From Paludibacteraceae bacterium (lineage in GTDB: Bacteria; Bacteroidota; Bacteroidia; Bacteroidales; Paludibacteraceae): a stretch of 38,906 nucleotides of DNA. The position numbers and the translations under genes are program-made. Where the stretch lies: contig JAFPGA010000183.1 of assembly GCA_017423085.1 (NCBI GenBank), positions 1 through 38,906 of the forward strand. The letters run 5' to 3'. The notes below the pieces were generated by a model. It saw only the letters and a program-made list of their open reading frames with translations. It did not search any database and was not told the DNA's origin. Below, one piece after another: positions 1 to 38,906 of the stretch; position 1 is the first letter of the stretch, and every line of letters starts with the position of its first letter.

Positions 1-2954
1 GTACCGGACTCTGTTGTACGGAAACGTACTTTGGTAGCAATCTCATCGAGTTGGAGGGTTCCTGAAGCTGTTGCGTCTGTACCTACCACTTGATTGTATA
101 TCGTCTGCCATCCCCATACACCGTCCACTTTCGTATATTGATCTACCATCAACGCTGCATAGGTCGGTTTAATTATGCCGCCGGCCCAACCGCTTTTTTC
201 TCCATGTTTTGCAGAGAAGGTGAGCGTTGTCGGTGTTCCGTTCAAAGTATATTCCCTCTCCAGACTGCCTTCGCTCAGCGTCAACGAACCGACAGACAAT
301 GCCATTTCGTTACACTGCGAAGCAGGGTTACGAACGATGACGTAGTTCACTGCGCTTACTTCCAACCACTCTACGTCCAAGGAATCTAATCCACCTGCCT
401 GTGTAGCGGTGACATAGGTCTCGCCTTCACCTACCACAATCAGCATGTTACCTTCTACACGTACCACATTCTCGTTCGCCGAAGTATAAACGATTTCCAT
501 ACCGCTGGTAGCAGTAGCGTTCAGTTCAACCGGCTCGCTGGTCGTCAGCAGACCATAGAGATTCTGATCCCAGGTGATGACTTGTTTTTGCAGTGCCGTT
601 ACGGTAAAGGTTTGTGTATCGCTTACCTCTGCGTACTCGTTGTTTCCTGCCTGATGAGCGGTGATCTCAGCCGTTCCGACTGCCTTTGCCACCAAGATAG
701 TATCATCGATTACCTCAATGATTTCGCTGTCGCTGGAAGTGTAGGTAATCAGCTCTCCACTCTGTGCCGTTGCAATAACAGCCATTTCCTCGCTCGGATA
801 ACGCTCTCCTACGTTCATCGCATAACCCGTTGCGACCAAGTCTGCGTTCCAATTGATCGTTTGGATACGCTTGGTTGTTTCTGCGCTTACATAAATAGTC
901 TTGGTGTAAGCATCATTCCCGTTGCTAATGGTGATATACGCTTCGTTGCTACCAACCTCTCCCGTGTGAGTATAAGAAATAGAAATCTCCTGCGAACCCA
1001 GTTGGTCATAGTTGGCAAACTCAGACGGAGAAACCGTGAAACGCGGGTTGCTGCTCTCTACCGTCATCGGCGCGATATTACACCAGTTCACATTCGCCGT
1101 TTTGACAACTTCTCCGGAGTAAATAACCGCAGAACCGAAATCAATACTTGCCGGTTCGGGATCTTGCACGTACTTCAATTCGCTGATGTGTATATTGCGG
1201 ATGTAGGCACCGAAGTTACCCGAATAACAGAGTAACACATAACGGGTTGTCGGTTGCAACTGAATGGAGTAACTCTTAAAGGTTGTTCCATCATAGGTAT
1301 CCAGCCAGATGTTCTCAGACGGCATAGAAGAGGTAGCACTCTCTTTTACAAACCACTCCACATTCGTCACACCGCCTAACAAAGTACCGATACCTCCACC
1401 GACAGAAGAAGGAATAGCGATCTCGAATGTCAACTTATCGGGAATACCCTCAAAATGCAGAATGACATACTTGTCGTCATTGTTAAATCCGCCACCACCT
1501 ACATCACCAAGGATGATACCATTCTCGTTATCCCACGAGTTACTACCCTCCGAAGCAACTTTAACCGGATCATAATTCCAAACAGAAGCACTCATCGTAA
1601 GCGGCAAGTGAAGCGGATCGCTCTCTACCGTCACTTGGAACTCCACATACGTCGTTCCATAGGTGTCCGTTTCCGGCAAGGTTGCACGGAAAGTAGCCGT
1701 ACCGATCTCACCTGCTTTGATAACACCATCCTTATACGAAGCATAAGCGCCGCCACTAACCGTTGTGACTACCACTTCTGCGTCAGATACTTTATTGAAC
1801 GAAATCGTAGCTGTTTTTCCCTGGAAAATAATTACGCTCGATTGCTCCACACCATTGAGAAGAACCGACAGACTCGGAGTCTTCTTATTGACGGTAATGG
1901 ATAATTCTTCTTGCTTGTAAACCAACTCATCTGTTTCCTGTTGCGTGATGGTGATAGTAGCCGTTCCGACACCAACACCTGTGAGCGCACCTGTTTCTGC
2001 GTTGTACTCCACGATACCGGCAGGAGTAATCTGGACAGAAGGATTATTGACATTCGTTAAGGTCAATTGAGCCGTTTGGTCCAACTCAATCTCAGTTCTG
2101 TCCAACACAAACATCGGGGTATATTTAGTTGCCCAATGTGCAATGAGGTTCATATCAGCAGTCGGTCTGATGACCGTTCCTGTTGTTCCAACCCACGCCT
2201 CGCCGTTATACCATCCGTCAAACAGGGAGCCGGTTTTGGTAGCTTCCGGCAGCGTAATTGCGCCATCAGCCCAAACGGCATAAAGGTCAAACACCTCATT
2301 TTCTGTGGTTGTCAAATTATAGATACTCTGACCATTCGTATAAACGACTGCGCCGTTCTCCGATCTTGCCCATCCGCTGAACGTATAGTTGGCTGTCGTT
2401 CCCGTCTCAGCACACTCGCCTTCGTTCGCATCATACGTAACGGCATACTGACGAACAAATGCATTCGCTGTCAGAGGCGTAGATGCATCGTACGAGATAG
2501 CCTGATTTGCCATTTCACCGGAAGTAGCACCGTTACCATGGAACGCCATGTAGTACTTAATCGGAATAAAGATACCTGCGTAATAAGAATTCTGCGCTCC
2601 GATGCCGGTAGCCGACTGTGTAACGCTCTGTCCTTGTCCGGTCAAATCACTGGTATTGGTAAGAGTTGTCTTACTGTTGTAATTGCTCTCATTGGTTTTA
2701 TACCAGTTACGGAAATTGTATCCCGGATTGGCTTTGTAAAACAAATAGAACGTCTTGTTTCCGCTGGCGCCGAAACCACCTTGCTCATCATGATCATCGG
2801 TGTACGTAAATTCTGCCGGAGGTGTATTCGACGTCTGAACATCTACATATCCACCTGCTTGAGGAGATGAATAAACGTACACATGTGCTTGTCCGCCCCA
2901 CATCTGGCCTAAGCCAAGAAGGACCACACTAAGTAATGTAAAGATTTTTTTCAT
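1..2954 (-). CDS. Large secreted cell-surface (adhesin-like) protein. The N-terminus is present and the C-terminus lies beyond the left window edge. It contains Listeria-Bacteroides-type repeats and Ig-like repeats.
   Basis: This gene is missing from the ORF track because it is open at the window edge. The minus-strand frame from ATG 2954 reads MKKIFTLLSVVLLGLGQMWGGQAHV (signal peptide). I hand-translated the stretch around 2340-2470 and codons 122..3 and both are stop-free and in frame; the rest was read only roughly by eye. Segments YAVTYDANEGE..YTFSGWARS..DLYAVWA and GSLFDGWYNGE fit the Listeria-Bacteroides (Flg_new) repeat pattern. The long plus-strand ORFs here (582-1235, 2067-2870 and others) behave as antisense shadows. 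Confidence 0.75.
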   Translation of the reverse strand, partial: MKKIFTLLSVVLLGLGQMWGGQAHVYVYSSPQAGGYVDVQTSNTPPAEFTYTDDHDEQGGFGASGNKTFYLFYKANPGYNFRNWYKTNESNYNSKTTLTNTSDLTGQGQSVTQSATGIGAQNSYYAGIFIPIKYYMAFHGNGATSGEMANQAISYDASTPLTANAFVRQYAVTYDANEGECAETGTTANYTFSGWARSENGAVVYTNGQSIYNLTTTENEVFDLYAVWADGAITLPEATKTGSLFDGWYNGEAWVGTTGTVIRPTADMNLIAHWATKYTPMFVLDRTEIELDQTAQLTLTNVNNPSVQITPAGIVEYNAETGALTGVGVGTATITITQQETDELVYKQEELSITVNKKTPSLSVLLNGVEQSSVIIFQGKTATISFNKVSDAEVVVTTVSGGAYASYKDGVIKAGEIGTATFRATLPETDTYGTTYVEFQVTVESDPLHLPLTMSASVWNYDPVKVASEGSNSWDNENGIILGDVGGGGFNNDDKYVILHFEGIPDKLTFEIAIPSSVGGGIGTLLGGVTNVEWFVKESATSSMPSENIWLDTYDGTTFKSYSIQLQPTTRYVLLCYSGNFGAYIRNIHISELKYVQDPEPASIDFGSAVIYSGEVVKTANVNWCNIAPMTVESSNPRFTVSPSEFANYDQLGSQEISISYTHTGEVGSNEAYITISNGNDAYTKTIYVSAETTKRIQTINWNADLVATGYAMNVGERYPSEEMAVIATAQSGELITYTSSDSEIIEVIDDTILVAKAVGTAEITAHQAGNNEYAEVSDTQTFTVTALQKQVITWDQNLYGLLTTSEPVELNATATSGMEIVYTSANENVVRVEGNMLIVVGEGETYVTATQAGGLDSLDVEWLEVSAVNYVIVRNPASQCNEMALSVGSLTLSEGSLEREYTLNGTPTTLTFSAKHGEKSGWAGGIIKPTYAALMVDQYTKVDGVWGWQTIYNQVVGTDATASGTLQLDEIATKVRFRTTESG

Positions 2955-3012
2955 ACCTTAATTATTAAATTATATTTTTTTGTTGTTCTTAAAATTCGTA
3001 TCAAAAAACGCG

Positions 3013-3043
3013 CAAAATTACTACTTTTTTTTGATATAACAAA
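3013..3043 (-). promoter_or_regulatory. Bacteroidetes sigma-A type promoter for the large surface-protein gene
   Basis: On the minus strand: TTTG (3043-3040), 19 nt, TAATTTTG (3020-3013). This matches the TTTG-N19-21-TAnnTTTG consensus and lies about 59 nt upstream of ATG 2954. Confidence 0.4.
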
Positions 3044-3126
3044 AAAATCGTACGCGTACGCGCACGAATAATAATTAGGTGTAGCCGATTCTTAAAGAAA
3101 AGACCGTTTCGCTGATAGAATATAGA

Positions 3127-3393
3127 CTACTCTATTACTCCGGCATCTTTCCAGGCTTTCAGAGTAGCTTCGACATCTTGGAGCGCTTGAGCGGGAGTGA
3201 CATCGTATTCTGCACAAAGAGCTTTGCACAGTTTGTCGGCATCAAACTCACCCTGCTGCGCCTGTTCCCAAAGGAACGCCGCCGTCTCGTTGAGCGTGAT
3301 CATCTTATTGAAATTGATAAGCGTGATTGATTCGCCTACCAGAATATACTCATTACCTAACTTACGCAGTTTAAAACCGTCAATTGTATGCAT
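3127..3393 (-). CDS. PqqD-family protein (stand-alone RiPP-recognition-element-like peptide chaperone)
   Basis: The product is 88 aa. ITLNETAAFLWEQAQQGEFDADKLCKALCAEYDVTPAQALQDVEATLKAWKDAGVIE follows the PqqD pattern (LN.t...iW..l.g..t..el...l...y.v....a..Dv..fl..L...G.i). It lies 19 nt downstream of the peptidase ORF. Confidence 0.7.
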   Translation of the reverse strand: MHTIDGFKLRKLGNEYILVGESITLINFNKMITLNETAAFLWEQAQQGEFDADKLCKALCAEYDVTPAQALQDVEATLKAWKDAGVIE

Positions 3394-3412
3394 TGAAATT
3401 AAAAATTAAAAA

Positions 3413-3877
3413 TTAAGAATTATAACACCACGCCAAAACCGTGTGACGATATATCTTTAACAACCATTTGCGGACGGGGAAGAGGTGATACCATACTCGT
3501 CCGCGTGTGATCGTCTTATTCCGCCCATCGGGTCGCTGAATCGCTGCTACACGACCGATGATGTCTTCGCGGCGGCAGTATTCTTCGCCGCGCAGGTTTC
3601 CGTCACCCTGCAGCACGCAGATTCGTTCCTCTCCGCGTTGCGCTATCCGCACCAAGCGATGCAGCACATAGGTTCTGCTGTTGTCCGGTGTCCGAACGCT
3701 TGCCAGAAGGATGTCTCCGACTTGCGGTTCGTCCGTCAGGGGCTTGAGAATCACACTGTCTTTACCGCCCTCAATGAACGGACGCATACTGACACCGGAG
3801 GGAGTGAAGAGCACTTCTTTGCGGTCTCGCAGCAGGTTGGCGAACTCAGGTATCAATATGTCGTTTTCTACCGTCAT
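3413..3877 (-). CDS. S24/S26-family serine peptidase, SipW/Sec11-like (predicted Ser/His), with no signal anchor
   Basis: The product is 154 aa. It has GVSMRP (nucleophile Ser motif), VGDILL, YVLHRLV about 43 residues after the Ser, and QGDGN, which resembles the KGDNN box of S26B peptidases. There is no N-terminal hydrophobic segment. Its ATG overlaps the stop of the upstream ORF (ATGA at 3874-3877). Confidence 0.7.
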   Translation of the reverse strand: MTVENDILIPEFANLLRDRKEVLFTPSGVSMRPFIEGGKDSVILKPLTDEPQVGDILLASVRTPDNSRTYVLHRLVRIAQRGEERICVLQGDGNLRGEEYCRREDIIGRVAAIQRPDGRNKTITRGRVWYHLFPVRKWLLKIYRHTVLAWCYNS

Positions 3878-4416
3878 TCGGTCACCACCCGCAAGCAGTT
3901 ACATGCATTCGTTTGGTACGTGATGGATTTGATATACATCGTCGAACCACTGGATTGACGCACTATCTTGAGACAATACGCGCCTTTAGACGGCATCGCC
4001 ACCTCAATAGAGTTAATATCCACCGATATTCCCGAAGTTATCTGCGTCCAACTATCGCCATCGTCCGACGAGATATAAAAGTCCACATTAGCTGCATTGG
4101 CAGGAGTGCGCCAAAGGATGATTTTCGTCAGGTTCTCCACCGCCGGAGCAGTGGTCACATAACTACCACTGCTCGGCAGATTGAGAGAAACCGTCGCCGC
4201 GTCTTCCGCGAGACCAAATGTTCCACTTGTGCCGCACGTATAAGTCAGCTCCGGCGTTAACGTCGTTACACCGACCGTATAACCGCTTGGCCAAGCCAGC
4301 GTCTTTCCACTCATTTCATGGAAATTATGCGTATTGGCAGTTAATACTGCATGGCTATTCGCCACGCAAAACGCCAAGAGGCACAGGGTTGCGCTATAAC
4401 GAAGAAAATGTTTCAT
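3874..4416 (-). CDS. Small secreted hypothetical protein (180 aa, signal peptide, beta-rich)
   Basis: MKHFLRYSATLCLLAFCVANSHA|VL is a classic signal peptide with an SHA cleavage motif. ATG 4416 abuts the protease stop codon (4417-4419). I recognise no family. Confidence 0.65.
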   Translation of the reverse strand: MKHFLRYSATLCLLAFCVANSHAVLTANTHNFHEMSGKTLAWPSGYTVGVTTLTPELTYTCGTSGTFGLAEDAATVSLNLPSSGSYVTTAPAVENLTKIILWRTPANAANVDFYISSDDGDSWTQITSGISVDINSIEVAMPSKGAYCLKIVRQSSGSTMYIKSITYQTNACNCLRVVTE

Positions 4417-6738
4417 TTATTCTACGCGTACACCGGTGAGGGTATAAACCTCTTCACCGCGAATGATTACCATTTGTCCGTTACGGATTGCTTTGACAGC
4501 TGCCGGTTGAGCGATCGTTACCTGCTCAACTCCTGTACCGCTTGTACAAGCCGTGCTATAGTCGCTATACGAAGCACCGCCACCTTCGCCACCGATCTCC
4601 AGGTCGAAGTACTCGGTGCCATTAAGATTGCTGGTTGCATAAGCGCCGAAGACGTTATATTCCCCTGCACGGAAGATGAGCGCACGACCTGCATTAGCCG
4701 ACGAATTAACACGCCATGTTCCTTTCGAACCATTCTCCACAGACCAAGTCTGTGCCGTATTGGACAAGCTGACGTTGGTTTTGGATCCGTTGGTCAGATA
4801 CTTGCCGCCGGTCTGGATGGTAAATCCGCCACTGACCGGTGTCAGCAAAAAATCTGCTGCATCTGCTTCGTTGGTTGTACTCTGCAACTTGTTATTGTTT
4901 ACCGTAGCCGCAGCGTAATACTTTGTATTACCTATCTGTGCATAGATCTTGAACGTACCACCAGTAGTACCGTCGAAAGCTGCTTCACCGCTTTCGCCCT
5001 CGCCTTCTTGATCAGCAAAGACAGCATAGAAGACTGCTCCCTCTTCCACCGCGTCACCGGCTTTCGCAAAGGTCGGAGCGGTGGTCTCGCTGCTATAGTT
5101 GGCTTGGCTGCACCAGCCTACGAATACGCGTCCATCGGAACAAGCCACAGGATCCGTTTCCGGCAATGTCAGTGTGCCGGTACTTTGAATAGTCTCGTAC
5201 GGTTTGCCAAAGGCAACAAAGTTCACATCAAACGGATCTACCGGAATCACCGGCTCCTCAATATAGGTCAAAGTTACGACTCCATTCGACTCTGCAATAT
5301 TTAATAACGGTTTACCGCTCACGCCGGACCATGAAGTCTTATTGCCGGTTCCCGGGAAGGGGTTCTTCGGACAGTTATCCGTAGAACCATCCCATCCGAT
5401 CTTGGTTCCGGTAGCAGAAACAACGGTATAGAGCGGAGCTCCGCTGGTTTCTGAGTTATTCGGCGCGTTATTCTCCCAAGCGGATTCATTGAAATTGACT
5501 TTCCAGATGAGCATGCCGTGTCCGGTGAGCGGAGCATCCCAGCCCACAGCCTGACGGTTTTCGATATAATAGCGCAGACCAGCCGTCGTCGGACCGACAT
5601 AGTTTCCGTTTGAGGTGATCTGATACGCCTGATAATTCTCCGTTCCGTTTGCATAGAGCGTTACGTTCTGACCTTCATTACCCAAGTTAACGGTAGTATG
5701 CCAGCCGAAGAACTCTTTCTCCCACGGGTCGTAGTTAGGCGGGCAGTGTCCGTCACCGTTGTAGCTACCACCGTCCATAATATCCCAGTCGTTCGGCGTA
5801 AGATTATTATCATAAACCGTTCCATAATCAGTATCGTACAGATCCGGCAGACCCAATACGTGTCCAAACTCATGGCAGAGCGTACCGATACCACCTAACG
5901 AGTTACGAGACATCTCACCCGACATGGCATAGTTATCAATCCTCTTACCGCCTACTTTGCATTCCGAAGCAGAATAGGTACAATTGCCATAATAACGCGC
6001 TGACTCAACCGACCAGTTATGCGGCCAAATGGTCTCGGATGTACCACCGTCTGCCTGACCTTTACCGGCATAGATAACATAGACAAAGTCCACGTAGCCA
6101 TCATTATCGGAGTCGTAGTCTGCCCAGTTTATGGTAAACTGCTCATTCGCCAAACGACAGCCTTCTATTACCGCATCAGTAGCATGCTGATCATCGCCCT
6201 CTTTATCTCCATCCGTACCGTAATAAGCCACATTGCGGCTCAAGGTCACAGGACCGAACACGTCAAACTGGGGACGATACGCACCGTTACTCTGGTCCGC
6301 AAAATACTGCGCAGCAGACGGATAGCCGGCATTCACCGTACAGTTGGTCGAGTTGCACAACTCGTCAAACGTAGCCTGCGTGTGACCGCTCTGCATGTTC
6401 TTGTCGCTGAAGTTCACCAAAATAACGACTCCTTTAGGTGCCAAGTTCGGCTGCGTACCGATGTCTTTGCGCTGGCGACGCGCTACTGCTTTGGCGCGAC
6501 GTGCTTTCGCTACTGCGGGTGACGGTGCTTCACCAATCACCTCATACATTCCATTGATTTCACGTACCTGCTTGCCGTCACGATTAATCGTATAGTGATA
6601 GAACTCATCACCAATCACCTGCACTTCGATGGTTGTGCCATCCGCTTGCGTGCGTGTCTGCCATCCGCGGCGTGCGGGAACAGCGTTTGCAGCCATGACG
6701 AGACTGCACAATACTGCAACAATTACAATCCTCTTCAT
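4417..6738 (-). CDS. M6-family (immune inhibitor A-like) zinc metalloprotease with a C-terminal extension and a T9SS C-terminal sorting domain
   Basis: The zinc motif is HEFGHVLGLPDLYD. The signal peptide is MKRIVIVAVLCSLVMAANA. The tail VKAIRNGQMVIIRGEEVYTLTGVRVE is a type-A T9SS CTD. I set the start at ATG 6738 rather than 6786 because a promoter -7 box (6784-6791) lies inside the longer ORF. Confidence 0.85.
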   Translation of the reverse strand: MKRIVIVAVLCSLVMAANAVPARRGWQTRTQADGTTIEVQVIGDEFYHYTINRDGKQVREINGMYEVIGEAPSPAVAKARRAKAVARRQRKDIGTQPNLAPKGVVILVNFSDKNMQSGHTQATFDELCNSTNCTVNAGYPSAAQYFADQSNGAYRPQFDVFGPVTLSRNVAYYGTDGDKEGDDQHATDAVIEGCRLANEQFTINWADYDSDNDGYVDFVYVIYAGKGQADGGTSETIWPHNWSVESARYYGNCTYSASECKVGGKRIDNYAMSGEMSRNSLGGIGTLCHEFGHVLGLPDLYDTDYGTVYDNNLTPNDWDIMDGGSYNGDGHCPPNYDPWEKEFFGWHTTVNLGNEGQNVTLYANGTENYQAYQITSNGNYVGPTTAGLRYYIENRQAVGWDAPLTGHGMLIWKVNFNESAWENNAPNNSETSGAPLYTVVSATGTKIGWDGSTDNCPKNPFPGTGNKTSWSGVSGKPLLNIAESNGVVTLTYIEEPVIPVDPFDVNFVAFGKPYETIQSTGTLTLPETDPVACSDGRVFVGWCSQANYSSETTAPTFAKAGDAVEEGAVFYAVFADQEGEGESGEAAFDGTTGGTFKIYAQIGNTKYYAAATVNNNKLQSTTNEADAADFLLTPVSGGFTIQTGGKYLTNGSKTNVSLSNTAQTWSVENGSKGTWRVNSSANAGRALIFRAGEYNVFGAYATSNLNGTEYFDLEIGGEGGGASYSDYSTACTSGTGVEQVTIAQPAAVKAIRNGQMVIIRGEEVYTLTGVRVE

Positions 6739-6783
6739 TTGTGTTTTTATATTAGTAAAATATAGTTCGCTCCTAAAAGCGTG

Positions 6784-6815
6784 CAAAGGTACTGCTTTTT
6801 TCTGACATATGCAAA
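6784..6815 (-). promoter_or_regulatory. Promoter of the protease/peptidase/PqqD operon
   Basis: On the minus strand: TTTG (6815-6812), 20 nt, TACCTTTG (6791-6784), about 45 nt upstream of ATG 6738. Confidence 0.5.
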
Positions 6816-6934
6816 TTTAGAGCACAAAAAAACGACTTTATGCGCATATTTCTCTTACCGAACTATTTCTTCGACATTTCGAATGTGGAAAAATTGACGG
6901 TTTTTGCCGAAAATCAATTTTTACACCTTTTTTA

Positions 6935-6966
6935 TTTGCATATGTGCGTAAAAAGTTGTAATTTTG
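6935..6966 (+). promoter_or_regulatory. Promoter of the 7050-8537 gene
   Basis: TTTG (6935-6938), 20 nt, TAATTTTG (6959-6966). The leader to ATG 7050 is about 80 nt. Confidence 0.45.
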
Positions 6967-7049
6967 TAGTCGATTTGCAAAGTATAGTTGTCAAAACACT
7001 ATAAAACAACCAATTTTTTCGTTTAACTAAAAACAAAACACAAAACACA

Positions 7050-8537
7050 ATGAAAAAGATTTTCACATTCGCAGCAGCCATTTTGGCAAGCGCAGCAATG
7101 ATGGCCGCAGAGCCGACTTACGAATCTTATGATTGGGCAAGTGCAGCCGATATGGCAGCAGGTCTTGCAGGTGATGAAGCTGTATCGATTGCTGTAGTAA
7201 CATCCGGAAGTGACGGAAATGTTAGCGGTCACTGGTACAAAGCACTGAACAGTGCTATTGACGGAAGTGCCGACAATTTAGGAACTTACCTGTCTATTTC
7301 AGCAGCAAGTCAAATTGACTCCGTTGAGATATTCTTCTGCCCGAACGGCACCAACAATACCAATTTAGCTTGGGCAGGCTGGGGCCAAGGTGTAACTCCG
7401 AACCAAGAAGTAGGTACAAACTACGGCACAACAGCAAGTGTAAAATCTTCTAAATCCTGGGATAATGCTGTATGGCAAAAGATTGATTTGTCTGATAAGG
7501 AGATATACACCATTTATATCAGCCGTCAAGGAAAGAAATTAAAAAACAATAGCACAATCGACAACTTCGGTGATAACCAAACTGTTAACCTCCTTGGTCT
7601 TCGCGTTTGGCTCGCTAGCAGCACTCCTGTTACCGATCCTGTTGCAGAAGTTACCATTGCCGGTCCGACGGAGTGCTTCGTTGGTCAAAAGGCTACTTAC
7701 ACCGCTACTACCGATGTAAAAGCTACCAGCTATCAGTGGTATATTGGTTCGGATGCTGTAGAAGGAGCTACATCTGCTAAATTTGAGTTCACTCCGGACG
7801 CAATTGGTTCGTACAGCATTTCGTGCAACGCATCGAATGAGAACAACTCTGAGGCTGCTTCGTCGAATGTTATTACTCTCACCGTTACCGAGCGTCAGGC
7901 TCTGGAGCAAGTTGTTGTTACCGACCATACCACCTGGGACTTCTCGAAGGCTGCTACGGTTAGCCAGATCAAGTGGGAAGGCGACCAAAAAGACGCTGCT
8001 CCGGTTGTAATGGCAAACATTGACGGCATGAACAATGACGCTAACTTCAACAGCCAGGCTCTCTTGTTCTCGGGTGAGTATCCTATCCGTGACGGCAAGT
8101 ACTGCCAAGGCCCGCACTTGGAGTTCGCTATCAATGCTCCGGGTCTGCTGACCATTGTGTACAGCAACACGGGTAACCGTACGGCAGAAGAGGGTGAGAC
8201 CGAAGGCCAAGAGGCGCTGCGTCGTTTCCTCACCATCAATGGTCAGCTGGTTCCGGGTGATGCAGGTTCGATGAAGAGCAACGTGAACACGACGACCGCG
8301 AACATCGCTGTTGAGCCGGGTAATGTAGTTATCAGCGGAGCTATGCCTTACGGAGCGGATCCGACCGCTGCCCAGTACATTCGTATCTACAAAGTGATTT
8401 ACCAACGTACCGGTTGGCCAACCGCAATTGACAACAATGAGGTTGAGTTGAAGGCTGTTAAGCGCATTGTAAACGGTCAACTCTTGATTGAGAAGAACGG
8501 CGTTATGTACAACGCACAGGGTGTAGTGGTCAAATAA
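7050..8537 (+). CDS. Secreted hypothetical protein with an Ig/PKD-like repeat and a T9SS C-terminal sorting domain
   Basis: Signal peptide: MKKIFTFAAAILASAAMMAA. Ig-like segment: VTIAGPTECFVGQKATYTATT..YSISCNASN. The tail VKRIVNGQLLIEKNGVMYNAQGVVVK resembles the tails of both proteases. Confidence 0.8.
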   Translation: MKKIFTFAAAILASAAMMAAEPTYESYDWASAADMAAGLAGDEAVSIAVVTSGSDGNVSGHWYKALNSAIDGSADNLGTYLSISAASQIDSVEIFFCPNGTNNTNLAWAGWGQGVTPNQEVGTNYGTTASVKSSKSWDNAVWQKIDLSDKEIYTIYISRQGKKLKNNSTIDNFGDNQTVNLLGLRVWLASSTPVTDPVAEVTIAGPTECFVGQKATYTATTDVKATSYQWYIGSDAVEGATSAKFEFTPDAIGSYSISCNASNENNSEAASSNVITLTVTERQALEQVVVTDHTTWDFSKAATVSQIKWEGDQKDAAPVVMANIDGMNNDANFNSQALLFSGEYPIRDGKYCQGPHLEFAINAPGLLTIVYSNTGNRTAEEGETEGQEALRRFLTINGQLVPGDAGSMKSNVNTTTANIAVEPGNVVISGAMPYGADPTAAQYIRIYKVIYQRTGWPTAIDNNEVELKAVKRIVNGQLLIEKNGVMYNAQGVVVK

Positions 8538-8577
8538 GACATTTATAGCACGTGAAATTGCACTCAAATTGGGTAGG

Positions 8578-8621
8578 ACTTGCCTCCGACTTGACTCCGA
8601 TGTGAGTCCGATGTGACCCCA
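8578..8621 (+). repeat. Four tandem degenerate 11-mers (ACTTGcCTCCG ACTTGaCTCCG ATGTGAGTCCG ATGTGACCCCA)
   Basis: Read directly from the sequence. The repeat sits in the 3' UTR or intergenic region after the stop at 8537 and is flanked by AATTGGG (8567-8573) and CCCAATT (8618-8624). Confidence 0.4.
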
Positions 8622-8642
8622 ATTCCGAAATGCAACATTTTC

Positions 8643-8675
8643 AAGAGCATCTCTTCGCGAGGTGCTCTTTTTGTG
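8643..8675 (+). terminator. Rho-independent terminator of the 7050-8537 gene
   Basis: An 11-bp stem, AAGAGCATCTC (8643-8653) with GAGGTGCTCTT (8659-8669) and one G-U pair, a TTCGC loop, then a T-rich tail. Confidence 0.6.
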
Positions 8676-8733
8676 TTTTTAATGTTGTATTTATTGCAAA
8701 ATTGCAACTATTTTACTAATTTTTAGTAAAAAT

Positions 8734-8765
8734 CTTGCATATGTGCGAAATTTGTAGTAAATTTG
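8734..8765 (+). promoter_or_regulatory. Promoter of the mlaEF-like operon
   Basis: CTTG (8734-8737), 20 nt, TAAATTTG (8758-8765), 26 nt before ATG 8791. Confidence 0.45.
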
Positions 8766-8790
8766 CACGCTTTTTGTAAGTTGGAGTAAT

Positions 8791-9528
8791 ATGCATATCT
8801 TTCAACACATAGGGGAATACATGCTTCTGATGGGTCGCGTGCTGCGTTTGCCGGACAGGCAACGTATGTTCTGGCGGCAATACAGCCGTGAGTTGGAGAA
8901 GCAGGGCTTACAATCGCTGCCTATTGTGCTGTTGATTTCCGTCTTTATCGGTGCCATTCTCACGATTCAGGCCAAGACCAACACATCCAACCCCTTACTG
9001 CCGACCTATATCACGGGTCTGCTAACGCGTGACACGCTGCTGCTGGAGTTCTCAAGCACCATCTTGTGTTTGATTCTGGCAGGAAAAGTAGGCAGTAACA
9101 TTGCTTCCGAAATCGGCACCATGCGCATCACCGAGCAGATTGATGCGATGGAGATAATGGGTGTGAACAGTGCCAACTATCTCATTCTGCCGAAGATATT
9201 GGCATTCATGAGCATGATGCCGTTCCTGTTCATCATCTCCACGACAGCCGGTCTGGTCGGAGGTTGGGCGGTCGGTGCGTTCACAGACATCATCACCGTA
9301 CACGATTACCTGATAGGCGTGCAATATGCGTTCAATCCGTATTTTATCTGGTACGCGATTATCAAAGCGCTCATCTTCGCGTTCGTGATCACGAGTATGG
9401 CAAGTTACTACGGCTATTACGTCAAAGGCGGTGCGCTTGATGTCGGCAAAGCAAGCACGAGTGCCGTTGTGAACAGTAACATAATGATTTTGTTTTTAGA
9501 CCTCATTTTATCCAAACTGCTCTTATGA
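8791..9528 (+). CDS. mlaE: MlaE-family ABC transporter permease
   Basis: The product is 245 aa and polytopic. Its length and the pattern LPIVLLISVFIGAILTIQ...GVNSANYLILPKILA fit MlaE/YrbE. It overlaps the following ATPase gene by 4 nt. Confidence 0.8.
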   Translation: MHIFQHIGEYMLLMGRVLRLPDRQRMFWRQYSRELEKQGLQSLPIVLLISVFIGAILTIQAKTNTSNPLLPTYITGLLTRDTLLLEFSSTILCLILAGKVGSNIASEIGTMRITEQIDAMEIMGVNSANYLILPKILAFMSMMPFLFIISTTAGLVGGWAVGAFTDIITVHDYLIGVQYAFNPYFIWYAIIKALIFAFVITSMASYYGYYVKGGALDVGKASTSAVVNSNIMILFLDLILSKLLL

Positions 9529-10286
9529 TTGAAGTGAAAGACATAGTGAAGTCGTTTGACGGCGAAGTGGTGCTGAATCATGTGAGCACGGAGTTGAAGG
9601 ACGGAGAGGTGAACATGATCATCGGTCAGTCAGGTTCGGGTAAGACGGTGCTGATGAAGTGCCTGATCGGTCTGCACCCGCTGGACGGAGGGCAGATATT
9701 ATACGACGGGCGCGATTTGGCTGAGATGCGCAACAAAGATATCCGTTTGCTGCACCGCGAAGTGGGCATGCTGTTCCAAGGCTCGGCGCTGTTTGACAGC
9801 ATGACGGTCATGGAGAATGTGCTATTTCCGATGGAGATGTTTTCGCACAAGACGAAAGAAGAGATGCGTGAACGGGCGGAGTTCTGCTTGCGGCGCGTGG
9901 AGATGCCGGAGAAAGTGTGGAATCTGATGCCGGGCGAGATCTCCGGCGGTCAGCAGAAACGTGTGGCTATTGCGCTGGCTATCGTGCTTGAACCCAAATA
10001 CCTGTTCTGCGACGAGCCAAACTCGGGTCTGGATCCCAAAACGAGTCTGGTGATCGACGCGCTGATACAGGACATCACACGCGAGTTCAATATCTGCACC
10101 ATCGTAAACAGCCACGACATGAACTCAATCATGGAAATCGGGGACAATGTGATTTTCCTCAAAGACGGCAAGAAAGAGTGGCAGGGTTCGCGGCACGAGA
10201 TCATGAACAGCGAGAACAAAGCGCTGAACGACTTTGTGTTTGCGAGTGAACTGTTCAAGAAAGTTCGAACCGCTGCAAGCAACTGA
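9525..10286 (+). CDS. ABC transporter ATP-binding protein (MlaF-like)
   Basis: Walker A GQSGSGKT, signature ISGGQQKRVAIA, Walker B LFCDEPNSGLD. Translationally coupled to the permease gene. Confidence 0.85.
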   Translation: MIEVKDIVKSFDGEVVLNHVSTELKDGEVNMIIGQSGSGKTVLMKCLIGLHPLDGGQILYDGRDLAEMRNKDIRLLHREVGMLFQGSALFDSMTVMENVLFPMEMFSHKTKEEMRERAEFCLRRVEMPEKVWNLMPGEISGGQQKRVAIALAIVLEPKYLFCDEPNSGLDPKTSLVIDALIQDITREFNICTIVNSHDMNSIMEIGDNVIFLKDGKKEWQGSRHEIMNSENKALNDFVFASELFKKVRTAASN

Positions 10287-10313
10287 CAGAATAAAGACAT
10301 AATTTTATAGATA

Positions 10314-10658
10314 ATGAAAAAGATTGTTTTGATGATAGCCGTGATGGCTATGATGAGCGTCAGAGTCTGCTATGCAGACGGTCCGGCTAAAGTACCTGCG
10401 TACCGCGGGATTATCGAACGCGTGCAACCGAACGGGGACACGCTGCGCACGTACCTGCGCGGAGACGAACACCGTCACTGGATGATGACGGAAGACGGCT
10501 GGCAAATCAAAGAAAGCAAAAAAGGCTGGCTGAAGTATGTGAAGATGAACCGCAAAGGACAAGTGGTGCTGAGTTGCCGCAAGGCACATAACGCAGACCA
10601 ACGCCGCAAATGCGAACAACGGTGGTTGGAGAAGCACGGAGTGAAGAAAGAGTTGTAG
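10314..10658 (+). CDS. Secreted 114-aa protein that is a paralogue of the N-terminal (pro-domain-like) region of the M6 proteases
   Basis: After a signal peptide, VPAYRGIIERVQPNGDTLRTYLRGDEHRHWMMTEDGWQI aligns with VPARRGWQTRTQADGTTIEVQVIGDEFYHYTINRDGKQV (protease 1) and VPARRGGVVRTAADGTEKTVFLNGDEFFHYITDADGNWL (protease 2). A basic tail follows, as in both proteases. There is no catalytic domain. Confidence 0.6.
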   Translation: MKKIVLMIAVMAMMSVRVCYADGPAKVPAYRGIIERVQPNGDTLRTYLRGDEHRHWMMTEDGWQIKESKKGWLKYVKMNRKGQVVLSCRKAHNADQRRKCEQRWLEKHGVKKEL

Positions 10659-10680
10659 ATTGGAGATTGAAGATTTTATT

Positions 10681-12258
10681 ATGAGGAAATTATTGGGCAT
10701 AGTAGTACTATGTGCTGTCGCAGCGAGTGCGATAGCGGTTCCGGCGCGCCGTGGAGGTGTTGTCCGGACAGCAGCAGACGGAACAGAGAAAACGGTGTTC
10801 CTAAACGGAGATGAGTTTTTCCACTACATCACCGATGCGGATGGAAACTGGTTGGACGAAGAGACCCTTCTGCCGATGACAGAAGAGGCGGTAAGCGAGA
10901 AATTAAAATTTCAGGAAAAGGCGGAAGCCAAACGCGCCAAGGTTCGTCGGGCTAAAACGGAGACGGGATTAGACCGTCTGTTGTCTCCGCGCGGAGCGGT
11001 GATTCTGGTCAGCTACGCCGACAAAGCGTTTAGCAGTTCGCATGATGCTATGGTCGAATGGGCGATGGGAGAGAACTACACGTACAACGGAGCTACCGGT
11101 TCGATTCACCAGTATTTCTGGGATCAGAGCTGGGGTCAATACGATCTTCAGATAGATGTATACGGTCCGGTAACAGTTAGCAAAGGCTACGCTTACTACG
11201 GTAAAGACAGCGGTGGAGAAGGAAACGACCAACACGCGGATGAGTTGATCGTGGAAGCATGTAAAATCGCCCATGATTCACTCGGCGCTGATTTCAGCCA
11301 ATACGATTGGGACAACGACGGTAATGTAGATTGGGTAGTTGTCATTTATGCTGGAAAAGGACAGGCTGACGGTGGTGCATCCAACACCATTTGGCCGCAC
11401 CAGTATGACCTCAGTTATACCGGAATGAGCTTTAAGTTGGATGGCAAATGGGTGGATCACTATTGTTGTTTGAATGAGATCGACGGGAGTAGCGGCAAGC
11501 GCTGCGGTATCGGTACGTTCTGCCACGAGTTCAGTCATGTCATGGGTCTGCCGGATTTCTATGCCACCAACGAAGCTACCCACCATACGCTGTGCGATTG
11601 GGATGTCATGGACTACGGACCCTATCTGAACAACGGTAACACACCTCCTTCTTATTCCGCGTACGAGCGCTGGTTCATGGGTTGGTTCGAACCCACGCTG
11701 GTCAACAGCGAAGCGAGTGTTATCTTGGGTCCGCTGAACGAAGGAGCCGCTGTGTATATGACGGCGAGCGGAAATGCCATTTCAGATATTCTGTCTCCCA
11801 ATCCGTCCACGTTCTACCTCTTTGAGTACCGTCAGAAAAAAGGATGGGATGCCTATTTGCCGGGCGAAGGAATGCTGATCACGAAAGTGCAGTGGAACGA
11901 ATACAAGTGGTACAATAATACTGTAAATAACACATCCAGTAGCATGGGTGTGGATATCATTGAGGCCAAAAAGAATACCACCAGCGGTTATAGCACTAAA
12001 GCAAGAGCTACCGATTTATATCCGGCAGGTGCAGATTCGTTCACGAGCATCAGTGCTTACCAAGTGACCAATATTGTACTGGAGAACGAACTCATTACCT
12101 TTGACGTGAACGGCGGAGGAAACGAGATCAATCTGGGCATAGACGATGTGAACGGGGACAAGGTGCAGTGCACAAAGGTACTGCTCAACGGGCAAGTGTA
12201 TATTATCCGCAACGGCGCTGTATATGACCTGAACGGTCGTATGGTGACTGCGCAGTAA
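10681..12258 (+). CDS. M6-family (InhA-like) zinc metalloprotease with a T9SS C-terminal sorting domain
   Basis: Zinc motif HEFSHVMGLPDFY. Signal peptide MRKLLGIVVLCAVAASAIA, so I prefer ATG 10681 over the track start 10660. Tail: KVLLNGQVYIIRNGAVYDLNGRMVTAQ. Confidence 0.85.
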   Translation: MRKLLGIVVLCAVAASAIAVPARRGGVVRTAADGTEKTVFLNGDEFFHYITDADGNWLDEETLLPMTEEAVSEKLKFQEKAEAKRAKVRRAKTETGLDRLLSPRGAVILVSYADKAFSSSHDAMVEWAMGENYTYNGATGSIHQYFWDQSWGQYDLQIDVYGPVTVSKGYAYYGKDSGGEGNDQHADELIVEACKIAHDSLGADFSQYDWDNDGNVDWVVVIYAGKGQADGGASNTIWPHQYDLSYTGMSFKLDGKWVDHYCCLNEIDGSSGKRCGIGTFCHEFSHVMGLPDFYATNEATHHTLCDWDVMDYGPYLNNGNTPPSYSAYERWFMGWFEPTLVNSEASVILGPLNEGAAVYMTASGNAISDILSPNPSTFYLFEYRQKKGWDAYLPGEGMLITKVQWNEYKWYNNTVNNTSSSMGVDIIEAKKNTTSGYSTKARATDLYPAGADSFTSISAYQVTNIVLENELITFDVNGGGNEINLGIDDVNGDKVQCTKVLLNGQVYIIRNGAVYDLNGRMVTAQ

Positions 12259-12287
12259 GACCGCAAATCAATTGACTATTAGATAGT

Positions 12288-13049
12288 ATGAAAATCATCA
12301 GTTACAATCTGAACGGAATCCGTTCGGCGATCAACAAAGGGCTGTTGGACTGGTTGCAGTCCGAGAGCCCAGACGTGTTCTGCATCCAGGAGAGCAAAGC
12401 ACAGCCGGAACAAATCGATGTGATGGCGATGCAGGAGTTGGGATACCACAGTTATATCCACTCGGCTGAGAAGAAAGGGTACTCGGGCGTGTGTATCTTC
12501 TGCAAACGTGAGCCGGACAAGGTAGTCGTCGGTATGGGGAATCCCAAATACGACCGCGAAGGACGTGTACTGCGTGCCGATTTCGGAGACCTCACCGTAG
12601 TGGATGCGTATATCCCGAGCGGCACAACCGGAGACGTGCGTCAGGATTTCAAGATGGAGTTTCTGGAGGATTTTCTGGTGTGGGTGAATGAGTTGCGCAA
12701 AGAGCGTCCGAACCTCATCATCTGCGGCGATTACAACATCTGCCATAAGCCGATTGACATCAATCACCCCGAACGACAAATCGGTGTATCGGGCTTCCTG
12801 CCGGAAGAACGCGAGTGGATGGACCGCTGGGAAGCAAGCGGACTGGTGGATTCGTTCCGTGTGTTCGACCAGAGTGCCGAGCGATACAGTTGGTGGAGTT
12901 GGCGCGCCGGCGCCCGCGCACGCAACGTAGGCTGGCGTATTGATTACCTGTGGGTTACGGATACCATTAGGGACCGATTAGTTAATGGAAAGATTCTAAC
13001 CGAAGCCGTTCATTCGGATCATTGTCCGGTTGCACTATGGATAAACTAA
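12288..13049 (+). CDS. xth: Exodeoxyribonuclease III (AP endonuclease)
   Basis: [14 protein letters not shown]...FCIQESK...GDYNICH...SDHCPV are the characteristic ExoIII/EEP motifs. The product is 253 aa. Confidence 0.9.
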
Positions 13050-13780
13050 GAACAGAACATCTGGTAAAGAAATACGGTAAGCGAACCGTAGTGGACGATG
13101 TGTCTATCGAGCTGGAGCAAGGCGAGATAGTAGGTCTGTTGGGTCCGAACGGAGCCGGTAAGACGACCACGTTCTACATGACGACCGGTCTGGTAGCTGC
13201 CAATAACGGGCGTATCTTCCTCAACGACATGGATATCACCTCCTATCCTATGTACAAACGTGCGAAGATGGGTATCGGGTATCTGCCGCAGGAAGCGAGT
13301 GTGTTCCGCAAAATGACGGTGGAAGACAACATCCGTTCGGTGCTGGAACTGAGCGATTTCAGCAAAGAGTATCAGGCAGAGAAACTGGAGCAACTCATCA
13401 AGGAGTTCAACTTGGCGCACGTGCGCAAGAACCTCGGTGACCGGTTGAGCGGTGGCGAACGCCGTCGTACGGAGATAGCCCGCTGTTTGGCGATAGAACC
13501 CAAGTTCGTCATGCTCGACGAACCGTTTGCGGGCGTGGACCCTATTGCGGTGCAGGAGATTCAGGACGTGGTGTGGCGACTCAAAGACAAGAACATCGGT
13601 ATTCTCATCACCGACCACAACGTGGACGAGACGCTGATGATCACCGACCGCGCGTACCTGCTGTTCGAAGGCAAGATCCTGTTCCACGGCACGCCGGAAG
13701 AGTTGGCTGCCAACCCTGTCGTGCGACAGAACTACTTAGGACGCGACTTTGAGCTGAAGCGGAAGACAAAGGCTGAATAA
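13037..13780 (+). CDS. lptB: LPS export ABC transporter ATP-binding protein LptB
   Basis: [56 protein letters not shown] and [10 protein letters not shown] are typical of LptB. I prefer the start at MDKL (13037); the track gives 13022. It overlaps the end of xth. Confidence 0.85.
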
Positions 13781-13786
13781 AGGCGA

Positions 13787-14767
13787 ATGACGAAAGGCGA
13801 AAGGTTCATAGTATGTCTCCTTGCCGTGCTGATTCTGAGTGCTTGTCAGAGAGTGCCGGAAGTGGAGTTGAGCGTACGTACGTGTGCGCCCATTCCTGAG
13901 GGCGTTGCGAGTGCATGCGCGTGCGTCTTGGACGGCAAAGCCTACGTGTTCGGCGGACGGGATAAAGACGGGCATTATCTGGATTCCGTTTGGTCATACG
14001 ACCCACAGACAGACCGCTGGACCAATATGGGCAGCACACCTATGCGTCCGCGCGTCAAAAGCGTGTGCGCTGTCTATGACGGAGCTATCTATACCGGTCT
14101 TGGTTTCGGAGAAGGTAATGTGTATATCGACAGTTGCTACCTGCGCGAATGGTGGAAATGGGAGCCCGGCACGAACACCTGGACGCGGCTGGCTGACTAT
14201 GAGAGCAAACGCACTATCTCCACTGTTCCTTATGTGTGCGACAACCGTATCTATACCATTTACGGAACGGACGGCTGTTTCTCCCGCGACATCACCTATT
14301 ACGATGTGCAGACCGACACGTGGCACACAGAGGCGGAGGACTGGCACCGCGCCAAATCGGTATTCGGCGGAGTGGGAGCAAAAGTGCAAGACCGCTGTTT
14401 TTTCGGTTTGGGTAACAACACCAGCAATCTGAACCAATGGTATGAAGTCCATCTGCCTACCGACACATGGATGCAACGAGCCTCCCTTCCCGGCAAAGGA
14501 CGTGCATTGAGTGCATGCTGCGCAACGGACCAATATATTTATATTTTCGGCGGACACTATCTTGCCGGAGAGTTGACCGGAGGAGAGGTTTTCGCCGATT
14601 ATCTTCGCTACGACCCGCTCAAAGACCAATGGGAACGATGCGGCGTGATGCCTTGCGGTCGTGCTGAGAACCAAATCGCTTTTACCATTAACGGTAAAGT
14701 CTATTTCGGTTTAGGCGAAGACGCAGAAGGAAAAATGATTCATTCACTATACTGCATTGAGGAATAG
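13787..14767 (+). CDS. Kelch-repeat beta-propeller lipoprotein
   Basis: The lipoprotein signal is LLAVLILSAC. There are repeated units of the type YVFGG....D.W.YD...D.W (AYVFGGRDKDGHYLDSVWSYDPQTDRWTNM, YIFGGHYLAGE...YDPLKDQWERC). Confidence 0.75.
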   Translation: MTKGERFIVCLLAVLILSACQRVPEVELSVRTCAPIPEGVASACACVLDGKAYVFGGRDKDGHYLDSVWSYDPQTDRWTNMGSTPMRPRVKSVCAVYDGAIYTGLGFGEGNVYIDSCYLREWWKWEPGTNTWTRLADYESKRTISTVPYVCDNRIYTIYGTDGCFSRDITYYDVQTDTWHTEAEDWHRAKSVFGGVGAKVQDRCFFGLGNNTSNLNQWYEVHLPTDTWMQRASLPGKGRALSACCATDQYIYIFGGHYLAGELTGGEVFADYLRYDPLKDQWERCGVMPCGRAENQIAFTINGKVYFGLGEDAEGKMIHSLYCIEE

Positions 14768-16190
14768 AAGAATTGTCATAGGGATCTTGCTACTCTGCGC
14801 CGTCTATGCCGGAGCATGGGAGTGGTGGCCGCTGCCGATGGTAGAACCGGACACCTGCCGCGACACCTTGTACTACACGGGCGAAGTGAGTGTACTATCA
14901 TCCAGCGGTGCACAGGCTCCGAGTTTGCTATGGCACAACCGACAGGGCAATATAGCCCTTCAACCGCACAGCGGTAATCTGTCAGTCGGAATCATCAAAC
15001 CCGCCACACGCCCGAACAGATGGTTTGACTATGACTTCGGTGTCGTGCTCTGCGGTCGTATCAGCGGCACACAGCAAAACATTGTGGCACCGGCAATAAG
15101 CGGAACGGGCTATTTCAGAGAGTTGTACGCGCACGCACGCTTGTACATCGTGGATATTACTGCGGGTATTTATCCCGTATCCTATGGTCCGGGCGACGAT
15201 GAGTTGAGTACCGGAGGATTACTTTTCTCCAACAACACCCACCCCATCCCGCGCATTACCATCGGTTTGGAGCGCTGGACACCGGTACCGGGTTTGTTCG
15301 GATACGTAGAAGTGAAAGGCGGTTTGACGCACGGCTGGCTGAACGATAACGCACCGGACATCAAAGGGACCATGCTGCACCATAAGTTCATCGGCGGGCG
15401 TATAGGCGGCAAACTGCCGGTCAATATCAGTTATGAGTTCCATCACGCAGCACAATGGGGAGGATACTCTACCATTAATGGCGATTTGGGTAACGACTGG
15501 CAGTCGTTCCGACATATTTTCTCCGCGCAGAAAGGCGGAAGCACCCAAAGTGACCAACTGAATGCCCAAGGTAATCATATACTGAGCCAAACACTCTGCC
15601 TGACGGTCCAAGGCGACCGATGGCATGTGGATGTATATTGGCAGGACATACAAGAGGACGGGCGTCCCCGCTGGATAGGTACCGGTCAGAACTCCAAAGA
15701 CGGTCTATGGGGTGTGTCCGTGATACAAGACCATTGGCAGTATATCCGCGGGTTAAGTATCGAGTTTTTCAATACTACAGACCAAAGCGGTCCCTGGCAC
15801 GACCGAGACGGAATGGTTTTCGGAGGAAAGGACAAATACTATTTGAACGGCGCTTACCCGCAAGGCTGGACCTATTTCGGTCAAATAATGGGTTTGCCGT
15901 TCTGCTTGCCATTTAACAGTCGCGTCATAGGCGGACAAGCCGGTATCAAAGGCGACATCTACGGTTACCAATACCGTGCTGTCTGTTCACATGTACGCAA
16001 CTATGGCACATATGACCAGCCCATACAAAGCGACAACACCGCTGTGCTGGTAGAGGTCAGAAAACACATTGAAAAAGCATGGGGGCTGGATTTCAGTCTT
16101 GCCATATCCGGCGATTTCGGTTCGCAGTTCGGCAACCGGTTCGGCGCCATGATGACCATTAGCAAACAAGGAATACTAAAGACTTATTGA
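14757..16190 (+). CDS. Wzi-family (capsule-assembly outer-membrane lectin-like) protein
   Basis: The product is 477 aa with a signal peptide. HHKFIGGRIGGKL..EFHHAAQWGG...NAQGNH...VYWQDIQEDG parallels E. coli Wzi HAKIIGGRFTF..SRIMQWGG...EPGNQ...FYGQMIGEDESG, recalled from memory. It overlaps the Kelch gene by 11 nt. Confidence 0.6.
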   Translation: MRNRRIVIGILLLCAVYAGAWEWWPLPMVEPDTCRDTLYYTGEVSVLSSSGAQAPSLLWHNRQGNIALQPHSGNLSVGIIKPATRPNRWFDYDFGVVLCGRISGTQQNIVAPAISGTGYFRELYAHARLYIVDITAGIYPVSYGPGDDELSTGGLLFSNNTHPIPRITIGLERWTPVPGLFGYVEVKGGLTHGWLNDNAPDIKGTMLHHKFIGGRIGGKLPVNISYEFHHAAQWGGYSTINGDLGNDWQSFRHIFSAQKGGSTQSDQLNAQGNHILSQTLCLTVQGDRWHVDVYWQDIQEDGRPRWIGTGQNSKDGLWGVSVIQDHWQYIRGLSIEFFNTTDQSGPWHDRDGMVFGGKDKYYLNGAYPQGWTYFGQIMGLPFCLPFNSRVIGGQAGIKGDIYGYQYRAVCSHVRNYGTYDQPIQSDNTAVLVEVRKHIEKAWGLDFSLAISGDFGSQFGNRFGAMMTISKQGILKTY

Positions 16191-16191
16191 T

Positions 16192-16803
16192 ATGAATAAT
16201 TTTGTAGAAACATGCAACCGCATCTTCCATTCTGCCGTTGCGGACTACCACAAGACGGACCATGTGGACGCTCCAATGATATGCCCGTTCCGCGAAGGAA
16301 GTATTGAGTTCGATTTATACCATAAAACATGGATTGACACTGTTCAGTGGCATCTGGAGGATATTATCCGCGACCCGCAGATAGCACCATTGGAAGCGTT
16401 GGCTATCAAACGCCGCATTGACCACAGCAATCAGGAGCGCACCGACTTAGTGGAACGTATTGACAGTTATTTCTGGGAGAAGTACCACACCGTTACGCCG
16501 CAGCCAGAAGCCCGCATCAACACCGAGAGTCCGGCCTGGGCAATAGACCGCTTGAGTATATTGCATGTCAAACTATGGCATATGCAGGAACAGGTGGAGC
16601 GTACGGACGTAAGCGCCGAGCAACATGACAAATGCGCTGCGAAACTGGCGATACTCCAAGAGCAAATGGGCGATATGACCACTTCTATCCGTCAGTTGCT
16701 GGAGGACTACGAAAGCGGCAAACGCATCATGAAGGTATATCGTCAGATGAAGATGTATAATGATCCGACGCTTAATCCGGTACTGTACAAGACGAAAGGA
16801 TAA
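16192..16803 (+). CDS. Conserved hypothetical cytoplasmic protein (DUF4254-like, the family commonly found next to GT9 genes in Bacteroidota)
   Basis: The product is 203 aa with no signal peptide and starts 1 nt after the upstream stop. The family assignment comes from remembered gene context and general resemblance and has not been verified. Confidence 0.5.
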   Translation: MNNFVETCNRIFHSAVADYHKTDHVDAPMICPFREGSIEFDLYHKTWIDTVQWHLEDIIRDPQIAPLEALAIKRRIDHSNQERTDLVERIDSYFWEKYHTVTPQPEARINTESPAWAIDRLSILHVKLWHMQEQVERTDVSAEQHDKCAAKLAILQEQMGDMTTSIRQLLEDYESGKRIMKVYRQMKMYNDPTLNPVLYKTKG

Positions 16804-16825
16804 AGACAAAAAGTTAACTCCTGTG

Positions 16826-17770
16826 ATGAAACGGATCTTGATCATACGGTTTTCCGCGTTAGGGGATGTAGCGATGTTAGTGCCCGTAGTACAGGCATTG
16901 GCGGAGCAATATCCCGACATCGACATAACGGTGCTTTCGCAGACCCGTATGGCAGATTTGTTTGCCGGTATGCCGGATCATGTGCATTTTCACGGAGTAG
17001 ATACCCGACAGCAGTCACTACGTGAGATAGTGTCCGGCTTGGGACGTTTTGATGCCGTAGCAGACATGCATGGTGTATGGCGCTCGCTGGTTGTACGCAC
17101 AGTGATGCGGCTGCGCGGCGCAAAGGTAGAGACGATAGACAAAGGGCGTGCAGACAAAAGGCGACTGGTACACGGACTTCACAGTCCGCTTCCACATACC
17201 ACCCACCGTTACACGAAGGTACTGGAGCGTCTGGGACTGCCGGTTGACCTTGCTCCGACACCGTTGCATCAGAGCGGAACAGGTATCGGTATTGCACCTT
17301 TTGCAGCACACGAAGGGAAGAAGTATCCTTTGGAACAAATGGAGCAGGCGGTAGCCCGACTAAGCCAATGCGGAGAACCGGTTTTACTATTCGGCAGCGC
17401 TGACGAAGCCAAACAGTTGGAGGCATGGGCTGACCGATATGCGGGCGTGCAGTCTGTAGCCGGACTCCATACACTGAAGGAAGAAATGGAACTGATGCGC
17501 GGTTTGAGAGTTATGGTTACCATGGACAGCGCGAACATGCATCTGGCATCGCTGGTAGGTACACGTGTCGTCTCCATATGGGGAGCCACCCATCCGTACG
17601 CAGGTTTTTTAGGGTACGGACAAGACGAGCACGACTGCGTGCAGCGTGAGATACCCTGCCGTCCCTGCTCTGTATATGGCGACAAAAAATGCCGGTACGG
17701 AGACTACCGGTGTATGAACATACCACCGGAAACGATTGTGAGAAAGGTGAATAACGAACGACAAAAATGA
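16826..17770 (+). CDS. Glycosyltransferase family 9 (heptosyltransferase-like LPS core glycosyltransferase)
   Basis: MKRILIIRFSALGDVAMLVPV is the canonical GT9 N-terminus, and SANMHLA appears near the C-terminus. I prefer ATG 16826 over the track start 16760, which overlaps the upstream gene. Confidence 0.8.
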   Translation: MKRILIIRFSALGDVAMLVPVVQALAEQYPDIDITVLSQTRMADLFAGMPDHVHFHGVDTRQQSLREIVSGLGRFDAVADMHGVWRSLVVRTVMRLRGAKVETIDKGRADKRRLVHGLHSPLPHTTHRYTKVLERLGLPVDLAPTPLHQSGTGIGIAPFAAHEGKKYPLEQMEQAVARLSQCGEPVLLFGSADEAKQLEAWADRYAGVQSVAGLHTLKEEMELMRGLRVMVTMDSANMHLASLVGTRVVSIWGATHPYAGFLGYGQDEHDCVQREIPCRPCSVYGDKKCRYGDYRCMNIPPETIVRKVNNERQK

Positions 17771-18486
17771 AACTGGTGCTGAACCCGACATATGAACCGT
17801 GGCGTGAGTGGGTGGCTAACCTGCCGGAGAACTTTGCATGTCAAGGCGAGGTCATTTACGACGCGCGCAATCAGATCCGGCTTATGACGGCACCGGACGG
17901 CACAAAGGTGTGCGTCAAACGGTTTCACAAACCGCGTTTCCTGAACCGGTTCATCTATTCCTGTTTCCGCTCACCCAAAGCCGTTCGCGCTTACACGAAT
18001 GCCTTGCGGTTGCAACAGAATGGTATAGGCACTCCTACTCCGGTAGCATATCTGTTAGTACAGCACGGCGGACTGCTACAAGAGTCCTATCTGGTCACAC
18101 TCCAAAGCCGCCTGACACGCAATTTCTATGAGTTCCGGCATCATCCTTTAGCCGGTCACGAACCCGTTGTAGAGGCATTTGCTCAATTCACCGCAGACCT
18201 GCACAGGAAAGGTATATTGCATAAGGACTATTCGCCGGGCAATATCCTATTCGACGTTATGGAAAACGGTCAGGTAGCGTTTGAGTTGGTGGATATCAAC
18301 CGGATGTTGTTTGACCAGACGGTAAATATGGACAAGGCATGCTATAATTTCCGCAAACTATGGGGAGGCGAAGATTTCTTTGTGTTGTTGGCTTCCGCTT
18401 ATGCACGCGCAAGAGGCTGGAACGAAGAAGAATGCTGCCGACGAACAATACACTATTGGCAACAATTCTGGCGTCACCGCACTTAA
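17767..18486 (+). CDS. Lipopolysaccharide kinase (Kdo/WaaP/InaA) family protein
   Basis: VCVKRF (Lys-containing strand) and HRKGILHKDYSPGNILF (catalytic loop) match this family. The product is 239 aa and the gene overlaps the GT9 gene by 4 nt. Confidence 0.7.
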   Translation: MKLVLNPTYEPWREWVANLPENFACQGEVIYDARNQIRLMTAPDGTKVCVKRFHKPRFLNRFIYSCFRSPKAVRAYTNALRLQQNGIGTPTPVAYLLVQHGGLLQESYLVTLQSRLTRNFYEFRHHPLAGHEPVVEAFAQFTADLHRKGILHKDYSPGNILFDVMENGQVAFELVDINRMLFDQTVNMDKACYNFRKLWGGEDFFVLLASAYARARGWNEEECCRRTIHYWQQFWRHRT

Positions 18487-18487
18487 T

Positions 18488-19597
18488 ATGGTTGTACTGC
18501 ACTACATAGCATCCCCTTTCTGGGGCGGTGGAGAGCAATATATATACGACCTCTGCACCACACTGGCTGAGACACATCAGACACGGTTCGTGTTTGTGTG
18601 CCAACCGGGAACGGACGAACAGATGCAATCGCGTTTTCGTGCGTTGGGGACTGTTTATACGCTTCAGCCGCGCACCAAGAACAGCAAATTCTCTTATTGC
18701 GAGGCGCTGCGAATGGCTTCTATCATTCGCCACGAAAAAATTGATGTGGTGCATATGCATGACAGAAAGGAGTTTTTCCTATGCGCCTATGCCAAATGGC
18801 TATGTATGCGCCCCGTGCGATTGGTAGCCACACTACATCTGGTCGTATCACAGGCGAAAAGCAAACCTTCGTGGCTATGGGTATATCGACAGATCGATGC
18901 AATGATTTTTGTATCCCGGCATGCGGCAGACCGTTTTCTGGCCTTACCGGCAGTTCGTAAGGCATGCCGCCATGTGCATGTGATACACAATAGTATCGCA
19001 CTGCCGCCAGCAACCACTCTCCCCCAACCCGACCTGCGCGAGCAGTGCCATATCTCCACCGGTTTTCCCATTGTGTTGTACCACGGCCGAATATGTCCGG
19101 AGAAAGGAATTATCTCCATCCTGCAAGCCATCGCACCTGTTTTCAAACGTAATTATGCGATTGTGCTGGCGGGCAATATCGCAGAAGAAAGCCGTGAGGA
19201 ATTGGAAGAACTGCTGCATCACTCCGCCCTGCAGGGATATCTGCATTATATCGGTTTCCGCACCGACTGCGATACACTCATCCGGCAGAGTACCGTAGGC
19301 TTGCTTCCTTCGCTCATACCGGAAGCCGCCTCGTTGTCGTTACTGGAACATATGGCGCTGGGTTCTGCCGTTCTCGCCTCGAACAACGGTTCGCAACCCG
19401 AGTTTGTTGCGAATCAGAAAGAAGCTATTCTTCTGCCCCCGGGTCAATGGTCCCTATGGATAGAGGCGTTGGACCATCTGATAACGAACCAAGAGGTCGC
19501 ACAGCGTTTAGGTCAACAGGCAAAGAAACGGTTTATAACAGAATTCGGATATCCCGATTTTGTAGAGAAAATACATAGGGTATATGCAAACCAATAA
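18488..19597 (+). CDS. Glycosyltransferase family 4 (GT-B fold)
   Basis: MVVLHYIASPFWGGGEQY at the N-terminus and LLPSLIPEAASLSLLEHMALG (an E..(S/F)....E-type motif). ATG 18488 follows the kinase stop by 1 nt; the track start 18380 lies inside the kinase gene. Confidence 0.8.
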   Translation: MVVLHYIASPFWGGGEQYIYDLCTTLAETHQTRFVFVCQPGTDEQMQSRFRALGTVYTLQPRTKNSKFSYCEALRMASIIRHEKIDVVHMHDRKEFFLCAYAKWLCMRPVRLVATLHLVVSQAKSKPSWLWVYRQIDAMIFVSRHAADRFLALPAVRKACRHVHVIHNSIALPPATTLPQPDLREQCHISTGFPIVLYHGRICPEKGIISILQAIAPVFKRNYAIVLAGNIAEESREELEELLHHSALQGYLHYIGFRTDCDTLIRQSTVGLLPSLIPEAASLSLLEHMALGSAVLASNNGSQPEFVANQKEAILLPPGQWSLWIEALDHLITNQEVAQRLGQQAKKRFITEFGYPDFVEKIHRVYANQ

Positions 19598-21023
19598 AAT
19601 AGGAATATGGGTAAAAAACAACCTGTTCAGCTTATGTTGCTGTGCCGGTTTGGTGTTATGGTGGGGTGCGTGTAAACTATTCACGCCGACAGTGCCTATT
19701 ATGGTCAACGAATATGCACCTGTTTACCTGCCCGCCGTTTGCACCATCTCACTGGTGCTGATTGCTATTCCTGTTTTTCTGTTGGTATGCAGCCGCGAGT
19801 TCCGACAATGGCGCTGGACAGACCAGATCGTTCTGCTTGGTATCGCCCTAATGTTAGGCGCACTCATTCATCGCCCACGCGTGTACCTGGATGTACAAAT
19901 CGTATTTTTCCTATGCACCGTCATTGCCTTTGTGTTTGACCGTCCGCTTTGTTGGCACCGTCCACCGCTGTTCTACTACGCGTTTTGGCTCTATTTCATT
20001 TGGCAGACCATCACTATTTCCTGGACCAGCAACACATCCGAGGCAATGGTCTATTTCAACCGGCTGGTGCCGTTAGTCTCCTATTCGCTTGCGTTCCTGC
20101 TCATTCGCATAGAAGAGCGCCAGTATCGCTTGTTGGTGCTGATGCTATGGCGTGTGGTATGCATCGGATGTCTGTTGACACTGGGCTCCGGTATCTATGA
20201 GGCGCTACGGATGGGAGTGGATCTGAGCACGTTCACTCATTTCGGCAAGTTCTATATTAACCAGTATACTGTATATGACCTTATTTTTGCATGGAGCGGT
20301 GCGACACATCCCACCTACAACGCGCTGTGGATAATAGGCGGGTTAGTGTGCAGTTTCTATCTAATGGATAAGAAATATATCACTTCTTTCGAAGCAGCTT
20401 TCTCCTGGCTGCTGATTTTCGCCACTATCTATGTATCCCAGAGCCGTGTAGGATTGGTTTTATGGTGTATGGTATGCGCTGTCGGCACACTGTATCTGCT
20501 TCGTCACCACCGCCGATGGTTATGGACCGCTCTGGGAGTAATGGCAACCGCTATAATAATGATCGGCATCACACAGATAGACACGATTCGTGCTTTCTCC
20601 GCCGACCCCAACCGAGATAAACTGATGAGTGTCACGTTGGATTATCTGCGCGCCGACCCGTGGAAAGGATGCGGTTTAGGAGGTATGACCTTTGATTATA
20701 TCAGTTCGGTGGTGGGCTATGAGTTCAAATCATGGTGGCCTCAATACGACTACATAGGGATGTATCCGCACAACCAGTTCCTCGGCGACTGGATGCAGTC
20801 CGGTATTGTCGGGTTGGTACTGATTTGCGTGGTGATGCTCACCCTTCTCTATGAGAGCTATCGTCAGCGCAGTTTCCTTGCATTCGTCTATTGCATTGCG
20901 GTGTTTATTGTGATGCAAATAGAAATGCCGCTCCATATACTGAGCGGCAGTTCGATTATTGCGTTTATGATGTGTTTCTTCCTCTGTCACCGTGCTCCAA
21001 GCGAACGGTATAGTGACAAGTAG
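19584..21023 (+). CDS. O-antigen ligase / Wzy_C-family polytopic membrane protein
   Basis: The product is 479 aa with about 10-12 hydrophobic segments. A periplasmic loop is followed by YPHNQFLGDWMQSGIVGL, which fits the H.N.(Y/F)L....G..G motif of O-antigen ligase-like proteins. Confidence 0.75.
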   Translation: MQTNKIGIWVKNNLFSLCCCAGLVLWWGACKLFTPTVPIMVNEYAPVYLPAVCTISLVLIAIPVFLLVCSREFRQWRWTDQIVLLGIALMLGALIHRPRVYLDVQIVFFLCTVIAFVFDRPLCWHRPPLFYYAFWLYFIWQTITISWTSNTSEAMVYFNRLVPLVSYSLAFLLIRIEERQYRLLVLMLWRVVCIGCLLTLGSGIYEALRMGVDLSTFTHFGKFYINQYTVYDLIFAWSGATHPTYNALWIIGGLVCSFYLMDKKYITSFEAAFSWLLIFATIYVSQSRVGLVLWCMVCAVGTLYLLRHHRRWLWTALGVMATAIIMIGITQIDTIRAFSADPNRDKLMSVTLDYLRADPWKGCGLGGMTFDYISSVVGYEFKSWWPQYDYIGMYPHNQFLGDWMQSGIVGLVLICVVMLTLLYESYRQRSFLAFVYCIAVFIVMQIEMPLHILSGSSIIAFMMCFFLCHRAPSERYSDK

Positions 21024-22033
21024 GAATCCATGTGTTTCTGCCACATAAAGGATGTCGCGTACGTATATGCGGCATCGAGTTGTTGATGCGTAGTCTGACG
21101 TATCGCCTGTTGGATCAGCGCCGCCGATGCTTCTGCCGGATAATCCGGTGCGAAGTAGGTCACATGGTCTTTGCCAATCTCGCTCAGGCTCGTAGCATGC
21201 GAACAGATGACCGGTTTACGGAACAGCATCGCTTCCACTATCGGCAAACCGAAACCCTCGAACAAAGACGGGAACACAAAGGCGGCACAATGACGGTACA
21301 GCCATACTTTCTGCTCCGCAGACACTATACCAAGCAAATGTACATTGCGCAAGCCGTTTTCTGCGATGCGTTGCTCTATCTCCTGTGCATAGGGTGTATT
21401 CTTGTTGCCGGCAATATACAGATGCATATCCGGCAAATAGCGCATCATATCTACCAGTACATGGAAATTTTTCTTCGGCTTGATTTCTCCGATGGAGAAC
21501 AGATATGGTTGCTGTACCTCCGGCATGGCTTGGTCCGCAGACAGGTCTATTCGTTCGATGCCATTATAGATAACAGACACCTGCTTGCCCGATAATTGCA
21601 TGAACCGCTCGGTCTCCTGTTTGGCAAACTCCGAAATTGCTACCACTGCATCCGCCTTGTTCACTTTGGCTTGAATCTTGCGCAGGTACTTCTCCACTCG
21701 CTTGCCCTGCTTCTCATACGCAAAATTGAAATCATGAATAGTCAGCACGTAATGGCGTGCAAAAGGCTTATATCGAGATAACTGGTGAATCGCATGCCAC
21801 ACATCGAACCGCTTGCATATCAGCCATGGGAAAAGGCGATAAATCTTATGCGCCACGATGTATTGTACCTTGTCGCCAAACGTCCCGACAAACGCTTTAG
21901 GCACGAGCAGATATATCTGTTCGTCCGGTTTGGGCACATAGCAGTCGCGGAAATAATAACCGTAGTTAAGCGCCACCTGCCCCAACCCGCAGTGAACATT
22001 TCGTAATATGGACAAATCGATTAGAATTCGCAT
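20987..22033 (-). CDS. Glycosyltransferase family 4
   Basis: MRILIDLSIL at the N-terminus and FVFPSLFEGFGLPIVEAM (EX7E region). Confidence 0.8.
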   Translation of the reverse strand: MRILIDLSILRNVHCGLGQVALNYGYYFRDCYVPKPDEQIYLLVPKAFVGTFGDKVQYIVAHKIYRLFPWLICKRFDVWHAIHQLSRYKPFARHYVLTIHDFNFAYEKQGKRVEKYLRKIQAKVNKADAVVAISEFAKQETERFMQLSGKQVSVIYNGIERIDLSADQAMPEVQQPYLFSIGEIKPKKNFHVLVDMMRYLPDMHLYIAGNKNTPYAQEIEQRIAENGLRNVHLLGIVSAEQKVWLYRHCAAFVFPSLFEGFGLPIVEAMLFRKPVICSHATSLSEIGKDHVTYFAPDYPAEASAALIQQAIRQTTHQQLDAAYTYATSFMWQKHMDSYLSLYRSLGAR

Positions 22034-23142
22034 AGTTCGTGATAGATTTGAATGAGACTACTTGCTACTTTTTCGTCTGTGAACCGTTCCGCTTGCGCTT
22101 GCCCTTTGGTAATCATACGATTCCGCAAGTCAGCATCCGAGAGCACGCGTACCAATTGAGCTCCTATCTGCTCCGGCTGCAGCGGATCGGCATAGAGCGC
22201 CGCGTCTCCACCCGTCTCTGCAAAGCAGCTGCCTGTGGACGTTACGACCGGTGTACCGATACACATCGCTTCCAGAACAGGTATTCCAAACCCCTCATAG
22301 AGACTCGGATAAACGAACAGTTCCGCCCCTTTATAAAACGCCGGCAGATCAGCCTGTGGCACATCGGAACATATCTGGATTTTCACTCCCGCCTTTTCAG
22401 CCAGACGGCATAACTGCTCACCATACGCACTCATTGCGCCCACCAGCACCAGAGGTACTTCTATCTTTGCCGTTACGACTGCTTCTATCAAACGGCACAG
22501 GTTCTTGCGTTCCTCCAATGCTCCCACATACAGCATGTATCGCTCCGGCAGGTTGTATTGACTGCGCACTTGCGCCACCTGCGCATCCGTCACCGGTTTC
22601 CGGTATAGATTACTGCATCCTTGATATACCACGCGGATCTTCTGCGCATCGGCATGGAAATAGTGTATAAGATCCTGCTTGGTCTGCTCCGAGATAGCAA
22701 TAATAAGGTCGGCATGCGTACATGCATAGCGCACTTTGCACGCAAACAGCCAACGATAGGTCGGACTGTACAGATGCGGATAACGCATAAAAATAGTATC
22801 ATGAACAGTGACTACCGTTCGTATGGACGTACGGTGGATACCGTAGGGCAGTTCGCCCGACAGACCATGATAAAGCGTTACATCGCGAAGTTGGTGCAGA
22901 CAACCTCCACTGCGCCATAAGGACGGGAACAGCCGCCACAGACCGCGAGGCGAAAAGAGACGCACATGGGACGTGTCACACAACGCGGACGGTATGCCAC
23001 AGAGCACATAGTCGTTTTGCGGTGCATAGGTCTGCATCAAACGAATCACATCACGGCTGTAGTTACCTAACCCGCGACGGTTAGCAAAAGCTCTCTTGGC
23101 ATCATATGCTATCGTTATTCCATTCATTCTATTCATTATCAA
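22021..23142 (-). CDS. Glycosyltransferase family 4
   Basis: FVYPSLYEGFGIPVLEAM. It overlaps the upstream gene by 4 nt and the downstream GT4 gene by 13 nt. Confidence 0.8.
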   Translation of the reverse strand: MIMNRMNGITIAYDAKRAFANRRGLGNYSRDVIRLMQTYAPQNDYVLCGIPSALCDTSHVRLFSPRGLWRLFPSLWRSGGCLHQLRDVTLYHGLSGELPYGIHRTSIRTVVTVHDTIFMRYPHLYSPTYRWLFACKVRYACTHADLIIAISEQTKQDLIHYFHADAQKIRVVYQGCSNLYRKPVTDAQVAQVRSQYNLPERYMLYVGALEERKNLCRLIEAVVTAKIEVPLVLVGAMSAYGEQLCRLAEKAGVKIQICSDVPQADLPAFYKGAELFVYPSLYEGFGIPVLEAMCIGTPVVTSTGSCFAETGGDAALYADPLQPEQIGAQLVRVLSDADLRNRMITKGQAQAERFTDEKVASSLIQIYHELCEF

Positions 23143-25589
23143 TCACGAGTCAAACCTACCTGCATCGTCAACAACAAACCGCGAGGGATACAGAGGCTGA
23201 GCGAGGTACGATTGTCCGCCAGACCGCTTCGGGTAGCTCCGTCGTAATACATACAATATTCATTGAGTTCGGTACCAAAATCCCATATGTTATAGCACAC
23301 TGCCTGTACAGCAAAGGGTACACCACGGATAGCACCGCGATACTTGAGTCGCAAATCGAAATTGAAGAACGAGTCGGTGCGCTGTCCGAAATTGCCATCC
23401 GCCACGTTGATACCCCGCGTGTACATACTCCACAACACAGCTTGCGAACGGTTGGCTCCATCGGTGTCTATATACGTTGCATAATGACGGAAGGGCACGC
23501 CGTCACGGAACTTACCGCTTACGCTCAATTGCCAGTTCTCAGTGATGTTCACACCCAACTGAAATCGGGCGATATAAGCTCTATCCTGATGCAGACGTCC
23601 CAGCGAACGAACACCTTCGTCGGTCTGCTGCATATTCATATGTACCAATGTATTATTGGGATTTGCCAAACTCTCACTGAGTACTTGAATATCCTCCGTC
23701 TGCATGTTGTTACCCATTGCCGAGACACCGGACACACAATAACTCTGCCAACTGAATGACACAAACACCTTGCGCCCGTTGTAGGTGTATTGGATGAGAT
23801 TGGAGGCAAACACAGGCGAGTCCCAAATACCGCTACCTGTCTTGGGTGCCGGTACTATTTCGTAGTACCGTTCCTGCGGTAACATACGATACACCGTGCA
23901 ACTCTGCCCGGCAAAGACTTGCGTCTGCTCTACCGCCTCAAAACTGTTTGCCGACTCATCCGCCAGACGGACAGACCATGTGTTATAATATTTCTTAAAA
24001 CTAGACAAGATACTGATTTCATGGCGTCCGATAGTAAACACAATCGGCACATCGACGGCTACGTATTGCGGTTGCCATAGTCCTTTGCCCAAACGGTGAT
24101 ACTGTCCACCTGTAGTGGTCAGCAGCGTGTTCGTTCCGGCATAACAGACCTGACCGCTCATATAATCATCACTCAGGAACCGAAGCTGTTCATAGGTATA
24201 AGGGATGCGGTAATTGGCAGCAATGAGGTCCATTTTGAACCATTTGACCGGTTCTATATGTATGTCCGCTTTGGCTTCCCACGAAGGAGTAACGATCGAT
24301 TTGCCACGCAACAACATACCATCCAGCGTAGCGGCCACACTACCGCTCAGCCGCAGCCATGGTAATACCTCATAGTCCGCTTCAACAGACATGGTATTCT
24401 CTAACATACCCGAACAGAAATCCTCCGAATGCCATTGGTAGTCATATAGCGGCAGTGGTGAAGGCATGTTGTAACCCTGCACATACACACTATTGGTCCA
24501 GGATCCCTGCAGCGAGGTGAATGCCATAAACGAATTATAACCATCCACATGCACCTGCAACCACGGCAGTATGTGATAGCGGTAATCCAACGCCCAGTTC
24601 AGTTCATGCGTGTGTCCGTCTGCGTACCAAGGTTCGAACGCGTCTCCATCAACATCAATGATATTTCTGCTGAACTCCGGTTCACGGTGGTTGTCACGCC
24701 GAAGCGCATAGGTCAAACCGGTGGTCAGATTACCGTCACGGGCAAAATCTTTGGTGCCATATACAGAAAACGAATGGTTTATCTGCCGCGCTGTCTCGTT
24801 TCCGTTATAGCCGAACTCGCTATACGCATCGGCACGATAGCCGGCTCGTATGATATAATGCAGCGCATCAAAAGCGGTATTGGGTGCTACCGGCAACTGC
24901 CCGTCCAACTGCACATGATAATAATCCGCATCATACGCACCGCTAATACCGTCATACGTATAGAGCAACTGACGACGCATGCCATAAGCGGCATACACAT
25001 GCTGGGTATAATAGCGTCCCTTGACCGGAATGCCATACACCACATCCGCATTGCCGGCACCCACTATATGCTTGCGGTATTGTAGGGGCATGTCATTTGC
25101 CAGACGTTTAATGGCGGAGTTCCCTTCCTGCAGCTCTTGTAGCCATTTGGCGGAGATACTATACCCGCCTACGTTGCCCCCCTGCCCGGACAGACGCACA
25201 TGCCACGGACGCACGCTATCCGTCGTCCAATACACCGCACCGCGGTTATAATCAATCGCCATCGAGTGAGCAAACATATCCGGTCGGTAGAGTGCATCGC
25301 CGGACTCAATGCGACTGTCCACACGGAAATGATTCAGATAATATCTGTTCCACCTGTACGAATTGCCGTTGATTGAGAACATAAGCGGTTCCGATGTCGT
25401 CCACTCGCCTGTCGTTTCCGTCAGATATACCGAGACGGCGCAGTTATTATCCAGAAAATGCTGTAACTCCCCCCATTGGTACCATTCACGGAACCACTCA
25501 CTGCTCACGGTGTCCCTGCCAAAATCCGCTGCCGCGATGAGCGGAAGCGTCAGTGCAACACATCCTATGAGCGTAAAGAGGCGTTTCAC
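23139..25589 (-). CDS. Uncharacterised 816-aa secreted protein, probably a large outer-membrane beta-barrel (TonB-dependent-receptor-like composition, no recognisable plug or TonB box)
   Basis: Signal peptide MKRLFTLIGCVALTLPLIAAA. The sequence is rich in Tyr, Trp, Gly, Asn and Asp and has alternating strand-like segments throughout. No family motif was recognised. Confidence 0.6.
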   Translation of the reverse strand: MKRLFTLIGCVALTLPLIAAADFGRDTVSSEWFREWYQWGELQHFLDNNCAVSVYLTETTGEWTTSEPLMFSINGNSYRWNRYYLNHFRVDSRIESGDALYRPDMFAHSMAIDYNRGAVYWTTDSVRPWHVRLSGQGGNVGGYSISAKWLQELQEGNSAIKRLANDMPLQYRKHIVGAGNADVVYGIPVKGRYYTQHVYAAYGMRRQLLYTYDGISGAYDADYYHVQLDGQLPVAPNTAFDALHYIIRAGYRADAYSEFGYNGNETARQINHSFSVYGTKDFARDGNLTTGLTYALRRDNHREPEFSRNIIDVDGDAFEPWYADGHTHELNWALDYRYHILPWLQVHVDGYNSFMAFTSLQGSWTNSVYVQGYNMPSPLPLYDYQWHSEDFCSGMLENTMSVEADYEVLPWLRLSGSVAATLDGMLLRGKSIVTPSWEAKADIHIEPVKWFKMDLIAANYRIPYTYEQLRFLSDDYMSGQVCYAGTNTLLTTTGGQYHRLGKGLWQPQYVAVDVPIVFTIGRHEISILSSFKKYYNTWSVRLADESANSFEAVEQTQVFAGQSCTVYRMLPQERYYEIVPAPKTGSGIWDSPVFASNLIQYTYNGRKVFVSFSWQSYCVSGVSAMGNNMQTEDIQVLSESLANPNNTLVHMNMQQTDEGVRSLGRLHQDRAYIARFQLGVNITENWQLSVSGKFRDGVPFRHYATYIDTDGANRSQAVLWSMYTRGINVADGNFGQRTDSFFNFDLRLKYRGAIRGVPFAVQAVCYNIWDFGTELNEYCMYYDGATRSGLADNRTSLSLCIPRGLLLTMQVGLTRD

Positions 25590-26434
25590 GAGCGATTGTT
25601 CGGTTTGAGGATTGTTATGTTATACACCAGCCCAACGCGAAGTTGATGAAACGGGTAGTCCTTTATTCCCCACTGATACTGCACATACGGTTCAAAACCT
25701 TTAACCTGCCCTGCAGCACGCACCTTGAGCGACATTGGTGCATCGCCGTAACGTTCCCAACCGACATATCCGCTCCATGTAGTCTGCAGCGAAAAATACT
25801 CATGTCTCAATTGCGCTTGCAAACCGTACATCACCGCATCGTTCTGTCGTGCCTCTGCTGTCTGCCAGCAAAGGAAACCTACCGAACCGGAAAAACGCAA
25901 TTCCACCGCCTTGAGGGGAACAGACTGCCCCATACTGAGATCGAAGAAATAACCCGGATCGTCAAAATGACGCTTGCGCGCAAGCTGCTCGCCGCTGGCG
26001 GTTTTGACTCCTAACCGGATGGTCATCTGAGGGATGTATTTCGCATTCTCTCCTTTGAACCACGCATTGTGCAGCACCTGCACGTCGGTGGACAGATACA
26101 CATCTCCTGCTCCACTACCCGTTCCGTCACTCTGGCTGTACCACTCATACACCGGCATCCAGACGCTGAGGTTCACCCAACGCGTGAACAGAGGCACTTG
26201 CACACGCGCGAACAAATCTGCCGTACGGGAACCGTCATAGCCGAAATAGCCGTCTGCCGCCAGTTCTACACGTAGTTGCTCATACGTGCGCCCATCCGAC
26301 AAGTCAATTATCGGCAAGGCATTAGGGCCAAAGAAGGCGGGTGCCACACCGGTTGGAGTGAACGCACGCAGCATCGTGCTGCATATCAGCAGCATAACCG
26401 CCAAGCCATATTTATACACGGAACGTGAACACAT
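25586..26434 (-). CDS. Uncharacterised 282-aa secreted protein, a putative small outer-membrane beta-barrel
   Basis: It has an N-terminal hydrophobic signal (LAVMLLICSTMLRA) and alternating aromatic/polar strands (LRVELAADGYFGY, VELRFSGSVGFLCW, YVQYQWGI, LRVGLVYN). It overlaps both neighbouring genes. Confidence 0.55.
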   Translation of the reverse strand: MCSRSVYKYGLAVMLLICSTMLRAFTPTGVAPAFFGPNALPIIDLSDGRTYEQLRVELAADGYFGYDGSRTADLFARVQVPLFTRWVNLSVWMPVYEWYSQSDGTGSGAGDVYLSTDVQVLHNAWFKGENAKYIPQMTIRLGVKTASGEQLARKRHFDDPGYFFDLSMGQSVPLKAVELRFSGSVGFLCWQTAEARQNDAVMYGLQAQLRHEYFSLQTTWSGYVGWERYGDAPMSLKVRAAGQVKGFEPYVQYQWGIKDYPFHQLRVGLVYNITILKPNNRS

Positions 26435-26807
26435 AATTCATACCAAAATTCCAAAGGGTGACTATTCCGATAGCAATCAGTTTGCTCCAATAGAAGTTCC
26501 AATGTAGTTTGTCATGCAACAGGAAGATGATGAGGTTGTTGAGTCCGAGTCCGATCAACGCGATGACAAAGAACGAGATATACTCCCGCGCAACCTCGGT
26601 GCTCTCGCTTTCAAATGTCCAAAGCCGATTCCAAAGATAGTTGTTTGTCGCTGCCAGCACGAATCCGAGCGAGTTACTCAAGTACTTGTTCCAGCGCAGT
26701 TTCTCTTTGCACAGCCATGTGACACCGAAATCCACGAGCATCCCGCTCACTCCGACAATGCCAAAGCGAACAAAACGGATTAATATGGTCCACCATGTAC
26801 TATTCAC
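26412..26807 (-). CDS. GtrA-family membrane protein
   Basis: The product is 131 aa with 4 hydrophobic helices. FVRFGIVGVSGMLVDFGVTWL and WNRLWTF are typical of GtrA. Confidence 0.8.
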   Translation of the reverse strand: MNSTWWTILIRFVRFGIVGVSGMLVDFGVTWLCKEKLRWNKYLSNSLGFVLAATNNYLWNRLWTFESESTEVAREYISFFVIALIGLGLNNLIIFLLHDKLHWNFYWSKLIAIGIVTLWNFGMNYVFTFRV

Positions 26808-28101
26808 GCAAATCCTCCTCGTTCAGTTGCGGGGTGATATATGCTTTCCCATGTCGGTGCACAAACGCCGGTTTTCCGATTAGCGCTTGCTCCCAATGCC
26901 ATAAATCATACTGTGTATAGCGATCCGTAGCTGTGCGCACCACGACAGCATCGTCATCATAGAAGAAACGGTATAACGACGGGGCCTGGAACGAGCCGTC
27001 GAACACAACCGGCAGCCCTTGAGCAGCCGAGTGAATCGTTTCGTAGTACGGTTGTTTGTTCGCCAAGCCTGTTTGTGCCGGCAGTACATTACACATCAGC
27101 ACCACCCGTGCCACAATGAGTAATCCTACGCAAATACCCAGACTGATCCGCAGCCAGCGACGCCATAGCGTCTCTTCTTCTGTCAACAGTATAATCGCCG
27201 GAATACTCGATGCTATGGTCCAATGCGGTTCCACATGCCCTCGGACTGTCATGAGCAGGAAAAACAGCTGCATACCGATGACGGTCATACTCAACGAATG
27301 TTTGAATGCGTCGCTGCTTCGCCCCTGACGAACAGCCACCCACAACATCAGTGCCCACACAATAGGATTGAAGACCGCCCATTGGTTAGGAACGAACTCC
27401 AATGTGTAGAGTGGTTGATACCCCGTAGCACGGGACACCAGATGATACGTGAAAGAGGGGAAACCGTTGCTATACTGCCACCACAGATGCGGCAGCATCA
27501 ACAGGGCTGCTATCCCGACCGCCGCCCATGCCTTGCCGTCTCGCAGCAGACGCATATTGCCCAACAGCGTAAAAATAATAACCAGCACCGCGATGTACTT
27601 GCTATACAGCATCCCTGCCATACTCAACCCCAACAAAACGGTCATCGTCCAACTACCTTCGTCCAAGTAACGCCTGTAAGCATAGTAGAACAGCGCTGCG
27701 AAGAACAGCAACGGAGCGTCCGGTGTTGTCATGAACCCATAGACACAGAACATCGGCATCGATGCCGCCACCAATATAAATTTGAGATTTAAGATTTGAG
27801 ATTTGAAATTATCCCCAATCGTTTTCCATATAACATACACCGTTGCCATATGCATCAAAACGGTGACAAGCCTGACACTCAGATTTTTGAGTATCAGACT
27901 TGTTCCATGTACCACAGACGCACTCAGTGCTGTCATCAGTCCTACCATCGGCGGGTGGTCAAAGTATCCCCAATCAAGGAACTGACCGTACAAGCGATAA
28001 TAGGCTTCATCCGCATGTATCTCGCAAAACATCGCGCACAACAAATCCAGCATTCCCCATATGAGGAGCCATATCCATATGCGCTTGTTGTTCTGCACCA
28101 T
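26800..28101 (-). CDS. ArnT/PMT-like glycosyltransferase family 39/83 (polyprenyl-phosphate-sugar dependent, periplasmic-face transferase)
   Basis: The product is 433 aa and polytopic. It has the DEAYY motif in the first loop (EIHADEAYYRLYGQ...FDHPPM) that is typical of this superfamily. Confidence 0.8.
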   Translation of the reverse strand: MVQNNKRIWIWLLIWGMLDLLCAMFCEIHADEAYYRLYGQFLDWGYFDHPPMVGLMTALSASVVHGTSLILKNLSVRLVTVLMHMATVYVIWKTIGDNFKSQILNLKFILVAASMPMFCVYGFMTTPDAPLLFFAALFYYAYRRYLDEGSWTMTVLLGLSMAGMLYSKYIAVLVIIFTLLGNMRLLRDGKAWAAVGIAALLMLPHLWWQYSNGFPSFTYHLVSRATGYQPLYTLEFVPNQWAVFNPIVWALMLWVAVRQGRSSDAFKHSLSMTVIGMQLFFLLMTVRGHVEPHWTIASSIPAIILLTEEETLWRRWLRISLGICVGLLIVARVVLMCNVLPAQTGLANKQPYYETIHSAAQGLPVVFDGSFQAPSLYRFFYDDDAVVVRTATDRYTQYDLWHWEQALIGKPAFVHRHGKAYITPQLNEEDLRE

Positions 28102-28113
28102 TATTGATTTGTG

Positions 28114-29277
28114 TTAGCAACCGAACAGGTTCTGAAAGAAACTCTTCTTATTCGCGGCACCCGGCGCTATGTTCGGACTGTTCTGCAACTGCTCAATCAG
28201 TTTGCGCTCGTCCTTGCTCAGTTTCTCCGGGATATACACGCCCACGTTGATGAGCAGATCCCCTTCGCCATAGCGGCGTCCATATTGGTCGATACGCGGC
28301 AGACCTTTGCCCCGCATACGCAGCACCTTGCCCGGTTGCGTACCCGGCGTGATGGTTATCTTCACATCGCCGGATAGGGTTGGAATCTGCACTTGTCCGC
28401 CGAGAACGGCTGTCGGCATGTCCAGCAGCAGGTTATAAATAAGATCGCTGCCCTGACGCACGAAATCTTTGTGTTCTTCCTCTTCTATCATCACCAGCAG
28501 GTCACCCGGCACACCGCCACGCGGAGCCGCATTACCCTTGCCCGGAACAGTCAGTTGCATTCCGCCCGATACGCCGGCAGGGATCGTAACGGTGATCACA
28601 TCCTCTTCGCGCACGACGCCTTGACCGCCACATTTGGGACACTTGTTTTTGATGACACGTCCTTCGCCGTTACAGGTGCTGCACTCGGTCTGCACTTGCA
28701 TCATACCGAATATACCGCGCTGCTGGCGCGTCACGCGACCCGTACCGTGACAAGTCGGACAGGTCTCGGTCGTACCATCGGCGCTTCCCATACCGTGACA
28801 GTCCTTGCACTCGATTAAACGGCGCACTTTGAGTTTCTTCTCGCAGCCCGTCGCTATCTCTTCGAGTGTCAGACTGACACGTCCGCGCAGGTCACTGCCA
28901 CGAGGTACACGCGGTCCGCGACTGCGACTGCCCCCCATGAACATGTTGCCTATGTCGCCCAGGTCAAAACCGGCGCCTTCGAAGATGTCGCCGAAATGCG
29001 TGAAGATATCTTCCATTGACATACCGCCTCCGCTGAATCCACCGGCACCCTGCATACCTGCCATACCGAACTGGTCGTAACGCTGACGTTTCTGCGGGTC
29101 AGACAACACCTCATACGCCTCGGCTGCCTCTTTGAATTTCTCCTCGGCTTCCTTGTCGCCCGGGTTCTTGTCAGGGTGGTACTGTATCGCTTTCTTGCGG
29201 TACGCTTTTTTTATCTCCTCTGCGCTCGCGGTCTTCTCCACCCCAAGCACTTCATAATAATCACGTTTCTCTGCCAT
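28114..29277 (-). CDS. dnaJ: Molecular chaperone DnaJ
   Basis: J-domain DYYEVLGV...YHPDKNP, a G/F-rich linker, and four CxxCxGxG zinc motifs ([32 protein letters not shown]). Confidence 0.95.
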
Positions 29278-29304
29278 AGTTGTGTAATGTTTATGGTTTA
29301 ATGT

Positions 29305-29871
29305 TTATTCTCCTACTACAACTTTGGCGAAGCGTATGACCTTATCGCCGAGTTTATAGCCTTTTTGGGTACAGTCAATCACTTTGCCTTTGTTCTCTTC
29401 TCCGGCGGCGAAGGTGGTCACAGCTTCGTGCTCGTCGGTATTGAAGTCCGCACCTTCGGTCTCGATGGCATGTACGTCCTGTTTGTCGAGGAACGCAATG
29501 AACTTCTGCTGAATCAGCCGAATACCTTCGCGTACGGACTCAATATCGTCAGTTTTAGCCATCGCTTCGGAAGCACGCTCAAAATCGTCCACCAGCGGCA
29601 GCATCTCCTTGAAGATACGCTCGCCCGCAGTAGCCATGAGGTCCAGTTTCTCCTTGTTCGTACGGCGACGGTAGTTGTCAAACTCCGCCATCATACGCAG
29701 GTTCTTGTCCTCCAACTCCGCGATGCGCTCCTTCAGTGCCTCGGTCTCATCTACAGGCCCTTCCGTTTCCGGAGTTTCTTCGTTCTCATCATTACGAACC
29801 GCAGGTTCCTCATTGAGCACTTCCTCTGCACTCATTTCTTCATTTTCTATCTCAATCTCTTTCTTACTCAT
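29305..29871 (-). CDS. grpE: Nucleotide exchange factor GrpE
   Basis: An acidic N-terminus, FDNYRRRTNKE, LPLVDDFERA and GYKLGDKVIRFAKVVV. It lies immediately upstream of dnaJ. Confidence 0.95.
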   Translation of the reverse strand: MSKKEIEIENEEMSAEEVLNEEPAVRNDENEETPETEGPVDETEALKERIAELEDKNLRMMAEFDNYRRRTNKEKLDLMATAGERIFKEMLPLVDDFERASEAMAKTDDIESVREGIRLIQQKFIAFLDKQDVHAIETEGADFNTDEHEAVTTFAAGEENKGKVIDCTQKGYKLGDKVIRFAKVVVGE

Positions 29872-29942
29872 AATTACATAGTTTTACACTTTAACCTCGT
29901 CAAATAGTATGCCAAAGGCATGATTACTGCCATTTTGGCAGA

Positions 29943-30959
29943 TTAGAATATACTCTGCTGTCCATCCGCAGAAAGGGGAGTCTTGCCCAGATGCTGATAT
30001 GCCAGCAGGGTCGCTTCGCGACCGCGAGGGGTACGTTTGATGAATCCCTCTTTGATGAGGTACGGTTCATACACATCCTCTATCGTACCGGCATCCTCGC
30101 CCATCGCGGTAGCAATCGTGTTCAGACCCACCGGTCCGCCGCGGAACTTGTCAATGATAGTCAGCAGCAGCTTGTTGTCTATCTGGTCGAGACCGAAAGT
30201 GTCTATGTTGAGTGCCTCCAGCGCATACTTGGCGATTTCCAAATCGATAGTGCCATCCCCTTTCACTTGCGCGAAGTCACGCACACGGCGCAGCAGCGCA
30301 TTGGCGATACGGGGCGTACCACGACTGCGACGGGCTATTTCGCCGGCCGCTTTTTCGTTGATCTCCACACCTAAGAGGCGCGCCGAACGCTTCACGATGC
30401 CGGCTAAAATATCTGCATCGTAGTACTCCAGGTGGCAGTTGATGCCAAAACGGGCACGGAGCGGGCTGGTCAGCAGCCCCGAACGGGTGGTTGCACCAAT
30501 GAGGGTAAAATGGTTCAGGTCAATCTGTATCGTGCGGGCAGACGGACCTTTATCAATCATGATATCAATCCGATAGTCCTCCATCGCCGAATAGAGGTAC
30601 TCCTCCACGATTGGACTCAAACGGTGTATCTCGTCGATGAACAGCACGTCGTTCGGCTCCAGGGAAGTGAGCAGACCTGCCAAGTCACCGGGTTTGTCCA
30701 ACACCGGACCGCTGGTCACTTTGAATCCTACGCCTAACTCATTGGCGATGATGTTACTCAGCGTTGTCTTTCCGAGTCCCGGAGGACCGAACAGCAACAC
30801 ATGGTCCAGGCTCTCGTGGCGCATCTTAGCGGCTTCCACGAAGATCTTGAGGTTGGAGGTCACCTTGCTCTGTCCCGCAAAGTCCGCAAAGCACAAAGGA
30901 CGCAAGGCATTGTCCTGCTCCTTCTCACTCATCTGCTGTCTTATATCAAATTCTGCCAT
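29943..30959 (-). CDS. ruvB: Holliday junction branch migration DNA helicase RuvB
   Basis: [12 protein letters not shown], Walker [42 protein letters not shown]. Confidence 0.95.
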
Positions 30960-30983
30960 AATTTGTCGTTTGTAAATAGTCCA

Positions 30984-31634
30984 TTATTTGGTTGCCTCCC
31001 GGAACAGTGTTTCCAGATCGGCTATCTTGTCAATAGGTTGGTCCGTTTTGATGACACCGTGGTCAAGGATGACGACACGGTCGCACATTTCACGCACTTC
31101 CTGCATGATATGGGTGGACAAGATAACGGTCCGCTCTTTGCCCAAATCGCGTATCAGCGCACGTATCTCAACGAGTTGGTTCGGGTCGAGACCGGTAGTC
31201 GGTTCATCGAGGATCAGCAGTTGCGGGTCGCCCAACAAGGCTTGTGCCAAGCCGACACGCTGACGATAACCTTTGCTCAGTTCACGAATATGCTTATGCC
31301 GCTCAGGTATGAGCCCCACTCGCTCGATGAGTGTCTGAACACTTACAGCTGAATGCTGAATGCCTGTCATCTGTGCCATAAAGCGCAGATACTCCACCAC
31401 GTACATCTCTTCGTACAGCGGATTGTTCTCCGGCAGATACCCTATCCGCTCGGGCACACTCACCGAACCCTTGTCCGCGGACCACAGCCCGATAAGGATC
31501 TTCATCAGTGTCGATTTGCCGGCTCCGTTAGGACCCAACAAACCCAACACCTGCCCTTCCGGTATATCCAGCGTCACGTCACGCAACACCTGCTGCTTAC
31601 CGAAAGCTTTGCTGATATGATCAATGTGTATCAT
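30984..31634 (-). CDS. ABC transporter ATP-binding protein (ABC-2/GldA-like signature), with no cognate permease adjacent
   Basis: Walker A GPNGAGKST. The signature is LSKGYRQRVGLAQAL (SKGYRQR in place of SGGQ, as in GldA-type ATPases). Walker B is LILDEPTTGLD. The product is 216 aa. Confidence 0.8.
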   Translation of the reverse strand: MIHIDHISKAFGKQQVLRDVTLDIPEGQVLGLLGPNGAGKSTLMKILIGLWSADKGSVSVPERIGYLPENNPLYEEMYVVEYLRFMAQMTGIQHSAVSVQTLIERVGLIPERHKHIRELSKGYRQRVGLAQALLGDPQLLILDEPTTGLDPNQLVEIRALIRDLGKERTVILSTHIMQEVREMCDRVVILDHGVIKTDQPIDKIADLETLFREATK

Positions 31635-31654
31635 TGCGTTCTATATACAGGTTC

Positions 31655-32764
31655 TTACTTCTTCTTGTCCGGTTTCTGCTCAATGGCATTACCCCGAACG
31701 ATCTGTCCCTCCGTCAGTCCGGAGGTAATCTCAATATAGATACCGTCCGACATACCGGTCTCCACCAGCACCTTGTTCACCTCTTTGCCCGTCGAGTCAG
31801 CAGCCAGCAGCACATAGGTGCTATCCGGTGTGATATGCACTGCCGCTTCGTCCAGCGTCAGCACTTGCGTGCGGCTGTCAAGAATGATCTGCGCATTGGC
31901 GCTGTAGCCGGAGCGAATGAAGACCGAGTCCGGTATCCGGGCAGCACCTTTGATTTCGAACTTCATCGTTCCGTTGGATTCGGTACCCTTGGGCGATATA
32001 TACTCCAGCACAGCATCAAATCGCTGGTCATTGAGTGCACCGATAATGAGTTCCATTCGCATTCCTTCATGCAGTTTGCCCACTTCGGTCTCGTCTATCT
32101 GTCCAACAAAGAGCATATCGCTCATATCGGCTACCGAGGCGATGGTCGTACCATCGTTGAGGGTATTGGCTTTGATGACCGAGTTACCCACTTTGACCGG
32201 CACGTCCAGAATCGTTCCGGCTACCGTAGAGCGAACGATGGTGTTTCCCTTGTCACCGGATGAAGCCACACCTTCTTTGACAATGGACAGGTTGTCCTTG
32301 GCAGACTGCAGTTCTTCCTGCGCCTTCACTAGATTGAGGAACGAGTTGTCGTAGTCTTCCTGCGAAATGACATTGGAGGCAAAGAGCACCGAGTCACGCC
32401 GAAAGACCTGCTGCAGGTTCTTGAGGCTATGTTCCGCCACTCGCAGACGCGACTCCGCAGTCGTGACAGCTTCCATCTCCGGCACTACTTTGATGCGGGC
32501 GATCGGTTCACCCACCTGCACCGTCTGACCGGGCTCTTTGTACAGTTCGGCGATGATACCGCTGATCTGTGCCTTGATAGCTACTTCATCGCGCGGTTCT
32601 ACCTTACCGGTAACGATGGTCTGTTTCTCCAGATTGCGTTTCTCAACCCGCAAACTCTCGTACTGAACGGGAGCAGGTTGTTGCCGCTTCCAAAGGAAGA
32701 AGAACGTTCCCAGGACACCTACGACCAACAGGCCGACAAAAATCCATTTGAATGCTTTTTTCAT
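31655..32764 (-). CDS. Efflux transporter periplasmic adaptor subunit (MacA/HlyD family)
   Basis: It has an N-terminal membrane anchor, lipoyl-like GKVEPRDEVAIKAQISGII..V.VGEPIARI, a coiled-coil segment and beta-barrel domains. Confidence 0.85.
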   Translation of the reverse strand: MKKAFKWIFVGLLVVGVLGTFFFLWKRQQPAPVQYESLRVEKRNLEKQTIVTGKVEPRDEVAIKAQISGIIAELYKEPGQTVQVGEPIARIKVVPEMEAVTTAESRLRVAEHSLKNLQQVFRRDSVLFASNVISQEDYDNSFLNLVKAQEELQSAKDNLSIVKEGVASSGDKGNTIVRSTVAGTILDVPVKVGNSVIKANTLNDGTTIASVADMSDMLFVGQIDETEVGKLHEGMRMELIIGALNDQRFDAVLEYISPKGTESNGTMKFEIKGAARIPDSVFIRSGYSANAQIILDSRTQVLTLDEAAVHITPDSTYVLLAADSTGKEVNKVLVETGMSDGIYIEITSGLTEGQIVRGNAIEQKPDKKK

Positions 32765-32776
32765 ATTGTTGTATTT

Positions 32777-34006
32777 TTATTCTTCGTTCAATGCTTCTAT
32801 CGGTTTTATTTTCAAGGCACGGAGAGCCGGCATCAAACCTGCCAGCGCGCCTACCAGGATGATGACCACCAGACTGATGATGGCGATATTGAGTGACACT
32901 TGTATGTTACCAACTTCGATCTCCATCTGCGCCAGAACACGCTCTGCGATATCAAGCACAATGACTCCGGTCATGATACCCATCACACCCGCCATAGCGG
33001 TCAGTGTGACGCTCTCTGCCAATATCTGACGTGCGATGAGCCAAGGCGAGGCACCGATTGCACGGCGGACACCTATCTCTTTGGTGCGTTCGCGCACAGT
33101 GACAAGCATGATGTTACTTACCCCCACCGCGCCGGAGATGAGCGTACCTAGTCCGATCAGCCATATGAGTGCATAGATACCCATCGTAATGATATTAAGC
33201 ACCTTAAAGATGGACGACATATCGAAGTATCCGACTGCTTTCTTGTCATCCGGCGCTATCTGATGCCTCTGTTTGAGGACCGTTGCCACCTGCTCAAGGG
33301 TCTGTTCCGCCGGCACATCGTGTCGGGAAACGATATGCATATAATGAATCTCATCTCCTTTCTGCAACATACGCTGCAGGGTAGTCAAGGGCATATGTAC
33401 CTGTTCGTTCGCCGAACTGGTTGCATCGGACGTGGCTTCTTTGAGCACACCGACCACCTGCACATACATCGAACCGCACAGGATATATTGTCCGATGGGA
33501 TTTTCATCATTCGGAAAAATCACTTTGCGCACCTGCGAACCGATCACGCACACCTTGCGATTCTCCATTAGATCCATCTCACTGATGTCTCTTCCGAGTT
33601 CCACTTTGATATTCTCCGCCAGACGCAAGTCCGGTGTTATGCCCTCCACCGAATAATCGTGATGCAGCGCACCATGAGAAACGGTCATCGTACCTCCGGT
33701 AATGCAAGGAGCGATTGCCTCGACACTATTCACTTTCTCCCGAATAGCCTCTATATCCTCATTTCGGATATCCCAAGACCTGCCTATTTGAAAACCGGCA
33801 TAGGGCATGGATGTGGGCTGTGACCACATGATACCTGCATTAGAGCTGATTCCATCCGTCTCTTTCATAAACATATGTGTGAGGACATTTCCTCCACCCA
33901 ACAGTACAATCAACATCAGCATGCCCCAGAACACGCCGAACGCTGTTAGGAAAGAACGGGAACGGTTCTTGCTAATCGTTTGCCATATTTCCAAAAAGAA
34001 ATCCAC
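32777..34006 (-). CDS. ABC transporter permease (MacB/FtsX-like)
   Basis: The product is 409 aa with the topology TM1, large periplasmic domain, then 3 TM helices. It has the FtsX-type motif VRERTKEIGVRRAIGA. The apparent start is GTG, and its final G is shared with the TAG stop of the upstream permease gene. Confidence 0.85.
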   Translation of the reverse strand: MDFFLEIWQTISKNRSRSFLTAFGVFWGMLMLIVLLGGGNVLTHMFMKETDGISSNAGIMWSQPTSMPYAGFQIGRSWDIRNEDIEAIREKVNSVEAIAPCITGGTMTVSHGALHHDYSVEGITPDLRLAENIKVELGRDISEMDLMENRKVCVIGSQVRKVIFPNDENPIGQYILCGSMYVQVVGVLKEATSDATSSANEQVHMPLTTLQRMLQKGDEIHYMHIVSRHDVPAEQTLEQVATVLKQRHQIAPDDKKAVGYFDMSSIFKVLNIITMGIYALIWLIGLGTLISGAVGVSNIMLVTVRERTKEIGVRRAIGASPWLIARQILAESVTLTAMAGVMGIMTGVIVLDIAERVLAQMEIEVGNIQVSLNIAIISLVVIILVGALAGLMPALRALKIKPIEALNEE

Positions 34007-35226
34007 TATTTCTCGTAATTCAATGCTTCAATCGGTTTAATACGCATGGATCGGATAGCGGGGGTCAATCCCGCCAAACTGCCTGCCACGACCAAGGTGA
34101 CAAAGGCGATGATGATCATGGACACATCCACGGAGGGGTTCTTAAAGAACATGCTTTCGGGCACAAGAGCGTCAATCAACGCCACCACCAATGCCCCCAT
34201 GTACACGCCTATGAATCCGAAAAGGAGTGTGATGATCATACTCTCTCCCAAGACCATGAGCAAGATGGTACGCGGTGGGGCACCTATCGCTTTACGGATA
34301 CCGAACTCCTTGGTTCGTTCGCGCACCGACACAAGCATGATATTGCTTACGCCCACGACACCGGACACAAGCATCAGCCAACCTATGATCAGGATAAACA
34401 GCTGGATACCATGGATGATTTTAGACATCCATGCGTTTCCTTTCTTGTCATTTGACACATATAGTGCGTTCTCATCTTCCTCGTCAAAAAGCATGGACGG
34501 GGACAACAAGTGGCGCAGGCTCTTCTCCAAATCATCCGGTGTATGATTGCTATAATACTCCTCCTTGACCGAGAATACGACTTGGTCGTATAGGTGATCA
34601 GGTGAGAAAAGGGCATCATAGGTGCTAAGCGGGATAAAGACCCGACCGGAACGGGCGAACGGTCCGCTGTTCTTTTCGCTCACACCGACCACCAAACAGT
34701 TAATACCTTTGATTTGGATGGTTTTTCCGACTAAGTCTTTGCCGCCCAACTCGTTCAAGATTGCCTCGTCCACCACGCACACCTTGCGTTTCTGCGCCAG
34801 GTCTATCTCGTTAATGAATCGTCCTTTGAGAATGGTCACCCCGAAAGCACGACCGTAATTCGCCTCCACACCGTTTATGTAACCGATAGTATAGCCTTCC
34901 TCACTCACGTTTCCCATCGAGCCAGAGATAGCGGAGAAGTTTTCTACAAACGGTAAAGAACGAAGGGTGAGCAAATCACGCTCGGAGAAATGGATGTCCC
35001 GGTCCGCCCGCAAGCCCTTATACGGTTTGGTCGCCCATCCGGCATAAATATCCACCTTGTTCTTCATCTCACCCTCTACTTCGGAGCGCATCGCGTGCTC
35101 CAGCCCGCTGCTGGCACCGAGGAGCACAATCAGCATGAAGATACCCCATGCGACAGCAAATCCCGTCATAGCCGTGCGAAAACGGTTACGACTGAGCGAT
35201 GACCATATTTCCGAGAGGATGTTCAA
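34006..35226 (-). CDS. ABC transporter permease (MacB/FtsX-like), paralogue of the downstream permease
   Basis: The product is 406 aa with the same architecture as its paralogue, including VRERTKEFGIRKAIGA. Confidence 0.85.
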   Translation of the reverse strand: MNILSEIWSSLSRNRFRTAMTGFAVAWGIFMLIVLLGASSGLEHAMRSEVEGEMKNKVDIYAGWATKPYKGLRADRDIHFSERDLLTLRSLPFVENFSAISGSMGNVSEEGYTIGYINGVEANYGRAFGVTILKGRFINEIDLAQKRKVCVVDEAILNELGGKDLVGKTIQIKGINCLVVGVSEKNSGPFARSGRVFIPLSTYDALFSPDHLYDQVVFSVKEEYYSNHTPDDLEKSLRHLLSPSMLFDEEDENALYVSNDKKGNAWMSKIIHGIQLFILIIGWLMLVSGVVGVSNIMLVSVRERTKEFGIRKAIGAPPRTILLMVLGESMIITLLFGFIGVYMGALVVALIDALVPESMFFKNPSVDVSMIIIAFVTLVVAGSLAGLTPAIRSMRIKPIEALNYEK

Positions 35227-35259
35227 AGGATCTATGATTTATGGTTTCAAATTTCAAAT

Positions 35260-35922
35260 TTAGACAATAAGTCCGTCTTTGATATGAATAATACGCTGGG
35301 TGGCATCGGCAACGCTCTGCTCGTGCGTGACGATGATGGTGGTGATGCCGTCTGCGTTCAGTTGTTTGAAGATATCCATGACCTCGAGCGTTGTCTTGGA
35401 ATCCAATGCGCCGGTCGGCTCATCGGCCAGCAGAATCTTCGGCTGTGAGACGATGGCACGCGCCAGTGCCACACGCTGTTTCTGTCCGCCGGACATCTCG
35501 CTGGGCAAATGGTCCGCCCATGCGCCGAGGCCCATGCGCTCCAACTGTTCCATGGCACGTATGTTACGCTCCTTTCGCCCTACTCCTTTGTAGTACAGCG
35601 GCAGCGCTACATTCTCCAACGCGGTCTTGTAATTGAGCAGATTGAACGACTGGAAAACAAAACCGATCAGTTCATTACGCAGTTTGGCGGCTTGCGTCTC
35701 GCTCAAGTTACGAATCAGCCTGTCTGCCAAGTAATACTCGCCTTGGTCGTAGTTATCCAGGATACCGAGGATATTAAGCAGCGTACTCTTGCCGCTACCG
35801 GAGGCACCCATGATACTGACCAGTTCGCCGTCCGCGATCTCCAGATCGATGCCTTTGAGGACGTGCAACTCGTTCGGCTTCCCGATGTTGTATGATTTAT
35901 GTATATTGTGCAACGTGATCAT
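35260..35922 (-). CDS. ABC transporter ATP-binding protein (MacB-ATPase/LolD-like)
   Basis: GASGSGKSTLLNILG, MSGGQKQRVALARA, LLADEPTGALD. It overlaps the tolC-like gene by 4 nt. Confidence 0.9.
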   Translation of the reverse strand: MITLHNIHKSYNIGKPNELHVLKGIDLEIADGELVSIMGASGSGKSTLLNILGILDNYDQGEYYLADRLIRNLSETQAAKLRNELIGFVFQSFNLLNYKTALENVALPLYYKGVGRKERNIRAMEQLERMGLGAWADHLPSEMSGGQKQRVALARAIVSQPKILLADEPTGALDSKTTLEVMDIFKQLNADGITTIIVTHEQSVADATQRIIHIKDGLIV

Positions 35923-37217
35923 AAGCCCATGTAGTATTCAAGTATGCGCACTTTAAACAGATAGTTATACCGTGCTTGCAGTTGCTCCGACACGGCTTGC
36001 AAGTGGTTTTGCTTGGCTTGGCTGTACTCATACATCGTGCCCCGCCCTGCATCGTATTTTTCCGAGGCATAACGCGCTGCTTCTGCGGTAGAACGCTCTG
36101 CTTGCTGCGCCGCCATCTTTTCAGATTGTGCCGCCAATGCATTATAGTACGCCTGGTCTATCTCCTTGCGGATTGATTTCTTCTGCTGCTCCAGTTTCAG
36201 GCGGGCATTCTCAATCGCCACCAACTGCCGTTTCACCTGCGTGGGTGTCTGCATGCGATTATAAATAGGTATAGACAGCGAGACGGACACACTAGTCATA
36301 AGGTTATCTGCCAACTGTCTGCCGAAAGCAGTATTGTCCGCACCTATCTGATGGAAATAACCGGTGGACACGCCGGCTTGCGCACTCAGTTGTGGCGAGT
36401 ACGCCGCTTTCTGCCCTTTCAGAGCCGTCTGCTCGGCCTGTAGCGAGTACTCCGCTTCCCGTATCTCCGGACGGTGCGTCAATGCCGTTTGCCACACTTG
36501 GTCGCGCTCCGGCAAAAGAGGCCCCTCCAGTTCCTCCTCCGAAGGAACGATGATATCGAAATCCTCTTCATACGGTATATCCATAGCTTGCGTAAGATTC
36601 AACAGTGCAATACGCAGGTCGTTTTTCTTCTGCAGCAGTTGGTATTGTTCCTTGCTATACTGCGACTGAATCTCATATAACTCTCCCTCCGGCAAGCGAT
36701 GTGCTTGCACCTTAGCACGGATACGTTCTATCTGTTGTTCTGTTTCGTTGAGCTGCGCCTGTGCCACTACCACCAGTTCTTTCTTTAGCAGCACATCGAG
36801 GTACATTGAGGTGATATTCAATGCCAAGTTACGCCGTACGGCTTCCATATTCGCCTCACTGGCGAGCACGGAGGCTTTTGCCTCTTCGATATTGAATTTC
36901 ATTGCTAATCCGTCAAACAGGACAATACTGGCATTCACACCCATATTCGTGTTCGCGATGTTCTGCGCACGAATAATATTATCCACACCGGTACTGCGCC
37001 CGAAGCTCAATGACTCATTCAAAAAGCCGCTGATGTTAGGGGTAAGGTTATACCACGCCTGACGATACAACAGTTGCTTCTGCTGATTGTTCAACTGCTC
37101 CATTCGCAAGTCGATACTATTGGCATACGCTGTATCTATACATTGAGACAATGTATATACCTTCGCCCATCCGGCTACGGGCATAAAAAGAATCAAAAAA
37201 CAGAGTATTTTTTTCAT
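35919..37217 (-). CDS. TolC-family outer-membrane efflux protein
   Basis: Signal peptide MKKILCFLILFMPVAGWA. It has two repeated alpha/beta halves with long heptad-like helices. I prefer ATG 37217 over 37268 because the promoter -7 box (37226-37233) lies inside the longer ORF. Confidence 0.8.
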   Translation of the reverse strand: MKKILCFLILFMPVAGWAKVYTLSQCIDTAYANSIDLRMEQLNNQQKQLLYRQAWYNLTPNISGFLNESLSFGRSTGVDNIIRAQNIANTNMGVNASIVLFDGLAMKFNIEEAKASVLASEANMEAVRRNLALNITSMYLDVLLKKELVVVAQAQLNETEQQIERIRAKVQAHRLPEGELYEIQSQYSKEQYQLLQKKNDLRIALLNLTQAMDIPYEEDFDIIVPSEEELEGPLLPERDQVWQTALTHRPEIREAEYSLQAEQTALKGQKAAYSPQLSAQAGVSTGYFHQIGADNTAFGRQLADNLMTSVSVSLSIPIYNRMQTPTQVKRQLVAIENARLKLEQQKKSIRKEIDQAYYNALAAQSEKMAAQQAERSTAEAARYASEKYDAGRGTMYEYSQAKQNHLQAVSEQLQARYNYLFKVRILEYYMGL

Positions 37218-37225
37218 AACGGCTG

Positions 37226-37257
37226 CAAATTTACTACAAATTTTTGAAATATGCAAG
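37226..37257 (-). promoter_or_regulatory. Promoter of the TolC/MacAB-like operon
   Basis: On the minus strand: CTTG (37257-37254), 20 nt, TAAATTTG (37233-37226), 9 nt before ATG 37217. Confidence 0.5.
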
Positions 37258-37391
37258 GTTTTTAGCAAAAAAGTAGTCTAAGCTTGCTTAAGCGTGCTTT
37301 TATTTGCTGAAAACCTTGTTGTTTGCACGAAAGTGCGAACGTAAATTCAGCGGGAACCCACTAAAGTGGGAGGGCCGAAGGTACTATATTT

Positions 37392-37841
37392 TTACAGCTC
37401 TGTCGTATCCAAAAGGATCGTCACCGGGCCGTCGTTGATAAAATCGACCTTCATGTCCGCTCCGAAACGTCCGGTCTCAACGCGCAGTCCGTACTGTGTA
37501 CGGAGCACCTCATTCAGATAATCGTACAGCGGTTCGGCTGTCTCGGGACGCGCGGCTTTGATGAAAGACGGTCGGTTACCTTTCTTGCAGTCGGCATAGA
37601 GCGTAAACTGCGAAATGGAGAGAATTGCTCCGTCCACCTCTTTGAGCGCAAGGTTCATCTTGCCCTCCGCGTCTTCAAACACGCGCATCTGCGCAATCTT
37701 CTTGGCTAACACGTCCGCGTCCGCACGCGTATCGCCATCCGTCACTCCGACCAAAATCATGAACCCTCGACCGACAGCACCTACCACCGCTCCGTCAATG
37801 CGCACCTCTGCGCGCGAACAACGCTGTAATACTACTCGCAT
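37392..37841 (-). CDS. dtd: D-aminoacyl-tRNA deacylase
   Basis: [42 protein letters not shown] and NDGPVT are typical of Dtd. The product is about 149 aa from ATG 37841; the track start 37871 overlaps the -7 box. Confidence 0.9.
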
Positions 37842-37860
37842 AACTAACTCATTTGGGATG

Positions 37861-37868
37861 CAAAGGTA
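37861..37868 (-). promoter_or_regulatory. Candidate -7 box (TACCTTTG) for dtd
   Basis: The reverse complement of caaaggta is TACCTTTG, about 20 nt upstream of ATG 37841. No good TTTG -33 element sits at the expected spacing. Confidence 0.35.
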
Positions 37869-37969
37869 CAAAAAAAAGAGGAATTAGGAAAGAAGACCGT
37901 GCCAAACTGCGCTTTTTTGCTGCTCAAATGGCATAAAATGCACTTTTTTGAAAAAAAGTTGTAAAAAAA

Positions 37970-38001
37970 TTTGGTCATGTCAAAAAAAAGCAGTACCTTT
38001 G
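37970..38001 (+). promoter_or_regulatory. Promoter of tRNA-Asp
   Basis: TTTG (37970-37973), 20 nt, TACCTTTG (37994-38001), about 30 nt before the tRNA 5' end. Confidence 0.5.
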
Positions 38002-38032
38002 CACCCGCTTTTGAAAAACAGAGCAACTATCC

Positions 38033-38106
38033 GGTGCGGTAGTTCAGTTGGTTAGAATACCGGCCTGTCACGCCGTAGGTCGCGAGTTCGAGTCTCGTCC
38101 GCACCG
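38033..38106 (+). tRNA. tRNA-Asp (anticodon GTC)
   Basis: I folded the cloverleaf by hand. The acceptor stem is GGTGCGG/CCGCACC with discriminator G. The D arm is GTTC/GAAT. The anticodon loop is CTGTCAC (GTC). The variable loop is AGGTC. The T arm is GCGAG-TTCGAGT-CTCGT. CCA is not encoded. Confidence 0.9.
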
Positions 38107-38110
38107 CAAA

Positions 38111-38138
38111 AAGGAGTCACAAACGTGGCTCCTTTTTT
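38111..38138 (+). terminator. Rho-independent terminator after tRNA-Asp
   Basis: Stem GGAGTCAC (38113-38120) with GTGGCTCC (38125-38132) and one G-U pair, loop AAAC, then TTTTTT. Confidence 0.6.
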
Positions 38139-38205
38139 GTGCGACGGACTTGAATCTCGCGAGTTCTTATCTCTCTACGTTAGAACGATTATTGCACGTG
38201 CAATT

Positions 38206-38231
38206 TTCGAGTCTAGTCCGCACCGCAAAAA
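38206..38231 (+). repeat. Direct repeat of the 3' end of tRNA-Asp (25 of 26 nt identical to 38087-38112)
   Basis: TTCGAGTCTaGTCCGCACCGCAAAAA compared with TTCGAGTCTcGTCCGCACCGCAAAAA, 119 nt apart. An additional 10-mer, TCGCGAGTTC, is shared between 38080-38089 and 38157-38166. Confidence 0.7.
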
Positions 38232-38256
38232 CGAATCCTAAAGGGGTTCGTTTTTT
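38227..38256. terminator. Bidirectional hairpin terminator (serves the tRNA-remnant side and the convergent AlkD-like gene)
   Basis: An A-tract, stem ACGAATCC (38231-38238) with GGGTTCGT (38244-38251), loop TAAAG, then a T-tract. It ends 2 nt before the minus-strand stop at 38259-38261. Confidence 0.55.
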
Positions 38257-38258
38257 GT

Positions 38259-38906
38259 TTATCTTCGCAAGGTCTTTAGCAAAGCCTTTTGTTCGTCCGC
38301 GATACGGAAACTCTCAACGGCTTTCTGGATGGTTTTGTTGTGTGTTTCTTTCTCCATACGCTGTTGCTGTATATAGGGAAGCGTGGCATCCCATTGTTTG
38401 GCAAGAGCCGTGGCAAAGAACCACGCCTGCATCATTCGGATGTAATACTCGTCGCTCTTGATGGAGGCTACCCATTCCAAGTACTCCGGTCGGAAAGCCT
38501 CATCCAAGAAGTAGCGCATCAGCGCCCCTATGCCGAAGCGTTTCGTATACGAATGCGTGCTCCTCATCCACTTGCGGATGTGCGGTAATAGTTCTTGCGT
38601 ATGTTTCTTAAAACATTTTGGCGATAACTGATCGCACGTCGCCCAATTATCCACGTACGGCAGGAAACGCTCCAGTTCTGCGATACAGGTGTTGAAATCT
38701 TTCTCTTCCGACAGAATAAACGCGTGAAGTTGGTTCTCATCAAAATAGCAATGTGGCAAACTGTGCAAGAACTCTTGCGCAGCAGGAGTCTTGCAGATTT
38801 GCTTCGCCATTTTGCGCAAGTCCGATGTCCGCACGCCAATTACCGTCTCGCGTGAGACTGTCGGAAGCAACTTGCTTTGGAAATCAGCATAAGGCTTGTC
38901 TTGTAA
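38259..38906 (-). CDS. DNA alkylation repair protein (AlkD-like HEAT-repeat family); the N-terminus lies beyond the right window edge
   Basis: The frame stays open from 38870 to 38906 (LQDKPYADFQSKLLPTVSRETVIGVRTSDLRKMAK), matching the family N-terminal pattern (..Y..F..KL.P......GVR...LRK.AK). The M in the ORF track is a TTG codon inside the frame. Confidence 0.75.
   Translation of the reverse strand, partial: LQDKPYADFQSKLLPTVSRETVIGVRTSDLRKMAKQICKTPAAQEFLHSLPHCYFDENQLHAFILSEEKDFNTCIAELERFLPYVDNWATCDQLSPKCFKKHTQELLPHIRKWMRSTHSYTKRFGIGALMRYFLDEAFRPEYLEWVASIKSDEYYIRMMQAWFFATALAKQWDATLPYIQQQRMEKETHNKTIQKAVESFRIADEQKALLKTLRR

Follow-up and report, generated by a model that had tools for sequence, protein, structure and literature searches.

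A peptidase and PqqD-family gene pair in a Paludibacteraceae operon, apparently a reduced form of a widespread peptide-maturation cassette

Organization of the operon

The window analyzed here, that is, the whole 38,906-nt stretch of contig JAFPGA010000183.1 from Paludibacteraceae bacterium, contains an operon of four minus-strand open reading frames (ORFs) encoding an M6 protease, the secreted protein p180, a small peptidase, and a PqqD-family protein. The features of this region are:

6784..6815, minus strand: operon promoter, Bacteroidetes-type, TTTG-N20-TAccTTTG (exact pattern match)
4417..6738, minus strand: M6 (immune-inhibitor-A-like) metalloprotease, 773 aa (TIGR03296, E 1.5e-56; PF05547, E 1.4e-22)
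3874..4416, minus strand: secreted all-beta protein of the p180 family, 180 aa (alignment of 31 homologues)
3413..3877, minus strand: S24/S26-like Ser/His peptidase, 154 aa, putative leader peptidase (motifs, profiles, fold)
3127..3393, minus strand: PqqD-family RiPP recognition element (RRE), 88 aa, putative leader-binding partner (PF05402)
3038..3067, minus strand: terminator-like hairpin (8-bp stem) and T-run 3' of the PqqD stop, operon end (sequence)
3013..3043, minus strand: second Bacteroidetes-type promoter, serving the giant gene downstream (pattern match)
1..2954, minus strand: 5' part of a giant secreted surface protein, >984 aa, cut by the left window edge (domains)

An earlier sequence-only reading had described four tightly packed genes behind one promoter at 6784-6815, and the ORFs, all three junctions, and the promoter were confirmed here. 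The M6 stop codon TAA (4417-4419) abuts the p180 ATG at 4416, the p180 and peptidase ORFs overlap as ATGA (3874-3877), and 19 nt separate the peptidase stop from the PqqD ATG. Searching the whole window with the pattern TTTG-N18-22-TAnnTTTG returned 4 matches against 0.48 expected, a number reached in 0 of 100 shuffles, and all four are located just upstream of a gene, namely the four-gene operon, the giant gene, a divergent 495-aa gene, and a tRNA.

The M6 ORF can be read from a TTG start (4417-6786), while its real start is likely the ATG at 6738, giving a 773-aa protein with an N-terminal signal peptide. The protease had been labeled a type IX secretion system (T9SS) substrate, a label that we could not support, as none of the Pfam or NCBIfam models of the T9SS C-terminal domain matched the protein as a whole or the 120 residues at its C-terminus. 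The M6 protease has a short motif near its C-terminus, NGQxxIxRxGxxYxxxGxxV, in common with two other secreted proteins of the window. In the alignment of 31 homologues, p180 shows a signal peptide and a THNF motif, and its C-terminal CxC is invariant; it matched no Pfam or NCBIfam family, and its single-sequence AF2 model (pLDDT 45.5) was unusable. The giant protein carries a signal peptide, a Listeria-Bacteroides repeat, and Big_2. Neither a ScmC-like kinase nor a PF14907 nucleotidyltransferase was found in the window, and it contains no small ORF of the YxxP type.

The peptidase and its PqqD-family partner

The peptidase carries the GVSMRP (Ser30), LHRL (His73, 43 residues on), and GDGN (residues 91-94) motifs, all three as previously described. 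Five residues, Ser30, His73, Gly91, Asp92, and Gly93, do not vary among 24 close homologues or among 115 diverse representatives that share at most 50% identity. The window peptidase itself reaches no curated Pfam or NCBIfam HMM cut-off (TIGR02228, E 3.2e-9, is below its cut-off), which counts against the interpretation that we favor below; relatives pass the PF00717 cut-off. When the family profile was compared with the PDB, 18 of the 18 top matches were S24/S26 proteins, and the Ser, His, and GD positions aligned with SEC11A, including its catalytic Ser and His. The AF2 model (pLDDT 77.7) had SEC11A/C, SipA, LexA, and UmuD as top Foldseek matches; over structural and profile searches together, the best matches were SEC11A/C, SPase I, and LexA. 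The invariant Ser and His, their alignment with SEC11A, and the PF00717 relatives uphold the proposed S24/S26 assignment. The family to which the putative peptidase belongs is large and S24/S26-like, and its Ser, His, and GDG do not vary.

The protein possesses no hydrophobic segment (maximal Kyte-Doolittle 19-residue mean of 0.60) and neither a transmembrane nor a signal segment, and its C-terminal helix is basic and amphipathic. Given the missing anchor and signal peptide, together with the fusion of relatives to an ATP-dependent kinase, the peptidase would work in the cytoplasm, as had been proposed, on RRE-bound peptides.

The PqqD-like identity of the 88-aa protein was borne out by a profile HMM search (PF05402, E 1.2e-17). 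Its weaker NCBIfam matches are lasso B1 chaperones and the HPr-rel-A PqqD, and its best PDB sequence match is the lasso RRE TfuB1 (6jx3_B, E 0.14).

Conservation of the pair and of its neighbors

Window-like loci, which come from a rumen and hindgut Paludibacteraceae lineage, place the PqqD gene directly after the peptidase gene in 65 of 65 species loci. Elsewhere, the two domains are fused in single proteins (P0201 and P0270), and the peptidase is also found fused to ScmC (P0152, P0221, P0240, and L171). This adjacency and fusion support the idea of a leader-recognition and leader-peptidase pair. Gene order and overlapping start/stop codons persist in 67 species, among which peptidase identity has fallen to 50-55%. 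Since all window-like loci are from one bacterial family, part of this synteny may reflect inheritance rather than selection.

The neighbors are kept to differing degrees. In 51/66 species loci, the p180 gene immediately precedes the peptidase gene, and in the other 15 it is missing; the stop and start codons of the two genes overlap or abut in 34 species loci. A giant-protein homologue is found downstream of PqqD in 49/63. The M6 gene is upstream of the pair in 42 of 61 window-like loci; its place is taken by a C10 protease in L100, and it is absent in L098 and L102. The operon link between the pair and the M6 protease, described in the sequence-only reading, is optional, and M6 is a neighbor outside the conserved core.

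A full cassette in other Bacteroidales and its YxxP peptides

In other Bacteroidales (loci L090-L096), the S24 peptidase and PqqD genes belong to a full cassette, in which they are accompanied by a ScmC/HprK-like P-loop kinase, an ABC exporter, and sometimes a PF14907 nucleotidyltransferase; in relatives, genes neighboring the peptidase gene carry the Pfam annotation PF27840 (ScmC). Among 80 metagenome loci, the gene immediately before the peptidase gene encodes ScmC in 39/57, the gene immediately after it encodes PqqD in 50/76, and an ABC exporter gene lies within 2 kb in 48/52. At the locus of the window lineage, the kinase, nucleotidyltransferase, and exporter are all missing, and in a neighbor-joining tree the window-like peptidases form one derived clade. 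The pair had been said to match no maturation module; it is probably a reduced form of this widespread, apparently undescribed cassette, which has YxxP precursors nearby. We found no description in the literature of an S24-type, RRE-partnered leader peptidase.

Precursors of 44-66 aa with a lasso-type leader (...Y-x-x-P-x-I-E-V-I-E-M-E...I-L-x-x-S-G...) lie beside full cassettes in L090, L093, L104, L109, L134, L146, and L156. Window-like loci have a 43-47-aa YxxP peptide of their own (type-B; consensus MKKKxYxxPxxEIIxL...APxRRxPxF), encoded downstream of PqqD directly after the giant gene or the last giant gene; in 18 loci it sits at -60 to +74 nt relative to the point where the giant ORF ends. 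The family counts 53 database clusters, the lowest E-value being 7e-15, and look-ups that started from the peptide led in 3 of 3 cases to the order p180, S24-like peptidase, PqqD, giant protein, peptide. The two peptide families resemble each other reciprocally: after its own members, the type-B HMM retrieved full-cassette precursors among its next-best, individually weak matches, and an HMM of six full-cassette precursors, run against 43,810 small ORFs, had type-B peptides as 8 of its 11 best non-self matches, although the linking E-values are marginal (0.009-0.16) and in this respect count against our reading. The 88 loci searched yielded no further small ORF of the YxxP type.

A reading of the pair and its alternatives

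We consider it fairly probable that the peptidase and PqqD proteins (3127-3877) form a cytoplasmic leader-recognition and cleavage pair derived from the cassette, with the 43-47-aa peptide encoded just outside the window as the likely substrate. Starting from what is directly observed (domain identities, catalytic residues, adjacency and fusions, cassettes, and peptide families with their reciprocal similarity), we infer binding, cleavage, the cleavage site, and the role of the released peptide. The pair would have descended from a full Bacteroidales cassette and would have become fixed, in the window lineage, in a unit of p180, peptidase, PqqD, giant surface protein(s), and the 43-47-aa peptide. 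PqqD would bind the YxxP leader of this peptide and present it to the peptidase, whose Ser30 and His73 would cleave off the leader and set free the C-terminal ~15-25 residues as a peptide. Several observations count against this reading. The peptide's expected place is beyond the left window edge and none is visible in the window, and the contig of the closest relative (L097, whose peptidase is 96% identical) stops short of the second giant gene. The type-B peptide is present in 18 of the ~33 window-like loci whose end is visible and absent from ~45%; at ~10 other visible ends, an unrelated 190-215-aa Cys-rich membrane-protein ORF is found there. No precursor lies beside 12 triad (type-A) loci or in L095, window-like loci hold neither an exporter nor a modifying enzyme, and it may be the giant gene, not the pair, to which the peptide is tied.

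The last points also bear on an alternative that we regard as unlikely, in which a YxxP peptide is processed but the real substrate is encoded elsewhere; the peptide that follows the giant gene would then have nothing to do with the pair and might, for instance, serve the giant protein as an accessory. The type-A loci and L095 indicate that unlinked precursors exist in this family, the post-giant peptide gene has a promoter of its own, 5-9 kb of giant gene lie between that peptide gene and PqqD, and the gaps at visible locus ends fit as well. Against this stand the peptide-started look-ups, each of which led to the pair upstream, the resemblance of the leader to precursors beside full cassettes, and the lack of any further YxxP candidate in the 88 loci. 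That the pair instead matures a neighboring secreted protein (p180, the M6 pro-region, or the giant protein) in the cytoplasm before export seems quite improbable to us, even though p180 is usually directly upstream of and, through the ATGA overlap, translationally coupled to the peptidase gene, and SipW-type S26 relatives serve dedicated neighboring cargo. All three proteins have ordinary Sec-type signal peptides and no YxxP-like motif, which makes p180 and M6 poor candidate substrates; M6 is dispensable, p180 is not always present, and the peptidase, kinase-fused in relatives, carries neither a membrane anchor nor a signal peptide.

We attach very little probability to the pair being a cassette remnant with no present substrate, or one re-used in, for instance, a LexA/UmuD-like self-cleaving or regulatory role: invariant catalytic residues and a gene order kept in 67 species despite the peptidase divergence argue against decay, and the peptidase has neither a DNA-binding domain nor an Ala-Gly/Cys-Gly self-cleavage region N-terminal to its catalytic core. 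In favor of this alternative are the lost kinase, nucleotidyltransferase, and exporter, and the self-cleaving regulators of the S24 family, with LexA and UmuD among the fold matches. Returning to the 43-47-aa peptide as substrate, the sequence-only reading had named a canonical RiPP enzyme and precursor just outside the operon in related genomes as a finding that would speak against it; of these, a precursor-like peptide gene does lie there in relatives, after the giant gene. Its presence favors the third of the three substrates then proposed, a peptide encoded elsewhere, over p180 and the M6 pro-region.

Comparison with known systems

The peptidase shares with the S26B signal peptidases Sec11, SEC11A/C, and SipW the GxSMxP motif, a His in xHR[IVL] ~40 residues on, and GD(G/N)N, and these proteins are its best fold and profile matches. 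It differs in having no transmembrane anchor or signal peptide, in its relatives fused to a cytoplasmic kinase and to the RRE, in its presumed substrate, a leader bound by the RRE instead of a signal peptide inserted in the membrane, and in scoring below the curated family cut-offs. SodX, the nickel superoxide dismutase maturation protease, is likewise a small, soluble, anchor-less S26-type peptidase; it acts in the cytoplasm, trimming a short N-terminal leader off a linked substrate to which it is dedicated. The match to TIGR02754 is weak (E 0.0038; 17.7 versus a cut-off of 63.25 bits), and, unlike SodX, the window peptidase has no sodN in its locus and has an RRE partner.

A HprK-like/ScmC P-loop protein together with a PqqD-family chaperone is also found in the HPr-rel-A (TIGR04352/TIGR04353) and SynChlorMet (ScmC/ScmD) systems. 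The relatives' kinase matches TIGR04249 (ScmC) and TIGR04352, and the window PqqD matches TIGR04353 and TIGR04248, but none of these scores comes near the equivalog cut-offs. Radical-SAM enzymes are part of the SynChlorMet cassette, whereas no radical-SAM family occurs among the Pfam annotations of the loci looked up by protein. To our knowledge, both systems are defined without an S24 peptidase, and we know of no demonstrated function for either.

The closest parallel in gene content is split B1/B2 lasso processing, as in paeninodin (A, C, K, B1, B2, D) and pseudomycoidin, with its nucleotidyltransferase PsmN. In both cases, a discrete PqqD-like RRE, whose closest NCBIfam and PDB matches here are lasso B1 proteins, stands beside a partner protease; the lasso protease needs the RRE, as PadeB1 must present the leader to PadeB2 (PMC5067487). 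The precursor leaders likewise carry YxxP(x)[L/I] near the N-terminus, as lasso leaders do (PMC10368454). The full cassette further resembles the kinase-containing lasso clusters, in which HPr-like kinases phosphorylate the precursors, in its HPr-kinase-like enzyme, PF14907-type nucleotidyltransferase, and ABC exporter (PMC7533575), all three of which the window version lacks. In contrast to lasso systems, the protease here is an S24/S26-type Ser/His enzyme and not a transglutaminase-like cysteine protease B2, the leaders have no conserved Thr(-2), and no asparagine-synthetase-like cyclase is present in any locus with listed Pfam content. The full cassette is a kinase-containing, lasso-like gene set in which an S24-type serine peptidase stands in place of the B2 protease and the lasso cyclase.

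Organization of the operon

The sequence-only reading of this region described four minus-strand genes behind a single promoter, and the claimed junctions proved to be exact: the protease stop codon TAA (4417-4419) abuts the ATG at 4416 of the gene for the 180-aa secreted protein (p180), the latter is translationally coupled to the peptidase gene by an ATGA overlap (3874-3877), and the PqqD ATG follows after 19 nt. The elements of the operon are as follows.

4417-6786, minus strand: M6 protease ORF, read from a TTG; the sensible start is the ATG at 6738, which begins MKRIVIVAVLCSLVMAANA and gives 773 aa
3874-4416, minus strand: p180 ORF, 180 aa
3413-3877, minus strand: peptidase ORF, 154 aa
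3127-3393, minus strand: PqqD ORF, 88 aa
3067-3048, minus strand: hairpin followed by a T-run, 3' of the PqqD stop

The promoter claimed at 6784-6815 is likewise an exact match to the Bacteroidetes pattern TTTG-N18-22-TAnnTTTG. This pattern was used in place of a sigma-70 promoter scan, which is uninformative for Bacteroidetes (9 found vs 6.0 expected), and the window contains four copies of it where 0.48 would be expected. All four matches lie directly 5' of a gene, namely the operon, the giant surface-protein gene that is cut by the window's left edge (match at 3013-3043), a divergent 495-aa gene and a tRNA; the tRNA itself is located at 38033-38106 (plus strand). Given the hairpin and T-run after the PqqD stop, a single four-gene transcription unit is plausible. 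N-terminal signal peptides were identified on p180 and the M6 protease, while the peptidase and PqqD are devoid of hydrophobic segments.

The peptidase and its PqqD partner

Profile HMM searches returned no Pfam match for the window peptidase, which scored below every curated cut-off (TIGR02228, 36.8 bits vs 51.85), whereas many of its relatives pass PF00717, Peptidase_S24 (e.g. 34.6 vs 23.3 bits). A 66%-identical homologue is named 'S24/S26 family peptidase' by NCBI. The family is extensive, with >1,120 close homologues and 3,571 clusters at 50% identity (E <= 1e-3), 726 of them with E <= 1e-10. Residues G28, S30, M31, P33, H73, R74, G91, D92 and E99 are invariant among 115 diverse representatives, and G93 is conserved in 114 of them; the proposed catalytic Ser30 and His73 are also invariant in 24 close homologues. 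This is the layout expected of S24/S26 peptidases, in which a nucleophilic Ser within GxSMxP is followed ~40 residues on by a Lys or His as general base. A PDB search with the family profile revealed S24/S26 proteins only, and the profile aligned to SEC11A at GnSMlP/SGSMEP, vlHRi/IVHRV and LmGD/TKGD. The family profile was needed here, as the phosphofructokinase matches obtained in the single-sequence PDB search were spurious. The AF2 model (pLDDT 77.7) displayed a mainly-beta peptidase fold, and its first Foldseek matches were SEC11A/C, SipA, LexA and UmuD, with weak scores (E 3e-3, TM 0.48). Taken together, the conserved residues, the PF00717 matches of relatives, the PDB profile matches and the AF2/Foldseek comparison identify the peptidase as a soluble Ser/His member of the signal-peptidase/LexA superfamily, in agreement with the initial proposal of a soluble SipW/Sec11-type enzyme.

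The peptidase has no signal peptide and a maximum 19-residue hydropathy of 0.60, and the fusion of relatives to the ScmC kinase likewise places it in the cytoplasm. The idea of a true membrane signal peptidase was set aside, since there is no anchor and fusion partners in relatives are PqqD or a P-loop kinase of the cytoplasm. A role in SodX-like NiSOD maturation was also rejected, the match being weak and no sodN being present. Two further S24-like-domain fusions were observed (P0191 and P0159), one with an Rce1-like CAAX intramembrane protease (415 aa) and the other with SH3b and NlpC/P60 domains (541 aa).

The PqqD assignment holds, with PF05402 matching residues 29-87 at 64.4 bits, well above the curated cut-off of 23.4 (E 1.2e-17). 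Weaker NCBIfam matches comprised lasso B1 chaperones and the PqqD proteins of HPr-rel-A and SynChlorMet systems, and the top PDB sequence match was the lasso RiPP recognition element (RRE) TfuB1.

Conservation of the peptidase-PqqD pair in window-like loci

A scan of species-representative genomes identified 171 relatives, all of them Paludibacteraceae or uncultured Bacteroidales from the rumen and herbivore gut, and 80 loci were kept and annotated with profiles of the window's proteins. Loci resembling the window (type B; 67 species loci, with denominators that vary by feature) were found in one bacterial family only. Here, PqqD directly follows the peptidase gene in all 65 loci scored, p180 lies directly upstream of the peptidase in 51/66 (with overlapping or abutting stop and start codons in 34), and a homologue of the giant surface protein is encoded downstream in 49/63. 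The pair is therefore the constant element of these loci, and p180 and the giant gene are its frequent partners. Pfam and NCBIfam scans of p180 revealed nothing informative, and its single-sequence AF2 model (pLDDT 45.5) was too poor for a fold search.

In contrast to the constant pair, the M6 protease is optional, being found upstream in only 42/61 type-B species loci and replaced in the others by a C10 enzyme or by no protease. The link to an M6 protease that headed the sequence-only reading is thus incidental. Its T9SS label was not confirmed either, as the T9SS C-terminal sorting domain (TIGR04183/Por_Secre_tail) gave no match at E <= 1 with the whole M6 protease or with its last 120 residues. 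A short C-terminal motif is common to the protease and two further secreted proteins encoded here: NGQxxIxRxGxxYxxxGxxV, which may be an uncurated sorting signal, ends the 773-aa M6 protease (4420-4500, minus strand), the 495-aa PKD-domain protein (8460-8534, plus strand) and a 532-aa M6 protease (12180-12255, plus strand).

Several other features of these regions were recorded. A 114-aa secreted protein (10314-10658, plus strand) is encoded between an MlaF-like gene and the second M6 protease of the window, and resembles a stand-alone version of the N-terminal 'VPARRG...GDE.(F/H)HY' segment of both window M6 proteases (6738-6600, minus strand; 10660-10850, plus strand); most related loci preserve the block MlaE, MlaF, 114-aa protein and M6 in synteny. 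The region 12288-22033 encodes an Exo_endo_phos protein, an ABC ATPase, a Kelch-repeat protein, Wzi, DUF4254, a GT9 heptosyltransferase, a Kdo/WaaP-type kinase, GT4 enzymes and a Wzy_C ligase, and is an LPS/capsule region with no relation to the present finding. Two loci carry a bAvd/23S_rRNA_IVP-like gene (127 aa, weak match) together with DUF1016/YhcG between two giant genes (L002, 14919-16389; L003, 14719-16196), and in L089 (52-1014) a reverse-transcriptase (RVT_1) gene lies directly upstream of an ScmC+S24 fusion. These insertions and the RVT_1 gene may point to retroelements near the loci.

A larger cassette around the pair in more distant loci

In 12 Paludibacteraceae loci of greater distance (type A, or triad loci), the peptidase and PqqD genes are accompanied by a third, ~300 aa in length, that overlaps the stop of PqqD. 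The product of this third gene is an HprK/ScmC-like P-loop protein (TIGR04249, E 1.7e-9; TIGR04352, E 8.4e-6), and 2 of the 12 loci add a divergent PF14907 nucleotidyltransferase. Around more distant homologues, such as that of the Proteiniphilum locus L091 (GCA_034933325.1), a complete cassette was identified, consisting of ScmC, Peptidase_S24, PqqD, NTP_transf_5 and an ABC exporter. When the closer alignment (A5) was used as query against metagenomes, at least 568 loci with the peptidase family were recovered, human-gut and rumen samples included. Among 80 of these loci, ScmC immediately preceded the peptidase gene in 39/57 and PqqD immediately followed it in 50/76; an ABC exporter was encoded no more than 2 kb away in 48/52, and a nucleotidyltransferase was present in 13/52. 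Gene fusions tie the parts of the cassette together, joining ScmC to S24 (P0152, P0221, P0240 and L171) or S24 to PqqD (P0201 and P0270). In one locus (L134), Wza- and Wzc-like polysaccharide-export genes (judged from N-terminal sequence only) part PqqD-NTP5-ScmC from S24-ABC.

The Pfam listings of these loci contain no lasso cyclase, B2 protease, radical-SAM enzyme or YcaO, and the B2 protease and an asparagine-synthetase-like cyclase are also absent from the window and from the Pfam annotations of L001-L008, L090-L096 and L098-L102. In a rough neighbour-joining tree, full-cassette peptidases are basal, those of the triads form a grade, and the window-like peptidases form one derived clade. 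Neither the window nor any window-like locus yielded a homologue of the ScmC/HprK-like kinase, the nucleotidyltransferase or the ABC exporter, and what the window carries is a reduced derivative of the full cassette.

Candidate precursor peptides with a YxxP leader

Small ORFs with a common leader were identified beside full cassettes: L090, MTANQDQQEVKEAYEKPAIEVIEMEMEHPILASSGGDFEPGGEW; L093, ...KEAYVKPTMEVIEMEVEDVILAGAGSD...; L104, ...EVAYEKPAIEVIEMEMEQPVLVASGSDFEPDW; L109, ...ATYVKPAIEVIEMEMEGAILTDSATG...; L146, ...EQYETPRMEVIEMEIEGPILQMSGEHGGRQDW; and L156, in two copies, MNVKKEKEIYSQPLTEILELVFEENILQSGSGND.... A human-gut variant of the leader is found in L134 (...KEYEAPQTTCLEVELEQGFMSGS...). 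A leader-signature search of the window-like loci further revealed a type-B family of 43-47-aa ORFs with the consensus MxKKxYIxPxxEIxxL....M...S..G....APxRRxPVF, in which Y, P and the terminal F are invariant (alignment A3). The YxxP motif is present in all full-cassette precursors, and none of 18 type-B peptides deviates at its Y or P. [quoted passage not shown]

In 18 loci, a type-B peptide gene is found close to where the last giant ORF ends (-60 to +74 nt); it has a TTTG/TAccTTTG promoter of its own, and convergent housekeeping genes lie downstream of it. The family comprises 53 database clusters from Paludibacteraceae (E down to 7e-15) and belongs to no Pfam or NCBIfam family, and look-ups that started from a peptide returned p180, peptidase, PqqD, giant and peptide in 3/3 cases. 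With an HMM of the type-B peptides, full-cassette precursors were among the next-best matches after the family's own members, although individually weak; conversely, with an HMM of six full-cassette precursors, type-B peptides made up 8 of the 11 best non-self matches among 43,810 small ORFs, at individually marginal E values (0.009-0.16).

The earlier reading found no short precursor ORF and named p180 and the protease pro-region as candidate substrates, neither of which survives; most likely, the missing precursor is a small peptide gene just past the window edge. As the giant gene runs off the left edge, the expected position of the peptide is out of view. The contig of the nearest relative (L097) ends before this position, and in L009 the last giant gene runs off the locus.

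No convincing YxxP small ORF was found near the 12 triad loci, L089 or L095/L096. About 10 window-like loci without the small peptide carry in its place a conserved ORF of 190-215 aa, with a signal peptide, SYASPYKG, MAQAPxASM and GIYTSAS motifs, a Cys-rich region and a C-terminal transmembrane helix, that belongs to no Pfam or NCBIfam family.

Loci with the alternative terminal ORF: L017 (17287-), L023 (16528-), L046 (17946-), L050 (16591-), L052, L053, L057, L059, L047, L070

In every version of the cassette, the precursor gene adjoins a large lipoprotein or surface-protein gene, a place taken by the giant protein in window-like loci. These neighbours measure 343 aa in L090 (5870-7092), 391 and 608 aa in L093 (10770-14018), and 834 aa plus a 393-aa putative outer-membrane protein (N-terminal sequence only) in L134 (5997-9902); the lipoproteins beside full-cassette precursors gave nothing informative in Pfam and NCBIfam scans. 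Two outlying YxxP-type ORFs were also observed, one 9 kb upstream of a triad locus (L083, 774-944; MKKQYLAPKSEKVNLDPLM...APARGPRFI) and one in a window-like locus without a giant gene after PqqD (L049, 13714-13845, minus strand; MKKNYNQPQTELIEFAPETAICQIAMVSGEVGGKTPIEGD), the latter being the top non-self match of the full-cassette precursor HMM.

Proposed mechanism and relation to known systems

The core of the original proposal, a leader-recognition protein paired with a leader peptidase, survives as the best-supported reading of these sequences. PqqD would bind the YxxP leader and present it to the Ser30/His73 peptidase, which would remove the leader in the cytoplasm. Indirect evidence for the binding comes from the YxxP-leader peptides of related loci. 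Such a division of labor has a precedent in PadeB2, which needs PadeB1 in order to cleave (PMC5067487). Any cleavage site is a guess: with Tyr at -17, it would fall at the [IV]|[LM] pair conserved in both peptide families. A run of small residues (A-S-S-G, A-G-S, A-D-S or S-G-S) lies 3-5 residues past this pair and fits the -3/-1 preference of signal peptidases better than the [IV]|[LM] junction. For the full cassette, decoration of the peptide by the kinase, in some cases also by the nucleotidyltransferase, would precede its export by the ABC transporter; lasso precursors are phosphorylated by HPr-like kinases, and PsmN has been linked to glycosylation (PMC7533575). In window-like loci, nothing that would modify or export the peptide was found. 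This version is unusual in being limited to recognition and cleavage and in being locked to giant surface-protein genes.

A broader proposal, which we advance tentatively and regard as rather unlikely to hold, is that a serine peptidase of the signal-peptidase/LexA superfamily was recruited as an RRE-dependent leader peptidase, defining a large class of linear, probably phosphorylated RiPP-like peptides of gut Bacteroidales that are cyclase-less kin of kinase-containing lasso clusters. In rumen Paludibacteraceae, a leader-removal-only version would make a short peptide ending APxRRxPxF that works with the co-transcribed p180 and the giant protein, e.g. in a cell-surface adhesin system to which it would be a ligand, cofactor or signal.

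Leader removal guided by an RRE is well established for the B1/B2 system of lasso peptides. In openly accessible full texts, RRE surveys included, we came across neither a leader peptidase of the S24 type that partners with an RRE nor an S24+PqqD cassette. Of the roughly 8,000 proteins for which the discrete lasso-RRE model of RRE-Finder was the best match, about half were reported to be without a lasso protease and cyclase and were treated as possible false positives (PMC7470986); the present cassette may account for part of that set. Through this cassette, abundant gut bacteria could contribute a leader peptidase and a peptide class that are both new, and its candidate precursors make it accessible to direct tests by heterologous expression and mass spectrometry. 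Unlike type I signal peptidases (S26A/S26B, SipW and Sec11), which cleave Sec signal peptides with an active site held on the trans side by a membrane anchor, the window peptidase has no such anchor, and is therefore not a signal peptidase in the functional sense. Lasso clusters place a B2 transglutaminase-like cysteine protease and a cyclase next to the RRE, whereas the present cassette has neither and is thus not a lasso cluster. Nevertheless, the pair would work much like the split B1/B2 step of lasso biosynthesis, the gene set resembles that of kinase-containing lasso clusters, and the YxxPxL recognition motif of lasso precursors (PMC10368454) has its counterpart in the YxxP of both type-B and full-cassette peptides.
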